Shown piece after piece: positions 1 to 64,000 of a DNA stretch of 64,000 bases; position 1 is the first letter of the stretch; each line of letters starts with the position of its first letter. The position numbers and the translations under genes were made by a program. Location of the stretch: the NCBI GenBank assembly GCA_963773285.1, contig CAVZAM010000033.1, positions 77,022 through 141,021 on the forward strand. The letters run 5' to 3'. The notes below the pieces were generated by a model. That model saw only the letters and a list, made by a program, of their open reading frames with translations. It made no database searches and had not been told where the DNA came from. Source of the stretch: an uncultured delta proteobacterium. GTDB taxonomy: Bacteria > Desulfobacterota > Desulfobaccia > Desulfobaccales > 0-14-0-80-60-11.

Positions 1-1
1 C

Positions 2-652
2 AGGGGCGGCTAGTGCTGGGGCCGTCTGGCCGACAAGCCCGTCCTGGTGTTCCAGGGGCGGGTCCACATTTACGAAGGCTACACCCCGGCCCAGGTAAGC
101 ATGCCGGTGCGTCTCCTGGCGGCCCTGGGGGTGAAAAACCTCATCCTCACCAACGCCGCCGGGGGCCTGAACCCCCTGTTCCGGGGCGGGGACCTCATGG
201 TCATCGCCGACCACATCAACCTGCTGGGGGAAAACCCCCTGGTGGGGGAAAACGTGGCGGACTGGGGGCCCCGGTTTCCGGATCTCAGCCAGGCCTATGA
301 CCGCGCCCTCCAGGAACTGGCCGAAGACGTGGCCTGCCGGGAGGGGATCGCCCTGCGCCGGGGGGTTTACGTGGCGGTGAAAGGGCCGAGCCTGGAGACC
401 CCGGCCGAGACCAGGTTCCTCCGGCTCATCGGCGCCGATGCCGTGGGCATGTCCACCGTCACCGAGGCCATCGCCGCGGTGCATGCGGGCCTGCGCCTCC
501 TGGGGTTCTCCGTCATCAGCAACGTCAACCTGCCCGATGCCATGGCACCCATCACCATTGAGGATGTGGTGGCCACCGTGGCGCTGGCTGAAACCCGGCT
601 GGTGAAGCTTATTAAGGGGATTCTGGCAGGAAAAACCACGGCCACGGCCTGA
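2..652 (+). CDS. purine nucleoside phosphorylase, PNP/MTAP family (5' end outside window)
   Basis: The reading frame is open to the window edge. Motifs VHIYEGY, ILTNAAGGLNP, GPRFPD and GADAVGMSTVTE are typical of trimeric PNP family enzymes. Confidence 0.85.
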
Positions 653-752
653 AAGCCCCCGGGGAAAAGGGGGCGTGGGGGTTATACCCGGGTCAGGCCT
701 GCGGCGCGATCTTAAGCACTCGAAAGTACGTTGTTGCTGTTATAAGACGCAG

Positions 753-1055
753 CTATTGTTTTTTCTTCCGGGATTTGCTGCCCTTGGCCCGCTTGGCGGC
801 GGGTTCGCCGGAGGCTTCTTTCTTGGGCGCAGCTTCCCCGGCGGCGGCTTCGGGGACCTCGGGCTTGGCGGCCTCGGCCTCGTGGGCAGCAGGCTTGGCC
901 GCGGCAGGCTTCGGGGCCGCGGGAGCGTTCTTGTCATAAATGTACACCCGCTTGGCGGCGGGCAGGTTTTCCAGGGAAGCGCTGCACTTGGCACAGGACT
1001 TAATGTCGAGCGGGTTGGCCGTCAGGCAGTGAGGGCATTTGAGCCACAGCCCCAT
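753..1055 (-). CDS. small zinc-ribbon protein with Ala/Pro/Lys-rich basic tail
   Basis: An ATG at 1055 is preceded by GGAGGA. It has CPHC...CAKC knuckles and the tail AAPKPAAAKPAA...KSRKKKQ. The longer 119-aa start at 1112 is less likely. Confidence 0.55.
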   Translation of the reverse strand: MGLWLKCPHCLTANPLDIKSCAKCSASLENLPAAKRVYIYDKNAPAAPKPAAAKPAAHEAEAAKPEVPEAAAGEAAPKKEASGEPAAKRAKGSKSRKKKQ

Positions 1056-1181
1056 TGTAGGTCCTCCGAAATGTTTTTTGTTACCATTAACAAACATATA
1101 TGGATTCTTCAACCCTTTTTTTCCGCTTGATGGCCGGAAGGCACCCCGGTCTTACGAGTAAATCCTAACCAGAGAGGCTTT

Positions 1182-1574
1182 ATGAAAAAGCGCATCATCA
1201 CCGCCAAGAAGGCCCCCGCGGCCGTCGGCCCTTACAGTCACGCCGTGGTGGCCGGGCCCTTCGTGTTCGTCTCCGGGCAGATTCCCATCGACCAGCAGGG
1301 GGACATGGTGGCAGGGGACATCGTCGTGCAGACAGTGCAGGTCATGGAAAACCTCAAGGTCATCCTGGAGGCCGCCGACCTGTCCCTCAAAGACGTGGTC
1401 AAAACCACCGTGTTCCTGGCGGACATGGCTGATTTCCCCGGGATGAACCGGGTCTACGGGGAATTTTTCCCGGCCGACCCCCCGGCCCGGAGCACCGTGC
1501 AGGTTTCTGCCATGGCCCGAAACGCCGCGGTGGAAATCGAGGCCGTGGCTTTACGGCGGGACTGGCTGAAATGA
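1182..1574 (+). CDS. ridA: RidA/YjgF family reactive-intermediate deaminase
   Basis: 130-aa ORF with APAAVGPYSHAV..FVSGQIP...TTVFLADMADF..MN.VY..FF...PARSTVQV, the canonical RidA pattern. Confidence 0.9.
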   Translation: MKKRIITAKKAPAAVGPYSHAVVAGPFVFVSGQIPIDQQGDMVAGDIVVQTVQVMENLKVILEAADLSLKDVVKTTVFLADMADFPGMNRVYGEFFPADPPARSTVQVSAMARNAAVEIEAVALRRDWLK

Positions 1575-1680
1575 GGCGGGAAATATCCTAGCGCGTATGG
1601 ACTGAGACCCCCTGGTGCGAGGGCGGAGGGCGGTAACTTCTGTTGCCGCCGGGGGGCCGGGCCCGTCACTAGGGGGAAGC

Positions 1681-2571
1681 ATGCGGACCTTCGAGGAAAT
1701 CAGGAAAAACTTCCATCTTACCGAGGACGAGGAGGACATGCTGCACCGTCTGGCCCCCCTGGTGGAGCCCCGGGCCGACCAGATCGTGGAGGATTTTTAC
1801 CTGTATCTCCTGGAAATCCCCTACACGGCCAAGTTCCTCCAGGACCCGGAGCGCGTCGCCCGCCTCAAGGGCTACCACCGCGCCTGGCTCATGAGCCTGT
1901 TCAAGGGCCCCTTCAACGAGGCTTATTTTCAGCGCCTGATGCGTATCGGTATGGCCCACCTGCGCATCAGGCTGTCGGCCCATTTTGTGTACGTGGCCAT
2001 GAACTTCATGCGGCAGCGCTTAAAGGAGATCCAGGCGGAGGCGGTGGACCCGGCCGACCGGGAGTTGGCCTGCGCCGCCACGGACAAGATCCTCGACCTC
2101 AACCTGGACGCCATCGCCCGGGCCTATCACCAGGCGGAGATGCGCCGCTTTTTTCTGTCCTACCAGTTGGACGACGCCCTCATCCGCTTTGCCCGGCGCT
2201 TCACCTTCGGCCTCAACCTGATCCTGCTGGTGGGCCTCATCGCCCTGTCGGCGGGGATGGTGGTGGTGCTCCTGAGCGACATCGCCCTGATTTTTCAAGG
2301 CCACTTTGACAAGGGCCTGATTTCGGCCCTGGGGTCGCTTTTGGTCTTGTGGCTGGCCATCGAGCTCCTGGAGGCCGAGGTGGACCGCCTGGGGGGCGGC
2401 GAACTGCAACTGAGCCTGTTTGTGGGGGTGGGCCTGGTGGCCTTCATCCGGAAAGTGCTGATCTCCACCTTGTCCCACGAAGATATTCAGGTGGAGTTGG
2501 TTTATCTGGGGGGCATCTTGATTTTCGGCATTATTTACTGGCTGATCGTCCGGGTGGAGGCCAAGAAATAA
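1681..2571 (+). CDS. protoglobin-domain protein fused to a PsiE-like 4-TM membrane domain
   Basis: An ATG at 1681 follows AGGGGGA. The N-terminal ~170 aa resembles a globin-coupled-sensor protoglobin (FHLTEDEEDML..LAP..E...D.IVEDFY.YLL..P....FL, YHRAWL, GMAHLRI). The C-terminus has hydrophobic helices plus ELLEAEVD, as in PsiE. Confidence 0.7.
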   Translation: MRTFEEIRKNFHLTEDEEDMLHRLAPLVEPRADQIVEDFYLYLLEIPYTAKFLQDPERVARLKGYHRAWLMSLFKGPFNEAYFQRLMRIGMAHLRIRLSAHFVYVAMNFMRQRLKEIQAEAVDPADRELACAATDKILDLNLDAIARAYHQAEMRRFFLSYQLDDALIRFARRFTFGLNLILLVGLIALSAGMVVVLLSDIALIFQGHFDKGLISALGSLLVLWLAIELLEAEVDRLGGGELQLSLFVGVGLVAFIRKVLISTLSHEDIQVELVYLGGILIFGIIYWLIVRVEAKK

Positions 2572-2623
2572 GGGCCCAGATCAATTTTCTCGCCAGGCTG
2601 ATTTCTTCGGCCTGAAAAGACGT

Positions 2624-2657
2624 GAGGGCGGACCTGTTGGCTCCGCCTCTTAGATTT
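2624..2657 (+). terminator. possible intrinsic terminator after the protoglobin gene
   Basis: GAGGGCGGA-loop-TCCGCCTC hairpin followed by TTAGATTT. The stem is imperfect and the T-tract is short. Confidence 0.3.
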
Positions 2658-2679
2658 GCTAGTGGCAAGTATCATTCTG

Positions 2680-2925
2680 TGGCTATCCTACTTTAAAATT
2701 TTGAAAAAGATAATCAGCTTGAACCACCGTCTGCCCTTGGAACTCACTGTAATTATTGCTCTATCTGCGTTATCCAGTGACTGCGGCGTTCCTGGCGTTC
2801 GGCTGATCCGCATTATGGCCGGCGCACCGCCTGGGTGCTCATTGCTCTGGCTTTGCGTGGCCGCGGCGCCGCTGCCAAGGCCACCTCCGTCTCCCGGCAA
2901 CTTCCCGATAATCTGTTCCGGAGTA
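2680..2925 (-). mobile_element. degraded IS3-family transposase OrfA remnant
   Basis: Minus-strand translation gives KRFTPEQIIGKL, a typical IS3 OrfA N-terminal signature. Frames break down after that, and no intact transposase or inverted repeats were recognised. Confidence 0.4.
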
Positions 2926-3202
2926 AAACGCTTCCTATATCATCTCCCTACCTCCCATTAATCCATACTCTAACTTAACATGTGGATCAGTTTTCGGGGG
3001 GCAGGTCAAAAAGAATCCCCCGTCGTCTCACGAAGGAAGGCCCCTTGACATCGGCACATAATCAATCTTAATTTTTGAGCCCTGGCAAAGCTTCATCATT
3101 TGAGGAAGAGGCGGAAGGCCTAATGATCGTAAAGGTTAACAGATACTCCATGTGCACCTCTTCCAACTATCCCTAACTACCTCTTGGAGACAGGACCCAA
3201 AA

Positions 3203-3489
3203 GGAGGATATATTATCACGGCGGAGGAAGAGGCAGATCAGTGGCTTTTTGCGGTCCGGGACAACGGCATCGGCATCGCGCCGGAGCACCTGAATACGTA
3301 TTTTATGTTTTTCAGCGCCTGCACCAGCGCTCCGAATATCCCGGCACCGGTATCGGGTTGGCCATCTGCAAGAAAATCGTGGAACGCCACGGCGGCCGCA
3401 TCCGGGTGGAATCGGAGCCTGGCCGGGGCGGCAAATACTCTCACGAGGCAACCAAAGAAGACCCCAAGAGCGAACGACAAAAGAATTAA
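3203..3489 (+). pseudogene. histidine kinase C-terminal (HATPase_c) fragment, frameshifted and N-terminally truncated
   Basis: Frame 2 reads [17 protein letters not shown]. Frame 1 continues [40 protein letters not shown]. No HisKA or sensor part lies upstream. Confidence 0.7.
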
Positions 3490-4052
3490 AATCATTGACA
3501 AATTGGGTGGACAGGTAAAGGGGATGTATGCAATTCTCGGAGATTAATGACATTATAATGGTGAATTGGAAGGTCCAGATAGTGGAAACTATCATGAAGA
3601 TTTCCGTAGATTTGCATATCAATCTAACAGGATTACATTTTGCAGGTGGGGGCCAGGTAATTCTCTCACCGAAAGGATCTATGCCCAGATGTCCTTTGCT
3701 ATCGCACTTCCAATCATCCTTTAGCTTGAGCGCCGCAATTCTATCAGCCGCCTGACTACGGCAACACCTCCTCGGAGTCACCTTCCCGGCGTGCCCGTAA
3801 AGTACTTTGATGCACTGATTGTGAAGGCCAGGGGATAGGTGTTAGCTGTTTCTTGTGGCCTCTCAATAATCTTATCCCGTGTTCCAAGGGATACTTCGCC
3901 AATGGTTTTGAGGATAGATTTCATGGCAAAAACCTTCTCTGCCCCACAATTTCCGACGGGGCACACGCAATGCCTTTTCTCTCTCCATGGACAGCCTTTT
4001 TCTCCGGGGGGAGGCTCACGCCTGATCCCCACAGGATATAACCATACGCAAA

Positions 4053-4747
4053 ATGATCGAGGAGGCCTTGCGCAACTCGGAGGAGAACCTGCGCTATCTG
4101 GCCTCCCAGCTCTTAACCGCCCAGGAGCGGGAGCGGCTGCGGATCGCCACGAGCTGCACGATGACCAGGGGCAGTCCCTGCTCCTCTTGAAGATGCTTTT
4201 TAGCAGCATAACCCAAGATTTGCCCCGGACGCGGAGGCGCCCCGCCAGCAAAGCCTCAACGCCATCGACAGTGTCCAGGACATCATCGACAGCGTCCGCC
4301 GCCTCTCCCAGCATCTGTTCCCTCCATTCTCACTAGATGGGACTTAAAGTGGCCTTGCAAGACTTCATAAAGGAATTTTGCAGCTACTACAACATTACCG
4401 GTGCCACAGACATCGACGAAGCGGGGCCGTCGCTGCTGCCGGATGCCGCCCTGATCATCCACCGGATCGTGCAGGAGTCATTGACCAATATCGGCAAATA
4501 TTCCCAGGCGACCAGTGTGTCGGTATCCCTCAAAGCAAAGGAAGGCCAGTTGTGGTTGATGGTGGAAGACAACGGCATCGGCTTCGAAGTTGAGGAATTC
4601 TACGCCCGGCCGGGCCGGCAGAGGGGCTTGGGGCTGACCTCCATGGAGGAGCGGGCCCGCATGCTGGGGGGCACCTTTCAAATCCGGAGCCAACCGGGCC
4701 TGGGCACCAGGATTGACGTCGTGGTGCCTTTTCAGCGGCACAGCTAG
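4053..4747 (+). pseudogene. HisKA_3 (NarL-partner type) histidine kinase remnant with multiple frameshifts
   Basis: LLTAQERERLRIA lies in one frame and ELHDDQGQSLLLLKM (H-box) in another. An intact HATPase_c (4337..4747, VEDNGIGF...GLGLTSMEERARMLGG) follows. There is no sensor domain. Confidence 0.75.
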
Positions 4748-4849
4748 AGCTGGCAATCAATAATTATCCTGCCGGAACCGCAGCATCTCCCCGCCGGGAG
4801 CTGTCCCGGCCGCTCGTAAAACGCCGCAAGACCTCCGTTTTATTTGGCA

Positions 4850-5839
4850 TCACTCCGGTGATCCCTCATGGGACCAGGGCGGGGTTTCGGGAGACGGGGC
4901 CGGCTCCGAGACCCCCGGGGTTTCGGCGAAGCGCAGGGGCAGGCGGATGGTGACCGTGGTCCCCCGTCCCACCTTGCTGTCGAGGGTAATGACCCCCCGG
5001 TGCTCGTCCACGATCTGCCGCACAAACACCATGCCTAAGCCAGTGCCCCCGATCTTGGTGGTGTAAAAGGGCACGAAGACCTTGTCCACCACGTCCGGGG
5101 ACATGCCCCGGCCGTTGTCCTGGATGATCAGGAGGCCGAAATGCTTGTCCTGGAGGGTGCGCACCAGGATGGTGCCCCCGGGGCGGCTGGCCTCGATGGC
5201 GTTCCGCAGCAGATGGGCGATGGCCACCTTCAGGAGGTGGGTGTTCAAACGGCCCATGAGGGGGACGGAGCTCAACTCCACCACCAGGGAGAGATTCTTG
5301 CCCCGGACCTCAGGCCTGGTGAGCTCCAGGGTCTCTGCGACGATGCCGTTCAAGTCCTCCTGGGAGAAAAACGACGACTTGCGCTGGGCCAGGGTCTCGA
5401 AGCGCTCCACCATGTCCTCGATGTGCCGGGCCTCCTCGGCAATGGCCTTGAGCCAGGCCCGGGTGGGGTCTTCCTGGTCGGTCTTCTTGAGGAGGCGGTG
5501 GCTGAAGCCCCCGATGATGTGCAGGGGATTCCTGATGCCGTGGGCAATGCCCAGGGCCATCTCGCTCATGGTGCGCTCCATCACCAGGGCCTCCATCTCC
5601 CGGTTGAGGGCGAGAATCTCGTGGCTGGTCTCCTCCAGGTGGTGGTGGTCTTCCTCCATGCGGTGGTAGAGGCGCCGCATGCGGGAGAAAAACAGGGTGA
5701 TGGTGGCGATGGCTACGTAGACGATGCTGTCGATGCCTCCCATGAGGCGGCGCAGCATGTCAAAGGTGAGGGAGGAGCCATGGAATCTCGTAAAATCCTG
5801 GATAAAGTGGGAGACGATGTGGGTGCCGGAGAAGACCAC
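4850..5839 (-). CDS. sensor histidine kinase (HisKA + HATPase_c)
   Basis: H-box GIAHGIRNPL, N-box LLRNAIEA, and G-boxes QDNGRGM and GGTGLGM. The N-terminal TM region continues in another frame up to 6002, suggesting a 1-nt shift near 5870. Confidence 0.85.
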   Translation of the reverse strand: MVFSGTHIVSHFIQDFTRFHGSSLTFDMLRRLMGGIDSIVYVAIATITLFFSRMRRLYHRMEEDHHHLEETSHEILALNREMEALVMERTMSEMALGIAHGIRNPLHIIGGFSHRLLKKTDQEDPTRAWLKAIAEEARHIEDMVERFETLAQRKSSFFSQEDLNGIVAETLELTRPEVRGKNLSLVVELSSVPLMGRLNTHLLKVAIAHLLRNAIEASRPGGTILVRTLQDKHFGLLIIQDNGRGMSPDVVDKVFVPFYTTKIGGTGLGMVFVRQIVDEHRGVITLDSKVGRGTTVTIRLPLRFAETPGVSEPAPSPETPPWSHEGSPE

Positions 5840-5998
5840 AAAGGCGGTGGCCAGCCAGTTGAAGAAAAGCCAGAGGGCGTTTTCCGGGTTCCTGGGCCAT
5901 GAGGCGGCGGGAGTATCGCCAGGCCATGAAAGTGAAGATTATGACCAGAAAGCCGGACAGGTATTCCAGCAACCAGACGGGGAAAAGCGGCAGGGCGA

Positions 5999-6508
5999 TC
6001 ATGAGCCTCTGGTCTCCGAATCACGGCTGAACCGCTTCAAACAACGGTAAAACAGGTAAAAGGCCGGGATCAGCAACAGAAAGTGAGTGATCTTGGTGAC
6101 GTAGAAGGCCCAGCATTGCCAGTCTTCCATAACGAGCCGGCTGTCAAGGCCGGTCCCCAGGATGACCGGGTTGTGCAAAGACCAGTCCACGGTGTGCCCG
6201 AAAATGGCGTCCAGGTTCCACCAGACCAGGAGCGCACAGGCCCAGATCAGGCTGTTGACTCCCGGTATGCCCCTGAGCTCCCCCCGGTTGATCTCAAATA
6301 TGAAATACAGCATAGCCAGGGCGAAGGTGAGGTGGGCCATCTGGTGGACGTAGGAGCCTTGCGTCTCCCAGAGGAAGTCGAGGGCCAGGGCGGGTTTCGG
6401 GGCGAGAACCACGAGAGCGGCAAGACCGCACAGGATTCGGGTCAGGCGGCGGCACATGGCAAGAGTTCTCCCTGGGGCTATTATTGGGGCACCGGGGGAA
6501 ATTGTCAA
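5999..6508 (-). CDS. polytopic membrane protein, probably part of or partner to the downstream sensor kinase
   Basis: Signal-like N-terminus (an internal ATG at 6457 gives MCRRLTRILCGLAALVVLA) and several hydrophobic helices. The stop overlaps the next ATG (ATGA at 5999-6002). Confidence 0.5.
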   Translation of the reverse strand: MTISPGAPIIAPGRTLAMCRRLTRILCGLAALVVLAPKPALALDFLWETQGSYVHQMAHLTFALAMLYFIFEINRGELRGIPGVNSLIWACALLVWWNLDAIFGHTVDWSLHNPVILGTGLDSRLVMEDWQCWAFYVTKITHFLLLIPAFYLFYRCLKRFSRDSETRGS

Positions 6509-6527
6509 TGCGGGGTTTTTGGGGGGA

Positions 6528-7421
6528 CTAAGTCTGGTAACCGAACTCCCGCAGGGCCCGGGGGTCGCGGCGCCAGTTTTTCCAGACCTTGACCCAGAGG
6601 TCGAGAAACACTTTGGCCTGGAGAAGCTTTTCGGCCTCCTCCCGGGCCTCCTGGCCGACCTGCTTCAGGAGCCCGCCCCCCTTGCCGATGACGATGCCCT
6701 TCTGGGAGGTCTTCTCCACATAGATCACCGCCTGGATGCGCACCAGCTCGGGGCGCCGGCTCTCGTCGAACTCCTCCACCGCCACCGCTATGGCATAGGG
6801 GATCTCCTCCCCGGTGTGATGGAAGAGGCGCTCCCGGATGATCTCCGCCACCAGGAAACGCTCCGTCTGGTCGGTGAGCTGCTCTTCGGGGAACAGAGGC
6901 GGGCCCAGGGGCAGGCGCTGGACAATCTCACCCACGAGAGCAGGGAGGCCGTCTCCCGCTATGGCCGCAAGGGGCACCACCGGCGAGTTGGGGAAAAGGT
7001 TGTGATAAGCGGCGATGATGGGCAGCAGGCGGGGCTTGTCCACCAGGTCCACCTTGTTGATGGCGATGACGAGGGGCGCGGCCAGGGCCTTGATATGGGG
7101 CAGGAGCACCTGGTCCTTGGGGTCGGGGGGGCGGGGCTCCACCAGCCACACCACCACGTCGGCTTCGGCCAGCGCGGAAAAGGCCGCGTCCACCAGGCTG
7201 ACATTCAAGGCTTCCTTGGGGGCCATGACCCCCGGAGTGTCGAGGAACAGGAGCTGGGCCCCGGCCAGGTGCACCACCCCCAGGAGCTTGTGCCGGGTGG
7301 TCTGGGGTTTGGGGGAAGTGATGGCAAGCTTTTCCCCCACCAGGCGGTTCAGCAGGGTGGACTTGCCGGCGTTGGGCCGCCCGATGAGGGCGATGTAGCC
7401 GCAGCGGAAATTGTCGGGCAT
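6528..7421 (-). CDS. era: GTPase Era
   Basis: G1 GRPNAGKST, G3 DTPG and G4 NKVD motifs, plus a C-terminal KH domain (VEKTSQKGIVIGKGG). Confidence 0.95.
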   Translation of the reverse strand: MPDNFRCGYIALIGRPNAGKSTLLNRLVGEKLAITSPKPQTTRHKLLGVVHLAGAQLLFLDTPGVMAPKEALNVSLVDAAFSALAEADVVVWLVEPRPPDPKDQVLLPHIKALAAPLVIAINKVDLVDKPRLLPIIAAYHNLFPNSPVVPLAAIAGDGLPALVGEIVQRLPLGPPLFPEEQLTDQTERFLVAEIIRERLFHHTGEEIPYAIAVAVEEFDESRRPELVRIQAVIYVEKTSQKGIVIGKGGGLLKQVGQEAREEAEKLLQAKVFLDLWVKVWKNWRRDPRALREFGYQT

Positions 7422-7510
7422 GATGGCATTATACCACAGCCCTGCGGTTAGTGGGGGGTCTGAGACCTGCCATCCCGGCCCCTCCTAAATATTCGCCCCA
7501 GGAAGGGCAA

Positions 7511-7540
7511 TTGTTTACGGGCTTGATTTTGTGATATAGT
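7511..7540 (+). promoter_or_regulatory. candidate sigma70 promoter for the tat genes
   Basis: TTGTTT, an 18-nt spacer, then TGaTATAGT (extended -10), about 30 nt upstream of the ATG at 7571. Confidence 0.3.
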
Positions 7541-7570
7541 AATTAAAAAACCTTCTAAACGAGGCCCGCC

Positions 7571-7852
7571 ATGTTCGGCTACAGTTGGGGACCCATCCTC
7601 ATCATAATGGTCATAGTTTTATTGTTGTTCGGGCCCAAGCGCCTGCCCGAGTTGGGGGAGAGCATCGGCAAAGCCATCAAGAGCTTTAAAAGCGCCCACG
7701 ACGACCCGGATACCGTGACTCACTCGCAGGCTACTGCGAACCCGGGGACTTCCTCCGAGGCCGCCAAGCAAACCTGCCCCCAGTGCCATAAAGAGCTGGG
7801 CGGCGACTTTGCCTTCTGCCCCCACTGCGGCCACGGTATGAAATCTGCCTGA
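7571..7852 (+). CDS. tatA: TatA/E-family translocase subunit with C-terminal zinc ribbon
   Basis: The N-terminus ILIIMVIVLLLFGPKRLPELGESIGKAIKSFK is canonical TatA. The C-terminus is CPQC-x10-CPHC. Confidence 0.8.
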   Translation: MFGYSWGPILIIMVIVLLLFGPKRLPELGESIGKAIKSFKSAHDDPDTVTHSQATANPGTSSEAAKQTCPQCHKELGGDFAFCPHCGHGMKSA

Positions 7853-7863
7853 GTGAGGTTCCC

Positions 7864-8187
7864 TTGGGTATCGATATTCCTGAACTCCTTATTCTCGCGG
7901 TCCTGGCGCTCATCCTCTTCGGGCCGGAGAAACTGCCTGAGTATGCCGCCAAACTGGGTCAATTCGTGGCCAAGATCCGCATGGCCAGCACGGAAGTGAC
8001 CAAGCCCCTGCAGGAGGCCCTGCACGCCGAATCGGCCAAGCCTCTGACCACCACGAGCCCGCTGTTGGCGGCGCATTTCTGCCACCAGTGCGGCCACACC
8101 CTGGAATCGGACTTCGTTTTCTGCCCCCGCTGCGGTCTGCGCCTGGACAAGGACAAGGAAAAGACCAGCCAGGACCTGGCGTCTTAG
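7864..8187 (+). CDS. TatA/TatB-like translocase subunit with C-terminal zinc ribbon
   Basis: TTG start. LLILAVLALILFGPEKLPEYAAKLGQFVAKIR is TatB-like. The C-terminus is CHQC-x10-CPRC. Confidence 0.7.
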   Translation: MGIDIPELLILAVLALILFGPEKLPEYAAKLGQFVAKIRMASTEVTKPLQEALHAESAKPLTTTSPLLAAHFCHQCGHTLESDFVFCPRCGLRLDKDKEKTSQDLAS

Positions 8188-8318
8188 CCCCGTTTTATAT
8201 CTCAAGCCTCCTGTCAACGTGAGATTGAAGACTTGATTCGCCCCCTCGGACCCATGAGACCGGCATCATCCTGGAGATCATCAATGCCGCGGCCCGGGCC
8301 TATCACGGGGTCATTCCG

Positions 8319-8714
8319 GTGGACTGCTGGCACGAGCCCTATATGAGCCTGGCGGAATTGGAACGGGAGCTAAAGGCCGGGGTCAATTTCCGGGGCGAAG
8401 AGGCGGGCGGCCGGGTAGTGGGGGTCATGGGCCGCCAGGACCTGGGGGCAGTGACTCTCATCCGACACGCCTACGTGCATCCGGACCGGCAGCGGTCGGG
8501 GGTGGGGGCGCGGCTTCTGGCCAATCTCCTCGCCGAGGTTGCGGGGCCGGTGCTGGTGGGCACCTGGACTGCCGCCCACTGGGCGGTACGCTTCTACGAA
8601 AAAAACGGCTTCACCCTGACCTCCCGCCTGGAAACGGCACGCCTGCTCCGGACCTACTGGACCATCTCAGACCGGCAGATCGAGACTTCGGTGGTGTTGG
8701 CAAAAGATCTATAG
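8319..8714 (+). CDS. GNAT family N-acetyltransferase (N-terminus uncertain)
   Basis: Motif A RQRSGVGARLL and C-terminal FYEKNGF. Upstream in-frame sequence (ETGIILEIINAAARAYHGVIP) lacks a start codon. LIRPLGP lies in another frame across a C5 run near 8241-8250, suggesting a frameshift. Confidence 0.75.
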   Translation: MDCWHEPYMSLAELERELKAGVNFRGEEAGGRVVGVMGRQDLGAVTLIRHAYVHPDRQRSGVGARLLANLLAEVAGPVLVGTWTAAHWAVRFYEKNGFTLTSRLETARLLRTYWTISDRQIETSVVLAKDL

Positions 8715-8760
8715 CCGCGCCTTTAAAGTCCAACGGCTAATGTGCCGGAAGGAATTATCT

Positions 8761-8945
8761 TTCCCCCTCACCCTGACCCTCTCCCCCATCGGGGAGAGGG
8801 AATATCCCGCAAACATTCTCCCCCAGTCTTTTAAAACACATTGCAATTATTTCGCGCTTGTGCGTGCCTTTTCAACCACTTATGCGGGTTGGGAGGGGGG
8901 TGTGGGGGGAGGGCAGGGATGAAATCCCTGGCCCTCCCCCCATAA
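8761..8945. repeat. composite G/C-rich palindromic element (family member)
   Basis: Left hairpin CCCTCTCCCCCATCGGGGAGAGGG (8777-8800). Right hairpin GGGGAGGGCAGGGAT-GAA-ATCCCTGGCCCTCCCC (about 8906-8939). The right end is near-identical to the one at 24572-24611. Confidence 0.8.
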
Positions 8946-8951
8946 ACGCCT

Positions 8952-9755
8952 TTACAGCTCCACCACTTCCGAGCGCAGGTTGCGGCCCATGAAGAGGCTG
9001 GCCAGGTGCTGAAACCGGGGGGTGAGGTCGGTGGTGAGGTAGCGCCGGCTTCTCCCCCGGCTGAGGCGGGCTTCGATCTCGGGGTGGCGCTTGAGGTAAT
9101 CCACGAGCTTGCCGGCGGTGACCTGGCCGGAGCAGATGAGCCGGGCGCCGTCTCCCATGAGGGCGCCGACCCGGTCCTTGAGGATGGAGTAGTGGGTGCA
9201 GCCCAAAATCAGGGTGTCCACCGCCGCCTCCCGGATGGGGGCCAGGTAGCGCTTGAGGATCATGGCGGTGCCTTCCCAGTCCTGCTCCCCTTCCTCGATG
9301 AGCGGCACCAGGAGCGGGCAGGCCTGCTGAAACACCTGGACCCGGGGATCCAGTTTGTGGAGCTCCAGCTCAAAGGAGCGGGAGGTGACGGTGCCCTCGG
9401 TGCCGATGACGCCGATACGCTTTTGGGGCGAGGCGGCCAGGGCCTCTTCCACGGTGGGGATGAGCACCCCCAGGACCCGGCGGTCCGGGTAATTTTCCAG
9501 GAGGTAGGTCTGCTGGATGGTCCGCAGGGCCTTGGCGGAGGCGGTATGGCAGGCCAGGATGACGAGCTGGCAGCCCTGGCGGAAAAGAAAATCCACCGCC
9601 TGCCGGGTGAAGCGGATGACGACGCGGTCGGACCGGGTACCGTAAGGGATGCGGGCGTTGTCTCCCAGGTAGAGGTAGTCGTAGCGGGGCAGTACCTGGA
9701 GGAATTCCCGGAGCACCACCAGCCCGCCGAAGCCGGAATCGAAGACCCCGATCAT
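8952..9755 (-). CDS. murI: glutamate racemase
   Basis: Starts at the ATG at 9755 (MIGVFDSGFGGL). Motifs LACHTAS and GCTHY are present. The 320-aa ORF extension upstream crosses a tandem repeat and is not MurI-like. Confidence 0.9.
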   Translation of the reverse strand: MIGVFDSGFGGLVVLREFLQVLPRYDYLYLGDNARIPYGTRSDRVVIRFTRQAVDFLFRQGCQLVILACHTASAKALRTIQQTYLLENYPDRRVLGVLIPTVEEALAASPQKRIGVIGTEGTVTSRSFELELHKLDPRVQVFQQACPLLVPLIEEGEQDWEGTAMILKRYLAPIREAAVDTLILGCTHYSILKDRVGALMGDGARLICSGQVTAGKLVDYLKRHPEIEARLSRGRSRRYLTTDLTPRFQHLASLFMGRNLRSEVVEL

Positions 9756-9815
9756 GCCCGGCACCCTGGAAGGAAGGTTCCAGGTGCCAGGCACCCTGGA
9801 AGGAAGGTTCCTGGA
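9756..9815. repeat. 30-bp tandem duplication (2 copies) abutting the murI start
   Basis: GCACCCTGGAAGGAAGGTTCC occurs at 9761-9781 and 9791-9811. The junction forms the palindrome GGTGCCAGGCACC. Confidence 0.85.
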
Positions 9816-10125
9816 AGGCAAGAAGCCGGGTGAGGTCCCCGTCCAAGGTGCGCAAATGCTCCAGGATCCAGGCCTGGGTGTCGCGCTGGTGGGGACTGGC
9901 CCCGACCTGCGCAAAACTCCCCATCCAGGTCAGCGGCTGGGAAAGCCGCATATCCAGGTAATGGGCGGCGCGCTGGAGGCGGAGCACGGCAGCCTGCTGC
10001 CATTCCTCGAGGAGGTTCTGGCGGGCGTAGAGAAATCCCAGCAGACCCACCCCGATGAGCAGCAAAGCCACGGGCAACAGCAAAGAGAAGAGCAACTGGC
10101 GCTGAAGGGTCTTGAATTGCAGCAT
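9816..10125 (-). pseudogene. orphan N-terminal fragment of a membrane sensor protein
   Basis: An ATG at 10125 gives MLQFKTLQRQLLFSLLLPVALLLIGVGLLGFLYARQNLLEEW..., a TM helix plus the beginning of a periplasmic sensor. The frame then runs through the duplication and out-of-frame over murI. No output domain is present. Confidence 0.35.
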
Positions 10126-10214
10126 GAACGCCGAGTAAAAATAAATTAATTTTAGGGAAATGGGGCTGTCTGGGGGAATATGGCGGCCACTGCCCAAAAA
10201 TTCCCAAGCCCAAA

Positions 10215-11010
10215 TCATTCGGACAGCCTGAGGATATTGCCCCGCCGCAGGGCCGACTTGAGAGTAGCGCGCAAGAACAGGTAGCACAGGGCCAAATATA
10301 TCACAGTTTGGCCGAAGCCAACCAGGAGGGGATGCGCCGACAGGAGGGGAAAGCCGTAGAAGTGGCGGAAATAATCGAGGAAATAGGTAAGGGGGATCAA
10401 CTGGGCGATTTGCTTGACCCCGGCCGGCAGGACGGTCACCGGGTAATACAGGCCGCAGACGAGAAACAACAGGTAGGAAAAGGCCCAGGCGGCCACCTCG
10501 GCCCGCTGGCCGAAGCGCAGCACCATGGCCACCACCAGGATGCCCAGGATGGCGGCGTTTAAGAACATGCCGGCGAGGAAGACGGCCAGACCTGTGAGGC
10601 CGGGAAGGCTCAGATCCATGGCAAAGAGCCAGGTGCAGAAAAAAACCATGGCCACAAAAACGACCAAGCCGCGCATCAGCCCGACGAGGCCCGTGCCCAA
10701 AAGGATATGGGGCAGACCGATGGGGGCGATAAAATTGTGCCTCAGGCTCTTGGACCAGACATCGTAAAGCAATGGCGTAAGACAGGTCCAGCTGGGCGAT
10801 CTGGATCGTGTTCATGCCGACGGCGCCGATGAGTATGAAAGTCACCGTCGCCTCGTCCAGCTTGAGGAACTTGGTGAGCAGGCCCACGGAGAAGATGGAG
10901 ATGCCGGGCCAGAAAAACATCTCGAAGACGGCGAAGACATTGCGCCGGTTGACCAGGAGGCTTCTGGCGGCAAAGGCCCAAATTTTGTTGAGCTCAGTGC
11001 GTAAGTTCAC
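10215..11010 (-). CDS. ABC-2 type transporter permease (apparent 1-nt frameshift near 10772-10780)
   Basis: The N-terminal part (MNLRTELNKIWAFAARSLLVNRRN...QIAQLDLSYAI) is in one frame. It continues as LLYDVWSKSLRHNFIAPIG...(185 aa) in another. Confidence 0.8.
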
Positions 11011-11932
11011 GGTAAAGTTCTTCCAGGTCCGCTTCTTTGACCTTGACCTCGGGGGGCTCCGGGGACTGATGCGTGACGGCTACCAGAAGTGGCGCCAGCC
11101 GCACCTCGGCCCGGTCTACCACCAGCAGGACCTCGGAGTCCCGTATTTCCAGGGAGAGCACCCCCGGCAGGCGCTGAAAGTCCACGGGCGGCACCCCGCC
11201 TTTAAAGGTCAGGGACAGGTGATCCCCCAGGCCCAGGCGGGCCTGGAGATCGGGGATGGTGCCGGTGGCCGCGAGCCTGCCGCCCTTCAGGAAGGCCACC
11301 TCGCTGCACAGCTCTTCCGCCTCCCTGAGGTTATGGGTGGTAAGGAGAATGGTAAGGCCGTTTTCCCGGTTGAGGCGGGCGATTTCCCGTCTGATATGCG
11401 CCCCCATTTCCGGGTCGAGGCCGGAGGTGGGCTCGTCCAGGAACAGGAGCGCCGGGTTGTTGATCAGGGTTTTGGCCAGGGCCAGGCGCTGCTTAAGACC
11501 GGTGGAGAGTCTCTCGAAGGTGACCCGGCGGTGGGGGGTTAGTTCGAAGACTTCTATCAATTCCTCTACCTTGCGGGCCAAGAGCCGGCCCCCCAGCCCA
11601 TACTGGCGCCCATAAAAACGCAGGTTTTCCTCCACGGTGAGGCACCACAGGAAATGGGCGTTGCTGGCGGCGAGGTTGATGCGCTGCCTGAGGCGGGCCG
11701 CCTCGCGCACCGTGTCCAGTCCTAACACCAAGGCCCGGCCGCGGTCGGGGAGCAACAGGGTGGTGAGGATGGAAATGAGGGTGGTTTTGCCGGCGCCGTT
11801 GGGGCCCAGAATACCGAAAATAGCCCCCGGGGCCACCTCAAGGTCGACCCCCTGAAGAACATCTTGAGGAGGCTTGAAATAGCCCGTGCGGAACGACTTG
11901 AACAGTCCCTGAGCATCAATGGCCGGCTGCAT
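10994..11932 (-). CDS. ABC transporter ATP-binding protein (ABC-2 exporter partner)
   Basis: Walker A GPNGAGKTT, signature LSTGLKQR and Walker B LLFLDEPTSGLD. It overlaps the permease start. Confidence 0.9.
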   Translation of the reverse strand: MQPAIDAQGLFKSFRTGYFKPPQDVLQGVDLEVAPGAIFGILGPNGAGKTTLISILTTLLLPDRGRALVLGLDTVREAARLRQRINLAASNAHFLWCLTVEENLRFYGRQYGLGGRLLARKVEELIEVFELTPHRRVTFERLSTGLKQRLALAKTLINNPALLFLDEPTSGLDPEMGAHIRREIARLNRENGLTILLTTHNLREAEELCSEVAFLKGGRLAATGTIPDLQARLGLGDHLSLTFKGGVPPVDFQRLPGVLSLEIRDSEVLLVVDRAEVRLAPLLVAVTHQSPEPPEVKVKEADLEELYRELTH

Positions 11933-11940
11933 AGGTGTGA

Positions 11941-12136
11941 GAGGCGGGGGAGGGGGCTAAGGGTCAGCGGACCCTTACCCCCTCCCCCACACCCCCTCCC
12001 CCAATCCCTTGAGTGGGTTGTATTGAGCAGGTTGAGGTGGGAAAATAAGCCCCCTCAACCTGCCTCCCTAAAGGGGGTGGGGAGGGGAGTTTGAGGGGAG
12101 GGCGGGGGACCCACCGGTCCCCCGGCCCTCCTCTCA
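11941..12136. repeat. composite G/C-rich palindromic element (~195 bp, three hairpins)
   Basis: HP1 is GGGGGAGGGGGCTAAGGGTCAGCGGACCCTTACCCCCTCCCCC (11946-11988). There is a central GGTTGAGG..CCCTCAACC, and HP3 is GAGGGCGGGGGACC-CACC-GGTCCCCCGGCCCTC. It is homologous to 24431-24612. Confidence 0.85.
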
Positions 12137-12222
12137 AGAATTTATATCTTATCAAAACCAGGCCGCCGGGCCAAGGGGAGGCGGCTTGCAAAGTCCTCCG
12201 GCCTGAGGTAAAGTGGCGGCAG

Positions 12223-13260
12223 ATGGAGCTGGAGGAGCGACTGGTCAATCCCCGGCGAGGCCCTGATGAAGCAGGCCTCGAGGTGGGGCTGAGACCCAGG
12301 ACTCTTGACGAGTTCGTGGGGCAGGCCGAGGCGCGCCGCAACCTGATCATCGCCATCACCGCGACCATAGCCCGGGGCGAGGCCCTGGACCACGTCCTGG
12401 TGCACGGGCCGCCGGGCCTGGGGAAAACCACCCTGGCCAACATCCTAGCCCAGGAGTTGGGGGTGGGGATCAGGTCCACTTCGGGGCCGGTGATCGAGCG
12501 GGCCGGGGACCTAGCGGCCATTCTCACCAGCCTGTCGCCCAAGGAGGTGCTGTTCATCGACGAAGTGCACCGCCTGCCCACGGTGGTGGAGGAGATTCTC
12601 TACCCGGCCATGGAGGACTTCCGCTTGGACCTGGTCATCGGACAGGGACCCGGGGCCCGCACCGTGAAGCTGGACATCCCTCACTTCACCCTGGTGGGGG
12701 CCACCACCAGGGCGGGGCTTCTCACCCCGGCCTTGCGGGACCGCTTCGGTCTCATTGTCCGCCTGGAGTTTTATTCTCCCGAAGATTTAGCCAAGATCAC
12801 CACCCGGGCAGCCTGGGTTCTGGGAGTGGAGATTGATCCGGAGGGGGCCTGGGAGATCGCCCGGCGCTCCCGGGGCACCCCCAGGATCGCCAACCGCCTC
12901 CTCAAACGGGTGCGGGACTACGCCCAGGTGCACGGCGACGGCAGGATCACCAAGGAAACCGCGGATGCGGGGTTGACGCTCCTGGACATCGACCAGTTGG
13001 GCTTCGACCGCATGGACCGGCAGATTCTGCGGACCATCGTAGAGAAATTCGACGGCGGGCCGGTGGGCCTGGACACCTTGTCGGCGGCGCTCTGCGAGGA
13101 GCGGGATACCCTGGAGGACGTCTACGAGCCCTTCCTGATCCAGGCCGGGTTCCTGAAGCGCACCCCCCGGGGCCGGGTGGCCACCGGCAGCACCCTGGAA
13201 TACCTTGACCGGCTGGACCGGCAAACGGACCGGAAAAAACCGCAGCCGTCCCTTTTTTAA
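12223..13260 (+). CDS. ruvB: Holliday junction branch migration helicase RuvB
   Basis: ATG at 12223 (MELEERLV). Walker [10 protein letters not shown], Walker B LFIDEVH and the sensor motif [10 protein letters not shown] are present. Confidence 0.95.
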
Positions 13261-13302
13261 GCCCGCCAAGCAGGTCAGGCGTGAGCCGGGAAATAGGCCG
13301 GC

Positions 13303-13782
13303 TTACTCCCGCACCCCTCTTTTATCCCAGAAAAAGGCGTAGATCAGGGCGTCTTCGCCGTTGTCGGTGTAATAACCGGGGCGGACGCCCACCTCCTCGA
13401 AGCCGAAGGACCGGTACAGGGCCAGCGCCGCCCGATTTGAAGGCCGCACCTCCAGCCAGACGACCCCGGCTCCCTGGGCCCGGGCCTGGGTCATGGCCGT
13501 GTGTAAAAGTTGGCGGGAAAGGCCTCGGCGGCGGTGGGTGGGGTGGACCGCCAGGTTGAGGAGGTGCATTTCGTCGGCCACCACCCAGTAGATGATGTAG
13601 CCCCGGGCTTCCCAGTCCTCGTCTAGGGGGGGGCCGGCCACCAGCATGGTGCTCTTGGAGTTGGCGTACTCGGCCAGGAAGCACCACAAGGACCAGGGGG
13701 CGGCATAACAAACTTTTTCAATTTCCCAAAGCGACCTGACATCCGTGAGCCCGGCTCGGCGGATGGAGGGAAAAACGGTCAT
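13303..13782 (-). CDS. rimI: ribosomal-protein-alanine N-acetyltransferase
   Basis: GNAT core LLNLAVHPTHRRRGLSRQLL and LEVRPSNRAALALYRSFGF..GVRPGYY, the RimI pattern. Confidence 0.85.
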   Translation of the reverse strand: MTVFPSIRRAGLTDVRSLWEIEKVCYAAPWSLWCFLAEYANSKSTMLVAGPPLDEDWEARGYIIYWVVADEMHLLNLAVHPTHRRRGLSRQLLHTAMTQARAQGAGVVWLEVRPSNRAALALYRSFGFEEVGVRPGYYTDNGEDALIYAFFWDKRGVRE

Positions 13783-14180
13783 TTGCGGCGGAGGACCTCG
13801 CTGGCCACAGTGATGCCCTGCTGCCCGGATTGCTTGAGGGCCGAGGCCACCTCCTTGAGGTCTTTGCCGCCCCTGAGATGGGCCAGTTTCATGAGCATGG
13901 GGAGATTCACCCCGGTGACCACCTCCACCTTGCCTTCCTGGAGAAAAGAAAGGCTGAGGTTGGAGGGGGTGCCCCCCAGCATGTCAGTCAGGACGATGAC
14001 GCCATCGCCGTTGTTCACCTGGCCGAGTCCCAGCTTGATCTGCTCCCGGGAGGCCTCCGGGGCCTCGCTGGGGTCCAGGGAAACGGCCACCATGCCTTCC
14101 TGGCGGCCCATAACCAGGTCACAGACGGAGATCAGAGCTTCGGCCAGTTCTCGGTGCGTGACAATCAACACGCCGATCAT
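13779..14180 (-). CDS. PTS EIIA component, mannose/fructose family
   Basis: MIGVLIVTHRELAEAL (active-site His region), VLTDMLGGTPSN and VVTGVNLPMLMK. The start at 14180 directly abuts the rapZ stop. Confidence 0.8.
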   Translation of the reverse strand: MIGVLIVTHRELAEALISVCDLVMGRQEGMVAVSLDPSEAPEASREQIKLGLGQVNNGDGVIVLTDMLGGTPSNLSLSFLQEGKVEVVTGVNLPMLMKLAHLRGGKDLKEVASALKQSGQQGITVASEVLRRK

Positions 14181-14181
14181 T

Positions 14182-15123
14182 CTATCCTCCTGCAGCTTGA
14201 GCCACATCCCGGTGGCTCAGGGTGAATGGCAAATTTGCCTGGGACAGGTGCTCCCCCAGGACGTTAGCGATGACCACCGAGCGATGCTGGCCGCCGGTGC
14301 AGCCGATGGCCAGGGTGAGGTGGGTTTTGCCCTCGCGCTGGAACCTGGGGAGCAGAAAATCCAGGAAACGCTGAAATTCATTTAAGAAATCCTGGGTCTC
14401 TTCCTGCCCCAGGACAAATTCCCGGACCCGGGGCTCGTTGCCGGTCAGGGGTCTCAATTCATCCACAAAATGCGGGTTGGGCAGGAAGCGCACATCGATG
14501 ACCAGGTCGGCTTCCGGGGGGATGCCGTTTTTATAGGAGAAGGAGATGACGTGCAGCAGCATGCGCTGGCGGGGCTCCACCTCGGAATACTCGTCCAGGA
14601 TCAACTTGCGCAGTTGATGGGGGTTGTAAAGCGAGGTGTCCAGGATGCGGTGGGCCATCTGCCGCACCGCCAGCAGGGACTCCCGCTCCTGGCGCAGGGC
14701 CTGGGCGATGGATTCGTGGTCCGCCAAGGGGTGTTGCCGCCGGGTCTGGCTGAAGCGCCTGAGGAGCACCCGCTCGTCGGCCTCGAGGAAAAGCAGGTTG
14801 AGGACGTACCCCTGGCGCTGGAGGCGCTGGCATACCCGGTTGTAGTTCTGGAGAAAACCGGCGGTGCGCACGTCCATGACCAGGGCGATTTTCCGGGGAT
14901 GCTGGGGAGAGCTGGAAAATTCTTTCAGGAAGGGGGGTAAAAGGCTCAAGGGGAGGTTGTCGACGCAGAAGTAGCCGGCGTCCTCCAGAGAGCGCAGCAC
15001 AGTGCTCTTGCCGGAGCCGGAAAGACCGGTGATGATGAGAACGGTAAGGGGTCCGGCGGCGGATGATGCCCCGGCCGGGGAGGGAGTGGCGGCTGGCTTC
15101 CGGTTAACCTTGGAGCTGGTCAT
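14182..15123 (-). CDS. rapZ: RNase adapter protein RapZ (YhbJ family)
   Basis: Walker A GLSGSGKST, YFCVDNLP and C-terminal CTGGQHRSV. The likely start is the ATG at 15123. Confidence 0.9.
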   Translation of the reverse strand: MTSSKVNRKPAATPSPAGASSAAGPLTVLIITGLSGSGKSTVLRSLEDAGYFCVDNLPLSLLPPFLKEFSSSPQHPRKIALVMDVRTAGFLQNYNRVCQRLQRQGYVLNLLFLEADERVLLRRFSQTRRQHPLADHESIAQALRQERESLLAVRQMAHRILDTSLYNPHQLRKLILDEYSEVEPRQRMLLHVISFSYKNGIPPEADLVIDVRFLPNPHFVDELRPLTGNEPRVREFVLGQEETQDFLNEFQRFLDFLLPRFQREGKTHLTLAIGCTGGQHRSVVIANVLGEHLSQANLPFTLSHRDVAQAAGG

Positions 15124-15172
15124 GGCTGGGGGCAAGCCCTGCTTCCCCATTCGGCAGGGCAACCGTTATTCC

Positions 15173-15634
15173 TTAGCTTTCCTCGTCCTTGGCCGCCAGC
15201 AGTTGATAAATGTCCTGGGCCTGGGCGGCTTGCATGAGGTTTTCCCGGAAGGAGGCGCTCATGAGCATCCGGGAGATCTTGGCCAGGGCCTTCAGGTGCA
15301 AGCCGGCCGAGTTGACCGGGGCCAACAGCAGAAAAAAAAGATTGGATGGCTTGCCGTCTACGGAGTCGAAATTCACCCCTTTGAGGCTCCGGCCAAAGGC
15401 CAGCTTCAGGTCGGCGATGCCGGCCAGTTTCCCGTGGGGGATGGCAACGTTGTCGCCGATGCCGGTGCTGCCCAGGCGTTCCCGTTCCATGAGGACTTCC
15501 ACCACCGTGTCCAGGTCCAGTCCTTCGGGCCCCGGGACCAGGGTGCCGGCCAGTTCCTCCAGGACTCCCATTTTGGTGGTGGCGCTCATGTCTGGGATGA
15601 CGGCCTTGGGCTCCAGCAGGTCAGTTATCTTCAT
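15173..15634 (-). CDS. ptsN: PTS IIA-like nitrogen regulatory protein PtsN (EIIA-Ntr)
   Basis: ERERLGSTGIGDNVAIPHGK (phosphorylatable His region). It sits downstream of rpoN-hpf. Confidence 0.9.
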   Translation of the reverse strand: MKITDLLEPKAVIPDMSATTKMGVLEELAGTLVPGPEGLDLDTVVEVLMERERLGSTGIGDNVAIPHGKLAGIADLKLAFGRSLKGVNFDSVDGKPSNLFFLLLAPVNSAGLHLKALAKISRMLMSASFRENLMQAAQAQDIYQLLAAKDEES

Positions 15635-15645
15635 ACAGGGGGATC

Positions 15646-16164
15646 CTACTTCAGTACCGGCTCGGCCAGGGCCAGGCCGCCGTCGGCGCGGCGGTACAGG
15701 ATAGAGAGGGTCCCGGTGTTGACATCGGTGTAGACCAGAATGGCATTCCCTTTGGTTTGGAGCAGCTCCACGGCGTCGGCCAGCTCCAGGGGCGGCACCT
15801 CGACCTGGCGGCGGCGGATGGGGGGCAGCTTGGTTTCTTCGGGCTCCGCCGGGGCCACCGTCCGGCTCCTGTCCCCCTTGACGTCCCGGAGTTTTTCCCG
15901 CTGCTTCCGAAGCTGCATGTCGATTTTGTCCATCACCAGGTCGATGGCGGCGTACATGTCGGAGTTTTCTTCCCGGCCCTTGACCATGCGGCCGTTGCTG
16001 TTGAGGGAAACGTCCGCCAGGTGCCGGAATTTTTCCAGGCCCAGGACCACGTGGGCCTCCAGGGGCCCGTCCAGGTAGCGCTTGAACTTCTTCAATCTTT
16101 CAGTGACATAGGTCCTCAAAGCCTCGGAGGGTTCAATCTGTCTGAAAGTCACGGAAACTTGCAT
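15646..16164 (-). CDS. hpf: ribosome hibernation promoting factor (long HPF)
   Basis: MQVSVTFRQIEPSEALRTYV..L.K..RY and MYAAIDLV.DK...QLRK, with a C-terminal dimerisation extension. Confidence 0.9.
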   Translation of the reverse strand: MQVSVTFRQIEPSEALRTYVTERLKKFKRYLDGPLEAHVVLGLEKFRHLADVSLNSNGRMVKGREENSDMYAAIDLVMDKIDMQLRKQREKLRDVKGDRSRTVAPAEPEETKLPPIRRRQVEVPPLELADAVELLQTKGNAILVYTDVNTGTLSILYRRADGGLALAEPVLK

Positions 16165-16207
16165 GGGGATCCTCCATACCGGTGATTGTGGGTTTGCCGA
16201 AGCCGGA

Positions 16208-17692
16208 TCAAGGGGAAGGGGGGGATGGCAGGCTTTTGTGGCGGCCGCCCGGTTTTTTGCGCTTGCTGGAGGGCAGCACTCCCAGCATGCCCCGGTATTT
16301 GGCCACGGTCCGCCTGGCGATGATGACGTTGTCCCGGCGCAGAATTTCGGCGATCTCCTGGTCGCTCAGGGGACTCTCGGGATTTTCGGAGTTGACGATC
16401 TGGCGGATTTTCTCCTTGACGCTCTCCGAGGCGATTTGATCCCCCAGGGCCAGGTTGAGGCCGCTGTTGAAGAAATATTTCATGTCCAGCAACCCCTGGG
16501 GGGTGTGCATGTATTTGCCGGTGGTCACCCGGCTGATGGTGGACTCGTGCATCTGCACGTCTTCGGCCACCTGGCGCAGGGTGAGAGGCCTTAACTGTGA
16601 CAAGCCGTTGTCCAGGAAGTCGTTCTGGAAACGGACAATGCTCTCGGAAACCCGGTAGAGGGTCTTTTGGCGCTGGTGTATGCTCCTGATAAACCACAGG
16701 GCGCTGTCCAGGTGCTTTTGAATGTAGGCCCGGGCCGAGTCGCTGAGTTTTTCCGGGTGGCGCAGGGCCTCGAGGTAGAAATTGCTCACCCGGAGCTTGG
16801 GAAGACCGTCCTCATTCAGGGTGATGACGTAATCCTCCCCGACTTTCTGGACGAACACATCGGGGTTGATGTAGGACGGGTCCTCCATGTCGAAGCTGCG
16901 GCCGGGTTTGGGGTCGAGCTGGGCGATCTCGTCGTTGGCGTCGAGGACGTCATCCACCGACACTTTGAGGTCTCGGGCAATGGCCTGGTAGTTACGATTG
17001 GCCAGATTGGTAAGATGCCGGCTGATGATCTGTATGATGAGGGGGTCGTCGATGCCCAGGGCCTTCACCTGCACCAGCAGGCACTCTTTCAGGTCCCGGG
17101 CGGCCACCCCGGTGGGGTCGAAGGTCTGCACGATCCGGAGGACTTCTTCCACCCGGGAGGTGTCCACCTCCAGCTCCTGGGCGATTTCTTCCGCCGAGGC
17201 CTGCAGGTAGCCCTGGGGGTCGATGTTGCCGATGATCAGGGTGGCGATGTGCTCATCGGCCTCGCTCAGCCCGGCCATGCGCATCTGCCAGGTCAGGTGG
17301 GCCTTAAGGGAGGTCTTCTGGGCGTTGAGGTTCTCGAAGGAGGGGAGTTCCCGGTCCTCGCGTTCCGTGAAGGACGGCGTGGCTTCCTGGTCCCTGAAAA
17401 AGTTGGTCCAATCCCAGTCGTCCAGGGGGCTTTTGCTCTCGCCGTCTCCACCGGGCTCGGCCTCGGCCGCGGCGCCTTCCGTGCTGGGGGTCCAATTCTC
17501 CCCCTCCGCCTGATTCTGCCCCCGGTCCTCACTTTGGGTGTCCTCGAGCACCGGGTTGGCCTCAATGGCCTGGTGGATCTCGTCCAGGAGCTCCATGCGG
17601 GAGAGTTGCAGCAGCTTGATGGCCTGCTGCAGCTTCTGGGTCATGATGAGCGTCTGAGTTAGTTTAAGACTCTGGCGGATCTCTAATGCCAT
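16208..17692 (-). CDS. rpoN: RNA polymerase sigma-54 factor
   Basis: N-terminal region I LKLTQTLIMTQKLQQAIKLLQLS and a C-terminal RpoN box ARRTVAKYR. Confidence 0.95.
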   Translation of the reverse strand: MALEIRQSLKLTQTLIMTQKLQQAIKLLQLSRMELLDEIHQAIEANPVLEDTQSEDRGQNQAEGENWTPSTEGAAAEAEPGGDGESKSPLDDWDWTNFFRDQEATPSFTEREDRELPSFENLNAQKTSLKAHLTWQMRMAGLSEADEHIATLIIGNIDPQGYLQASAEEIAQELEVDTSRVEEVLRIVQTFDPTGVAARDLKECLLVQVKALGIDDPLIIQIISRHLTNLANRNYQAIARDLKVSVDDVLDANDEIAQLDPKPGRSFDMEDPSYINPDVFVQKVGEDYVITLNEDGLPKLRVSNFYLEALRHPEKLSDSARAYIQKHLDSALWFIRSIHQRQKTLYRVSESIVRFQNDFLDNGLSQLRPLTLRQVAEDVQMHESTISRVTTGKYMHTPQGLLDMKYFFNSGLNLALGDQIASESVKEKIRQIVNSENPESPLSDQEIAEILRRDNVIIARRTVAKYRGMLGVLPSSKRKKPGGRHKSLPSPPSP

Positions 17693-17751
17693 ATATTGAC
17701 CTTATGTCATGGCCGACGGTGAGGCAAGACCGTCAGCACCAATTGTCACCA

Positions 17752-18474
17752 TTATAACGTAAAGCTCTCGCCCAAGTAAATCCTTTTAGCCACTTCGCTG
17801 TTGACCACGTGTTCCGGGGTGCCCTCCTCCAGGACCTCCCCGTTGCTCAATAAATAGGCCCGGTCGCAGACCCACAGGGTCTCCCGCACGTTGTGGTCGG
17901 AGATCAGGACCCCCAGGCCCCGCTCCTTCAGCTGGCGGATGATGTTCTGGATGTCGGTCACGGCCAGGGGGTCGATGCCGGCGAAGGGCTCGTCCAGAAT
18001 GATGAAATGCGGGGCAGTGACCAGGGCCCGGGTGATTTCCACCCGCCGCCGCTCGCCGCCGGAGAGGTTGGCGGCCTTCTGGTTGGCCAGGTGGGTGATG
18101 CGCAGTTCCCCCAGGAGCTTGTGGAGCCGTTCTTCCCGGACCTGGGGGTCAGGCTCCAGGGTCTCGAGGATGGCCAGGACGTTTTCGGCCACGGTGAGCT
18201 TGCGGAAGACGGAAGATTCCTGGGGCAGGTACTGCAAACCCTTGCGGGCCCGCTGGTAAATGGGCAGCTGGGAGATGTCCTCCCCGTCCAGGGTGACGGC
18301 GCCCTTATCGGGCCGCAGCAGGCCCAGGACCATGAAAAAGGTGGTGGTTTTGCCGGCGCCGTTGGGGCCGAGCAGCCCCACGACTTCGCCGCTTCTGACC
18401 TCCAGGGTGACATCGTTCACCACCCGGCGGCCGTCGTAGCTTTTGCTGAGATGCTCCAGGAACAGACGGTGCAT
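17752..18474 (-). CDS. lptB: LPS export ABC transporter ATP-binding protein LptB
   Basis: Walker A GPNGAGKTT, LSGGERRRVEI and ILDEPFAGIDP. The start is taken at the ATG at 18474 (MHRLFLEHLSKSY). Confidence 0.95.
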   Translation of the reverse strand: MHRLFLEHLSKSYDGRRVVNDVTLEVRSGEVVGLLGPNGAGKTTTFFMVLGLLRPDKGAVTLDGEDISQLPIYQRARKGLQYLPQESSVFRKLTVAENVLAILETLEPDPQVREERLHKLLGELRITHLANQKAANLSGGERRRVEITRALVTAPHFIILDEPFAGIDPLAVTDIQNIIRQLKERGLGVLISDHNVRETLWVCDRAYLLSNGEVLEEGTPEHVVNSEVAKRIYLGESFTL

Positions 18475-18490
18475 GAATTTCCCTAAGGCC

Positions 18491-19175
18491 TCACCTGCTC
18501 CTGCCCGTCCGGGGAACGGTTTTGGGGCCGCCGGGTGCAAAAAAATCCGCCGGGCCCTTCCCTTCCTTGGCGGCCTGATACAGGTGAGCCTCCACCCTTT
18601 GTTCCGGGGAGCTTTCCACTTCCACCTTGTTGGTGGCCAGCTTCAGGGTGATCTTGGAGCCCTTGAGCAGGTCCTCCCCCCGCCAGACCTGGGGGTGCCC
18701 CAGGAGCACGATTTCGTCCTTGTCCTTGTAGTAAATGGCCTTTTCACCGGTGGCCACCCGGTCTCCCTGGACACAGCGGACGTTGCCTAAGGCCTCGATG
18801 TGGTCGATCTTGTCGCCGCCCATGCCCCCCAGGGGAGCATTTGGCGCTTCCTGGCCTTTGGCGGCAGGGGGAGCGGGGGCTTGGCCCTTCTCCGTGGGCT
18901 TATAGTAAATCAGCAGCTTGTCGCTGTACAGGGTGTAATCGCCATAGTCCGCCTTTACCTGGCCTTTAAAGGTAATCAGGCGCTGGTCCTGGTCGGCCTC
19001 CATCTGGGCGGCGCTGATGTGCAGGGGGTACTCCTGCTTCTGGGCGCCCGCCAACGGCGTCTTGGCCTGAGCCGGGGCGGCGGGTTTGGGGGCCGCGTTG
19101 GCCGGAAGCGGGCGTCCCCATCAGGAACAAACCCAGGAGGACCCCCAGGGCCGGGGCCAACCGGCCGGCACGCAT
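18491..19175 (-). CDS. lptA: LPS transport periplasmic protein LptA (apparent 1-nt frameshift near 19095-19105)
   Basis: OstA-like body (LHISAAQMEADQDQRLITFKGQVK...) from a TTG start. The signal peptide MRAGRLAPALGVLLGLFLMGTPASG lies in a different frame immediately upstream. Confidence 0.8.
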
Positions 19176-19186
19176 GATGCTTCCGG

Positions 19187-19786
19187 TCACAGGAGCCCTT
19201 TCTCCACTTTCACCTTGGTCAGCCGGTGCTTTTTCATAATCAGGTGTTTCGTCGCCAGGTCGATGTGCAGGTCTTTTCCTTCCACCTGGGCCCGGGGTCC
19301 GTCCATGAAGACATCCTCCGGGGCCACCAGGGTGCGGCCGTTGTGGAAATAATCAATTTCCGGGGTGGTGATGGTGATGTCCCCCCGTTTCAGCTTGACG
19401 TCGCCCCTGACCACCAAGTCCCGGGTTTTGGTGTTGATCAGGCCTTCATTCCCCCAGAGATACACGGTTTCCTGACCCTGGCCGTAAAATTCCAGGTAGA
19501 CGTCCCGCATCCGGACTTCGTCGCTCTTCGTTGGATACTCGGCCTTTTGGGCCTTGAGCTTCCAGCGCTGGCCGCCTTCCTCGATCTGGGTCAGGGACAG
19601 GCTGTCCATTTTGGCCTTTTCGCCGGCGTGATTTTCGGCGGGCGGGGGGGGCGGTGGCGGGGCGAGATACCACCACAGGCCGCCGGCGGCCAGGCCCACC
19701 ACCCCCAGGAAGGCCAGCAGCACCAGGAGGCGGCCCCAAGCGGAGCGCCGGGTGCAAAGGATGACGCCCTCAGGGGAAGATGCCAT
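19187..19786 (-). CDS. lptC: LPS export system protein LptC
   Basis: N-terminal TM anchor LLVLLAFLGVVGLAAGGLWWYL plus a beta-jellyroll-like body. It is positioned upstream of lptA-lptB. Confidence 0.75.
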   Translation of the reverse strand: MASSPEGVILCTRRSAWGRLLVLLAFLGVVGLAAGGLWWYLAPPPPPPPAENHAGEKAKMDSLSLTQIEEGGQRWKLKAQKAEYPTKSDEVRMRDVYLEFYGQGQETVYLWGNEGLINTKTRDLVVRGDVKLKRGDITITTPEIDYFHNGRTLVAPEDVFMDGPRAQVEGKDLHIDLATKHLIMKKHRLTKVKVEKGLL

Positions 19787-20136
19787 GGCTGTACAGGTAG
19801 TTTCGAGGCGGGGCGCAGTCCTGCGCTCCTTTATTTTTCGCTCATCTCATCATGGAGATGTCTTGGCCTCTTATTGATGACGTTCTGATGCTGCATCGGC
19901 ATTTCGAGGCTTAAGGTGAGCCTTGGGGAATAAAAACCAACCATCCCGGCAAGATCACCCACGCCACGCCAACAAGGGTAATATACAGCTTTTTCTTAAT
20001 TTTTCCAACTCAACAAGGTGGGGTGCGGGTATGAGAAGAAAGGCCAGGGAGTTTGGCGCGGTAAGCTTGGGGCGGGGTACTACCGGCTTTCTGGTTGCGG
20101 CTCAGGCATATGGCCTTGTGCCCCTGTCAATTCACC

Positions 20137-20682
20137 TCAGGGTGGCGAGGGGAGCCAGATGGCCAGGAGCTTTTCCCAGGCGCCGGCGGCTTTGAGGATA
20201 AGATCGGTGACTTCCCGCACCGCACCCCGGCCCCCGGGGTTTTGCGTCACCCAGTGGGCGTGGGCCTTCACCTCGGCCACCGCGTCCGCCACCGCCACCG
20301 CCAGGCCCACCCGGAGAAAAAGGGGCAGGTCCACCAGTTCGTCCCCCACCGCGGCCACCTCGTCTGGCTGCAGATTAAGGGTGCGGCACAGTTCCTCCAG
20401 GACCGGCACCTTGTCCCTGAAGCCCTCGAAGTAGCGGGTCACGGTCAGTTCCTTGGCCCGGGAGAAGGCCGCGTCGGAGCGCCGCCCGGAAAGAAAGGCC
20501 ACCTCGATGCCCCCCAGCTGGGCCATCTTGATGCCGTGGCCGTCCCGGACGTGGAAGACCTTGAACAGTTCGTCTTTGGGGCCGTAATACAGGAAGCCGT
20601 CGGTGAGGACGCCGTCTATGTCCAGGATGAGCAGGCGGATCCTGGCCGGCGCGCTGCCAGACGTCGGGGGGGTAGGTATCAT
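20137..20682 (-). CDS. kdsC: KDO 8-phosphate phosphatase (HAD family)
   Basis: [13 protein letters not shown], and GDELVDLP as HAD motif III. It overlaps the kdsA stop. Confidence 0.85.
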
Positions 20683-21522
20683 CGGTCATGGGCTGGATGC
20701 TCCTGCATGAGGGCATGAAGGGCCTTGAGCGTGCGCCACAGTTGGGGGACTTCCTGCAACGGCAGGGAGTTGGGTCCGTCGCAGCGGGCCTTGTCCGGCT
20801 CCGGGTGGACTTCCAGGAAAATGCCGTCCACGCCGGCGGCCACCCCGGCCCGGGCCAGCAGCGGCACAAACTCCCGCTGACCCCCGGAGCAGGACCCCTG
20901 GCCCCCGGGGAGCTGCACGCTGTGGGTCACGTCCAGGACCACGGGGCAGCCCAGGCCCCGCATGATGGCCAGGCCCCGGAAATCCACCACCAGGTTGTTG
21001 TAGCCGAGACACGTGCCCCGCTCGGTGAGAAAAATTTGGGAGTTGCCGGCGGCGCGGGCCTTTTCCACCACCGGGGCCATGTCCCAGGGGGCCATGAACT
21101 GGCCTTTCTTGATGTTCACGGGTTTCCCGGTCTTGGCCGCGGCCACCACCAGGTCGGTCTGGCGGCACAAGAAGGCGGGGATCTGCAAAACGTCCAGGAC
21201 TTCGGCGGCGGGGGCCACGTCGCTCACCTGGTGCACGTCGGAGAGCACCGGCAGCCCCACTTCCGCTTTCACCCGGGCCAGGATGGCCAGGCCGTCCTTT
21301 AGCCCCGGCCCCCGATAGGAAGACAGCGAAGTGCGGTTGGCCTTGTCGTAGGAGGCCTTGAAGATGAGGGGGAGGGCCAGTTCAGTCGGCGTATTGCTTG
21401 AGGGTGCGGGCGATGTCCAGGGTCAGCCCCGCGTCCTCGATGACGCAGGGCCCGGCGATCATGACCAGGTTGCTGCCCCCTAACTGGAAATTTGCTATTG
21501 GTATTTTTTCAGCCGATTCCAT
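20679..21522 (-). CDS. kdsA: 2-dehydro-3-deoxyphosphooctonate aldolase KdsA (apparent 1-nt insertion at about 21382-21385)
   Basis: The N-terminus [29 protein letters not shown]...KQYAD ends at a TGA. The next frame continues [28 protein letters not shown]...[12 protein letters not shown]...DVTHS. The first 14 codons lie in AT-rich DNA. Confidence 0.9.
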
Positions 21523-21559
21523 ATTTGAGATTTGATCTTTTAATGAAAGAGTAGAGCAC

Positions 21560-22429
21560 TCATTTATTAAACTCTTCAAAGAATTTTTCATCCACATCAT
21601 AGGCAGTTTTCGGAATAAGCCCAAGTGGCACCTTTTCAAACATCTGCACGAGAGTATCGCCGTCAACCAGTTCTATGGGAGGTGCACCATCCCTTCGAGC
21701 TTCCTTCTTGGCTTCCAGGGTGAATGTGCCGGTGGTGATGATGATGCCCTTGTCAGCTCTTCCCATCATTGCGCCACGAAAATCCCTTATCTGAGAGGGA
21801 GTTACAGCCCCCTGGTAACGTTTGCATTGGAAAAGAACATTGAAGCTCACGAAAGGATTCACTTGAAGAATGCCCACTCCGTCAATCCCTCCGTCGCCCG
21901 TCTTTCCAGTAACAACCACTTTTTGGAAACCTGACTCCCGCAAGAGTCTCTGACAAAGGCGTTCAAAGCCATTAGGAGGCAAGGACTTAATCAGATTGAG
22001 CAAGTTCGTCCGGTGATCCGGAGGCTCAATTTCTTCTTCCTCTGACTCAGTATCTGCTATTAACCCCTGGTCTTTGGTTTTTTTAACTTTTTCAAACCGC
22101 TTATGAATCGTTTTAAAGGTGCCCAAAACATCAAAGGTTGTATCCTCGGTTTCAGTTGACAGACCTTTCTCCGTGAGACTCCATATGCCACGTTTTGACG
22201 AGTCGATAAGACCTGCTTGCACCAAATAGAAACGTGCCCACTGGATTTGGTTACGGACTCTTGATTGCCCGCCTTTTAGCATCATTTCTTGATCGGATTC
22301 GGGTATTTTCATTTTTTCGATAACTCGGTCAATCACCTCGGATACCGTTCCAGATCCCCCAGTCTCTTTGAGGACCTCAATTATGGGCTTAAAAAAACGA
22401 ATAAACTGCGGGCCTTTGCTTTTACTCAT
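21560..22429 (-). CDS. mrr: Mrr-family type IV restriction endonuclease (Mrr_N winged helix + Mrr_cat)
   Basis: 289-aa ORF in AT-rich DNA. The C-terminus GDGGIDGVGIL...VLFQCKRY carries the D...QxK nuclease motif. The N-terminus has wHTH-like RNQIQWARFYLVQAGLI. Confidence 0.85.
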   Translation of the reverse strand: MSKSKGPQFIRFFKPIIEVLKETGGSGTVSEVIDRVIEKMKIPESDQEMMLKGGQSRVRNQIQWARFYLVQAGLIDSSKRGIWSLTEKGLSTETEDTTFDVLGTFKTIHKRFEKVKKTKDQGLIADTESEEEEIEPPDHRTNLLNLIKSLPPNGFERLCQRLLRESGFQKVVVTGKTGDGGIDGVGILQVNPFVSFNVLFQCKRYQGAVTPSQIRDFRGAMMGRADKGIIITTGTFTLEAKKEARRDGAPPIELVDGDTLVQMFEKVPLGLIPKTAYDVDEKFFEEFNK

Positions 22430-22510
22430 TTTGTCTCACCAACATATCTCCAAGATTTGTTAGTCAATGATATAAACAAAATAAAGGCTTGAAGAGGCAT
22501 GCTTGGGAGA

Positions 22511-22674
22511 CCCTTCGCCTGCGGCTCAGGGTGACAGGAAGAAGCATCTATAACTAGAATATCAAACAGGGAAAAAATGAAGTCAATATGGAACTGTCTT
22601 TTTTGTCATCCTGAACGAAGTGAAGGATCTCAACTCCTTGCAAAGAATAGATTCTTCGCTACGCTCAGAATGAC
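22511..22674. repeat. three copies of a ~26-nt motif, two forming an inverted repeat
   Basis: GTCATCCTGAACGAAGTGAAGGATCT (22605-22631) faces AGATTCTTCGCTACGCTCAGAATGAC (22649-22674), matching at about 21 of 26 positions. A third, R-like copy lies at 22511-22536. Confidence 0.75.
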
Positions 22675-22707
22675 ACTAATACATATTGACTCTTGCTTAC
22701 ACGACCC

Positions 22708-24363
22708 TCAAATATCGCTACCTTGCCCCTGGCCCTGCTTATAAGCGTAACAGGCCCCCACGTAGTCCCGGAAGAGGGGGTGGGGGGTCTGGGGCCGGGA
22801 CTTGAACTCGGGGTGGAACTGGCAGCCCAGGAACCACGGGTGGTCGGGGATTTCCACGATTTCCACCAGCTCGCCGTTGGGGGAAGTGCCGGTGATGGCC
22901 AGACCCGCCTCGGCCAGGCGCTCCCGGTAGGCGTTGTTGAACTCGTAGCGGTGGCGGTGGCGCTCCATGATTTCCTGGACCCCATACGCCTTGGCCGCCA
23001 GGGTCCCGGGGGTGAGCACACAGGGGTAGGCCCCCAGGCGCATGGTGCCGCCCAGCTCGGAGGACTCATCCCGGTTAATTACGGCGTTGAGGCGGTAGTC
23101 GAACCACTGGCGCATCAGGTAAATCACCGGCTCGCACGGGGAGATATTGAATTCCTCGCTCTGGGCGGTGGTGAGGCCGGCCAGGTGACGGGCGTATTCG
23201 ATGACCGCCAGCTGCATACCGAAGCACAGGCCGAAATAGGGGATCTTTTGCTCCCGGGCGTAGCGGATGGCGGCGATTTTCCCCTCGACGCCCCGGGTGC
23301 CGAAGCCGCCGGGGACCAGGATGCCGTGAAGGTGGGAGAGCAGCGCCTCGGGCCCGTCCCGCTCCACCGCCTCGGCGTCGATGTAGTTGAAGGACACCTT
23401 GACCCCGTGGGCCATGCCGCCGTGCACCAGGGCCTCGTGCAGGCTCTTGTAGGACTCCACCAGGTTGACATACTTGCCGATGATGCCGATCTCCACCTGG
23501 TCTTGGGGGTTTTTGAGGCCGGCCACCAGCCGCTCCCAGGGCTCGAGGCGCGGCGCCCCGGTCCAGATGTTCAGGACCTCGATGAGGCGCTCGTCCAGAC
23601 CCTCCTGGTGGAAGAGCAGGGGAATCTCGTAAATATTTTCCACGTCCTGGGCGGTAATGACGGAGTTGGCTTCGACGTTGCAGAACAGGGCGATTTTGCC
23701 CTTGATATCCCGGGTAAGCAAGCGGTCGCTGCGGCACAGGAGGAGGTTGGGCTGGATACCGATGCTGCGCAGTTCCTTGACGCTGTGCTGGGTGGGCTTG
23801 GTCTTGACCTCGCCCGCGGTCTTGATGTAGGGCACCAGGGTGACGTGGACGTAGCAGACGTTGTCTTTCCCCAGGTCGCCTTTGAGTTGGCGGATGGCCT
23901 CGAGGAAGGGCAGGCTCTCGATGTCGCCCACGGTGCCGCCGATTTCGATGATGGCCACATCGGCTTCGTTGGTCACCGACAGGACGGCCTGCTTGATTTC
24001 GTCGGTGATGTGGGGGATGACCTGGACCGTGCCCCCGAGGTAGTCCCCCCGGCGCTCTTTGGTGATGACGTTGAAGTAGATGCGCCCCGAGGTGTAGTTG
24101 TGGGCCTGGCCCAGGGTGACGGTGGTGAAGCGTTCGTAGTGGCCGAGGTCGAGGTCGGTTTCGGCGCCGTCCTCAGTGACGAAGACTTCGCCGTGCTGGA
24201 AGGGGTTCATGGTGCCGGGGTCGACGTTGATGTAGGGGTCGAGCTTCTGAAAGGTGACTCGTAGCCCTCTGGCCTCCAGCAGCGCCCCGATGGCTGCCGC
24301 GGCCACCCCTTTCCCCAGGGAGGAAAGCACTCCCCCGGTGATGAAGATGATTTTGGTCTTCAC
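22708..24363 (-). CDS. pyrG: CTP synthase
   Basis: GTG start at 24363 ([19 protein letters not shown]). The glutaminase domain has GLCFGMQ and HRHRYE. Confidence 0.95.
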
Positions 24364-24430
24364 GGGTTTTCCTTTGTCACTATAGTACCGGGACCTGTTT
24401 GAAGTCAAGCGGTCCCTTGTCAAAATATTA

Positions 24431-24612
24431 GTGGGGGAGGGGGCTAAGGGCCAGCGGGCCCTTACCCCCTCCCCCACGCCCCCTCCCTCAATCCCTTTAG
24501 TTTGGGAAATTTAGTGGCCGGGGCGATTGCCCGGTCCCGGCCACTAACTCAAAGGGTTGGGAGGGGGGAGTGGGGGGAGGGCAGGGAGCCACCGCTCCCT
24601 GGCCCTCCCCCC
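24431..24612. repeat. composite G/C-rich palindromic element (~180 bp, three hairpins)
   Basis: HP1 is GGGGGAGGGGGCTAAGGGCCAGCGGGCCCTTACCCCCTCCCCC (24433-24475). The central hairpin is TTAGTGGCCGGGGCGATTGCCCGGTCCCGGCCACTAA. HP3 is GGGGAGGGCAGGGAGCCACCGCTCCCTGGCCCTCCCC. Confidence 0.85.
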
Positions 24613-24667
24613 ATCGACCATCCCAAAAAAAAGGGGCCAGGAAATCCCTGGCCCCGCAAGGTCAGTC

Positions 24668-25129
24668 TTAGGCGCTCTGGGCCTTGGGCTGCGCCGCCAG
24701 CCACGCCTCCCGGGCCTTCTGGCGCAGGGGGCTGGGCCCCAGCTTTACTGCCCGCTCGGCCATTTCGTTGGCGATGGCCGCAAATCTCGGCCCCTCGGAA
24801 GAGGAGAGGTTGAACATCTCCAGGCGGTCGGGGTCGAAGCCCATCTGCTCGAAGTCCTTCTTGACCTTGGCCACCCTTTTCCTGGCCTGGATGTTCCCGG
24901 ACAGGTAGTGGCACTCGCCCTCGAGGCAGCCGGCCACAAAGACCGCATCCGCCCCGCCCTCGAAGGCCTTGAGCAAATGCAGGATGTCCACCCGGCCGGT
25001 GCAGGGCATCAGGATGATCTTAATCTCCGGAGGATACTGCAACCGCATCGAACCTGCCAGGTCCGCGGCGCTGTATGCTCAGTAGCGGCAGCAAAAACCG
25101 ATGATCTTGGGGATATAAGGCTCGCTCAT
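24668..25129 (-). CDS. MvhD/FlpD-like hydrogenase delta-subunit family protein, predicted selenoprotein (in-frame TGA at 25081-25079)
   Basis: ATG at 25129. MSEPYIPKIIGFCCRY-TGA-AYSAADLAGSMRLQYPPEIKIILMPCTGRV all lies in one frame. The TGA aligns with the second Cys of the family motif CxWC-SY-GAD-AG. Confidence 0.8.
25043..25068 (-). promoter_or_regulatory. candidate bacterial SECIS hairpin
   Basis: CCGC-GGACC-UGGCA-GGUUC-GAU-GCGG. It starts 11 nt after the UGA and has a G-containing apical loop. Confidence 0.55.
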
Positions 25130-25144
25130 CCTCTGCTCCTTTCC

Positions 25145-28100
25145 TTAACCGGCAGCCAGGGCCAGTTCCTGGGCGATGATCTGGATGTCGGTGTAATGTT
25201 TCAGGCTGATGGCCTTGGCCGGGCACTCCGAGACGCAGACGCCGCAGCCCTGGCACTTGGCCGGGTCGATGTAGGCGGCGTCGATGGTGTAGTCGATGAC
25301 CGGCACGTTGAAGGGGCAGGTGCGCACGCAGGTGAGGCAGACGGCGCACTTGTCGGGGGTCACTTCCGCCACGATGCCCCCAATCTTGACCTGGTCCATG
25401 CCCAGGAAGGTGGCGGCCCGGCCCGCGGCGGCCTTGGCCTGGGCGATGGTCTCGTCGATGGGCTTGGGATAGTGGGCCAGCCCCGCCAGGAAGATGCCGT
25501 CGGAGGGGAAGTCCACCGGCCTGAGCTTGGCGTGGGCCTCGTTGAAGAAGCCCTCGGCGTTCCGGGAGACCTTGAAAAGCTCGCCCAGCTCCTCGGTGGG
25601 GTTGGGGAGCACGGCGCTGGCCAGGGTCAGGATATCCGGCTTAATGGCCATGGGGAGCCCCAGGATGGGGTCCTTGATGGTGACCTGGATGCCGCCCTCG
25701 GCGGTCTTTGCCACCACCGGCTTGCTGTCGAGATCGAAGCGGATGAAGATGACGCCTTTTTCCCGGGCCTCTTTGTAGAGCAGCTCCTTGTCCCCGTAGG
25801 TGCGCATATCCCGGTAGAGGATAAAGACGTCCATGTCGGGGTTCATGGTCTTGAGCTCGAGAGCGCTTTCCACCGAGTGGGTGCAGCACAGGCGGCTGCA
25901 GTAGGGGCGCTCCGGCTCCCTCGAGCCCACGCACTGGATGAAGACGGCCTGCTTGGCGCCGGTCACCCGGGGGTCTTTGGCCACCAGGGCCTTATCCAGG
26001 TCGAAGGCCAGGAAGACGTTGTCGTGCTGGCCGTAGAGGTATTCCTCGGGGCTGAAGGGCTTGCCGCCGGTGGCCATGACGGTGACGCCGTGTTCCAGCT
26101 CCTTGTCGCCGTCCGGGGTCTTCACGTTGGACTTGAAGTTGCCCGACAAAGCCGCTGGTTTCGGTTACCTGAGAGTTGAACAGCACCTCAATGTTGGGTG
26201 TGCTTGGTCACCTTGTCGATGAGCCCTTCCAGGTAGCCCCGGTAGTCGTAGCCCCGGTGGCTGGCCACCAGGTTCCAGGCGTTGCCGCCCAACTTGTCGC
26301 CCTGCTCCACGAGGGTGGCCGCAAAGCCCATGTTGGCGATGGACATGGCCGCTTCCATGCCGGCCACGCCGCCGCCGATGACCAGGGCGCTCTTGGTGAC
26401 CGGGAAGGCCATCTTGTGAAGAGGCTCCAGGTTGGTGAGGCGGGCGGCCACGCCCCGGATGAGGTCCTTGGCCTTTTCCAGGGCCTTTTCGGGCTCGTGC
26501 ATGTGCACCCAGGAGTCCTGGTCCCGGATGTTGGCCATCTCGAAGAGGTAGGGGTTGAGGCCCGGCCTGCTGGATGGTCTCCATGAACATGGGGGCGTGG
26601 GTCCGGGGGCTGCAGGAGGCCACCAGCACCCGGTTCAGCTTGTGCTCCTCGATGGCGTCCAGGATCTTGCCCTGGGTGTCGGCCGAGCAGGTGAAAAGGT
26701 TTTCATCGGCCAGCACCACGTTGGGAAGGGTGGCAGAATATTCCGCCAGGGAGGGGACGTCGATGACCCCGCCGATATTGATGCCGCAGTTGCACACGAA
26801 GACGCCGATCCTGGGCTCTTCGCCGCTGACGTCCCGCTCCGGCGGCAGTTCCGGCTTCTTGAGCTCGGTGCCCCGGGCCGCCGCGAGGAGTTCGCCGGCC
26901 GCAGCCGCGGCGGCGGAGGCCTCCATGACCGACTGGGGGATGTCCTTGGGGTTCTGGAAGACGCCGCAGACGTAGATGCCCGGCTGATTGGTGGACACCG
27001 GCGTGAACGGCGAAGACTTGGCGAAGCGGGTCTCGGGGACCACGTCCACGTCCAGGGTCTTGGCCAGTTTCAGGGCGTCCGGAGAGGCCTCCAGCCCCAC
27101 GGAGAGGACCACCATGTCGAAGTCTTCTTCCTTAATTTCCCCGTTCTCGGCGATATACCGCATGCGGACGTCGTCGGTGTCCGGGATGCGGTCGATGGTG
27201 TGGATGCGGGAGCGGACGAAGCGGATGCCGTGCTCGTCCTGGGCCCGCCAGTAATATTTCTCGAATTCCTTCCCCATGGTGCGCATGTCCATGAAGAAGA
27301 TGGAGGCGTCCAGTTCGTAGGTCTTGGCGTGTTCCTTGGCGATCACCGCCTGCTTGATGGCGTACATGCAGCACACCGACGAGCAGTAGCTGTTGTCGCA
27401 GTGATTGAGGTCCCGGGAGCCGACGCACTGGAGCCAGGCGATCTTCTTGGGCTCCTTGTGGTCGCTGGGCCGGATGAGGTGGCCGGCAAAGGGTCCCGAG
27501 GCCGACAGGATCCGCTCGAACTCCAGGCTGGTGACCACCCCGGGGTACTTGGCATAGTGGTAGGCCGAATATTTGGTGGGGTCGTAGGCCTGAAAACCCG
27601 GGGCCAGCACCACCGCGCCCACATTGAGCTCTATTTTCTTGGGGGCCTGGTCGTGGGACACGGCCTTGGCCTGGCAGGCAATGGCGCACTGCATGCACTC
27701 GGAGCACACCCCGCAGTTGATGCAGCGGGCGGCCTCGGCCACGGCCCGTTCCTTGTCGTAGCCCAGGTTGATTTCCTTGAAGCCCTTAAGCCACTCTTCC
27801 ACCGGGATGTGGGGCATGACGGACCGGGTCTCCGGGGTGAACTCCTGGGGGATGGGGTTCCACTCGCCTTCTTGGATGGGGCGCAGGGGCATCTGCCGGT
27901 CTGCCAGAAGGTCCTGGCCGTGCAGGTGGCGCTCGATGGAGACCGCGGCTTCCCGCCCGTCGGCCACCGCGGCGATGGCGATCCAGGGGCCGGAGACGAC
28001 GTCGCCGCCGGCAAACACGCCCTCCCGGCTGGTGGCCCGGGTGGCCGGGTCGGCCTTGATGAGGCCCCGGGGGGTGAGTTCGATGCCGTCCGCCTCGGTG

Positions 28101-29605
28101 ATGAAGCCCAGGTTGGCTTTCTGGCCGATGGCCAGGATCACCACGTCGGCATTTTCGGTTTTAAGCTTATCTTCAAAATAGGTGGGGGCGAAGCGGCCGG
28201 TCTCGTCAAAGACCCGTTCCACGGCCTTCATCTCGAGGCCCGTAACTTTGCCGCCCTGGGCCGTTACCTGTTTGACGCCCCAGCGGTGCAGGAAGGGGAT
28301 GCCTTCGGCTTCGGCCTCCTCCACTTCCCAGGTGTTGGCGGGCATTTCGTCGCGGTTTTCCAGGCAGACGATGCTGACGTCCTTGGGGCCCAGGCGCTTG
28401 GCAGTCCGGGCCACGTCCATGGCCACGTTGCCGCCGCCCACGACGATGACTTTCTTGCCCTTGATATCGGGGGCTTTTTTGGCGGCCGCGTCCTTGAGGA
28501 ACTCAACGCCCCACAGCACCCCGTCGGCGTCGGAGCCGGGCACCGGGATGCGCAGCGAATCCTGGCAGCCCACCCCCAGATAAACGGCCCTGAAGCCGTC
28601 CCGGGTGAGCAGGTCGTTGATGGTGCGGCCGGGGCCGATGGGAGTGTTGCAGTGAATCTCCACCCCCAGCTTTTTGATGTAATTGATTTCTTTATCCAGA
28701 ACTTCCCGGGGCAGGCGGTAGGCCGGGATGCCGTAGCGCAGCCAGCCGCCGGGCTCGGGCGCGGCCTCGAAAATCACCGCTTTATAGCCCATCATGGTCA
28801 GGTGATAGGCGCAGGACAGGCCGCCGGGGCCGGAGCCGACGATGGCCACGGCACCTTCCTGTGGATCGATTTCGGGCATCGGCAGGGCGTCCCAGTCCAC
28901 CTGGTCGGCCACAAAACGCTTCAGGTCGCAGATGGCGATGGGTTCATCCATCTGCTGGCGGCGGCAGTCGGTCTCGCAGGGGTGGGGGCAGATGCGGCCG
29001 ATGGTCCCGGGCAGCGGCAGCCGGTCCATGATGAGGGCCAATGCCTCCGGGTATTTTTCCGCCTTGATGAGCTGCACGTAGCCCTGGGCGCTGAGATTGG
29101 CCGGGCAGGCCCTGACACAGGGGGCCCGGTCGAACTTCTTGATGGCGAAGGTGGAGGGGATGGCCTGGGGATAGAGGCGGTAGATGGCCTGGCCCTGGTT
29201 CAGCCCGATGTTGAACTCGTTTGGCACCCCCACCGGGCAGACCTCGGTGCAGGCGCCGCAGCCGGTGCACTTGGCCGGGTCGATGTAACGGGGTTCCTGC
29301 TCCAGGGTAACGGTGAAGTTCCCGGGCTCGCCCTTGATGTCGGTAATCTCGCTCAAGGTGAGAATTTCGACATTTAAATGGCGGCCGCACTCCACGAGTT
29401 TCGGGGAGATGATGCACATGGAGCAGTCGTTGGTGGGAAAGGTCTTGTCCAACTGCGCCATGACGCCGCCGATGGCCGACTTTTTTTCCACCAGATGAAC
29501 GTAGAAACCGGCGTTTGCCAGGTCCAGAGCTGCCTGCACCCCGGCGATGCCGGCCCCCACGACCATCACCTTGCCTACCGGTTTTTGGGGGGCCTGTGGT
29601 GCCAT
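25145..29605 (-). CDS. large HdrA-like flavoprotein fused with a GltD/NfnB-like NAD(P)H oxidoreductase module and a second HdrA module (three apparent frameshifts)
   Basis: The N-terminus VMVVGAGIAGVQAALDLA...DCSMCIISPK is HdrA-like. The insert CVRACPANL...IVGSGPGGLSCAY...GGGNVAMDVART is GltD-like. Two CVGSR(D/E)..C..CC motifs and C-terminal ferredoxin CxxCxxCxxxCP motifs are present. Frames switch at about 26556-26566, 26188-26203 and 26140-26146. Confidence 0.85.
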
Positions 29606-29869
29606 ATATATCCTTCCCTTGCTGATGTTTTGTATTCTAGAATGCTTGATGTTCAGGTATTGTGAAATACACCACTAGTCACTATATCGAAAAGCAGGCA
29701 AGCAAGTCAAGTAACAATCTTGGCAGGTGAAAACCTTTGAGAGAAGGCCCTTATTATGAGGAATAAGGAAGCTGGCTGAAGAGGGTGGTCCCGGATTTGA
29801 TCAAGGGGGGCTGGGAGTACGGGGTCCTGGGACAGGGGAGGGCACTTATTCCCAAAACCCCGGTTGGTC

Positions 29870-30046
29870 TCAGTTGACCCGAAGATACGGGACCAACCTG
29901 GAACCCCGGGAATCAGGGGCGGCCCGCACCAGCTGGGGCGCTGGGCCGTCCGCCAAAACACCCACCAACTGGCGGCACAACGGGCAGGTGAATTCAAACC
30001 GGTTCATCAGGCTGATGGCTGCGGCGCAAAAAGGGCACTTGAACAT
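29870..30046 (-). CDS. small zinc-ribbon protein (hypothetical)
   Basis: The ATG at 30046 gives MFKCPFCAAAISLMNRFEFTCPLCRQLV (CxxC-x14-CxxC). The C-terminal half is low-complexity, so the call is uncertain. Confidence 0.4.
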   Translation of the reverse strand: MFKCPFCAAAISLMNRFEFTCPLCRQLVGVLADGPAPQLVRAAPDSRGSRLVPYLRVN

Positions 30047-30096
30047 GGCGGTTACCTCTTGGACCAGAGTGGCACAAATACCGTAATGCTTTTGTA

Positions 30097-30118
30097 GGGG
30101 CACGGCTTGCCGTGCCCC
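30097..30118. repeat. perfect 10-bp inverted repeat hairpin
   Basis: GGGGCACGGC-TT-GCCGTGCCCC, lying between two small minus-strand ORFs. Confidence 0.8.
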
Positions 30119-30140
30119 GGCTCAGGGCAGTGGGACAATG

Positions 30141-30410
30141 CTAACGCCGCATCCGCCCCTTGAAATCATGCTCGTGGTGGTGCAGGGCCTCCCAGAGGCC
30201 ATGGTGCTCCACTTCGTGCTCCAGGCGGGGGAGGAAAAGGGTCTCATCCTGCTGGTGATGCAGTTCGCAGTTGCTCCGCAGGGTGTCCATCTTGCCTTCC
30301 ATGCGGTTGAGCTTACTCAACATAAGCACTGCACAGACCCCGATCATCAGGCCCACCAGGAAAAAAAGCGCCAGGGCCAACGGCAGCAGGGAAAAGGTCA
30401 TGGTTATCAT
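30141..30410 (-). CDS. small single-TM protein with His-rich C-terminus (paralog of 42901..43164)
   Basis: N-terminal TM LLPLALALFFLVGLMIGVCAVLML, then RMEGKMDTL...GLWEALHHHEH. It has the same length and motif order as the ORF at 42901..43164. Confidence 0.55.
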   Translation of the reverse strand: MITMTFSLLPLALALFFLVGLMIGVCAVLMLSKLNRMEGKMDTLRSNCELHHQQDETLFLPRLEHEVEHHGLWEALHHHEHDFKGRMRR

Positions 30411-30430
30411 CCGCCTTGGACGTTTTTTGT

Positions 30431-30505
30431 TTATCTCTCAAGGGATTGGGGGTGGTGGTGTGGGCGAGGGGGTAAGGACCCGCCGGCCCCTAGTCCCCTC
30501 ACCCA
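30431..30505. repeat. G/C-rich palindromic element (half-element, inverted orientation)
   Basis: AAGGGATTGGGGGTGGTGGTGTGGGCGAGGGGGTAAGGACCCGCCGGCCCCTAGTCCCCTCACCC matches the reverse complement of the HP1 side of 11941-12010. Confidence 0.75.
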
Positions 30506-30513
30506 CTCTCTCT

Positions 30514-31569
30514 CTACTCTTCCCACCCAGTGACCCGCACAATCTGGTTGGCGGTGTTGTTGTTGTCCAGGTACAGCCTGTGGGTGGCCGGCACCCCGCA
30601 GCTGAAGGCCAGGGCCCCCCGCACCCCATAGAGGGGCACGGCCGGCGGCGCGGCATGAAGAAGAATAGCCGGGTTGCTGCCGTCATAAGAAACCGCCAGC
30701 TTGACGTCGAAGCCGTTCGTGGCCGCAGCATAGCCCGTGAGGCGCCGGGCCGTGGGGGGTGCGGCCAGGGCCAGGTCGAAGGCGGTAAGGCCATTGATGG
30801 CGCCCAGGGCCAGGTCCCGGGGGGTATAGAAGGAGCAGGCGCCCCCTTCCTGGGCAAAGGGCACCAGGTTGCTGCCGGTGTCGTTTAAGATCATCCCCAG
30901 GGAGCGGCAGTTGGTCTTGGGGAGCACCACGAACCAGTCCCCCTGGGCGAGGCTCAGGGCCGCGCCGCGGTAGGTGATGGTGCCATTGGTGCCGTTATCG
31001 CTGTTGTTGGCGGTGATGGCCCGCATGAGGCCCCGGGAGGCCCCGGTGAGGACCAGGACCTTGCCGTCCACCAGCTCGTTGGCGATAAGGCCGTAGCCGA
31101 TGCCGGCGGTATTGGCATTGTTCCTCAGGGTGATGACCTGGGCCGCCTGGGAGGACACCCGCATCAGGGGCATGCCCTTGAGCATGAAAGTCGTGTCGGC
31201 CGAGCCCGCCACTGCCAGGACGGCGTACCACTGGCTGGCTTTCTCCGTGCCCCAGAGGCTGCCGGTGACGGCCAGGTCCAGGAGGCCAGGGACGGCGTTT
31301 TCCCGGTAGCGCCCGTCAGAGAGGCCGCCGTCCACCAGGGCCCCCCGGTGCAATGGCGATGGGAACCCGGAGAGCATGACCCGGGCTTTGCAGTCAGGAG
31401 TAGCGTTGACCTGGACCTGGGAAGGGCCCAGGTATTCCAGGGCAGGGCCTCGGGTCAACGCGAAGCTCTCCACCACCGCCTGCTCAATTTTGTCGAAGTC
31501 GCCCTTCAGGATGACCTGGCGGCCGGTGCCGCTGTTCCACTTGGACTGGGGAAGGTCAATCAAAGCCAT
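30514..31569 (-). CDS. phage tail fibre/receptor-binding accessory protein (hypothetical)
   Basis: 351-aa ORF directly downstream of the giant tail gene. It has a Gly/Ala/Asn/Thr-rich beta-type composition (NNANTAGIGYG, NNSDNGTNGTITY). Confidence 0.55.
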   Translation of the reverse strand: MALIDLPQSKWNSGTGRQVILKGDFDKIEQAVVESFALTRGPALEYLGPSQVQVNATPDCKARVMLSGFPSPLHRGALVDGGLSDGRYRENAVPGLLDLAVTGSLWGTEKASQWYAVLAVAGSADTTFMLKGMPLMRVSSQAAQVITLRNNANTAGIGYGLIANELVDGKVLVLTGASRGLMRAITANNSDNGTNGTITYRGAALSLAQGDWFVVLPKTNCRSLGMILNDTGSNLVPFAQEGGACSFYTPRDLALGAINGLTAFDLALAAPPTARRLTGYAAATNGFDVKLAVSYDGSNPAILLHAAPPAVPLYGVRGALAFSCGVPATHRLYLDNNNTANQIVRVTGWEE

Positions 31570-31595
31570 GATGCCGCCTCACTTTTTCTATAAAT

Positions 31596-31650
31596 TTGGC
31601 TTATTGGGAGGAGGGCCCACTTGGCCCTTAGCCCCTTCCCCCACTAAACT
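31596..31650. repeat. G/C-rich palindromic element (short variant)
   Basis: GGGAGGAGGGCCCACTTGGCCCTTAGCCCCTTCCCCC, in the gap between two tail genes. Confidence 0.65.
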
Positions 31651-31658
31651 TCTATGAC

Positions 31659-34600
31659 TCAGCCGGCACAGGACCGGTTATTCCAATTGGCATCCAGCTT
31701 GTTGTCCTGGTCAATGGCATCGGCATCGTAGGTGGTGCCCGCCGCATCCACGGCCCAGGCGCAGGTGTTGGTGAAGGGCCGGGCCAGGTTCAAGCTGACC
31801 CGCCGGGCCTCCAGGTCCACGGACTTGCCGTACACCGAGAATTCCTCCCGGGTGTAGCCGTGGAAGGGGGAGGTGATGGCCAGGGTGTCGCCGATTTCCA
31901 GGCGGGCTCCCTCCAGCCAGGTGTCCAGATCCACCACCTCCCAGGGGGAGGACAGGCGCTGCAACAGGCGGGCGGCCAGCAACTGGCCCACGGCCGGGTC
32001 TTCCAGGACCACCCGGGAGCTGTACCTCAGATCGAGATCCACCGCCGCTTCCCCCAGGGAGGCAATTTTGGCGCTGTCCCGGGCCTCGCAGTACCGGCTG
32101 TTGTCCTGGTTGTAGTCGGCGAAATACAGCCTCACCAGGTTTTTCGCCCCGGCCAGCTGATAGCCGGAGGCGAGAGAGCGGATGCGGGCGGGGTCCAGGC
32201 TCACCAGGTTGTCCGCCAGCATGAAGCCCCACAACTTGTCGAACCAGGTCCAATCCCCCGTATCCTGACCATGGGCCAGGGCCGGCCCCATCATCAGCAC
32301 CAGGGCCTCCGTGGACCCCAGGCGCTCCACGAAGACGTAGTTGGGGGCATACTCCCAGACATCCGTGGCCTCAAGATAGGTGAAAGGGATGAGGTCGGCA
32401 TTGAGGAGATTTGGCTTGGCGTCGCCGGCATGCTGGAAGAGCCAGCTCATGAGCGTGTCGAAATGGGCCGCATCCTCGGGAATGCCGGGGAAAGGAAATG
32501 CCGCACCCTTGAGCCCGTGCGCGGCCAGACCGAAGGACTGAATCACCAGGGCGTTGAGCCAGGCATAGTGGTAGTCGCTCTTATAGCCGCCGCCGTACTC
32601 CTGGCTCTGCCGGTTCAGGCGCAGATCATCCAGGATGCGCCGGGCCCAGGTGGCCGCCGAGGCTTGCCCGCCTCGCAGGTAGGTGTACAGGCAACCCAGG
32701 GCCAGAGAGGCGGCCGCCCCGGGGTCGTAGGCGCCGTAGGTGAAGCCGTACTCGGAAAAATAAATGGGGAATTTCCAGCCGCTGCCCTCCGGCGCCCCAT
32801 ACGCGTCCAGCCAGGCCAGCCAGTTTTCCAGGATGTCCCGGGCCCCGGGGTCATTGCTGATAAAGTAAAACTGGGCCAGGCGGTAAAAAGACCAGTACTG
32901 CCCTAAAGCGTGGCCCACCTCCGGGTAGGCGCTGCCGTTTTCAACCCCCTGGATTACGGCCCAGCGCCCGCTGATCTCGCCCTGGTCCATGCCCCGGGCG
33001 TGCACCCGGACAAAGTCGATCTGCCCCGGAAATACCGCGCCCGTACTTTGCCACCGGCCCAAATACAGCGGCTCGGCCACCGGCGTGAGGGTCGGGGTGT
33101 AGGTGAGGGAGGCCGCCAGGGTGCCGTTGACATAAAAGTTGACGACGCTCCCGGTCCTGGTGGCCACCACGTAATACCAGGCGTTTTTGGGGCTGGCGCT
33201 GCCGGCGACCACGGTGGCGGCGCCGTTCAAAACACAGGTGAATTTGTTGCTGGCATCCCGCCCCAGGCTGTAACTGCCCAAGCCGCCGATGTTGCCCTTT
33301 TGCAGGATGCCCCCACCCACGCCGTCGGCGGTGGGATAGACCAGGGCCTCCAGGGTGAAATCGCCGCTTGGATTCAGGCTGGCATGGTCCGGCACCGTGA
33401 GGTAGCGGGACCCGGAGCAGTCGGCGCTGGTCTGGCCGGGCTGGCACAGGCCGGAGGCGTAGGTGGGGGTACCCACCCAGGCGGCGTCGTTGCCGTTGCC
33501 GCTGGCGTCCTGGGGAGAAGCGTTGAAGGGCCAGTACCCCGCCAATTTGCCGTAGTCACGGTACTTGGGCCACCAGCAGAACTTCCCGAAATTTTCTTCG
33601 CCGCACAGGGAGATGTTTTCCAGGTCATTGCGGGTGTGCACCGGCATAACCGGGCCTTTCAAGCCGCCGTAACGCCGGTTGAATTCGTCCTGGGCGTCCC
33701 GGTGCAGCCCGAGAAAGGTCTGGCTCAGGTTTGACGCACCCACCAGGTAGGGGGCCAGCGGGTGGGCGTAGTGCACCAGGGTGGGGCCCCGCCAGGGGCT
33801 CTGGCCGTAGGGCCCCAGGGAAATGGCCAGCCGCGGCACCAGGGGGTAAGGGTCGTCGGCCACGATATTAAGCCCCACGTCGTCCAGCCACCACTCGTGG
33901 GTCTCCAGCCCCTGCTGCTCGATCTTGAACTCCAGGAGCCGGAGTTGCGTGGCCCCGGCAAAGCTCTGGCGGGCGTCGAACTTGAGGTCGGTGATATACA
34001 TGGCGCCGTTGGTGGGGGGGGAGGAGGCAATGCCGATGTCCACTATCTGGAGGGGATGAACCATGGGGCTTGACCCCGATTCCACCTGCATGCCCCCCAG
34101 GTTCACGGTCACCCGCTGCCAGGTATTGGTGGTAACGGTTTGGTTCTGGTAGAAATAGCTCCCCTGGGCATCTTTGACCTTCACCCGGATGGTAAGCGAA
34201 CCTGCCCCCGATACCACGGGATTGATGAGAAAATTGATATTGCCGCGGCCCTGGGAGGGGCAGCGGTTGGTGTCGATGCCCACCCAGGCCCCGAAGGACG
34301 TGACCCCGGGGCCGAAATCCCAGGCCACCTGGCATTGCGTGTAATAGGTATCCCCGAAGATGATCTCGGTCACCCCCCGGTCGCTGATGACGATGGAGTC
34401 GGCGCCCTGCTGGCCGGCGGCATACCAGGACCCCCAGGTGGCCCGCTCCCGGTCCCGGTCGTCGATGATATTGTCCCGCCGCCAGAATTGGCTGAAGGGA
34501 ATCTCAAAGGGGGTGAGCTCGGTGAAGCGGTCCGGGATGGCATGGACAAAGGTGTGGGCCTCGCTGAAGGGGTCGGGGTTGCCGGGGGTGGAATTGTTCA

Positions 34601-35786
34601 GGGTGACCAGCAGCCGGCGGGGGTATTCTTCAGGCTCCCCCGCCAGAAAGGTCCAGTAATCGCCGCTCACAAAATCAGCGCCGCTCCCCGCTTCCCAGGC
34701 CACCGACACACCGCCCCAGAGGGCCAGGGGGTGGTTCCGGTCCCCGGTGATCAGCCCCGTACCGGTCCAGGTGATGCCGCCGTCCTTGGACCAGCGGAAG
34801 GTGGCCTGTCCCACCTCCCCCCCGGACTCCATCTGGATCACGAAATACCTTCTTTCGAGACGGGTGTAGTCCCCGGACAGGATCAGGGTGGCGGAGCCAG
34901 TGCCGTATTTGGTGACGTCGTGGAGCCGCCACTGGAAGCCCGTGCCCTGCAGCTTGAAAGACACCCGGTCGATGGCCGCAAAGGGGGCCTTCTCCAAAGA
35001 CCAGTTCAGCCCGTACCCCCACCAGGCGCCGTCCGTCTGGGCCGGCAGGTCGGCGCGCACGTGCAGCACCCTTCCTTCGGCGCCCTGGGCCAGCTCGGTG
35101 TTGAACACCTGGAAGGTCCCGCCCGCCCGGGTGTCGTCCCGGTAAAGGAAATAAGCCCCCCGCTCCCAGAGTTGGCGCTCAAAGGTATCATACACCAGGG
35201 GGGAGGTGGCGCTGGCCTCCCGGGCCACCGCTGCGTCCCACAGGAACTGGCAGGCCTCGCTGAAGTCCTCCCCCCGCTCCCGGCCGGCCAGGTGCAGGTA
35301 AACCATGAGGTCCAGCATGCGGTCCACCGCAAAGTCATAGGTATAGTCCGACTGGCTGCGGCAGGCCTGCCTGATGCACGGGTAATTATTGAGGGCCGCA
35401 TATTTTTCGGAGGTTTCCCCGGTATAATAAATGTAGAAGAGCTGCACTGGCGTTCCCGGGGAGAGGGTGTTGCCCAGGGTCAGGGTGGTGGTTGGTCCCT
35501 GCTGGCTGAAAGACCCCCCCGCATAATAATCCGTCAGGTCCCCGTCCATGGGGTCGGCCCAGAAACCGTCCCAGGCAAAGCTCGTTTCCTGGTGCCAGAC
35601 CCCCCGCACATAAGCCACCTGGCCGCCGCCCGGGTTGGGGCTGGTAATCTGCACCGTGCCGTTCAGACCAACCTGGGCCGTGGCCCGATCGGCCCTGCCG
35701 GACACCGTGGCCATAAGCGGGGTTCCCCCCAGGTTGTCATAGACCCAGTTGAACTGGGACGATCTGGCCCAATCAATACGCGCCAT
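31659..35786 (-). CDS. giant distal tail / host-specificity protein with LamG-like domain
   Basis: 1375-aa ORF with a LamG/concanavalin-like block (GNGNDAAWVG..FTLEALVYP..WYYVVATRTGSVVNFYVNG..IDFVRVH). A W/Y-rich region follows that may be glycosidase-like (inference). The C-terminus LEIGDTLAITSPFHGY looks like a tail-tip protein. Confidence 0.75.
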   Translation of the reverse strand: MARIDWARSSQFNWVYDNLGGTPLMATVSGRADRATAQVGLNGTVQITSPNPGGGQVAYVRGVWHQETSFAWDGFWADPMDGDLTDYYAGGSFSQQGPTTTLTLGNTLSPGTPVQLFYIYYTGETSEKYAALNNYPCIRQACRSQSDYTYDFAVDRMLDLMVYLHLAGRERGEDFSEACQFLWDAAVAREASATSPLVYDTFERQLWERGAYFLYRDDTRAGGTFQVFNTELAQGAEGRVLHVRADLPAQTDGAWWGYGLNWSLEKAPFAAIDRVSFKLQGTGFQWRLHDVTKYGTGSATLILSGDYTRLERRYFVIQMESGGEVGQATFRWSKDGGITWTGTGLITGDRNHPLALWGGVSVAWEAGSGADFVSGDYWTFLAGEPEEYPRRLLVTLNNSTPGNPDPFSEAHTFVHAIPDRFTELTPFEIPFSQFWRRDNIIDDRDRERATWGSWYAAGQQGADSIVISDRGVTEIIFGDTYYTQCQVAWDFGPGVTSFGAWVGIDTNRCPSQGRGNINFLINPVVSGAGSLTIRVKVKDAQGSYFYQNQTVTTNTWQRVTVNLGGMQVESGSSPMVHPLQIVDIGIASSPPTNGAMYITDLKFDARQSFAGATQLRLLEFKIEQQGLETHEWWLDDVGLNIVADDPYPLVPRLAISLGPYGQSPWRGPTLVHYAHPLAPYLVGASNLSQTFLGLHRDAQDEFNRRYGGLKGPVMPVHTRNDLENISLCGEENFGKFCWWPKYRDYGKLAGYWPFNASPQDASGNGNDAAWVGTPTYASGLCQPGQTSADCSGSRYLTVPDHASLNPSGDFTLEALVYPTADGVGGGILQKGNIGGLGSYSLGRDASNKFTCVLNGAATVVAGSASPKNAWYYVVATRTGSVVNFYVNGTLAASLTYTPTLTPVAEPLYLGRWQSTGAVFPGQIDFVRVHARGMDQGEISGRWAVIQGVENGSAYPEVGHALGQYWSFYRLAQFYFISNDPGARDILENWLAWLDAYGAPEGSGWKFPIYFSEYGFTYGAYDPGAAASLALGCLYTYLRGGQASAATWARRILDDLRLNRQSQEYGGGYKSDYHYAWLNALVIQSFGLAAHGLKGAAFPFPGIPEDAAHFDTLMSWLFQHAGDAKPNLLNADLIPFTYLEATDVWEYAPNYVFVERLGSTEALVLMMGPALAHGQDTGDWTWFDKLWGFMLADNLVSLDPARIRSLASGYQLAGAKNLVRLYFADYNQDNSRYCEARDSAKIASLGEAAVDLDLRYSSRVVLEDPAVGQLLAARLLQRLSSPWEVVDLDTWLEGARLEIGDTLAITSPFHGYTREEFSVYGKSVDLEARRVSLNLARPFTNTCAWAVDAAGTTYDADAIDQDNKLDANWNNRSCAG

Positions 35787-35790
35787 CAGT

Positions 35791-37377
35791 CTAATCCTCC
35801 CCCAGGTAAGCCCTGATCTTGATCATGCCAAAGTCCACCCACAGGTCATATAAACAGCGCTGCAAGACCTCACGGAGGGCCTGGCTGGCGGAGATATTCT
35901 CGAAGCAGGCCCCCACGACGTACTCCGGCGTCAGGCTCTTGGCCAGGTTGAATGACTCCTGGTCCACTGCCTCGCTTAACCCCACTGCCGCCAAGATATC
36001 CACCATGATGTCTACCGGGTGGGTGATGCCGTCTTTTACCACCCGGGCGCTTACCTGGGCGGTCTGGCCGGTTACCAGAACGTCGCCGGTTTCAAGGTTG
36101 GCGCTCACACCCTCAAAAACCTCCTCGTCATTTAGATAAATGGCGGTGATGGCCTCGAAGGGCGCGCCGGCCAGGCTGTAAGTGTAGATTGGCGCCTGGG
36201 CCGTGAAGGTGCAGACGTCACCGGCCGCCAGATCAGTGCCGATGCCCGGCTGCCAGTACACTGACAACCCCTCCGAGAGGGTCACCGGGTTGTCGGCCCC
36301 GCCGCAGATCAGCCCGGTCTTTTCCCAACTCTGGCCGCTGTTGATGGACCACCTGAACGTAGCCGAACCCACCTCCCCGGTAGCCTCGATTTGCAGGTAA
36401 TAATTAGTAACCACATCCCCGCGGTAATCTCCGAGAACCAGCAGACTGGCGCTGCCGCTGCCGCTTTTGGCCGGAGAACCCACCACCGCTGGCGTGAACT
36501 GCATCAGCTCGCCCCCGGTCCGGTAAAAGCCATGCATAAAAGGGTGACGCATCCCATCCGGGGTGGGGGCGCCCAGGACCTGGTTCAGGCGATAGGTGAT
36601 CCAGTCCTGGGTCGCAAGTTTCACCTGGTGACGCTCCTGCCAGCCGTCCGCCATGTTATCGAGGCCGGTCACCGCTCCCTGGTAGACCAGCAGCCAGTCC
36701 GCCTGGCCGTCGGCCAGCTCGAAGCCGTGATACAGGGCCAGGAGTTTTTCCTCCCAGGGCAGGCCCAGCACCGTAAAGTTATCCCCGCCCGGCAGCCACT
36801 GGGCCTGCCGGTTGTCCAGGCTTAAAGTGTGGCTGCCGCTTTTGAGCCCGCTGAAGTCCCGGGCCAGGTCCACCTGCACCGCCCCGGGGCTCAGCAGCTC
36901 GCTCTCCGGGATGCTCATCCGGCCCGCCAGGTTAAGCCCGGAGATGTAAGCCGGATAGGTGCCGCTGCCCGAGCCCGCCTGGAATTCCACCCTCACCTGA
37001 AAATAAGGCCAAAGGGCGTATTCCACCTGGGAGGCGAGCGGCACGTAGGCCGCCCCGGCCACCTGGTCCAGCGAGGCCGCCCCCCTGAGATAAACCAGGG
37101 CTCCCGGGGAGCCGCTGTGGTCTTCCCAGGAAGGGATCACGTTGTCAATCTGGGCAGAAAAAGTCTGCATCACTGGAGACGTCCAGGACCCGGAGGCAGC
37201 ACCCTGGTCCAACTCAATTCTGCCGGATTCGCCCCCGTAGTGCGCCTGCTCGAACGCCCCGGAGCCAGGCCCCAACCCATAATCCAGGTCAAAGGGGAAA
37301 AGCACTGCCTTGACCCGTGGTCTGGCCCCCCTGAGCCTCGCTTCTTCCTGGAGAAATGCCCCGCTCACCTGTCTCAT
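35791..37377 (-). CDS. phage tail protein (hub/tip-associated, hypothetical)
   Basis: 528-aa ORF between a small tail ORF and the giant tail gene. It shares a ~70-aa module (YYLQIEATGEVGSATFRWSINSGQSW...GDVCTFTA) with 31659..35786. Confidence 0.65.
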   Translation of the reverse strand: MRQVSGAFLQEEARLRGARPRVKAVLFPFDLDYGLGPGSGAFEQAHYGGESGRIELDQGAASGSWTSPVMQTFSAQIDNVIPSWEDHSGSPGALVYLRGAASLDQVAGAAYVPLASQVEYALWPYFQVRVEFQAGSGSGTYPAYISGLNLAGRMSIPESELLSPGAVQVDLARDFSGLKSGSHTLSLDNRQAQWLPGGDNFTVLGLPWEEKLLALYHGFELADGQADWLLVYQGAVTGLDNMADGWQERHQVKLATQDWITYRLNQVLGAPTPDGMRHPFMHGFYRTGGELMQFTPAVVGSPAKSGSGSASLLVLGDYRGDVVTNYYLQIEATGEVGSATFRWSINSGQSWEKTGLICGGADNPVTLSEGLSVYWQPGIGTDLAAGDVCTFTAQAPIYTYSLAGAPFEAITAIYLNDEEVFEGVSANLETGDVLVTGQTAQVSARVVKDGITHPVDIMVDILAAVGLSEAVDQESFNLAKSLTPEYVVGACFENISASQALREVLQRCLYDLWVDFGMIKIRAYLGED

Positions 37378-37409
37378 GGCTTATCCTTAAATTCACAGCC
37401 CATAGCCGG

Positions 37410-37775
37410 CTATACCTCGTCCAGGGTGATGCTCCCGGACCACAGGCCCGGCGACACCTCCCGGAAGTCCAGGTCGTTGGTCCACAGTCCCGTAAAGGTC
37501 TTGGCGCCCCCGTCCTCCCGGTAAAAGTCGATCTCCACCTGGGCCTGCTTGATGGCCGCCAACTGTTCTTTCTGGGCCGTCCCGATATACTTGAAATGCA
37601 GCACCCACTGGGCCTTCATGCTTCGGGTATAACTCCTCAGGGTGCCGTCCAGGGCCCGCTCCCGGTCGCAGTCGTCGGTGCTCAGTTCCTGGTAATCGTA
37701 GGTGAAGTTCACCGGCAGCGTGTAACTCATGGGACCGCTTCCCGGCGGCGTCCATTCCAGCTTGGCGTTGGCCAT
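37410..37775 (-). CDS. small phage tail protein (distal-tail position)
   Basis: 121-aa ORF immediately after the tape-measure-like gene. No recognisable motifs. Confidence 0.5.
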   Translation of the reverse strand: MANAKLEWTPPGSGPMSYTLPVNFTYDYQELSTDDCDRERALDGTLRSYTRSMKAQWVLHFKYIGTAQKEQLAAIKQAQVEIDFYREDGGAKTFTGLWTNDLDFREVSPGLWSGSITLDEV

Positions 37776-37784
37776 ATGCTCTCC

Positions 37785-38567
37785 TTACCAGTTGCGGTTG
37801 GCTTCCCGCTGCAGGGCAGGCAACAGGTGCCGCTGCACCACTTTGCCCCAGTCCATGCCGGCCACACTGGCCGCGTCCAAACTCTGTACCTGGATGGTGA
37901 TGTCGTAGCGGGGGCCGGCGCTTCCCTGGTTCATCTGAAACCGCCCCGAGCGCAGGGCCTCGAAATTATCTTCCCCCAGCTGCACCATGGTGTCCCGGGG
38001 GAGGATGCCTTCCCCGGTCTGGACCTTGATGAGGCGCTCGTCGGCCAGCAGGGTCTCCGGAGACACCGCCAGGCCGCTGTGGGCCTCGAGGATCCCCCCC
38101 TCGTGGAAGATGCCCCCAAACCCCAGGCCGGTGCTTACCCAGGAGGCTATGTCGTTGCCCGAACCGCCCGCGCCCCCTCCCAGGTTCAACTGGGAACCCT
38201 GGCCCGCCAGGTCCAGGGTCTGGGTCAGCTGCTCCCCCAGGGCGCTGACGTCATTGCCGATCCCGGCCAAAGCCTCCTGCCAGCTCTGGGCCAGGGTGTT
38301 GCCGGCATCGATGCCCCTGGAGCTGATCTCGTCAAACATGGCGGCGGCGCCTCCCCCCATCTGCGCCAGGGTTCCCTGCCAGTCCTGCTGAAAGCTGTTC
38401 CAGGACGCGGCCATGCCCTCCATCTCCTGGGACCAGACCGCCTGGCGCTGCTGGCTGTATTCCTGGCTGATGGCGGTCATTTCCTCCTGGTAGGAGCGGT
38501 AATTTGCCAGTTTCTGGTCGTAGCTGGTGCTGCTGGTGGTGCTCTGCTTAGAGGTGCTTGTGGACAT
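37785..38567 (-). CDS. short tape-measure-like protein (260 aa)
   Basis: Gln/Ser/Ala-rich helical N-terminus, a Gly-rich middle, and a C-terminal FHEGGIL....ADERLIKVQTGEGILPRD as seen at tape-measure C-termini. It follows two chaperone-like ORFs. Confidence 0.6.
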   Translation of the reverse strand: MSTSTSKQSTTSSTSYDQKLANYRSYQEEMTAISQEYSQQRQAVWSQEMEGMAASWNSFQQDWQGTLAQMGGGAAAMFDEISSRGIDAGNTLAQSWQEALAGIGNDVSALGEQLTQTLDLAGQGSQLNLGGGAGGSGNDIASWVSTGLGFGGIFHEGGILEAHSGLAVSPETLLADERLIKVQTGEGILPRDTMVQLGEDNFEALRSGRFQMNQGSAGPRYDITIQVQSLDAASVAGMDWGKVVQRHLLPALQREANRNW

Positions 38568-38904
38568 TGCTTCCTCCCTGTGGCTGGGCCAGGGCCTCTT
38601 CCACCAGCCCGAGCAGCAGCCAGGTCTCCAGGCTCAGGTCATTGGCCCGGAAAGGGTAGCCGGCTTTTTTGAGCCGGTGCAGGAACATCAGGTGCCAGGT
38701 CCAGGGTGAGACGGCCTCCGGTCTCAGGTATTCGGCGCAGGTGCCGCAGGCCCAATCCGAGAAGGCGCCGTCTTCAGCCTGGCAGATGCGCCGCTGCTCC
38801 GGCCGGCAAAGACGCCCCCGGGCCAGGGTGTAGAGCTCCTGTAAAACCGTCTGGGTTCCCGGCCATTCCTGGTTACTATGGGGTTCAGCCCGGTTCAGGA
38901 ACAC
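38548..38904 (-). CDS. tail assembly chaperone-like ORF (T-like, -1 frame relative to upstream ORF)
   Basis: 118-aa ORF with a GTG start, overlapping the 3' end of 38895..39278 by 10 nt in the -1 frame. Confidence 0.4.
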   Translation of the reverse strand: MFLNRAEPHSNQEWPGTQTVLQELYTLARGRLCRPEQRRICQAEDGAFSDWACGTCAEYLRPEAVSPWTWHLMFLHRLKKAGYPFRANDLSLETWLLLGLVEEALAQPQGGSNVHKHL

Positions 38905-39278
38905 TCCGCCCCTCCCCGCCCCAGGGCCCGCAGGCCCTCAAACACCTGTTGCCCGAGGTAGGACACCAGGTCCGGGGCGTGTTGGCGAAGATGCTCTTTC
39001 CAGTCTGGATGATGCTCCGGGTCCAGGTCCTGCACTTCTCCCTCCCCCTGGATCAGAAAATCCCCGGCCCCAAACCCCACCAGGATCTCCAGGCCGAACC
39101 TGAGCCGGGTGTCGCTCAGGCGCAGGCGCCGCTCCCCGCTGTCCAGGTGAAACACCGACAGCTGGTAGGCCACCCGCTCCTCGGAGGTCGGCCGGCGGAA
39201 ATAAAAGGTGATTACCGAATCGCTCACCGGGTCCTGGATGGCCATCTTGTGGCGCTCTTCTCCTAATAATCTCGGCAT
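38895..39278 (-). CDS. tail assembly chaperone-like ORF (G-like)
   Basis: 127-aa acidic ORF between the putative major tail gene and the tape measure. An internal ATG (MAIQDPV) is an alternative start. Confidence 0.45.
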   Translation of the reverse strand: MPRLLGEERHKMAIQDPVSDSVITFYFRRPTSEERVAYQLSVFHLDSGERRLRLSDTRLRFGLEILVGFGAGDFLIQGEGEVQDLDPEHHPDWKEHLRQHAPDLVSYLGQQVFEGLRALGRGGAECS

Positions 39279-39291
39279 CTTCCAGTCCTTT

Positions 39292-39321
39292 ATCCCCCCT
39301 TTCTAAAGGGGGCTGGGGGAT
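39292..39321. repeat. palindromic element
   Basis: ATCCCCCCTTTCTAAAGGGGGCTGGGGGAT, in an intergenic gap of the phage cluster. Confidence 0.7.
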
Positions 39322-39366
39322 TTGCTGTAAAGCCTGATGATGGGCCGCTGCATTAACGAAGGACGA

Positions 39367-40659
39367 TTAGGCCGCGTAGCCGCTCACCAGGTTTTGCACC
39401 CGCACGATCACCGAGCCGTAGGTGTCATCCTCCAGCACCGCGAACTCCACGCCCTCGGCGAGCCGTCGCTGCGACACCGACACCGGCGCCGCCGACACCG
39501 CAATGCGGGGGAAGATTATCTCCACCTGGTAGGGAATCCCGGTTTCGAACTCCGGCCCCACCGCTTTCAGGTAGATCCCGAAGTAATCGGTGTCCTTGAG
39601 ACTCTGGGTCATGAGGAAATCCCGGAAGTCCCGGTCCATAGACAGTTTTTGCTCCCGGCCGGTGCGATAGGCCCGGTTGGCGAAATCGCCCCCGCCCGGG
39701 CTGCGCTCCGGCGACAGGTTGTTCTGCAGATTCCACACCAGGCGCCTGATCTCCGCGGCCGGGGTGTAGCCGCCGGTGAAGCCGCTGCCGTTCCAAGCCC
39801 CGCCGATATTCACCGTGAGCTGGCTCACCTTGAGGGGCGGCTCCTCCACCCGGGCCGGGAAGGCCATCCAGCCGCTTTCCCGGGGCACGTAATAAACCTT
39901 GTAGGTCGTGTTGGCCCCGCTGCTCCCCGGCGGCATAATGGTCACCACCCCCGGCGTCCCCCCGGACACCGCCGTGTAACCGACTTCGTCCCAGGCCCCG
40001 GTGGTGGGGTTCAGCACCTTCACCGCCTGCACGTTGGCCAGGTAATCGGCGGCGCTGGCGCCCTCCACACCGTTCGCTGCCAGGGACAGGGCGCTGGCGT
40101 TATAAGGGGCGTTTACTGCCTCCACCAGGGTGTTGTCCGTCACCTTGCCCGTCCCTTTCACCACCCCGTTGACCTTGGCCCAGCCGTCCTTGGCGAACTC
40201 CACCCGCACCTGGTCCACGAAACAGGACGCAAAGCGCCGCTTCATCACCTGGCGCCCGTAGCGCATGGCCGCCGTAAAGGAAGGGTTGGACCGGGCCGCG
40301 TCCACTTCCCCGGACCGGGGCTGCATGACGTGGCGATGGCCGCTGATCCCCAGGGGCGAGCTGGTGACGCTTCCCAGGGCATAGGCCAGCAGGAAAGCGA
40401 AGTGCTGCGGCTGGGCCCGGGAGAAGGCCAGGGTTCCCGCCACCGTCCCCCCCAGGTCGTAAAGCCGGTCCGCTTCTTCCTTGCCGGTAATCTCGTCCCG
40501 GTTGGCCGATTTGAGCGGCCGGTAATTGAGGACCGTGTTCAAATCCACCAGGAAGCTGGTGTCCAGCGCCTGCTCCTGATTGATGGCGCTCTCCTGGTGG
40601 TTGGCTGACACGGCCAGCATGTTGTGGGTGGCCAAAAAATTGCGTATCGACCTGGTCAT
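39367..40659 (-). CDS. putative major tail protein (430 aa)
   Basis: The ATG at 40659 is preceded by GGGAGGA. Its position after the gp36/gp37-like connectors and before the chaperone-like ORFs suggests a tail tube subunit with an inserted domain. There is no direct motif evidence. Confidence 0.45.
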   Translation of the reverse strand: MTRSIRNFLATHNMLAVSANHQESAINQEQALDTSFLVDLNTVLNYRPLKSANRDEITGKEEADRLYDLGGTVAGTLAFSRAQPQHFAFLLAYALGSVTSSPLGISGHRHVMQPRSGEVDAARSNPSFTAAMRYGRQVMKRRFASCFVDQVRVEFAKDGWAKVNGVVKGTGKVTDNTLVEAVNAPYNASALSLAANGVEGASAADYLANVQAVKVLNPTTGAWDEVGYTAVSGGTPGVVTIMPPGSSGANTTYKVYYVPRESGWMAFPARVEEPPLKVSQLTVNIGGAWNGSGFTGGYTPAAEIRRLVWNLQNNLSPERSPGGGDFANRAYRTGREQKLSMDRDFRDFLMTQSLKDTDYFGIYLKAVGPEFETGIPYQVEIIFPRIAVSAAPVSVSQRRLAEGVEFAVLEDDTYGSVIVRVQNLVSGYAA

Positions 40660-40690
40660 CAGTATTCCTCCCAAAGCTGCATCGCCACTC

Positions 40691-41131
40691 TTACCGGTCC
40701 TGGATCGCCGTGGTGCGGTAATGGGCTCTATATACCGTGTATTCGCGGTCGGCCAGGAGCGGCTCTTCCCGGACCAGGGCAAAAGGCAGCACGCCCAGCC
40801 CCAGGTCCTTTTGCCACAGGGCGTCCTGCACCCCCAGCAGGAGGTCGTAAGCCCCGCCGGTGTCGCGCCGGCCGGCCTCCTCACCCCTGAGGCTGCGCAC
40901 CACCACCAGCACCTGAAAATCCAGGGTCAGGTCGAAGGAAGATACCCCCACCTGCTGACAGTTGCTGCCGGAGAGCATCACCAGCACTGCCGGCATCCGC
41001 CAGGTGGCCTGGGGGAGGTCCGTCTTCCAATTCCCCTGGTAGCTCTGTATGGTTCCGGCCTGCTCCCCCAGCCGGGCCTGCAGGGCCGCCACCACCGCGT
41101 CCTCCACCGTGGTCCAGGACAGATCGCTCAT
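40691..41131 (-). CDS. Mu gp37-like (DUF1834-type) head-tail connector protein
   Basis: 146-aa ORF: MSDLSWTTVEDAVVAALQARLG...MPAVLVMLSG...FDLTLDFQVLVVVRSLRGE. The pattern and position match Mu-like gp37 homologues (recalled similarity). Confidence 0.55.
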   Translation of the reverse strand: MSDLSWTTVEDAVVAALQARLGEQAGTIQSYQGNWKTDLPQATWRMPAVLVMLSGSNCQQVGVSSFDLTLDFQVLVVVRSLRGEEAGRRDTGGAYDLLLGVQDALWQKDLGLGVLPFALVREEPLLADREYTVYRAHYRTTAIQDR

Positions 41132-41566
41132 AGCCTTACCAGTTTCCCTGGGTATCCCGGGTAAAGATCCGGGTGGCGCTGCTGAACTCCACTCCCGCCT
41201 GGATCTGGGCCGCCGGCCTGGCCGGCATCGCCGCTCTGCTCCACCACCGCCCCCTCCGCGGCCACCAGCTTAAGGAAACTCACCGCCGCCTCGTACTTCT
41301 GCTGACGTACCGCCGGGACCACGCTGCGCCGGGAATAAAGATGGTAGAGGGCCATGTCCATGGCTAGCCCCATGACCTGATCCGGCACCGGGTTGAGAGG
41401 CAGCGTGTGCCGCATCCCCAGGTAAGAGTCGATTTCCGCTGTCCGCCCGCTGGATGGCCTCTGCCACCACCTGGCTGTCCGGAGTGTCCCCGGAGTCCGC
41501 CGTCAGTTCGGCCAACTCCTTTACGGGAATCATGGTGAGAAGATCGTTTTGGGTGCAGTAAGCCAT
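41128..41566 (-). CDS. Mu gp36-like (DUF1320-type) head-tail protein (frame disrupted at about 41425-41432 and again near 41200-41250)
   Basis: MAYCTQNDLLTMIPVKELAELTAD...AIQRAD continues in another frame as AEIDSYLGMRHTLPLNPVP...ALYHLYSRR. A third frame gives the C-terminus VEFSSATRIFTRDTQGNW. Confidence 0.6.
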
Positions 41567-41686
41567 ATCGTGTGTCCTTTGCTGCAGGGAACTGTCCGGT
41601 TATGTCAGTCCGCTGCTGAAGTCCTGGTGAACTCCGCCTGCGTCATCTGCTTCTGCAGGGTGCTGCGTTCGGCCATTTTTGTCTGG

Positions 41687-42487
41687 TTATTCAGCCCCCG
41701 TCACCAGATCAACGGTCCAGAAGCTGTTGGCCAGGCCGCCGGTGGTCAGGTAGTCGAAGGGCAGGTAGAAGTGCCCCCGCTCCGGGTAGGTGGGCGGCTG
41801 GCAGCCCCAGTCCGTGCCCCAGCTGTTCTGGCAGATGAATACCTTTTGGTGTACGTCGTGGCCGTGCACCAGGATGCCGTGGCCCCCCAGGAACTTCTCC
41901 CGGAGCCCCGGCAGGGGGATAACCCCGGTCTGGGCGCAGGCGTCGGACTTGAAACTCTCGAACACCGAGATGCCGCAGACGATGTTGCGGCCGCTGGACA
42001 GGCAAATGAGGATGTCGGCCAGATCCTGGTCCACCGCGTGGTATTGGGCGATTTTGTGACCCTGGGCGTCCTGGTACGCGGCCTCGCTGGGCTTGGTCTT
42101 GAAGTTGTCCAGGGAGTATGGCCACAGGGCCTCGGCGCAGACCCCGTCCCGGGCCATAAGCTTCATGGCCGTCCTGATGTTGGCCCCGGAGTCCACGGTG
42201 ATGTCCCCCTCCACCTCGCGGTAGTGGTAATAGGCGAACTGGGGCGCCAGCCGGGGGCGCTGCTTGGGCGGGTTGTTCATGATCTCGGCTGCTTCCATGG
42301 CCTCGGTGGCGGCGTGGAAAACGCAGCTCCCTTCCTGGAGCTGGTTTTTCACCCGTGGCGTGATGTTGTACACCACCGGTTTGATGTCCGTACCCGGGGC
42401 GTATACCGCCGGGGCGAACTTGTATTCCTCGTCCCGGGGGTCGTAGGGGTCGGCGGACCAGCCGAAGATCTGTTCAGGGATGGGCAT
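41687..42487 (-). CDS. papain-like cysteine peptidase (family C1)
   Basis: NQLQEGSCVFHAATEA (Gln oxyanion + catalytic Cys), GGHGILVHGHD (catalytic His) and CQNSWGTDWG (Asn-Ser-Trp). The ATG at 42487 lies 2 nt after the upstream stop. Confidence 0.85.
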   Translation of the reverse strand: MPIPEQIFGWSADPYDPRDEEYKFAPAVYAPGTDIKPVVYNITPRVKNQLQEGSCVFHAATEAMEAAEIMNNPPKQRPRLAPQFAYYHYREVEGDITVDSGANIRTAMKLMARDGVCAEALWPYSLDNFKTKPSEAAYQDAQGHKIAQYHAVDQDLADILICLSSGRNIVCGISVFESFKSDACAQTGVIPLPGLREKFLGGHGILVHGHDVHQKVFICQNSWGTDWGCQPPTYPERGHFYLPFDYLTTGGLANSFWTVDLVTGAE

Positions 42488-42489
42488 GT

Positions 42490-42870
42490 CTATTCCTCCT
42501 GGCCGGCCGCCCACTTGCGCAGGTCGCTCAGGTCCGGCGCGGCAATGGCGGTGGCCTTGGCGCGCGCCTGGGAGGGCGTGCTCCCCGCTGCGTCCACTGC
42601 ATTGATGGCGTTCTGGAGTTCAGTCACGGCCACGCAGATGCTCTGCTGTATATTATGGAAGGTGCTCTCCGCCGCGGCCAGCTTGGCCAGAAGCGTGGTG
42701 TCCTGCACCAGGGCCAGGGCCGCCGCCGCAAAGGCCTCGCCCTGCTTGGCCTCGGCCTTCTGGCTGTCCGTGGGGTTGCACAATAGGGCCCCCGCCTTCT
42801 GTAACATGCTGCAGCTGCTGCCCACCAAAGTCAGGCAAATGATTATGAGAACAAGAATCGACTTCTTCAT
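42490..42870 (-). CDS. secreted/lipoprotein-like Ala-rich helical protein (o-spanin-like position)
   Basis: Signal peptide MKKSILVLIIICLTLVGSSC with a non-canonical lipobox-like Cys. The mature part is an Ala-rich coiled-coil-like sequence. Confidence 0.55.
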   Translation of the reverse strand: MKKSILVLIIICLTLVGSSCSMLQKAGALLCNPTDSQKAEAKQGEAFAAAALALVQDTTLLAKLAAAESTFHNIQQSICVAVTELQNAINAVDAAGSTPSQARAKATAIAAPDLSDLRKWAAGQEE

Positions 42871-42900
42871 GGGGTTCTCCCGTTTTTGGGTTATTTCAGC

Positions 42901-43164
42901 TTATCTCACGACCCGGCCTTCGGAGCTGTGGGCGTGGGCGTTTACCGCCCCCCAGAGGCCTTCCTTCTCTTTCTGGAACTCGACCCGCCCCAGGAATCGC
43001 TCCGACAGGCCCGCCTGACATTGGAAAGTCGCTTCGTGAAGCTGATCGAGCTTCTTTTCCATGCGCACCAGCATCCGCCAGAGCAGAAAACCGCTCAGGC
43101 TGGCGAAAATTCCCAGAAGGGCCACCACCGCCCCGATGTGTTCTGCCAGGTCCTTGTAATGCAT
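42901..43164 (-). CDS. single-TM coiled-coil protein (i-spanin/antiholin-like position; paralog of 30141..30410)
   Basis: The ATG at 43164 gives MHYKDLAEHIGAVVALLGIFASLSGFLLWRMLVRMEKKLDQL...GLWGAVNAHAH. Confidence 0.55.
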   Translation of the reverse strand: MHYKDLAEHIGAVVALLGIFASLSGFLLWRMLVRMEKKLDQLHEATFQCQAGLSERFLGRVEFQKEKEGLWGAVNAHAHSSEGRVVR

Positions 43165-43165
43165 G

Positions 43166-43333
43166 TCATTCGCTGGTCTTGGATACTCCAGACCGGAGTG
43201 CCGCCAGACCCAGGGAGCCGCCCAGGCTGAGGAGCAGCTCGAACTGATTCTGGTCCATCCAGCCCATGGCCCGGGCAAAAGCTCCCAGGCCGATGACCGC
43301 GGCCACGATGTAGGTTTTCTTGCCGTTCAGCAT
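43166..43333 (-). CDS. holin-like small membrane protein (55 aa, below ORF-track cutoff)
   Basis: My own translation is MLNGKKTYIVAAVIGLGAFARAMGWMDQNQFELLLSLGGSLGLAALRSGVSKTSE. It has two hydrophobic segments and a charged C-terminus. The stop lies 1 nt before the next ATG. Confidence 0.5.
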   Translation of the reverse strand: MLNGKKTYIVAAVIGLGAFARAMGWMDQNQFELLLSLGGSLGLAALRSGVSKTSE

Positions 43334-43360
43334 CTTTTCCTCCCTGTCCTCGCTCTGCGC

Positions 43361-43702
43361 CTAAAAGAAATAAGTCGCTGTCAGGGTGCCGTCCGCATCT
43401 CCGGCCTTGATGGCCCGAAACTGATTGATGGCCTGGGCCCCGATCAGGAGAAAGGTGTCCCCGCTGACCATGTAGTGCCCGCTGGTACTGGTGGGCGGGC
43501 TCACCCCGTCAAGGCGGAAGCGGATGTCCCCGCCCTCCAGGGAAAGCAGGGCCGCCTGGGCTGTCATGCCGTTGTAAGTGCCGCTCGTCGGTTTGATTTT
43601 GCCCCGGGTGAAGTACGTGGAACTGTCGCTCACCGCGATAGCCTCGAAGTTTCCCGGGACACTGTTGTTGGTTTGTATGACGAGACCGCCGAACCAACCC
43701 AT
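43361..43702 (-). CDS. small phage structural/hypothetical protein
   Basis: 113-aa beta-rich ORF downstream of the capsid gene. No recognisable motifs. Confidence 0.45.
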   Translation of the reverse strand: MGWFGGLVIQTNNSVPGNFEAIAVSDSSTYFTRGKIKPTSGTYNGMTAQAALLSLEGGDIRFRLDGVSPPTSTSGHYMVSGDTFLLIGAQAINQFRAIKAGDADGTLTATYFF

Positions 43703-43759
43703 GGTTGACTCCTTGTGTGGTAAGGGGCGCTCTGGTGACGCCCCCCCTCTGCTTCGAAA

Positions 43760-44656
43760 TTAAACCAGTTCGGGCACCACCAGGAGGTCTGCCGAACCCA
43801 GCCAGATATTGGACTTGGAGCCCCCCACGCTGTCGGATCCGATGACAAATTGCGCGTTGAGGATCTCCCTGGCCTTGCCTTCCAGGGCCGGCGGCACAAT
43901 CAGCAGGCTCGGCTTGATCCCCAGGGAGTCGCCGCCCGTGTTGGTCAGGGACATCATGGCGGCCCGGGCCGAAGAGTAAGTGGTGGAGTTCAGCTCCTGG
44001 GTGGAGCAATACGCCATCTGCCAGAGGCCGTAAGCCGCCGCTCCCCGGTAGTCCACGCCGTAGCGGAACTTCTTGTGGAGGAACACGTGTTCGTTATCGG
44101 GCCGGTCCATGCGCACCAGCTGAGGTCCGCGCCGCAACTGGAAGATAAACGGCTTGATGGCCCGGGTCTTGTCGATGATGTACCAGGGGGTGTTGCCGCC
44201 GTTGTCGAAATTGGACGCCGTCTTGCTGCCTACCGGGTGGTTCGTGGCGAAGAAATTCTGCCCGTCGTAACACAGCGACGCGGTGCCGTTCTTCAACAGG
44301 TTGGCGATCAGTCTCTCCGGATGCCGTTTGGCTTCCTCGGCCATGGCCGCAATGATGGGGTTGTAAAGCCCCAGCTGCTCGTCTTCCAGGTCGTTGCGCT
44401 CGATCTCGATGGTGGCTTCCCAGTCCTTGGTCGCCACCTGGAAGGTCTTGGGTTCCAGAGAGTTGATCTGCCGGTCCCCGATCCATTCCTGTACCGTGGG
44501 GAAGTCCAGAAGAAACTTGTAGTCCATGATCCGGGTGGTGGCCGGCACCGTCATGGCTACCTGTTCGTGCCAGGTGTCCGTTTTGTGAAAAGCGTTGTTG
44601 AAGACCGCGCTGAAGGCCGTGTAGACGTTGGCCAGGGCATTCGCATTGATGATCAT
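43760..44656 (-). CDS. major capsid protein, Mu gpT-like
   Basis: The ATG at 44656 is preceded by AAGGAGG. MIINANALANVYTAFSAVFNNAF...YKFLLDFPTVQEWIGDRQI...IERNDLEDEQLGLYNP...YDGQNFFATNHP fits the gpT major head subunit family. Confidence 0.85.
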   Translation of the reverse strand: MIINANALANVYTAFSAVFNNAFHKTDTWHEQVAMTVPATTRIMDYKFLLDFPTVQEWIGDRQINSLEPKTFQVATKDWEATIEIERNDLEDEQLGLYNPIIAAMAEEAKRHPERLIANLLKNGTASLCYDGQNFFATNHPVGSKTASNFDNGGNTPWYIIDKTRAIKPFIFQLRRGPQLVRMDRPDNEHVFLHKKFRYGVDYRGAAAYGLWQMAYCSTQELNSTTYSSARAAMMSLTNTGGDSLGIKPSLLIVPPALEGKAREILNAQFVIGSDSVGGSKSNIWLGSADLLVVPELV

Positions 44657-44673
44657 TCGTGCGTACCTCCTTG

Positions 44674-45081
44674 TTATGCAGTGATGTCGACCCAACCCTG
44701 GGTGTCAGACACATACTTCACCAGCACCCCGATGCGGATGTCGTTGGTGGGGCCGCTGGCGTCGTCCATGGTGTGGTCGTCCACGATATACATGGCTGTG
44801 CCCACCATGGCCTGGGTGATGCTGGCCGCGTCAAACTGGAAAGCCCCGCTTCTTCTCAGACGGACTGTCAAAGCCCCGTTGGCGGCGCCGGTATTGTCCG
44901 CCTGCTCCAGTGCCACCCCTGCGAATTTCAGCCCCGCGGTATCCGCCGCGGGCACCGCATAGCCCGTGCTGTTGGCACACACCAGGCTGCCGGCATAGAT
45001 TTTGGTGTTGGCTGCCACCGGAAAATCCAGCTCGATGCCGTCCCGGTATGGCGTGGCCCGATCCTTGGTCAAAGCTGCCAT
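44674..45081 (-). CDS. capsid decoration/cement protein (DUF2190-like)
   Basis: 135-aa ORF between the protease/scaffold and capsid genes. It has a beta-rich pattern with AGSLV...GYAVPA...GVALE. Confidence 0.55.
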   Translation of the reverse strand: MAALTKDRATPYRDGIELDFPVAANTKIYAGSLVCANSTGYAVPAADTAGLKFAGVALEQADNTGAANGALTVRLRRSGAFQFDAASITQAMVGTAMYIVDDHTMDDASGPTNDIRIGVLVKYVSDTQGWVDITA

Positions 45082-45098
45082 CTTGTCTCACCTCCGCC

Positions 45099-46223
45099 TT
45101 ATTTAGCCTGGGCCATTGCGGCCTTGGCCTGTGAATATGCTTCCGGGGTTAGATTCATGGTCCGGCACACAGCCAGCTCCTCCGGGCTCAAACCCTGATT
45201 CTCCCGGTATTTCTCCTCCCCCAGGTTCAGCCGTTCGCCCACGGGGACTACCCGAGGGGCCTTTGCCACGTAACTCTTGAAGCTCTCCGGGTCCTGGCGG
45301 CAATAGGACAGGGCCCAGTCTTTTTGGGCCGGACTGATCTTGCCGGCCAGCATGGCCTCTTCCACCACCCGGGCCGTGCCTTCTTCTGCGACCTGAGCCT
45401 TGAGCACCGCCAATTCCTCTTCCAGGGCCTGGATACCTTGCCCTGAAGCCTGCAGGGCTGCTAAGCCGCCTTTCAGTTCTGCGGCGGTGCATTCCTCCGG
45501 CAAGCCCATTTCCTGGGCCAGGTCCCGAAAAAGCTCCACCGACCGCTTCCACAACTCCCCATTAGGGGCCTCAGGCACCAGGCCCAACCGCACCTTGAGC
45601 TCTGAGGCCAGCTCGACTGCCTCGGTACAGGCCTCCAGGACGGAGCTTTCCCGGGCCGGAGATCCTTCCGGGACCAGGGCGGCCTGCTCCCCCGGGAGAT
45701 TCTCCGCGGTCAGCGCCTCCCCGCCCCATTTGGCCACCAGGGGGCTCAAACCCTGAATGGCCGGGACGTTGGTCAGGGCCACGTTCATGAGCTCCTGGGG
45801 CCGCCGGCTCTCCGGGTCGATGCGCAGCACCGGGGAAAAATAGCGGTACTCCCGCTGCTTCAGGTACTTCCCCGCCTTGTCGGTCCATTCCACCTGGGCC
45901 CAGAGGCCGTCCTCCCGGGCCTCCAGGTCCTTGATCCAGCCCGCCGCCGGGGCTTGCCCGCCCTTTAACGACTGGTGCTCGTAGTCGATGACCAGGTCCG
46001 TCCCCCGGGCCCCAAAGGCCCTCACCAGAGCCGTCAGGGCCTCCGGGTCCACCTCGAAGGGGGGGCGGCCATCCACCAGGTTCACCTGTCCCAGGGGCAA
46101 AAGCCTCAACCACCCGGGCAGCTCCGCCATCGCCAATGTCAACCGCACTTCTTTTTCCATGCTGTTTTTTCCTGTCATTCCCGTCTTCCCGCCTCCCGAA
46201 GTGAGAATTTTTCCCTCTGCCAA
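45099..46223 (-). CDS. Mu gpI-like head maturation protease/scaffold
   Basis: LPLGQVNLVDGRPPFEVD, VIDYEHQS, AAGWIKDLEAREDGLWAQVEWT and YRYFSPV, with a helical scaffold-like C-terminus. The true start may be the internal ATG near 46160. Confidence 0.8.
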   Translation of the reverse strand: MAEGKILTSGGGKTGMTGKNSMEKEVRLTLAMAELPGWLRLLPLGQVNLVDGRPPFEVDPEALTALVRAFGARGTDLVIDYEHQSLKGGQAPAAGWIKDLEAREDGLWAQVEWTDKAGKYLKQREYRYFSPVLRIDPESRRPQELMNVALTNVPAIQGLSPLVAKWGGEALTAENLPGEQAALVPEGSPARESSVLEACTEAVELASELKVRLGLVPEAPNGELWKRSVELFRDLAQEMGLPEECTAAELKGGLAALQASGQGIQALEEELAVLKAQVAEEGTARVVEEAMLAGKISPAQKDWALSYCRQDPESFKSYVAKAPRVVPVGERLNLGEEKYRENQGLSPEELAVCRTMNLTPEAYSQAKAAMAQAK

Positions 46224-46235
46224 AAGTTCATTCCT

Positions 46236-46290
46236 TGTTATTCCCTCTCCCTCCAGCGGCAGGAGAGGGTAGGGGTGAGGGGGGATTAAA
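46236..46290. repeat. G/C-rich palindromic element (inverted orientation)
   Basis: CCCTCTCCCTCCAGCGGCAGGAGAGGGTAGGGGTGAGGGGGG. Its reverse complement matches the 8766-8800 type (CCCCCTCACCC..ACCCTCTCC-loop-GGAGAGGG). Confidence 0.75.
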
Positions 46291-46307
46291 AAAGCGCCAG
46301 CCCTCGT

Positions 46308-47564
46308 TCAACCCTTCTTCGCCGGCCCCACCACGGCCTGGCCTTCCTTGGCCAGGGGTATCCCGAAGCGCTCCGCCACGTGCTCCAGGCTGAGCGGCAC
46401 CCCCAGGTTCACCAGGTTGCGGTAAACCTCCGACAAGGTCAGGAGGTCATCGCTTTCCTCGAACCGGAAGCGGAACCAGGGCACCGGTTTGTCCCAGCCG
46501 AAATTGAAGCCCACCAGGGGACGCAGCAGTTGCTCCCGCAGGGTTTGCCCCAAGCACTGGGCGTCCGCCACCGTCAGGTCGCTGCGCACCTGGGAGTGCA
46601 CCTTGGCCGCCCCGTAAGTGCCCGTGCTCCCTGAAGTGTCCGTGGTCAGGGTCTGCCCCAGGATGGCCTTGGACATCTCCCGGTTGCAAAAATCCGCCAG
46701 CACCTGAAAGGGGTTTGAGCTTCCGGATAACCGGTTGGAGGTCTCTACGAACTCGATCTCCGTGTTCTTGCTGATAATCCCCGCCGCGTCGGCCCCCAGG
46801 TTCCTCACCGCCTGGAGCAGGGCCTCCCGGTCTGCCGGCGTCGAGGCCGGGTCATACTTTCCCAGGCGCAGCGGCATGCCGAAGACCTCGTTGAAAGCCA
46901 CCCAATCCTTCAGGCTGTAATTCTTGAGGAGGTACATGTAGCCCACCACCCGGAGCATTCCCGCCCGGCTGTCGTAGCCGCTCTTGGCCTTGTAGCGGTG
47001 ATAGATGACCTTCCATGGCGGAAAAGGCACCCCTTGCCAGGGCCCGTCCGCCGTGACCAGGCGCGGGTTCAGGTCATCCACGAACGTGATCTTCTTCTGG
47101 GGCACCCACTTGAGCTCCTCCACCCGGGCTAGCTTTCGGTCCACCCCCCAGATAATCTCCGTGAGGGCAAAGCCCTTGCCGATGGCATCCAGCAAATCGA
47201 GGCAGGCGTTCTCCAGATCCGGTATCCCGAAAACCACCTCTCCCACCGCCTCGGCAATCTGCCTGTCCTCCGGCGTGTCGGCGTAGGGCAGCACCTCGTA
47301 ATCCAGGCTCAACACCGACTGCTTGCGGGTCTGGAGGAGTGAAGCAAGATGGGCGTCTTTCTCTTCCATCTCCTCGAAGAGCTCCATCTGCGTGCGCACC
47401 GAGCCCTGATCCGCCTCCTGGAAAATGGCCCCCAAACCCCCGGGGGTCAATCCGACGCTGGGATAAGAGCTCCAGCGATCCTGAAGACTTACCGCCGCTA
47501 TCTCCCGAATTTCGGGCTTTACCTGCGGCGTGAACCATCTGCCGAAAAAATCCTTCAATCCCAT
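46308..47564 (-). CDS. portal protein, Mu gp29-like (DUF935 type)
   Basis: 418-aa ORF with QMELFEEMEEKDAHLASLLQTRKQSVL and a downstream conserved core. It lies between TerL and the protease. Confidence 0.85.
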   Translation of the reverse strand: MGLKDFFGRWFTPQVKPEIREIAAVSLQDRWSSYPSVGLTPGGLGAIFQEADQGSVRTQMELFEEMEEKDAHLASLLQTRKQSVLSLDYEVLPYADTPEDRQIAEAVGEVVFGIPDLENACLDLLDAIGKGFALTEIIWGVDRKLARVEELKWVPQKKITFVDDLNPRLVTADGPWQGVPFPPWKVIYHRYKAKSGYDSRAGMLRVVGYMYLLKNYSLKDWVAFNEVFGMPLRLGKYDPASTPADREALLQAVRNLGADAAGIISKNTEIEFVETSNRLSGSSNPFQVLADFCNREMSKAILGQTLTTDTSGSTGTYGAAKVHSQVRSDLTVADAQCLGQTLREQLLRPLVGFNFGWDKPVPWFRFRFEESDDLLTLSEVYRNLVNLGVPLSLEHVAERFGIPLAKEGQAVVGPAKKG

Positions 47565-47595
47565 GTGATCCTCATCCGGCCCGAAAGTTCATCGG

Positions 47596-47655
47596 GAATC
47601 CTTAAAGTCCCCCTCTCCGCCCGCTTGCGGGGGGACAGGGTTGGGGTAAGGGGGA
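47596..47655. repeat. G/C-rich palindromic element (inverted orientation)
   Basis: CCCCTCTCCGCCCGCTTGCGGGGGGACAGGGTTGGGGTAAGGGGGAG, in the portal-terminase gap. Confidence 0.7.
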
Positions 47656-47663
47656 GCCAGCGG

Positions 47664-49193
47664 TTAATACGCTCCCCGCCCCCCAAAGGCCCGCGTCTCC
47701 ACGGACTCATAAGTCGCCGTCTCTTTCCCTCCCCCCAAAATGGTCTGGGCCAGCTGCACGGCGCCGGCCAGGGCGTCGGGGCCGTCATCATGGAGGTTCC
47801 GGGAAGGGAAGTAGAGTAACTGCTCGATGAGCTTCTCCTGGTCGGAATGCCCGCGGATAAAGCGGATTCTCCCTCGTTCAAACAGCGGTGACAGGACGGC
47901 CACCCTGGTCTCTTTGGCGATGCGGTGGGTGACTCCCTTCACCGGCAAAAACACCTTCAGCTCCCGCCCCATCCGGTCAAATTCTTTAATCAACAGGCGC
48001 TGGAAAAGGTTGTCCTCCACCCCCAGCAGATGGTATGGCTGTTCCCGGTGCCGGTTAAACACCGCCCTCAGCGTCTGCTCCAGGGTGGTCTTCTGGATAA
48101 ACGCATCCAGCACGTAAAAGACCGATTCATCCTGGCAATACCCCACCGAGACCACCGCCTTGTAATCGGCGCTGCTCCCGGACTCCAGCGACGGGTCGAA
48201 GAAACCCGCCACGATCAGGTTCTTGTCCTTCAGGCTGTCCGGGTGGTAATAGTGCAGCCACTGCTCCTGGAATAATCCTTTTATGGGAGTGGGCTCATTC
48301 ATCTTCTCCCGGTTGAAGGCCACCGTGCCCATGAGCTGTCTTTGCAGGTGCAGCCGCTCCACGGGGTGCCGCACTTCCCATAGGGAGGTGCCATCCTCCC
48401 TGAAGGCCTTGAAAATCCGCCGCCTGAAATTGCAGTAAGGCTCATCTTGGCTCGTCAGCATGATGTGCAGGGCGCTGCGGTGCAAAAGAATCGTGCCGAT
48501 GATCATGAGGGTGCCGTTGGCGTCCAGGGACGGGTATACTGCGGAATTAACCCAGTCCAAAATCTGGCCCACGATCTCGGGGTTGCGCACGTTGACGTCA
48601 TTTTCCATGTCGTCCAGGATGATCAGGTCAGGCCGGTGCTGCCGGTGCTTCAGGCCCCGGAGGCGCTGCCCCCGGCCCCGGGCCTTCACCCGGACGCTGT
48701 TGGTCGTGATGAAGTCGTCCACCGGTTTGTTCGCCCGCACCAGCTCCCCGAAATCCTGCTGCAGCCGCTCGTTGTACAGCATTTCCATGTACAGGTAGCC
48801 GGTGAGGTCGCTGGCCAGGTCTTCGGTGTCGCTGCCGATGATGATGAAATGCCGCTTCCCGAAGCAGATCTGGTGCAGCACGTAGCCGAAGGAACAGACG
48901 GTGCTCTTAGCAAATTCCCGGGGCGCCGCCACCACCGCCGGGGTCACCACTTTGCCCCGTTCTTCCATGAAGCGGACCAGCTCATAATGAAAAGGCGCCG
49001 GCGCATGAGAAAAATAGTGGGGCAGGTAGGTCCGGCAGAAGTACAGGGGGTCGGCCTCCGCCTTCTTGATGCGCTGCTCCCGCTTGTCCTCGGTGTCCTC
49101 CCAGAAAGGGGTCACGTCCATGGACAGCCGCATCAGGATCCGGTCCGCCTTCTGCCGAAATGCGCTTTTGGTCAGCTTCTTGTTAAGATTCAT
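47664..49193 (-). CDS. terminase large subunit
   Basis: Walker A-like AAPREFAKST, Walker B LIILDDMEN and a C-terminal nuclease-type acidic region. 509 aa. Confidence 0.85.
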   Translation of the reverse strand: MNLNKKLTKSAFRQKADRILMRLSMDVTPFWEDTEDKREQRIKKAEADPLYFCRTYLPHYFSHAPAPFHYELVRFMEERGKVVTPAVVAAPREFAKSTVCSFGYVLHQICFGKRHFIIIGSDTEDLASDLTGYLYMEMLYNERLQQDFGELVRANKPVDDFITTNSVRVKARGRGQRLRGLKHRQHRPDLIILDDMENDVNVRNPEIVGQILDWVNSAVYPSLDANGTLMIIGTILLHRSALHIMLTSQDEPYCNFRRRIFKAFREDGTSLWEVRHPVERLHLQRQLMGTVAFNREKMNEPTPIKGLFQEQWLHYYHPDSLKDKNLIVAGFFDPSLESGSSADYKAVVSVGYCQDESVFYVLDAFIQKTTLEQTLRAVFNRHREQPYHLLGVEDNLFQRLLIKEFDRMGRELKVFLPVKGVTHRIAKETRVAVLSPLFERGRIRFIRGHSDQEKLIEQLLYFPSRNLHDDGPDALAGAVQLAQTILGGGKETATYESVETRAFGGRGAY

Positions 49194-49244
49194 CCCCTCG
49201 CCTTTTCCCTTTTGCCTTTTTATTTTTTACTTTTGCCTTTTCCC

Positions 49245-49724
49245 TTACCCTCTGCCTTCGTCGTCATCTTCGAGAACGCGGAAAAACTCCTGCATCCACT
49301 GCGTAAACAGTTTGATTTCCTCGGGTTCCTTCACCCAGCTGCGCACAAACTCGCTGAACCGGTCCATCACCTCCAGGGCCGCGGCCCTGATGTCCCAGCC
49401 GCTGTTGGTCAACCGGTCGATTAACGTGACAATCTTGGTCAGCTCATCCAGTTCCTGGGGCTTTACGTCGCCCTTGGCCAGAACCTTCCCCGTTTTTTCC
49501 CGGAGCACTCCCCGTAAGGCCTCCCCCAACCAGCGGGGTGACACCAGGGCCTGCCGCCGTTTTTCTTCCCAATGGCCTTCCTTATGCCAACGTTTGAGAG
49601 TGGGAAGGGTTACCGGGAACAATTCTTTAATTTCCTCCAGTTTCTTGCCGGCCAGGTAAAGGGATTGCACCTCTTCAAAGTAAAACTTCCGCTTGTTCCG
49701 GTCGGTTGTATAGCGCTGCGTCAT
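49245..49724 (-). CDS. terminase small subunit-like protein (Mu gp27/DUF1804-like)
   Basis: N-terminal HTH-like LYLAGKKLEEIKELFPVTLPTLKRWHKEGHWEEKRR. It is positioned immediately upstream of TerL. Confidence 0.55.
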   Translation of the reverse strand: MTQRYTTDRNKRKFYFEEVQSLYLAGKKLEEIKELFPVTLPTLKRWHKEGHWEEKRRQALVSPRWLGEALRGVLREKTGKVLAKGDVKPQELDELTKIVTLIDRLTNSGWDIRAAALEVMDRFSEFVRSWVKEPEEIKLFTQWMQEFFRVLEDDDEGRG

Positions 49725-49786
49725 TCAGTAGCCCGTATTTCAAGAATCCTTGAGGGTTATCGCCGGCCTTGGGTCTCAGATTACCC

Positions 49787-49972
49787 TCAGGTCGCCAGGC
49801 AATCCATTTCCAGCATCTGCGCGAACACCGCGCTTTCAAAAATCCTCACCGGCCCGCCCGCCAGTTTGACCCCCCTGAGTTTCCCCTCCCAGAACCACCG
49901 GTATACCGAGGAACGGGATATTCCCAGCCGCCCGGCCACATCACTGGGTCTCAGCAGTTTCTCTGATGCCAT
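49787..49972 (-). CDS. excisionase/AlpA-family HTH DNA-binding protein
   Basis: LLRPSDVAGRLGISRSSVYRWFWEGKLRGVKLAGGPVRI, the MerR-like excisionase-family HTH pattern. Confidence 0.7.
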   Translation of the reverse strand: MASEKLLRPSDVAGRLGISRSSVYRWFWEGKLRGVKLAGGPVRIFESAVFAQMLEMDCLAT

Positions 49973-50245
49973 GTGCTCCCTCCTCCGAGTGTTTGCCCTA
50001 ATCCCTTTTCAAGAACCGTGGCAACTGCCGGAACATTTGTACCCGTTTGTCACAGAAGCCTTCATTGTGCCCTGAAACCCCGGTATGCCGCTGTCCGAGC
50101 AAAATCCCTCCCGCCCTGATGCTGAGCGGGTTTAATGGGGTCCCGGGTAGTCGTGCCAAAAGTTTGCACACCATCGCCTGACGCCTTCTTCGGGCCACCA
50201 TCCGTTCCTTTTTTCCTCCAGCCCTTCCTCCCGCCCTCAAAAATC

Positions 50246-50294
50246 AGGGTTTGCCCCTAGGGTTTATTTGTGGTACTAAGGGGAAACCCTAGGG
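50246..50294. promoter_or_regulatory. operator-like repeat cluster between divergent HTH genes
   Basis: AGGGTTT at 50246-50252 and 50259-50265, with inverted AAACCCT at 50284-50290. The palindrome CCCTAGGG occurs at 50255-50262 and 50287-50294. Confidence 0.4.
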
Positions 50295-50433
50295 AATAAC
50301 CTTGGAGCAGGCGTCAGCCTGTGGGGAGCAATCTTTGGATAGTGAAATAAATTAACTAGATAGCCGTTAGGCCCGTGACTTGCATATCAGGTGTTCCAAG
50401 ACCTCACGGAAGATTCTGAAAGGAGAAAAGAAG

Positions 50434-50682
50434 ATGGAAATGATGATGAAGAAACAGTTGTTCCGGCCCGACGAAGTCGCCCAGATCCTTTGCCTGTCCC
50501 GGCGTACCATCTATCGTATGATCAGGGACGGTCGCCTGCCGGCTGTTCGCCTGGGAGCAGGACCGTGGCGTATCGATCGGGAGACCCTGTTAACGCTGCT
50601 GCCCTCGCCCCTGGGAGACCTGCGCCGGCCCGCCCGGGACCTGCAGCACCTGGCGGCCGCCCCCCTGCGCGGCGCCGCTTGA
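50434..50682 (+). CDS. excisionase-family HTH DNA-binding protein
   Basis: The ATG at 50434 follows AGGAGA. LFRPDEVAQILCLSRRTIYRMIRDGRLPAVRLGAGPWRI. Confidence 0.7.
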   Translation: MEMMMKKQLFRPDEVAQILCLSRRTIYRMIRDGRLPAVRLGAGPWRIDRETLLTLLPSPLGDLRRPARDLQHLAAAPLRGAA

Positions 50683-50702
50683 CCTTGCCCATGGTCATCA
50701 AC

Positions 50703-50767
50703 CAGCCCTCTCACCTGTTCCTCTATCCCTTTCCCCCCTTTCGGGATGAGGCAGGGTGAGAGGGCTG
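50703..50767. repeat. 13-bp inverted repeat with 39-nt spacer at the right edge of the phage cluster
   Basis: CAGCCCTCTCACC (50703-50715) pairs with GGTGAGAGGGCTG (50755-50767). Confidence 0.7.
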
Positions 50768-50900
50768 TCATGGTTGCCGGCTGTCAGTCCCCGTGATTGT
50801 TGGCTGAGGAATAAATTCTTAAAATTTTTAAAATTTCCTCAATTTCCTTTTTAGACCTGCCGATAAGTCTCTCAGCGAAATCAAAGCATCAGGCTTGGTT

Positions 50901-52166
50901 ATGCCTGATTTGGCCGACGCTGTGGCGTTAAAAAAAACCTGCGATCAGCTTTTCAGCCCTTTAAACGTCCTCGTGGTGGATGACATGCCTGCCATCCGCC
51001 GGATGCTCCGCCAGATGCTCCAGCATTTGGGGGTCAAGGGTGACATTCAGGAGGCCGGCGACGGCCAGGAGGCCTGGGAAGCGCTCCAGGCCCGCCCCTT
51101 CGACCTCGTGGTGTGTGATATCAACATGCCCCGCATGAGCGGCCTCGACCTCCTTAGGCACCTGCGGGCCACCCCCCAGCACCAGACTACCCCCTTCCTG
51201 ATGATCAGCGGCGAAGTCTCCGAAGACATTGTGGCCGCCTCCGCCGAGAGCGAAGTGGACGGCTACCTCCTCAAACCCTTTAAGATCGAGTCCCTGGAAG
51301 GCCGCCTGCGTTCCATCATAGTTAACCGGTATCAGCCGAGCCAGGGGGAGATCTTCTTCCGCAAGGCCAATGAGTTTCTGGTGGGGGGACAGCCTGCCGA
51401 GTCCCTGGTAGTCCTTGAAAAACTCAACCGGCCCCCCTTCCGCCAACAGGCCAAGGTGCTGAATCTCATGGGGGAATGCCATGTGGCTCTGGGCTCCCCG
51501 GAAGAGGCGTCCTTCTGCTTCTCCCAGGCCATGGAGGTCAATCCGAAATATTTAAGGGCCTACCAAAATTTGGCCGGGATCCTGGAAGCTCAGGGGGATT
51601 TGGCCTCGGCCCGGGGCCACCTGGAGGAGGCCCGCAGGCTCAGTCCTTTAAATCCCGAACGCCTCTATACCCTGGGCCAGCTTTGCCTTAAGGATGGCGC
51701 CACCGAAGATGCCAGGCAGTATCTCGCCGAATCCTGGCGTTTGGGCAAATACGCCCCCACCGCCCGCCGCTCCGAAATGGCGGAAACTTTTATGGCTGCC
51801 GGTCTTCACGAGGTCGCTGAGGAGCTTTTCCTCAAGGCCATTGACGAGGCCCCCCAGGACGTCCACCTGTATAACCGCCTGGGGGTTGCTTTGCGCCGCC
51901 AGCAAAAGCATCGCCAGGCCCTGGAGTGCTATCAGCAGGCCTTGAAGATCGATGCCAAAAATGAGAAGGTTCACTTTAACCTTGGCGTGCTCTATTTTGA
52001 TCTGGGGGAAAAAGGCAAGGCCCTTAAGGCCATGAAGTTCGCTCTGGAACTCTGCCCCAACTTTATTGAGGCCCAAAACTTCCTGAAACAACAGTTTCCC
52101 ACTGAAGACAGTCCGCCTCATCGTCTTGAAGCAGGTGGGGGTCTTGAGACTGCTGCCAAGGCCTGA
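50901..52166 (+). CDS. response regulator receiver domain fused to TPR repeats
   Basis: VLVVDDMPAIRRML...DLVVCDINMPRMSG...LLKPF form a REC domain. Multiple TPR-like repeats follow (AL.CYQQALKIDAKNEKVHFNLGVLY). Confidence 0.85.
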   Translation: MPDLADAVALKKTCDQLFSPLNVLVVDDMPAIRRMLRQMLQHLGVKGDIQEAGDGQEAWEALQARPFDLVVCDINMPRMSGLDLLRHLRATPQHQTTPFLMISGEVSEDIVAASAESEVDGYLLKPFKIESLEGRLRSIIVNRYQPSQGEIFFRKANEFLVGGQPAESLVVLEKLNRPPFRQQAKVLNLMGECHVALGSPEEASFCFSQAMEVNPKYLRAYQNLAGILEAQGDLASARGHLEEARRLSPLNPERLYTLGQLCLKDGATEDARQYLAESWRLGKYAPTARRSEMAETFMAAGLHEVAEELFLKAIDEAPQDVHLYNRLGVALRRQQKHRQALECYQQALKIDAKNEKVHFNLGVLYFDLGEKGKALKAMKFALELCPNFIEAQNFLKQQFPTEDSPPHRLEAGGGLETAAKA

Positions 52167-52397
52167 TGTGGGAGTCGCAAAACCCGCTCCCTCTCCCGAG
52201 CTTCTTCTCCTCACCCCCGTTTTGGAAAAATCAGACCCTCTTGGTGATCACCCTCATCCCTTGAGACCGGCCGTTCCACCTCCGACGACTTTTCCAGTCC
52301 CGGTTGGCGCTGCCCAAAAACTGGTCGAATCAGCCACGCCTGCTGTCTGGCAGCTGCGTACACCAAGCCTTGCATTCGGTCAAGGGTTAGAATCACC

Positions 52398-52425
52398 TTG
52401 CATTTTTCAGGGAGAACTCTAAAAT
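52398..52425 (+). promoter_or_regulatory. candidate sigma70 promoter upstream of ftsH
   Basis: TTGCAT, a 16-nt spacer, then TAAAAT, about 60 nt upstream of the ftsH ATG. Confidence 0.35.
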
Positions 52426-52485
52426 ATCGACAGGAGATTTATTACCTTCATCAGGAAGGTTGAACCGTAACGTTAAAACAACCAC

Positions 52486-54360
52486 ATGAATAATCGCTTA
52501 AGTCCCTTTTATAAAAATATTGCCCTCTGGCTGCTCATCAGCCTGGTGATGATTTTTTTGTTTAACTATTTCAACACCGCTGAGCATGCCAGAAGTAAAG
52601 CCTCCTTGACCTACAGCCAGTTTGTGGAGCTGGTTAAGGGGGACAAAGTAAAATCCGTTACCCTCCAGGGGGAGGAAATCACCGGGGAACAAAAGGAAGG
52701 GCAAGCCTTTAAAAGCTATGCCCCTCAGGACCCCGACCTCGTCAAGCTCCTCCAGCGCAAAGGCGTGGAAATCACCGCCAAGCCCAAGGATGACAGCCCC
52801 TGGTACACCACCCTGCTGGTCTCCTGGCTGCCCATGCTGGTCCTCGTGGGCATCTGGATTTTTTTCATGCGCCAGATGCAGTCCGGCGGCGGCAAGGCCA
52901 TGTCCTTCGGCAAAAGCCGGGCCCGGCTGATGACCGAAAACTCCGTCAAGGTCACTTTCAAAGATGTGGCGGGCATTGAGGAAGCCAAGGAAGAGGTCGC
53001 GGAGATCATCGAATTCCTCAAAGACCCAAAGAAATTCACCCGCCTGGGGGGCCGTATCCCCAAGGGCGTTCTCCTGGTCGGTGCCCCCGGCAGCGGCAAG
53101 ACTCTCCTGGCCCGGGCCATCGCCGGCGAAGCGGGGGTTCCCTTCTTCAGCATCAGCGGTTCTGACTTCGTGGAGATGTTCGTGGGCGTGGGCGCTGCCC
53201 GGGTTCGGGATTTGTTCATCCAGGCCAAGAAAAATTCTCCCTGCATCATCTTCATCGATGAAATCGACGCCGTCGGCCGGCATCGCGGCGCCGGCCTGGG
53301 TGGCGGTCACGACGAGCGGGAACAGACCTTGAATCAGCTTCTGGTGGAAATGGACGGCTTCGAAGCCAACGAGGGGGTTATCCTCATTGCCGCCACCAAC
53401 CGCCCGGACGTCCTTGACCCCGCCCTGCTGCGGCCCGGCCGCTTTGACCGCCAGGTGGTGGTCCCCATTCCCGATTTGAAAGGCCGGGAAGCCATCCTCA
53501 AGGTTCACACCCGTCGCACCCCCCTGGGCCCAGCCGTCGACCTGTCGGTGATCGCCCGTGGCACTCCCGGCTTTTCCGGCGCCGACCTGGAAAACCTGGT
53601 GAACGAAGCGGCCTTGGTCGCCGCTCGGGGTAACCGGGAGTCCCTTGCCATGGAGGACTTCGAGCACGCCAAGGACAAGGTGCTCATGGGGACGGAGCGC
53701 AAAAGCCTCATCCTGAGCGACCGGGAGCGCAACAACACGGCCTACCACGAAGCCGGCCACACCCTGGTGGCCAGGCTCATTCCCGGCACCGATCCCATCC
53801 ACAAGGTCACCATCATCCCCCGGGGGCGGTCTCTCGGCTCCACCCATCAGCTCCCCCTTGATGAACGCCATACCTATCCCAAGGATTACCTTATAGGTGC
53901 CTTGACTGTGCTGCTGGGGGGGCGAGCTGCCGAGGATCTGGTCTTCAACCAGTTCACCACCGGGGCCGGCAATGACCTGGAGCGGGCCACCGATCTGGCT
54001 CGCAAGATGGTGTGCAACTGGGGCATGAGCGAAGAATTGGGCCCCATCACTTTTGGCCGCCGGGAGGAACACGTCTTCTTGGGCCGGGAGCTCTCCCACC
54101 CCAAAGACTTTAGCGAAGAAACCGCCCGCCTCATCGACCATGCCATGAAAAACCTGGTGGAAGGCGGTTATCAGCATGCCAAGGATTTATTGGCCACTCA
54201 CCGGGCTGAACTTCAGGCCCTGGCCCAGGCGCTTTTGGAGCGGGAAACCCTGGACGCCCGGGAGATTGACCAGATAATCGATTCTTTCAAGAAGCAGCCC
54301 GAAGAGCCCGACGCTCAGGAGGAGGTCGGCTCCCTGCCCCTCGAATTCCAGCAGGCCTGA
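52486..54360 (+). CDS. ftsH: ATP-dependent zinc metalloprotease FtsH
   Basis: Two N-terminal TM segments, the AAA module [11 protein letters not shown] and [12 protein letters not shown], and the HEAGH zinc site. Confidence 0.95.
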
Positions 54361-54362
54361 TC

Positions 54363-55253
54363 ATGGGGGAAAGGCTGAAGGTGGCGCCGGCATTGGCTTC
54401 TTCGGCCGCGGCTTCCTGGCACTCCTTACTGTGCCAGCCTCGACCCCTTATCATGGGGGTGATTAACGTCACCCCCGATTCCTTCGCCGACGGCGGCCTC
54501 TATTTTGACCACCAGACCGCGATCAACCATGCCCTGGACCTGGTCGCGGCTGGCGCCGACATTCTCGACTTCGGCGGCGAGTCCACTCGCCCTTATTCCC
54601 TGCCTACCCCCCTTGATGAAGAACTCCAGCGGGTCCTCCCCGTCATTGAGGCGGTTCGGGCCCAGACCTCTGCCCTCATCTCCATAGACACCTATAAGTC
54701 CCGGGTGGCCCGGGCCGCCCTCGACTCAGGCGCTGATATTATAAATGACATCAGTGGCTTGCGCTTTGACCCCGACATGGTGCATCTGGCCCGGGAGTCC
54801 GAGGCGCCGGTCATCATCATGCACATGAAGGGTACTCCCCGGGAGATGCAGGTCGAGCCCCGCTATGATGACCTCATCGGGGAGCTGCGCGCCTTCTTTC
54901 AGGAACGCCTTGACTTTGCCTTGTCCCGGGGTCTTTCTAAAGAGCGTCTGGTCCTGGACCCGGGTCTGGGTTTCGGCAAAACCTTTCAGCACAATCTGGA
55001 AATCCTCAACAACCTGGATGCCTTCCTGGACTTCGGTTGCCCCCTCCTCATCGGTCCCTCCCGCAAAGCCTTTTTGAGCCATCTCCTGGGAGGCCTGCCC
55101 CCGGCTGAACGGGATATAGGCACCCTCGCGGCTTTGGCTGCGGCCGTGACCAGGGGCGCCCGCCTCGTCCGCGTGCACAATGTCGCTTACGTCAAACAAT
55201 TTTTCACCGTCCTGAGCGCCATCGGCCAGGCCGGCCGTTACTCCGGTTCCTAA
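54363..55253 (+). CDS. folP: dihydropteroate synthase
   Basis: MGVINVTPDSFADGG, DILDFGGESTRP and DPGLGFGK motifs. The exact start is uncertain. Confidence 0.9.
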   Translation: MGERLKVAPALASSAAASWHSLLCQPRPLIMGVINVTPDSFADGGLYFDHQTAINHALDLVAAGADILDFGGESTRPYSLPTPLDEELQRVLPVIEAVRAQTSALISIDTYKSRVARAALDSGADIINDISGLRFDPDMVHLARESEAPVIIMHMKGTPREMQVEPRYDDLIGELRAFFQERLDFALSRGLSKERLVLDPGLGFGKTFQHNLEILNNLDAFLDFGCPLLIGPSRKAFLSHLLGGLPPAERDIGTLAALAAAVTRGARLVRVHNVAYVKQFFTVLSAIGQAGRYSGS

Positions 55254-55256
55254 GCC

Positions 55257-56057
55257 ATGGAAGCCATATTGTCCAATCTCAGGTGGCAGGATGGGGTGGA
55301 TATCATCCTGGTCACCATAATTATTTACCAGATCTTCCTGATCCTGCGGGGCACCCAGGCCATTTGGGTCCTGGCTGGCCTCTTTCTGCTCTTCTTGTCG
55401 TACATCGGCGCCCGCTATCTCGAGTTTTTTACCCTGGAATGGCTCTTGGATAGCGTCATGAAAAGTTTTTTCCTCATCATCATAATTTTATTTCAGGCCG
55501 ATATCCGCCGCGTCTTGAGTCGCCTGGGCCGCCGGGCCCTGGCCCCCCACGGCGGCTCCGAACCCCAGACCATGGAGGAAATCTGTGAAGCTGCCGAGAC
55601 CCTGTCCAATTATCGCATTGGCGGCCTCATCGCCCTGGAGCGCCAGGTCGGCCTGACGGAATATCTCGAAGGCTCCGTTCGCCTCGACTCCTTGATCACC
55701 TGGGAACTCCTGGTGAGCATTTTCTGGCCCCACAATCCCATCCATGATGGCGCCGTCATCATCCAGGGTGATCGTATTGTCGCCTCGGGCTGCCTGCTTC
55801 CCCTTACCCGGTCCACCGGCCTTGACCCGACCCTGGGCACCCGCCACCGGGCTGCCGTCGGCCTTACCGAAAACACCGATGCCCTGGCCCTGGTGGTGAG
55901 TGAAACCAACGGTCAAATCTCCCTCGCCCAGGGAGGCAAGCTCAAACAAAATCTGAGCCGCCTGCAGCTCCGCCAGGAATTGACCGGTCTTATTGAAGAA
56001 ATCCAGAAGAAAGGATCGTGGTTTGAGCGCCTTGCTCGCTTTTTTGGGCCGCAATAG
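55257..56057 (+). CDS. cdaA: diadenylate cyclase CdaA (DisA_N domain, membrane-anchored)
   Basis: Three N-terminal TM helices, with the DAC motifs HDGAVII and GTRHRAA. Confidence 0.9.
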   Translation: MEAILSNLRWQDGVDIILVTIIIYQIFLILRGTQAIWVLAGLFLLFLSYIGARYLEFFTLEWLLDSVMKSFFLIIIILFQADIRRVLSRLGRRALAPHGGSEPQTMEEICEAAETLSNYRIGGLIALERQVGLTEYLEGSVRLDSLITWELLVSIFWPHNPIHDGAVIIQGDRIVASGCLLPLTRSTGLDPTLGTRHRAAVGLTENTDALALVVSETNGQISLAQGGKLKQNLSRLQLRQELTGLIEEIQKKGSWFERLARFFGPQ

Positions 56058-56934
56058 GTCTCTTAAGCTTCTCTCCCTTTTTCTGGCCGTGGCCCTGTGG
56101 CTGGCCGTAGGGGGTGAGGAACTCACCGAGACCAACCTCAATATTTCGTTGGAATTGCTCAACTTGCCTTCCCATTTGATGGTCACCAGCGAAGTACCTT
56201 CAAATATTCAGGTCCGGGTCTCAGGTCCCCGCGGTCTTATCCGCACCCTCGCCCAGGGCCACCTGACCCACACCATTGACCTCTCCGGCGTTAAGCCTGG
56301 CCGCCAGACCTTCTCTTTGGGCGCCGGCATATTTGAGTTTCCCCGGGGTGTCCAGGTCACCCGGGTACAGCCGAACCCTCTGGTCCTCACCTTCACCCCG
56401 GCCATCACCCGAACCTTCCCCATCGAGCCGGTACTGCAGGGGAGTCCACCCGATGGGTTGGAAGTGAGGGCCGTCAAGATGAGGCCCCCCAGTGTCAAGG
56501 TCAAAGGCCCGGCCTCCGAGCTTGAAGATATGAAATCCATTCCCACCGTCCCCTTGGAGGTTGCCACCCTTACCAGTTCCACTACCCTCAATACTGATTT
56601 AAATTGTACTGACCTCCACATCTCTGTGGTTGGGCACGTCCCCATCCTGGCGGACGTGGAAATCGGCCCCAAGCCCCTCGAGCGCACCTTTGAGGATGTC
56701 CCCGTGGTGCCGCAACCCCAGTCGGCCAGATTATCTCCCTCCAGGGTTACCCTGGACGTCATTGGTCCGTGGCCCCAAGTCAAAAACTTGCAAGCCAAAG
56801 AGCTGAAAGCCTACGTGGCCACCGGCGGCCTCTCCCCCGGCCGTCACCGCCTCAAGGTCCAAGTCCAGCTGCCGCAAGGCCTTTCTCTGCAAGATGTCTC
56901 ACCGTCGACTCTCACGGTACGCATCGAGAAATAA
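55993..56934 (+). CDS. cdaR: YbbR-domain protein CdaR (cyclase regulator)
   Basis: TM anchor LKLLSLFLAVALWLAV plus repeated YbbR-like beta domains. The true start is probably one of the internal TTG codons (for example 56023) rather than 55993. Confidence 0.75.
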   Translation: MKKSRRKDRGLSALLAFLGRNRSLKLLSLFLAVALWLAVGGEELTETNLNISLELLNLPSHLMVTSEVPSNIQVRVSGPRGLIRTLAQGHLTHTIDLSGVKPGRQTFSLGAGIFEFPRGVQVTRVQPNPLVLTFTPAITRTFPIEPVLQGSPPDGLEVRAVKMRPPSVKVKGPASELEDMKSIPTVPLEVATLTSSTTLNTDLNCTDLHISVVGHVPILADVEIGPKPLERTFEDVPVVPQPQSARLSPSRVTLDVIGPWPQVKNLQAKELKAYVATGGLSPGRHRLKVQVQLPQGLSLQDVSPSTLTVRIEK

Positions 56935-57023
56935 GCAGTTGATGGGATCTTCCTGACGGTTCCGTCGCCCATCTGCCCCCATCCTGCTTATCTATTTCCG
57001 TGTCGCGCCCGTGGTCAGTAATC

Positions 57024-57052
57024 TTGACGAATCCTCCCCGTGAGCATATGTT
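57024..57052 (+). promoter_or_regulatory. candidate sigma70 promoter
   Basis: TTGACG, a 17-nt spacer, then TATGTT, upstream of the ORF at 57098. Confidence 0.35.
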
Positions 57053-57097
57053 TATACCTTTCGCCCTATGGAGAAATTTTAAATTTGAGGAGTCGAC

Positions 57098-57418
57098 GTG
57101 ATTGACACTGGCAAATTCATCACGGTCTACTGGTTATCCGGTCTGTTTCAGGAAAAATACGAAATCTGGAAGGGAACCAAAGATCAAAACCAGCCCAACC
57201 CGCAGGCCATCGGTTATACGCTGAACCTCCTCTTCCCCCTGAAAGAAGAGGATGAAGCCCATCTCACCATCTTCTCCACCGAACAGGGGTGGCATTTCTC
57301 CATAGATTGGTTCCCCGGCGAGGAATTCCCTATGAAGCCTTTCCCCTCTGAGAATCAGCGGGAATTACTGTTCATGAGTGAATTCCAGCGGGAGAATGTC
57401 TTCCTCCACCTCACCTGA
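57098..57418 (+). CDS. hypothetical protein (106 aa)
   Basis: GTG-start ORF with GAGGAG upstream. No recognisable motifs. Confidence 0.45.
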   Translation: MIDTGKFITVYWLSGLFQEKYEIWKGTKDQNQPNPQAIGYTLNLLFPLKEEDEAHLTIFSTEQGWHFSIDWFPGEEFPMKPFPSENQRELLFMSEFQRENVFLHLT

Positions 57419-57444
57419 CCGGCAAAAAATTTAGCATCGGCCAT

Positions 57445-57501
57445 CTTGGGTCCCCGCGGCCCAAAAAAAAGGCAGACCCCTTGGGCCCGCCTTTGTTTTT
57501 T
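57445..57501. terminator. candidate bidirectional intrinsic terminator between convergent genes
   Basis: TTGGG..CCCAA and GGCAGACCCC-TT-GGGCCCGCC hairpins, flanked by A8 upstream and TTTGTTTTTT downstream. Confidence 0.5.
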
Positions 57502-57517
57502 CAATCGTCGGCTGCTG

Positions 57518-58024
57518 CTAGAGTAAGGGCTTGATTATCTTCTCGAAATCAGCCTTGGACCGGGACCCCACAATCTTCTGAACGACGTTCCCCTGCCGGT
57601 CGATAATTATCGTGGTAGGTACCACCTCCACATTGCCGTAATCCTTGGCCACCTGGTCATTTCCCACCAGCACCGGGTAATCCAGGTTCAACTGCTTCAC
57701 CAGGAACCTCAGTTGGGTAGGGTCGGAGGCCAGCCCGATCCCCAGGGTCACATAACCACGCCCCTGGTTCTCTTTGTAAATCTGGTTCAACGAAGGCATT
57801 TCTTCTCTGCAGGGGCCGCAGAAAAAGGTGAAAAAGTTGAGCATGACCACCTGACCCCTGAACTGACTGAGGCTGTATTGTTTCCCGTCGAGGACGCTCG
57901 GCAGGGTAAAGTCTGCAGCTCTCCCGCCGGCGGCCCAACTTGCCGCCGCCATGGTTAAAACCGCCAGTACAGCCACCAGGACCTTGAGGGTTGCCGCTAT
58001 GCCGCCGGCTCTCTTCCTTGCCAT
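57518..58024 (-). CDS. TlpA/ResA-family periplasmic thiol:disulfide oxidoreductase
   Basis: Signal/anchor sequence, with the thioredoxin motif FFTFFCGPCREEMP. Confidence 0.85.
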   Translation of the reverse strand: MARKRAGGIAATLKVLVAVLAVLTMAAASWAAGGRAADFTLPSVLDGKQYSLSQFRGQVVMLNFFTFFCGPCREEMPSLNQIYKENQGRGYVTLGIGLASDPTQLRFLVKQLNLDYPVLVGNDQVAKDYGNVEVVPTTIIIDRQGNVVQKIVGSRSKADFEKIIKPLL

Positions 58025-58206
58025 AAAACACTCTCCTCTAAAGAAAGCTCTATGTCACCAAGTTAAGCATCTTATACCAAAATGCCACTGTCGCCGCAAT
58101 GCAGCTGCATCATTTCCCGACGTTTATCATGCGGTTGCTCACTTATTTCCCCATAACCCGGTGGCGGCTGCCAGGAGAAAATCATCCGGCCCTTACTTGA
58201 CAAAGA

Positions 58207-58236
58207 GTCCGCAGTTTCCCTATGCTAATAATTCCC
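58207..58236 (+). promoter_or_regulatory. candidate sigma70 promoter
   Basis: TTGACA, an 18-nt spacer, then TATGCT, upstream of the flavoprotein gene. Confidence 0.35.
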
Positions 58237-58307
58237 CTGGTAGTAAACTACTTTCAAAAAAATCATGATCCTTATCCGGGCTTGGAGACTAGGGTGAAGG
58301 AGACGGC

Positions 58308-58913
58308 ATGAAATTCCTGGCCATCTGGGGAAGCCCCCGCCGGGGCGGCAACACGGATATCCTTTTAAACGCCTTTATGGACGGGGCCACCCAGGGGGGC
58401 GCCGAAGTTGAGAGGGTTGCCCTGCGCGAGCTCAAGATTTCCCCCTGCCAGGAAATCTACCACTGCTTCAAAGACGGCACCTGTCCCATCAAGGACGACA
58501 TGCTCCCCTTGTATGACAAGCTTTTGGCAGCCGACGTAGTGGTCATGGCCTCCCCCATTTTCTTCTACAGCGTCAGCGCCCAGGCCAAGGTTTTTATTGA
58601 CCGCACCCAGGCCCTCTGGGCCCGCCGCTACCGGGCCGGTCAGGATTTCCCCGGTCCGGAGCGCCAGGGGATTCTCCTGGCCACCGCCGCCACTCACGGT
58701 AAACTCCTTTTTGTGGGCGCCCGGCTGGTGGCCAGATATTTCTTCGATGCCATTAATGTCACCTACGCCGCCGAATTATGTGTCAGGGGGGTAGACGACA
58801 AGGGCGATATCCTGCAGCAGCCCGATGTCCTGAGCGCCGCCACGGACCTTGGCCGCCGCCTGGCCGGGGGAGAAAAATTCGGCCCGGTCAAATTTTCTCC
58901 CCTGGCAATTTAG
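58308..58913 (+). CDS. flavodoxin-like NAD(P)H-dependent FMN reductase / iron-sulfur flavoprotein family
   Basis: MKFLAIWGSPRRGGNT, a Cys cluster CQEIYHCFKDGTC, and VVVMASPIFFYSVSAQAK. Confidence 0.8.
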   Translation: MKFLAIWGSPRRGGNTDILLNAFMDGATQGGAEVERVALRELKISPCQEIYHCFKDGTCPIKDDMLPLYDKLLAADVVVMASPIFFYSVSAQAKVFIDRTQALWARRYRAGQDFPGPERQGILLATAATHGKLLFVGARLVARYFFDAINVTYAAELCVRGVDDKGDILQQPDVLSAATDLGRRLAGGEKFGPVKFSPLAI

Positions 58914-58989
58914 AATTTTATTGCCGGGATGGTGCCAGAGACCTGGGGTCCATCCCTCCTCCCCCACAACTTTTCCTGAAGGAGGTCCT

Positions 58990-59385
58990 ATGAGCTCTCC
59001 CTTTACGGTTGGCATGACTCACGAAAAGTCCTTGAAGACCGGCCCGGAGCATTCGGCGCGCCACTTTTTCCCCCATCTCCCCGATGTCTTTGGCACGCCC
59101 TATCTGGTGGGGCTGTTTGAGGGGGTGAGTGCCGAGCTCATGGAACCCCATTTAGCCCCGGGGGAGCAGTCCGTGGGCATTGCCATGAACTTAAAGCACC
59201 TCGCCGCAACCCCTCTGGGCATGGAGGTTCGGGCCAATACCGAGATCACTGCGGTGGACGGCCGCAAGCTCACCTTCCGGGTCGAGGCCTTCGATGCCAA
59301 GGAAAAAATCGGCGAGGCCGTTCACGAGCGGTTTATAATCAACGCCGAGAAATTCAATCAGAAAGTGGAGTCCAAAAAGAACTGA
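58990..59385 (+). CDS. hotdog-fold thioesterase family protein
   Basis: The ATG at 58990 follows GGAGGT. VFGTPYLVGLFE....E, GIAMNLKHLAATPLG and VDGRKLTF.VEAFD resemble FlK-like thioesterases. Confidence 0.7.
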   Translation: MSSPFTVGMTHEKSLKTGPEHSARHFFPHLPDVFGTPYLVGLFEGVSAELMEPHLAPGEQSVGIAMNLKHLAATPLGMEVRANTEITAVDGRKLTFRVEAFDAKEKIGEAVHERFIINAEKFNQKVESKKN

Positions 59386-59414
59386 GTCAGGTAGCTTTAA
59401 ACGATCTGGTCACC

Positions 59415-60161
59415 TTGCAGCACTTCGAGGCGGGATGGGGCTGGAACGCCCAGTTGCGTCAGTACGTCCGCAAAAAGTACCGTCAGGATCTGGAAGGGCT
59501 GCTGCACCTTGACCCTGGCCTCCTTGCCCGGCTGATGCGGGGGGAACTCCTGGAGGAAAAGCCCTACGCCTCGGTCCAATGGGTCATGCGCCAAAGGCCC
59601 TTCCGCCCCCTGGAGCTGTACTGGCTGTTTGATTACGATGCCGACCACGGCGCTGACCTGAGGATCTTTTACGCCAGGAAAAGTCTTGTGGTTCCCACCG
59701 AAGATGCCTATGTTTTTGCCTGGGATAATTTAGCCCTCCTGGCCCGCTACGCCCGTGGTTCCTTTCCCTTGGAACCGGCTGCCCCCGGTCCCGACTGGCT
59801 CCCTTTCTCTGATTTTGCCCCCGCTGCGGCCTCTCCCGTCCAGAAAGTGGCCCTGGGTCCCCGGGAGGAACTCCTCAAACTCGTGTCCCTGGACGTGGTG
59901 GAGGTGGCCCTGGCCCGCCTGGATATCGGTGCTTGCATCGCCATTCCCGGTGGCTGGGAGGCCTCCTGGCCCATCCTGGGGGACCTGTCCATGCGCCTGC
60001 GCCATACCGGCCGCGGCAGTGAACTGGCCTTTGACAGCCACGGCGCCCAAAAATACGCCCCGGAGTTACTCATGAGTTTCGCCTGGCTTTACATCAATGC
60101 CCTTTTGCGGGAATGCCGCCGGGTAGACCCTTCGCTGCCGCGGCTCTCCCAGTATTTCTAA
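59415..60161 (+). CDS. hypothetical protein (248 aa)
   Basis: Long ORF with coding-like composition. No confident family assignment. Confidence 0.5.
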   Translation: MQHFEAGWGWNAQLRQYVRKKYRQDLEGLLHLDPGLLARLMRGELLEEKPYASVQWVMRQRPFRPLELYWLFDYDADHGADLRIFYARKSLVVPTEDAYVFAWDNLALLARYARGSFPLEPAAPGPDWLPFSDFAPAAASPVQKVALGPREELLKLVSLDVVEVALARLDIGACIAIPGGWEASWPILGDLSMRLRHTGRGSELAFDSHGAQKYAPELLMSFAWLYINALLRECRRVDPSLPRLSQYF

Positions 60162-60167
60162 AGAAAA

Positions 60168-60371
60168 ATGCAGTGTCCTTCCTGTCGCCATGGTAAAATT
60201 ATCCTGAAGACCTCTTGAGCGGGGTTTGAGGTGTGCTGCCAGGGTTGCGGCCGTCAATATTCCCCCCAGGAGTTCAAGGATCTGGTAGAAAAACGTGCCG
60301 GTGCCGCCACGCCTTCCGGGCGCTCCCAAGCGGCGTCAGGACCGGCACCCGGCAAGACTCCGCCCAAGTAA
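60168..60371 (+). CDS. small zinc-ribbon ORF interrupted by an in-frame TGA (possible selenoprotein or nonsense)
   Basis: MQCPSCRHGKIILKTS-TGA(60216-60218)-AGFEVCCQGCGRQYSPQEFKDLVEK...K all lies in one frame. The CxxC and CCxxC knuckles sit on either side of the TGA. Confidence 0.4.
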
Positions 60372-60435
60372 CCCCGTCTGTATAAATCAGGCCGCCGGAA
60401 GATTAATTTGATGAGATGATTCCAGGAGGGCTGTA

Positions 60436-60708
60436 ATGGATTATACTGTTGAGGACCTGAATCGGAAAATTCTGGAGTATCACCCGGAAATCGCCAGGAA
60501 CGGCATCAGTCTTGCGGTCTCATTTAACCAGGAGGCGAATAAGTACGAGGTGCGGCTCAGCAAGGCCGGACAGGAATTCGGCGCTTTCCTGGAAAAGCAG
60601 GACGCCGATGACTGCATCTCCGGCCAGAAATGTGTCGCCCTTGCCGTCCTGGTGACCCAGGTGCTTGCCGAATTGGAGCAGCTGGTTTCACCTCGCCGTC
60701 CGGGTTGA
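60436..60708 (+). CDS. hypothetical protein (90 aa)
   Basis: ORF with AGGAGG upstream. No recognisable motifs. Confidence 0.5.
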   Translation: MDYTVEDLNRKILEYHPEIARNGISLAVSFNQEANKYEVRLSKAGQEFGAFLEKQDADDCISGQKCVALAVLVTQVLAELEQLVSPRRPG

Positions 60709-60761
60709 CTCAAAATAAATTAACCTTTACCGATAATAATTTGCCCTGAAGGAGTTGCCGT

Positions 60762-60974
60762 ATGGCCCGTGTCACCATTGAAGATTGCCTTCGCCAGGTG
60801 CCTAACCGCTTTGCCCTGATACATATGGCCGCCAAACGCGTCCGCCAGTTTCACAAAGGTGCGCCTGCCCTGGTGAAGTCCGACAATAAAGAAATCGTCG
60901 TCGCCCTCCGGGAAATCGCTGCCGGCAAGATCATCCCCACCGAACCGATGCCCGCTCTTCCCGAAAAAACCTGA
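60762..60974 (+). CDS. rpoZ: DNA-directed RNA polymerase subunit omega
   Basis: MARVTIEDCL..VPNRFALIHMAAKRVRQ, the canonical RpoZ N-terminus. Confidence 0.9.
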   Translation: MARVTIEDCLRQVPNRFALIHMAAKRVRQFHKGAPALVKSDNKEIVVALREIAAGKIIPTEPMPALPEKT

Positions 60975-61228
60975 CCCTGCCCCAGCCGGGACACCTGCCT
61001 CTACCGGCTCCTCGCCAGACCGCCAGTCGGCGTTGGTCCGCCTTATTCACTATGCTTCTAGGTGATTTTAATTCTTACCGGTGTGAGGCAGGGGTACTCT
61101 TGGGCGCAAGCCCCTCATTACTTTTAGAGAAGGTTGAAAGCCAGGCGGATTTAAAAATCTTGGCGCCATGGTGCCCAAAAACATTCTCCTCCTGGATTTC
61201 CGCTGGCCGGCATCATTTCGCCTCATCC

Positions 61229-62183
61229 CTAACCCGCCACCACTTTTTTACCTGCTCCGCTAAAGGCAATGAGGGTCTCCCCCCCTTCTAAAACCCCGGG
61301 GTCCCGGCCCCAGATTTCCATCTCCCCGTACAGGGAGGGCATTCCCGGCCATTGCCGCGGCAGCTCTTCCTCCAGCCAGCGGCTTAATGTTTGGGCCGGC
61401 TCCCTGGTGTTGGCACCCTCGTTGGCGGCTGTGAGACATATCCCTAAAAGCCGCTGAAATTCCTCCCCCCAGGTGCTGTTGCCCGCCTTCCGGACCGCCT
61501 GGAATTCCTCCTCATCCTGGCAAACCGGCACCTTAAAGCGTACCAGAGCAAACTTGCCCGTACCCCCTTCCCTCCGAAGAGAGGTGAAAATCCCCTGGGA
61601 GGCCCGCCCCAACAACAGCGGCGTCACTCTCTGCTCCCAGAAATGGCCCCATCTCTTTTTGCCATAGAAGATACCGCCGGCGGGCCGTCTCCGGATCGGC
61701 CACCTCTTTCTCCTCCGCTACGCCCGCATAACTCGGCGGCTCTTCCCAGGTCTCCGGGGCCAGGATCTCCCCCAGCCACTCTTCCCCCTGGTCGACGAGG
61801 GCGAGTTGGGCCTCCTGATCCGCTTCCATCAATTCCAGTCGCCAGGCCAATGATGCCGCCTCCTCACCCTGCCAGGGCCCCTCGGCCACCTCCGGCCTGG
61901 CCTTTTTCCCGCGCAGGGCCCGAATGATGTCATCCACCTCTTCGTGATGGTCGGAATACTCCTTGTATGCCTGCCACTGCTTGAGTTCACCTGGGTTATA
62001 GTCTCTCAAATCCTCGCCGCCTCCTACCCCCGGCGGCAGCGGTTTCCCCTCGTAAGGAATGTTCTTAGGCCACTGTCGCAGCACCCCAACCTTCAAGTCC
62101 GGAAAATATAAGGGCAAACTCCAAAATTCCGGGCGCCACGGCAAGATCAAGGGAAAGGCCACAAATCGCCACTGTGCCGGCAT
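61229..62183 (-). CDS. hypothetical Trp/Glu-rich protein (frame disrupted somewhere in 61630-61720)
   Basis: The 216-aa ORF (61533..62183) and the 132-aa ORF (61229..61627) overlap in different frames. Both have coding-like sequence, consistent with one gene. Confidence 0.45.
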
Positions 62184-62379
62184 GACTGCCTCCTTGGGGT
62201 GAAAAATTTAGGTCTGACTAGATTATAATAATTGGCAGGAACTGCTGCAGGGGTTGCGGATATTTTATAGATCTCGGCAGAGCTGTTGCCCACCTTATGT
62301 TGTCATCGCTCAGCCGCGGCACCAGATCTTCTCCGGACCATCTTCTGGAGAATCTGGGCACATTGCCATTGAAGCAGGA

Positions 62380-63795
62380 TCAGCCGGCCTTTTCCTGCTT
62401 TTTCTCCTGCGGCTGCTCTGTCCCCGGCTGGGCTACCTTATAAGCCCCGGTGGCTTTGTCCAATTTGACCACGGCCAGATTGTACTCGTAGAGGGCGTTG
62501 AGGTATTCACCCCGGGTGGCCCCATATCTCTCAAAGGCCTTGAAAATCTCCTCCATCTGTCCCAGGCCCATGTCAAAATTGCTGAAGGCCGCCACCAACC
62601 AGCGCCGGGCATTGACATAAGCCTTCCCGAACCCCACCGAGGCCCGGTATTGTTCCTGTACCTTGCCGTATGCCTGGGCCACCTCCACCGGTATGCCCAT
62701 GAGAGCGGTGCGCTCCTGGTTCTGCAGCTTTTCCAGCTCCGCCTTGGCCTGGCTGATCTTGGCCTTGGTGATGCCGAAATCAAAATGCCATCTCACCCCC
62801 ACCACCGGGCCGGTGCTGAACCAGTTGGTGAGATCCTGGTGAAAGGGGTCAGGATTGCTGTACCGCCCCGGGGACCCCGCCAGCAGCCCGATCAGCGCCA
62901 TGAAGAGATCCGGGTATTGATCTGCTTTGGCAGCTTTTACCAGGAGTTCCCGGGCCGCCTTCCCCTCTTTGAGCATGGTGAATTCGGGCCTCAGATCCAT
63001 GGCCTGCTGAATATAATAATCGAGCTTGTGGGGGGCCGCGGTGGGTTCCGGCAGCTCCGTCGGCACCCGGAACTCCTGTTCCGGCCCACGACCCGTAAGG
63101 GCCTGCAGGGCCTTGTAAGCTACCATTGACCCTTCTTCGGCCTGGGCGGCAAATTTCTCCAGGCTGCCTTCGTACACGGCCAGGCGATACGGGTCGGTGT
63201 CCTTGACGCTGGCGGATTTGAGGCTTAGCAGTTTATTCACCCGCTCCCCGGCATCGTTCAGGTAGTCCCGGGCCTCACGCACCGCGCCTTTCCCTTGCTG
63301 GGCCAAAATCAGCCCATAATAGGCCTGGGCCACCTCCCAGATGACATCCCCCTTTTTGCTGTCCACCTCTGCCTGCTTGACCCGGGTATATTTTTCCGCC
63401 GCCGCCTCCCGGTGGGCGATCTTCCCGAAGGTATAAAGCGGCTGCACTACGGCAAAATCCAACCGCCCAAAAACCGTCACCCCGTTGACCGAATTCTTGG
63501 TGTCAGGGTAAAAGATGCTGTTCCCGTGGATTTCCGGCTGCCTGGCCGTGGGTGCCGGGCCCCCCAGCATCGTCATATCCAGTTGGGGAAACCTGTACCC
63601 GTGCGCTTGGTCTTTCATGGCCTGGGCGATGGCCACCTCGCTCTGGCTGGTCTTCATTTCGGGACTGAATTTCAGGGCCATGGCAATGAGCTGGGGCAAA
63701 GTCATCTCCGGCGGGGTCTCGGCCGCTGCTGCCCAACCTGCGCCCCAAAACCCCAGACATATCACCATAGCCAAGGCACGCAACCCAAGACGCAT
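62380..63795 (-). CDS. TolC-family outer membrane efflux protein
   Basis: Signal peptide MRLGLRALAMVICLGFWGAGWAAA and a two-repeat OEP architecture (LTLPQLIAMAL...S....). 471 aa. Confidence 0.85.
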   Translation of the reverse strand: MRLGLRALAMVICLGFWGAGWAAAAETPPEMTLPQLIAMALKFSPEMKTSQSEVAIAQAMKDQAHGYRFPQLDMTMLGGPAPTARQPEIHGNSIFYPDTKNSVNGVTVFGRLDFAVVQPLYTFGKIAHREAAAEKYTRVKQAEVDSKKGDVIWEVAQAYYGLILAQQGKGAVREARDYLNDAGERVNKLLSLKSASVKDTDPYRLAVYEGSLEKFAAQAEEGSMVAYKALQALTGRGPEQEFRVPTELPEPTAAPHKLDYYIQQAMDLRPEFTMLKEGKAARELLVKAAKADQYPDLFMALIGLLAGSPGRYSNPDPFHQDLTNWFSTGPVVGVRWHFDFGITKAKISQAKAELEKLQNQERTALMGIPVEVAQAYGKVQEQYRASVGFGKAYVNARRWLVAAFSNFDMGLGQMEEIFKAFERYGATRGEYLNALYEYNLAVVKLDKATGAYKVAQPGTEQPQEKKQEKAG

Positions 63796-64000
63796 CGTCC
63801 TCTCCTTAATTTCCCGGTCTCACTGCAACGTCGGCTGACTTCACTGAAAAATTAAATAAATTATCTAACGAGGTAGCAAACTAAAAGTCTAATACAAAAA
63901 GGCAAAACCTGCAAATTGCCCTTTTCGGCACCTTTCGGTATCATGTCAGAAATCTAAGGGACCTCGGGGGCAAAGGTTGTGGCCCCCGTACCACAAATTA

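Follow-up and report, generated by a model that had tools for sequence, protein, structure and literature searches.

The hdrL-mvhD locus

The window (the whole stretch of DNA that was analysed, 64 kb in length) carries on its minus strand a short mvhD-like gene of the FlpD family, which lies directly downstream of an HdrL-type gene and is followed by an intrinsic terminator. From the ATG at 25129-25127 a frame of 153 codons, containing one in-frame TGA at 25081-25079, extends to the TAA at 24670-24668. Read from the sequence, it has the form MSEPYIPKIIGFCCRY-TGA(25081-25079)-AYSAADLAGSMRLQYPPEIK... and ends at 24670-24668, and it is the single frame through the TGA that the initial annotation of this DNA had described. 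The features of the locus are the following:

24668..25129, minus strand: full-length mvhD-like (FlpD family) gene, predicted to encode a selenoprotein, 153 codons including Sec17; assigned by Pfam and by alignment with PDB chains
25079..25081, minus strand: in-frame TGA, predicted Sec codon 17, in the motif C-C-R-Y-U; TGA in 44 other loci and in the separately assembled contig L081, TGC or TGT in 35 loci
25136..25141, minus strand: Shine-Dalgarno sequence AAGGAG, 6 nt 5' of the ATG at 25129; read directly from the sequence
25049..25065, minus strand: conserved core of the candidate SECIS element, CGGACC-UGGCA-GGUUCG, with a 6-bp stem and an apical loop at 25059-25055; also encodes (A)DLAGS
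25043..25068, minus strand: hairpin as first annotated, consisting of the core and an outer CCGC/GCGG stem, -10.4 kcal/mol; the outer stem is lineage-specific
24625..24655, minus strand: intrinsic terminator closing the operon, a 10-bp GC-rich stem followed by T8
25145..29605, minus strand: HdrL-type gene, partner of mvhD, identified by Pfam, frame analysis and alignment to the related loci L001, L008 and L009; broken by three +1 insertions
29681..29710, minus strand: promoter match of the sigma-70 type, located upstream of hdrL, with 10 of 12 hexamer positions matching; a weak match, one such site being expected by chance here

The ATG at 25129 sits 15 nt past the TAA of the upstream hdrL-type gene, and the start region of mvhD is kept in close relatives. 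In the mechanical list of open reading frames the start of mvhD is placed at the ATG at 25048, which yields a protein of 126 aa and shortens the gene in the way noticed at the outset.

The protein encoded upstream has an FAD/ferredoxin module at its N-terminus and a di-cluster ferredoxin domain at its C-terminus, together with a GltD-like NAD(P)H module (Fer4_20, Pyr_redox_2) and an HdrA-like core, and the same hdrL-mvhD arrangement is found in relatives. The other disruptions in the window had been regarded as frameshifts, and this holds for the hdrA-like gene, which contains three +1 single-base insertions with respect to the intact homologues of L008 and L009 (near 26560 in GGGCC, 26199 in CACACCC and 26144 in GGG). 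The three, which fall within 420 nt and jointly restore the frame, oblige the conserved protein to be read in three successive frames; in L008 the orthologue is an intact ORF of 1485 aa. These insertions may be assembly errors or may mark a pseudogene, and if the frameshifts are real the operon could be decaying in the source genome. A related observation concerns L001 (CAVPIX010000010.1), in which many isolated 1-nt indels are found in hdrL between positions 1300 and 6000 in comparison with both the window and L008. This suggests that the L001 consensus is of low quality over hdrL, and the L001 gene calls in the hdrL-mvhD operon are probably fragmented.

The HdrA motif NIRDQ-C/U-SWVH contains a site that is occupied by Cys or Sec197 in methanogens. 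The HdrL of the window has Asp at this site (26517-26515, minus strand), as do the members of its clade (L001-L031 and others); across 81 loci the residue is Asp in 38, Cys in 33, Asn in 4, Ala in 2 and Gly in 1. A hidden selenocysteine in hdrL at this position was considered and rejected, the window having Asp there and none of the 81 loci having TGA. The MvhD partner thus retains Sec, whereas in HdrL the redox Cys/Sec is gone.

The read-through product as a complete MvhD-like protein

When Cys is put in place of the TGA, the resulting 153-aa product covers the whole of the Pfam profile PF02662 (FlpD, methyl-viologen-reducing hydrogenase delta subunit; positions 1-123 of 123, E 3.4e-47) and aligns end to end with the MvhD chains of solved Hdr complexes (7bkb_F, 5odc_D and others; E 8e-38 to 1e-33). 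Because of this full-profile match and end-to-end alignment, the 16 codons 5' of the TGA belong to the PF02662 domain. The TGA was originally placed at the second Cys of the MvhD/FlpD motif, and in the homologues and solved structures this is the last Cys of CC-x-x-C: residue 17 aligns with the last Cys of CCNWC in the solved MvhD chains. Residues C13, C14, U17, C43, C68 and C73 align with Cys residues of 5odc_D and 7bkb_F, and the PF02662 Cys set CC-x-x-C ... C ... C-x4-C is thus present, with U17 in the CxxU place (C14-R-Y-U17 in the window protein).

A protein database search returned 6170 homologues. Among the closest of these (about 80-98% identity; hits P0001-P0120), almost every gene call is 124-128 aa long and is limited to the stretch that follows Met28. 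Relatives of full length (149-174 aa, 62-75% identity) carry CCRYC or CCRWC, and in every full-length homologue examined from the database U17 corresponds to Cys. Public metagenome gene calls thus mis-annotate the mvhD selenoprotein systematically, starting it at the Met after the TGA. MvhD selenoproteins have been known for decades and are routinely shortened by gene callers.

With regard to function, the FrhD/MvhD/VhuD family (PF02662) is an experimentally verified prokaryotic selenoprotein family with a CxxU Sec motif (PMC13188914), and the [2Fe-2S] cluster of MvhD feeds the bifurcating FAD of HdrA (PMC6019823). By homology to this structurally characterised MvhD, the window protein is likely to bind a [2Fe-2S] cluster and to pass electrons to the FAD of HdrA.

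Conservation of the in-frame TGA

A genome scan using one genome per species recovered 80 loci, 79 of which are comparable at the TGA site, the codon being found by reading in frame upstream of each match. A stop lies at exactly the codon of the window in 44 of these 79 loci, in every case a TGA, and the remaining 35 have TGC or TGT. In the alignment of Cys and Sec MvhD homologues that had been proposed for this gene, the position is thus Cys or Sec throughout. The TGA loci belong to Desulfobaccales/Syntrophobacterales-like MAGs (L001-L031), one Desulfamplus MAG, a Thermodesulfobacteriota single-cell genome, Syntrophus, Syntrophorhabdaceae and ten Acidobacteriota MAGs.

L081 (GCA_052916025.1), a separately assembled contig with 97% DNA identity, shares the TGA and the hairpin. 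Against the window, its mvhD shows synonymous differences in 13 codons, two of them upstream of the TGA, and non-synonymous differences in 2. Pairwise comparison of the nine codons that precede the TGA gives, within the close clade, 1194 synonymous versus 226 non-synonymous codon differences, and the codons upstream of the TGA are under purifying selection. Given the conservation of the TGA in 44 loci and in L081, combined with this synonymous excess, the codon is not an error, nor is it a nonsense mutation of recent date, and both sides of it are translated in one frame.

A conserved hairpin resembling a bacterial SECIS element

The initial annotation proposed a hairpin at 25068-25043, located 11 nt downstream of the TGA, as compatible with a bacterial SECIS. 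This hairpin exists, with a free energy of -10.4 kcal/mol, but its outer CCGC/GCGG stem is not conserved, and the core is formed by the apical 17 nt (25065-25049). The 11-nt spacing had been counted to the base of the outer stem and, because this base is not conserved, the relevant figure is instead the 19 nt that separate the UGA from the apical loop. The element was compared, criterion by criterion, with the bSECISearch model of Zhang and Gladyshev in the form given by the selenoproteome review PMC13188914, in which the loop has a G in its first two positions and typically reads N1-G-[G/U]-N-N2. The core CGGACC-UGGCA-GGUUCG agrees with the published model at every criterion:

Apical loop: 3-9 nt in the model; 5 nt found (UGGCA)
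Upper stem: 4-16 bp in the model; 6 bp found
Loop sequence: N1-G-[G/U]-N-N2 in the model; N1-G-G-N-N2 found, with U and A able to pair
Distance from UGA to loop: 16-37 nt in the model; 19 nt found
MFE (lowest free energy of folding): no higher than -7.5 kcal/mol in the model; -10.4 kcal/mol found for the 26-nt hairpin

The comparison of TGA and Cys genes adds to this agreement in shape. The 15 nt GGACCTGGCAGGTTC (window 25064-25050) are invariant in 45 of 45 TGA sequences, an invariance that spans five wobble sites, namely the last base of each A, D, L, A and G codon. All 18 other degenerate third positions in the 75-nt alignment of the TGA genes vary, and the contrast between 5/5 invariant wobble sites inside the element and 0/18 outside it corresponds to p of about 3e-5 (Fisher-type count). 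The five wobble sites inside the element vary freely among the 35 Cys genes, though the peptide ADLAGS is largely unchanged, and the register-matched 6-bp stem is fully paired in 43/45 Sec sequences versus 0/35 Cys sequences. This pattern shows a constraint on the RNA of the hairpin beyond coding needs. The proposed compatibility with a bacterial SECIS is therefore borne out both by the fit to the bSECIS model and by synonymous sites that are frozen in the TGA genes only.

The base pairs of the hairpin are not equally conserved. In the apical stem 99% of cells are paired and five pairs never vary, and the flanking C:G pair shows one compensatory change to G:C (L032) and is broken in two sequences. 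The outer stem pairs are formed in about 70% of cells (14:39, 15:38 and 16:37 in 26-34 of 35 sequences), do no better than shuffles, show no covariation and are lost in Acidobacteriota, Syntrophus and Syntrophorhabdaceae. An extended MFE helix enclosing the UGA was also considered as part of the element and was rejected, about 72% of its cells being paired, no better than shuffles, with no covariation and with loss in the same lineages as the outer stem.

Folded alone in a 71-nt context, the hairpin reaches -23.9 kcal/mol versus -21.5 ± 2.9 kcal/mol for shuffles (z = -0.81), and 39 of 200 shuffles match it in stability. Single-sequence folding was accordingly dropped as evidence for a SECIS in this sequence of 61% GC and, because the hairpin alone is no better than chance, its significance comes from the comparative data only. 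An Rfam scan at permissive E-values returned no SECIS family and gave weak matches only, which arise from the terminator hairpin at 24618-24696. Within the 64-kb window there is no second copy of the SECIS core and no other credible in-frame TGA, the mvhD site being the only credible one.

Interpretation and alternative explanations

The locus is read here, with a probability of roughly 0.93, as a bacterial selenoprotein gene for an MvhD/FlpD-type iron-sulfur protein that is co-transcribed downstream of an HdrL-type flavoprotein gene. On the comparative data, the original reading of a Sec-encoding TGA in an MvhD-like gene is correct, except for how far the conserved hairpin extends. In the proposed mechanism, the ribosome would reach the UGA at codon 17, and the hairpin CGGACC-UGGCA-GGUUCG, with its loop 19 nt past the UGA, would function as a bacterial SECIS that binds SelB and so recruits SelB-GTP-Sec-tRNA(Sec). 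Selenocysteine would then be inserted, producing a 153-aa protein with Sec in the C-x-x-U motif. By homology, this MvhD-like product is expected to carry a [2Fe-2S] cluster and to exchange electrons with the flavin of its HdrA-like partner, a process in which Sec17 presumably has a chemical role.

Four other explanations were weighed, which jointly retain a small share of the probability. They are contradicted by the strict coupling between the TGA and the element, by interspecies conservation and by a coding constraint that is seen on either side of the TGA. The one that survives best, although improbable, is a read-through without selenocysteine, by a reassigned code, a suppressor tRNA or the insertion of Cys, with the hairpin as a generic stimulator of read-through or pausing. 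It would accord with the fact that the Sec machinery is not seen in the window or in related flanks. Pfam searches of 20 further large ORFs of the 64-kb window found housekeeping genes and a Mu-like prophage and no SelA, SelB or SelD, ARAGORN found no tRNA-Sec (selC) in the window or in 45 related loci, and the flanks of the related loci contain no selA, selB, selD or tRNA-Sec, a locus-level scope that is uninformative on the whole genome. Against such a read-through, TGA is the ordinary stop codon of many well-supported genes of the window, among them pyrG, rpoN and the Mu-like portal gene, so that the genetic code is standard and an alternative code could be ruled out. Moreover, the Cys/Sec pair occurs in a family with experimentally verified Sec, and the loop fits the bSECIS pattern of the SelB type.

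Less probable still is a true stop in a split or truncated gene, in which a 126-aa protein lacking CC-x-x-C would be made from the ATG at 25048 and the first 16 codons would be a relic or a leader peptide. This is the start used by ORF finders and public annotations, but it leaves unexplained the in-frame purifying selection on the upstream codons, the Pfam domain that is complete from position 1 and the proper Shine-Dalgarno sequence and ATG at 25129. The shortened product would also lose three of the six conserved Cys/Sec residues, and a relic would not hold the TGA fixed across several phyla.

The remaining two explanations are very unlikely. A sequencing or assembly error that hides a true TGC or TGT might be suspected from the three single-base insertions in the adjoining hdrL, which indicate an imperfect consensus, but it is in effect refuted: 44 other loci and an independent assembly of 97% identity share this TGA, the nearby errors are indels and not substitutions, and the hairpin is conserved in TGA-bearing genes only. 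Equally implausible is another RNA or DNA function of the invariant 15-17 nt, e.g., a regulatory site unrelated to recoding: invariance alone names no function and covariation is minimal, but the invariance goes strictly with a TGA 14-19 nt upstream and is seen in none of the 35 Cys orthologues, and the element agrees with the SECIS model in shape, in spacing and in the sequence of its loop.

Relation to known MvhD selenoproteins

The initial annotation stated that selenoproteins of the MvhD/VhuD type are known from methanogens and deltaproteobacteria, and they have indeed been published for Methanococcales, Desulfobacterium autotrophicum and Desulfococcus multivorans. The HdrL type was first described in D. 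autotrophicum, in which every hdrA/hdrL gene except hdrA4 is followed by mvhD and in which, in strain HRM2, four mvhD genes (mvhD1, 2, 3 and 5) encode selenoproteins (PMC2702500). A Sec-containing mvhD has also been described in D. multivorans (PMC5109826). As judged from the published descriptions, the window gene resembles these systems in being a Desulfobacterota FlpD/MvhD gene with an in-frame UGA and a SECIS within the ORF, located directly downstream of an hdrA/hdrL-type gene and with no adjacent MvhA/G hydrogenase subunits. It differs from them in belonging to an uncultured Desulfobaccales/Syntrophobacterales-like lineage, the nearest genome locus to the window having about 85% DNA identity, and in its HdrL, which is no selenoprotein itself and carries Asp where HdrA has Cys or Sec.

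The VhuD/FrhD proteins of Methanococcales, Methanopyrus and Lokiarchaeota share with the window protein the PF02662 domain, the N-terminal position of the CxxU and, for the window protein by homology, the role of a [2Fe-2S] adaptor to HdrA. The archaeal proteins contain two Sec residues about 50 codons apart, and their archaeal SECIS is located in the 3'-UTR (PMC4989117). Unlike them, the window gene has one Sec, the second site being Cys68, and its predicted SECIS is of the bacterial kind and lies inside the coding region. The partner is different as well, being an HdrL with an NAD(P)H domain and not a [NiFeSe] hydrogenase. In comparison with the E. coli fdhF SECIS prototype, the element of the window, with its loop UGGCA, has no sequence similarity to the E. 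coli elements. Compared with the bSECIS consensus its core is unusually rigid, 15 nt being identical across at least three phyla although the protein identity drops to about 60%.

Distribution, evolution and annotation

Sec-type mvhD genes with an identical 15-nt core are present in Acidobacteriota (L034, L035, L037, L038, L040, L041, L043, L044 and L065), and the identical core is also found in L050, L052, L032 and L033 (Syntrophus, Syntrophorhabdaceae and Desulfamplus). The Sec MvhD proteins of these lineages have only about 57-67% identity to that of the window. In a rough neighbor-joining tree the Sec forms fall into at least four groups, which are interleaved with Cys forms. Interleaved Sec groups that carry an identical SECIS core fit a Sec form that is old and that repeatedly changed to Cys or was transferred. 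A more far-reaching and rather doubtful proposal is that the Sec mvhD and its rigid SECIS core of 15-17 nt constitute a single ancient module common to Desulfobacterota, Syntrophia and Acidobacteriota, which would have been repeatedly lost to Cys or moved horizontally and, in the Desulfobaccales-like clade, retained despite the Asp in HdrL. A Cys-Sec relay has reportedly been proposed for HdrA in recent work. If the ancient-module proposal is true, Sec in MvhD would have a role of its own that is independent of this relay, e.g., in tuning or protecting the [2Fe-2S] site.

The feature is a further instance of a selenoprotein gene of an already described kind, in a lineage in which gene callers miss it, and knowledge of Sec decoding and of Hdr/Mvh biology is left unchanged by it. 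Its main value lies in the correction of annotation, since nearly all of the closest public calls lack CC-x-x-U. Metabolic reconstructions of uncultured sulfate-reducer- and syntroph-like lineages that build on these shortened calls contain, as a result, a crippled MvhD, and a marker for dependence on selenium escapes them. The family-specific SECIS signature TGA-N14-GGACCTGGCAGGTTC could serve to recover the mvhD selenoprotein in metagenomes.

Surroundings of the operon

Directly upstream of the hdrL promoter match, a Mu-like prophage region occupies approximately 30500-49300 on the minus strand. It contains the Mu portal gene (46308-47588), a gene for Mu-like prophage protein I (45099-46307), a gene for a 1375-aa Laminin_G_3 protein (31659-35786) and, in addition, several large ORFs that lack a Pfam match. 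The nucleotide similarity of the window to its relatives ends at about 29730. On the other side of the operon, an Mrr-type restriction endonuclease gene (Mrr_N and Mrr_cat; 21560-22435, minus strand) has a GC3 of 0.46 versus about 0.8 in the neighbouring kdsA and pyrG, and looks like a small horizontally acquired insert.

What the first reader, a model, noticed from the sequence alone, without database searches (positions are those of the whole stretch)
41687..43333. Lysis-like cassette whose enzyme is a papain-family (C1) cysteine peptidase instead of a known endolysin type
Four tightly packed minus-strand ORFs, with gaps of 1-30 nt, sit between the capsid-side genes and the connector genes. 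They are a 55-aa two-TM holin-like protein (43166..43333, found by my own translation), an 87-aa N-terminal-TM coiled-coil protein, a signal-peptide/lipoprotein-like Ala-rich protein, and a 266-aa protein with a complete papain C1 catalytic set. That set comprises NQLQEGSC, GGHGILVHG and QNSWGTDWG. The order resembles holin / i-spanin / o-spanin / endolysin. However, I see no muramidase, amidase, transglycosylase or CHAP/NlpC-P60 domain anywhere in the cluster. A C1 peptidase acting as the lytic or host-envelope-acting enzyme of a phage-like element would be unusual. The location, inside the head-to-tail junction region rather than at a module end, is also atypical.
Basis: partly seen in the sequence, partly recalled or inferred. 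Interest (0 to 1): 0.7.

Follow-up and report, generated by a model that had tools for sequence, protein, structure and literature searches.

The report
Holin-linked lipoprotein plus papain-type protease module
Four real, tightly packed genes inside a phage-derived particle gene cluster of a sulfate-reducer relative pair a holin-like membrane protein set with a lipoprotein-plus-cysteine-protease module that, in other phages, sits beside ordinary cell-wall-cutting enzymes, so the protease more likely helps lysis than replaces the endolysin.

Summary
Four co-directional ORFs (gaps 1-30 nt) encode a 55-aa membrane protein, an 87-aa protein with an N-terminal TM segment, a 126-aa lipoprotein, and a 266-aa xylellain-type C1A peptidase with intact Gln/Cys/His/Asn residues and no signal peptide.

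The genes lie in a ~20-kb head-tail-only, GTA-like element found at one chromosomal locus in 49 Desulfobaccales species. The cassette is two modules:

- **p55+p87** are core genes of the element. They normally sit after the last tail gene, in about a third of loci next to a TIGR02594/CHAP endopeptidase. p55 relatives in other phages flank at least eight peptidoglycan-hydrolase families, which is holin-like behaviour.
- **The lipoprotein and protease** form a separate, mobile, tightly linked pair. The same lipoprotein family is followed by C1 peptidases at three positions. Elsewhere it is followed by unrelated caspase-like C14 peptidases, in one case inside a cassette that already has a lysozyme; a further cassette combines it with a TIGR02594-like enzyme.

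The protease is therefore probably an accessory envelope-acting lysis factor with a protein substrate, not a murein hydrolase. The spanin assignment is not supported. The window holds no canonical endolysin, but most sister elements lack one too.

The parts
43166..43333 (-). p55: 55-aa holin-like small membrane protein of the 'GKKTYI' family. It is a core gene of the element.
   Evidence: It has one TM-grade and one marginal hydrophobic segment. There are 46 homolog clusters. Homologs occur in nearly all sister elements and in 71 IMG/VR loci. Genes within two positions of those homologs include M15_3, CHAP, lysozyme, GH108, Hydrolase_2, M15_4, M23 and C92 hydrolases. dN/dS is 0.14. It has no Pfam, PHROG or NCBIfam family.
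42901..43164 (-). p87: 87-aa protein with an N-terminal TM segment and a conserved His/Cys-rich C-terminal domain ending in GRVVR. It is the constant partner of p55.
   Evidence: It has a strong TM segment at residues 10-30. It is always adjacent to p55 in sister elements. It is restricted to this element family, with only 2 IMG/VR hits. dN/dS is 0.15.
42490..42870 (-). 126-aa lipoprotein of the 'LCNPT' family, the partner of the protease.
   Evidence: It has a signal peptide, and its Cys20 aligns with the lipobox of relatives. Conserved features are the LCNPT motif, the G-x-CV motif and a C-terminal P.L..LR motif. A whole-library profile search found 47 cluster representatives. A homologous lipoprotein precedes C1 peptidases in L001/L002, L005 and 8 distant elements, and C14 peptidases in L292/293 and L295. 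dN/dS is 0.26-0.51. The AF2 model is helical but of low confidence.
41687..42487 (-). 266-aa xylellain-type C1A cysteine peptidase. It has no signal peptide and an N-terminal extension of about 40 residues.
   Evidence: dN/dS is 0.07-0.24. Its start lies 2 nt after the lipoprotein stop and has an AGGAGG ribosome-binding site.
30141..30410 (-). p89: a paralog of p87 left at the ancestral position after the last tail gene.
   Evidence: It aligns with the p87 family and shares the motif ...EHEVEHHGLWEALHHHEHDF.GR..R. It is conserved with p77 in the window's clade, next to HdrA.
29870..30103 (-). p77: small zinc-ribbon-like protein (two CxxC motifs) that follows p89 in the window's clade.
   Evidence: Its function is unknown.
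43361..43702 (-). p113: conserved small protein between gpT and the cargo slot. It is context, not part of the cassette.
   Evidence: It is present in most sister elements whether or not the cassette is there. It gives only a weak Ig-like hit.
29870..49972 (-). The host element: a ~20-kb GTA-like cluster of head and tail genes with Mu-type portal, protease and capsid.
   Evidence: Annotation is. It was found in 49 species-level Desulfobaccales genomes and is flanked by FtsH wherever the fetched DNA reaches the left end. No integrase, replication gene or endolysin was found.

Best explanation
The region is a composite late-expressed lysis-type cassette made of two modules, sitting in a cargo hot-spot of a domesticated, GTA-like phage element of Desulfobaccales.

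**Module 1 (p55 + p87).** This is the element's own holin-like membrane pair. It was relocated from its usual place after the last tail gene.

**Module 2 (LCNPT lipoprotein + C1A peptidase).** This is a mobile, tightly linked two-gene unit.
- Shown: the peptidase is a catalytically complete papain-family enzyme without an export signal.
- Inferred: it is made in the cytoplasm, probably as an N-terminally occluded zymogen like xylellain, and reaches the envelope only when the holin opens the inner membrane.
- Inferred: it acts there on a protein substrate. Candidates are its outer-membrane lipoprotein partner (for example at the conserved C-terminal Leu-Arg motif) or protein tethers between outer membrane and wall. 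This would help the last, outer-membrane step of lysis.
- Inferred: it does not cut peptidoglycan. Murein cleavage, where needed, is done by a conventional enzyme. That enzyme is TIGR02594/CHAP in sister elements and presumably encoded elsewhere in this genome.
For: - **The ORFs are real, constrained and co-directional.** No sigma-70-type promoter or intrinsic terminator was detected on the coding strand between them.
- **p55/p87 are core genes.** They occur in nearly all sister elements. In 9 loci they are followed by a TIGR02594 endopeptidase. That family is annotated as the lysis endopeptidase next to the holin in a P2-like phage.
- **The p55 family is adjacent to diverse endolysins in unrelated phages**.
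- **The lipoprotein tracks the protease, not p87.** It precedes the protease in L001/L002, a different phage with a p55 homolog. It does so between portal and gpI in 8 distant elements, with a 4-nt overlap and intact catalytic residues at 28% identity.
- **The protease slot takes non-homologous enzymes.** The same lipoprotein family precedes caspase-like C14 peptidases. L295 reads lysozyme - 2TM protein - lipoprotein - C14. L292/293 reads 2TM protein - lipoprotein - C14. L296/297 reads TIGR02594-like - 2TM protein - lipoprotein - possible papain-like protein.
- **Proteases of unrelated clans in the same slot, beside canonical endolysins, argue for a protein substrate.**
- **A homolog sits at a lysis-typical position.** The 66% homolog P0003 sits right after Gam/GemA in a Mu-like phage. 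From my knowledge of Mu-like phage genome order, lysis genes usually begin there.
Against: - No biochemical data exist for any member of this module.
- The lipoprotein model is of low confidence, so its mode of action is unknown.
- In the 8 distant elements the lipoprotein-protease pair is about 19 kb from p55/p87.
- Across the broad xylellain-type family in 281 viral contigs, neighbours show no lysis enrichment. Small TM proteins make up 14.7% of near genes against 11.5% of far genes, and PHROG neighbours are heterogeneous.
- Only about nine independent contexts of the lipoprotein family were seen, most on short contigs.
- The Leu-Arg cleavage idea rests on motif conservation alone. The motif is absent from the 114-aa variants.
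Confidence: 0.42

Rival explanations
1. First reader's model. The C1A peptidase is the endolysin itself, a peptidoglycan endopeptidase that replaced the CHAP-type enzyme and is released by the p55 holin. p87 and the lipoprotein would be the i-spanin and o-spanin.
For: - No canonical endolysin is present in the element or the window.
- In sister elements the p55/p87 pair is followed by a TIGR02594/CHAP enzyme, which has the same clan CA fold.
- Alicyclobacillus phage MMB025 has a 753-aa 'endolysin' that fuses a Peptidase_C1 domain to a GH25-like domain and PG_binding_1.
- The peptidase lacks a signal peptide, as holin-dependent endolysins do.
Against: - No C1-family enzyme is known to cleave peptidoglycan. 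This rests on my knowledge of the families and on the clan review, which lists only NlpC/P60, CHAP and amidases for the cell wall.
- Caspase-like C14 enzymes can fill the same slot.
- The module co-occurs with a canonical endolysin in L295 (lysozyme), L296/297 (TIGR02594-like) and probably L291.
- About 16 sister loci have p55/p87 with no enzyme, so absence in cis is the norm.
- p87 occurs without a lipoprotein in most elements. The lipoprotein is Ala-rich and helical with a mature length of 106 aa, which is unlike o-spanins.
Confidence: 0.2
2. The lipoprotein and protease form a conflict or moron module unrelated to particle release. It could be an effector plus periplasmic immunity or inhibitor pair, like staphopain-staphostatin or the C10 protease-inhibitor pairs carried on Bacteroides mobile elements. 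It could also be a protease-activated cell-death or defence pair. On this view it simply landed in a permissive slot.
For: - Distribution is patchy.
- The slot after p87 carries different alleles in close relatives: lipo155 alone, lipo126 + C1, or a 40%-identical C1 plus an unrelated secreted 132-aa protein.
- There are two insertion sites within the head module.
- The lipoprotein evolves about twice as fast as the protease.
- Stand-alone homologs sit in jumbo phages and chromosomes with unrelated neighbours.
- Protease plus lipoprotein-inhibitor pairs on mobile elements have a precedent (PMC2873492).
Against: - No own promoter or terminator was detected, and the pair is embedded in the late operon.
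- The pair is repeatedly adjacent to holin-like genes and endolysins in independent contigs.
- The protease has no export signal, while the putative immunity protein is exported. The two would meet only after membrane permeabilisation.
Confidence: 0.2
3. The peptidase is a virion-associated enzyme, packaged or tail-borne. It would digest envelope proteins of the recipient during DNA entry, by analogy with the g14 cell-wall peptidase of the Rhodobacter GTA.
For: - The gene lies inside the structural module, between portal and gpI or between gpT and gp36.
- The element's tail module has no recognisable wall-degrading enzyme.
- One viral homolog is fused to collagen-like repeats and a fibre-like C-terminus (L054).
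- LamG-type virion proteins are the commonest annotated neighbours of homologs in IMG/VR.
Against: - The constant partner is a Sec/Lol-exported lipoprotein that cannot be in the particle.
- Most sister elements lack the enzyme, so it is not needed for particle function.
- Homologous modules sit in lysis cassettes.
Confidence: 0.08

Closest known systems
Xylellain (Xylella fastidiosa XF0156, PDB 3OIS) and the 'short bacterial xylellain-type' C1A peptidases
   Same: The sequence match is E=5.6e-34 and the fold match is TM 0.85. It shares the same Gln/Cys/His/Asn set and an N-terminal extension in place of a classical propeptide. Horizontal transfer of this type into Myoviridae, Siphoviridae and giant viruses is already reported (PMC10380794).
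   Different: No biological role is known for xylellain or for the phage copies. Here the gene is tightly linked to a specific lipoprotein and sits beside holin-like genes, a context not described in that literature.
Canonical holin-endolysin-spanin lysis cassettes of Gram-negative phages (lambda S-R-Rz/Rz1 type), including cassettes with a TIGR02594/CHAP endopeptidase
   Same: It has a small holin-like membrane protein, a cytoplasmic enzyme without a signal peptide, a lipoprotein, tight packing and late co-transcription. Sister elements carry the same holin pair next to a TIGR02594 endopeptidase.
   Different: No known murein hydrolase domain is present. The lipoprotein is not paired with the TM protein across relatives. 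The enzyme is a true protease family, and an unrelated protease family (C14) can replace it.
Accessory lysis factors acting on the outer layer: mycobacteriophage LysB esterase and the phiKT disruptin (gp28)
   Same: These are extra genes in lysis cassettes that handle the last envelope layer after the wall is cut. About 15% of phages lack spanins and need alternatives (bioRxiv 10.1101/515445 and PMC5707550, both listed).
   Different: Those factors are an esterase and a cationic peptide. A lipoprotein plus cysteine protease pair has not been described in this role, and the role is only inferred here.
Cysteine protease plus small lipoprotein or secreted inhibitor pairs on mobile elements (staphopain-staphostatin; Bacteroides fragilis C10 Bfp-Bfi pairs)
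   Same: A papain-fold protease gene is coupled to a small partner gene, some partners being lipoproteins, and some pairs are carried on prophages or conjugative elements (PMC2873492).
   Different: Those proteases are secreted and the inhibitors are beta-barrel proteins. Here the protease has no signal peptide, and the partner is helical and unrelated. Inhibition was not tested.
Gene transfer agents (RcGTA of Rhodobacter capsulatus)
   Same: The host element has only head, tail and packaging genes, a short tape measure and a large distal tail protein. It sits at a conserved locus across many species and has no integrase or replication genes. From my knowledge, RcGTA lysis genes are also unlinked to the structural cluster.
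   Different: It uses Mu-type portal, protease and capsid, and belongs to a different phylum. No particle or transfer data exist.

Membership tests
Peptidase family C1A (papain family), xylellain type | Sequence match to the family model above the curated threshold | tested here: met
   PF00112 at 43.6 bits against a 20.7-bit cut-off, E=4.9e-11. 3OIS matches at E=5.6e-34.
Peptidase family C1A (papain family), xylellain type | Catalytic Cys-His-Asn triad plus the oxyanion-hole Gln | tested here: met
   Q49, C55, H203 and N221 (plus W223) are invariant in 24 homologs. They are also kept in the 28%-identical copies of distant elements.
Peptidase family C1A (papain family), xylellain type | Two-lobed papain fold | tested here: met
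   AF2 gives pLDDT 83.4. Foldseek against 3OIS gives TM 0.85 at probability 1.00, followed by cathepsins.
Peptidase family C1A (papain family), xylellain type | Proteolytic activity and an N-terminal segment that blocks the active site | not testable with these tools
   The N-terminal 40 residues have low pLDDT of 40-66.
Phage endolysin | Catalytic domain of a family with demonstrated murein hydrolase activity | tested here: not met
   Only Peptidase_C1 was detected. No C1 member is listed among cell-wall enzymes in the clan review.
Phage endolysin | Genomic adjacency to a holin | tested here: met
   The holin-like p55 lies three genes upstream in the same operon.
Phage endolysin | It is the only wall-acting enzyme of the cassette across relatives | tested here: not met
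   Homologous lipoprotein-containing cassettes already hold a Phage_lysozyme (L295, with C14) or a TIGR02594-like enzyme (L296/297, with a possible papain-like protein).
Phage endolysin | Muralytic activity on sacculi | not testable with these tools
   This needs biochemistry.
Holin (p55) | Small protein with at least one TM segment and a polar, charged C-terminus | tested here: met
   It is 55 aa. Hydropathy is 1.66-1.97 at residues 9-25, a second marginal segment follows, and the C-terminus reads ...RSGVSKTSE.
Holin (p55) | Recurrent adjacency to non-homologous endolysins in diverse phages | tested here: met
   Genes within two positions in about 50 distinct IMG/VR loci include at least 11 peptidoglycan hydrolases from 8 Pfam families. 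Three enzymes sit directly upstream: CHAP, Hydrolase_2 and M15_4.
Holin (p55) | Membership of a curated holin family | tested here: not met
   No Pfam, PHROG or NCBIfam hit for the window protein. The ten distant relatives scanned against PHROGs gave only two marginal hits (E 0.03-0.04), neither to a holin family.
Holin (p55) | Lethal hole formation and timing function | not testable with these tools
   This needs expression experiments.
Two-component spanin (p87 as i-spanin, lipoprotein as o-spanin) | The o-spanin is an outer-membrane lipoprotein with a lipobox | tested here: met
   It has a signal peptide, and Cys20 aligns with L-[AS]-G-C in relatives. The window copy reads VGSSC, which is non-canonical.
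Two-component spanin (p87 as i-spanin, lipoprotein as o-spanin) | The i- and o-spanin genes are a constant adjacent, overlapping or embedded pair | tested here: not met
   p87 is followed by no lipoprotein at its usual tail-end position. In the window's clade it is followed by an unrelated lipoprotein, lipo155. The LCNPT lipoprotein occurs with proteases and without p87.
Two-component spanin (p87 as i-spanin, lipoprotein as o-spanin) | The i-spanin has an N-in/C-out topology with a periplasmic coiled coil | tested here: inconclusive
   There is one N-terminal TM segment. Arg and Lys cluster after it (WRMLVRMEKK), which suggests a cytoplasmic C-terminal domain. That domain is rich in His and Cys.
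Gene transfer agent (host element) | Head, tail and packaging genes only, with no replication, integration or lysogeny module | tested here: met
   Only two small HTH_17 proteins lie at the left end.
Gene transfer agent (host element) | Vertical conservation at one chromosomal locus across a clade | tested here: met
   It is found in 49 species-level Desulfobaccales genomes. FtsH flanks the element in the loci that reach the left end (about a dozen), and core proteins are 62-85% identical.
Gene transfer agent (host element) | Particles package and transfer random host DNA | not testable with these tools
   No cultured producer is available and no data exist.

The most novel reading that the evidence does not exclude
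The LCNPT lipoprotein plus cysteine protease (C1 or C14) is a previously unrecognised two-component lysis device for Gram-negative hosts. It would be a protease-dependent route to outer-membrane disruption that takes the place of spanins. After holin triggering, the cytoplasmic protease enters the periplasm. It then either clips the outer-membrane lipoprotein, for example at its conserved C-terminal Leu-Arg motif, to unleash a membrane-active helical hairpin, or severs protein tethers between outer membrane and wall. It rides in phages and in a putative new GTA family of Desulfobaccales.
Probability: 0.17. Interest if true: 0.8.

Novelty: new variant of a known kind. Interest (0 to 1): 0.58.

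Why it matters
Phage lysis of Gram-negative cells is taught as three steps: holin, endolysin, spanin. About 15% of phages lack spanins, and few alternatives are known.

A conserved pair of a lipoprotein and a cysteine protease sits in the spanin position, and the protease can come from two unrelated clans. This would be a testable candidate for a new outer-envelope step.

It would also give a first biological role to the xylellain-type C1A peptidases that phages are already known to have acquired. The thiol chemistry would fit the strictly anaerobic hosts.

Separately, the host element looks like an undescribed gene-transfer-agent family conserved across an order of sulfate-reducer relatives. 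The p55 family is an unannotated holin-like family useful for annotating lysis cassettes.

If the protease turns out to be a simple moron, the finding reduces to a known horizontal acquisition.

Tried and rejected
- **Spanin reading of p87 + lipoprotein.** Rejected on comparative grounds.
- **Homology between lipo155 or the L020 132-aa protein and the LCNPT lipoprotein.** hhalign finds similarity only in the signal peptide.
- **General lysis association of the whole xylellain-type family in viruses.** Not found.
- **Lipoprotein structure.** The AF2 model was too poor (pLDDT 54) for a fold search.
- **Canonical endolysin in the window.** None was found by Pfam or PHROG scans of element ORFs, nor by tblastn with nine endolysin probes. 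The probe set is small.
- **Complementarity of CHAP and C1 within the same element.** This could not be tested because the fetched loci end before the second site. L136 has neither in cis.
- **L296 268-aa protein as papain-like.** hhalign gives only 20% probability and there is no PDB hit, so this is inconclusive.
- **Broad lipoprotein alignments as a query for viral contigs.** They were too divergent for the tool. A narrower set gave 2 loci.
- **PMC5146660.** It concerns a CHAP enzyme, not C1, and is irrelevant.
- **Literature on a Desulfobacca GTA, or on C1/C14 proteases in lysis cassettes.** Nothing was found.
Full report
**1. Observation**

The four minus-strand ORFs are present as described:
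- p55 at 43166..43333
- p87 at 42901..43164
- a 126-aa lipoprotein at 42490..42870
- a 266-aa peptidase at 41687..42487

The gaps between them are 1, 30 and 2 nt. GC3 is 0.72-0.88 in a 62% GC genome, which marks them as coding. p55, the lipoprotein and the peptidase have clear Shine-Dalgarno sites. No sigma-70-type promoter or intrinsic terminator was detected on the coding strand between gpT and gp36, so the genes read as part of the late operon.

The peptidase is a real C1A enzyme:
- Pfam Peptidase_C1 gives 43.6 bits against a 20.7-bit cut-off.
- phmmer against xylellain (PDB 3OIS) gives E=5.6e-34.
- The AF2 model has pLDDT 83 and superposes on 3OIS with TM 0.85.
- Gln49, Cys55, His203, Asn221 and Trp223 are invariant in 24 homologs.

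Hydropathy shows that the peptidase has no signal or SAR segment. p87 has one strong N-terminal TM segment. p55 has one TM-grade and one marginal segment. The lipoprotein has a signal peptide.

**2. What the surroundings are**

The genes lie in a ~20-kb minus-strand cluster at 29870..49972. In order it encodes:
- an HTH protein, small and large terminase
- Mu-type portal, gpI protease/scaffold, a cement protein and gpT capsid
- p113, then the four ORFs
- gp36 and gp37
- a 430-aa tail protein, two small proteins and a 260-aa tape measure
- proteins of 121, 528 and 351 aa, and a 1375-aa Laminin_G tail protein

There is no integrase, replication gene or endolysin. The flanks are housekeeping genes: HdrA on one side, and a response regulator, FtsH, FolP and CdaA on the other.

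A scan of one genome per species found the same cluster in 49 genomes, nearly all labelled Desulfobaccales, Desulfobacca or a related Thermodesulfobacteriota/deltaproteobacterial lineage. Core proteins are 62-85% identical. FtsH flanks the element in the loci that reach the left end (about a dozen). This is the signature of a domesticated, GTA-like element. No paper on it was found.

**3. The cassette is two modules**

*p55 and p87.* Both are present in nearly all sister elements, always adjacent. They are as constrained as the capsid protein, with dN/dS of 0.14 and 0.15 against 0.15 for gpT.

Their common position is after the last tail gene:
- In 9 loci they are followed there by a 148-aa protein. 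It hits CHAP just above threshold and TIGR02594 at 101 bits.
- In about 16 loci no enzyme follows.

TIGR02594 proteins are annotated as the lysis endopeptidase next to the holin in a P2-like phage. They also serve as peptidoglycan-degrading T6SS effectors.

In the window's clade the pair sits between p113 and gp36 instead. A paralog of p87 (30141..30410) plus a zinc-ribbon protein remains at the tail end.

p55 relatives occur in 71 viral contigs. Of 126 genes lying within two positions of them, at least 11 are peptidoglycan hydrolases from 8 Pfam families, and many are terminases. Direct examples are:
- L203: CHAP - p55 homolog - TM protein - lipoprotein
- L147: Hydrolase_2 - p55 homolog
- L200: M15_4 - p55 homolog

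A conserved small membrane protein next to interchangeable endolysins is how holins behave. The family is absent from Pfam, PHROGs and NCBIfam.

*The lipoprotein and the peptidase.* In most close relatives the slot after p87 holds an unrelated 151-155-aa lipoprotein and no enzyme. Only the window, L005 and a few relatives carry the 126-aa lipoprotein plus C1 peptidase. L020 carries a 40%-identical C1 peptidase followed by an unrelated secreted protein.

An 83%-identical peptidase with a 56%-identical lipoprotein lies in a different phage-like contig. That contig has a 3933-aa SLT/LPD1 protein, and the pair follows three small membrane proteins, one of them a p55 homolog.

In 8 distant sister elements, a homologous 114-aa lipoprotein lies between portal and gpI. 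It shares the lipobox, the C-S/N-P-T motif and the G-I-C-V motif. It overlaps by 4 nt a 28%-identical C1 peptidase with intact catalytic residues.

The lipoprotein is therefore the partner of the protease, not of p87.

**4. What the lipoprotein family says about function**

A profile search of 1.84 billion representatives found only 47 clusters of this 'LCNPT' lipoprotein. Contexts of the distant members that could be fetched are:

| Locus | Gene order |
|---|---|
| L295 | PLD-like - Phage_lysozyme - 50-aa 2TM protein - lipoprotein - Peptidase_C14 (caspase-like) - small TM protein |
| L292/293 | 2TM protein - lipoprotein - protein with the caspase His/Cys motifs YSGHG...DSCHAG |
| L296/297 (45-53-kb phage contigs) | TM protein - TIGR02594-like enzyme - 2TM protein - lipoprotein - two small ORFs - 268-aa protein that may be papain-like (hhalign probability only 20%) |
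| L291 | NlpC/P60-like protein (by motif only) - small TM proteins - lipoprotein - contig end |
| L290 | TM protein - lipoprotein - unknown 107-aa protein |

So the lipoprotein is typically followed by a cysteine protease, and that protease comes from either of two unrelated clans. In L295 and L296/297 the cassette already has a conventional wall hydrolase; the L292/293 contigs are too short to tell.

That pattern argues that proteolysis of a protein is what matters, rather than peptidoglycan chemistry. It also argues that the pair is an accessory to holin and endolysin, sitting where spanins usually sit.

The lipoprotein family keeps a C-terminal P-x-L-x-x-L-[RK] motif in most members. From my recollection of the cathepsin, xylellain and metacaspase literature, Leu-Arg suits both papain-type enzymes (P2 Leu) and metacaspase-type enzymes (P1 Arg). 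This makes it a candidate cleavage site, but that is inference only. The motif is missing in the 114-aa variants.

**5. Evidence on the endolysin reading**

In favour:
- There is no endolysin in cis.
- Sister elements have a CHAP-type enzyme in the equivalent neighbourhood.
- The 66% homolog P0003 sits just after Gam/GemA in a Mu-like phage, which in my knowledge of Mu-like phage genome order is where lysis genes usually begin.
- Alicyclobacillus phage MMB025 has an 'endolysin' that fuses a C1 domain to a GH25-like domain and a PG-binding domain.

Against:
- The points in section 4.
- Most sister elements have no enzyme next to p55/p87.
- The broad viral family, found in 281 contigs, shows no lysis-gene enrichment around it.
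- Other fusions point to other deliveries. One example is a collagen-like fibre in L054.
- Presence of xylellain-type peptidases in phages is already in the literature, without a function (PMC10380794).

**6. Verdict**

The 'lysis-like cassette' reading is supported for p55, and by association for the whole block. The spanin assignment is not supported.

'C1 peptidase instead of an endolysin' is possible but is not the best reading. I put it at about 0.2. I put about 0.42 on an accessory lipoprotein-protease lysis module, about 0.2 on a conflict or moron pair, and about 0.08 on a virion enzyme.

The location inside the head-to-connector junction is a derived state. That junction, and the portal/gpI junction, are cargo slots in this element family.

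I class the finding as a new variant of a known kind. The most novel reading not excluded is a protease-dependent substitute for spanins.

Noticed in passing
window 29870-49972 (minus strand): The whole ~20-kb cluster has only head, tail and packaging genes, with Mu-type portal, gpI and gpT, a short 260-aa tape measure and a 1375-aa LamG tail protein. It is found in 49 species-level Desulfobaccales genomes, next to FtsH in the loci that reach the left end. This makes it a candidate undescribed gene-transfer-agent family. No literature was found.
   Followed up: partly
window 41128-41566: The Mu gp36-like connector gene carries two single-base insertions relative to the 98%-identical element in L005, where it is an intact 142-aa ORF. 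This is either pseudogenisation or assembly indels.
   Followed up: partly
window about 26165-26700: The C-terminal ~170 residues of the HdrA-like ORF translate as Arg/Gly/Pro-rich nonsense, and a high-GC3 ORF overlaps in another frame. This suggests a frameshift. Together with gp36 it hints at indel errors in the assembly.
   Followed up: no
window 30141-30410 and 29870-30103: A paralog of p87, with a different TM segment but the same His-rich C-terminus, and a small zinc-ribbon protein (two CxxC motifs) sit after the last tail gene. The pair is conserved in the window's clade next to HdrA. Its function is unknown.
   Followed up: partly
window 49787-49972 (-) and 50380-50682 (+): Two divergently oriented small HTH_17/AlpA-like proteins lie at the left edge of the element and are conserved in sister elements. 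They are possible regulators of the cluster.
   Followed up: no
L024:6555-8558: A viral C1 peptidase homolog is interrupted exactly at the catalytic Cys (GSC|...|CTANS) by an intein-like insertion of about 400 aa with homing-endonuclease features. This was judged by eye and not scanned against domain libraries.
   Followed up: no
L054:4738-6438: A viral C1 peptidase domain is fused to long collagen-like Gly-X-Y repeats and a C-terminal fibre-like domain. This suggests a virion-fibre-borne protease in that phage.
   Followed up: no
L006:3785-6046 (Alicyclobacillus phage MMB025, PV686781.1): The annotated 753-aa endolysin combines Peptidase_C1, an Ig-like domain, an Rv2525c glycoside-hydrolase-like domain and PG_binding_1. 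It is the only cell-wall-directed fusion of a C1 domain seen here.
   Followed up: partly
L295:787-2872; L292/L293: Short metagenome contigs carry the LCNPT lipoprotein followed by a caspase-like C14 peptidase. L295 has a lysozyme and a 2TM protein upstream; L292/L293 have a 2TM protein upstream. A caspase-like enzyme in a lysis cassette appears undescribed.
   Followed up: partly
L147, L200, L203 and 68 other IMG/VR loci (L144-L213): The p55 'L-x-G-K-K-T-Y-I' small membrane protein family is widespread in viral contigs, next to endolysins and terminases. It has no Pfam, PHROG or NCBIfam model, so it is an unannotated holin-like family.
   Followed up: partly
L005 16713-20801 versus window 31659-35786: The 1375-aa tail protein of the window is split into a 289-aa ORF and a second ORF of at least 1060 aa in the 98%-identical relative L005. 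This is another sign of indels or decay in these assemblies.
   Followed up: no
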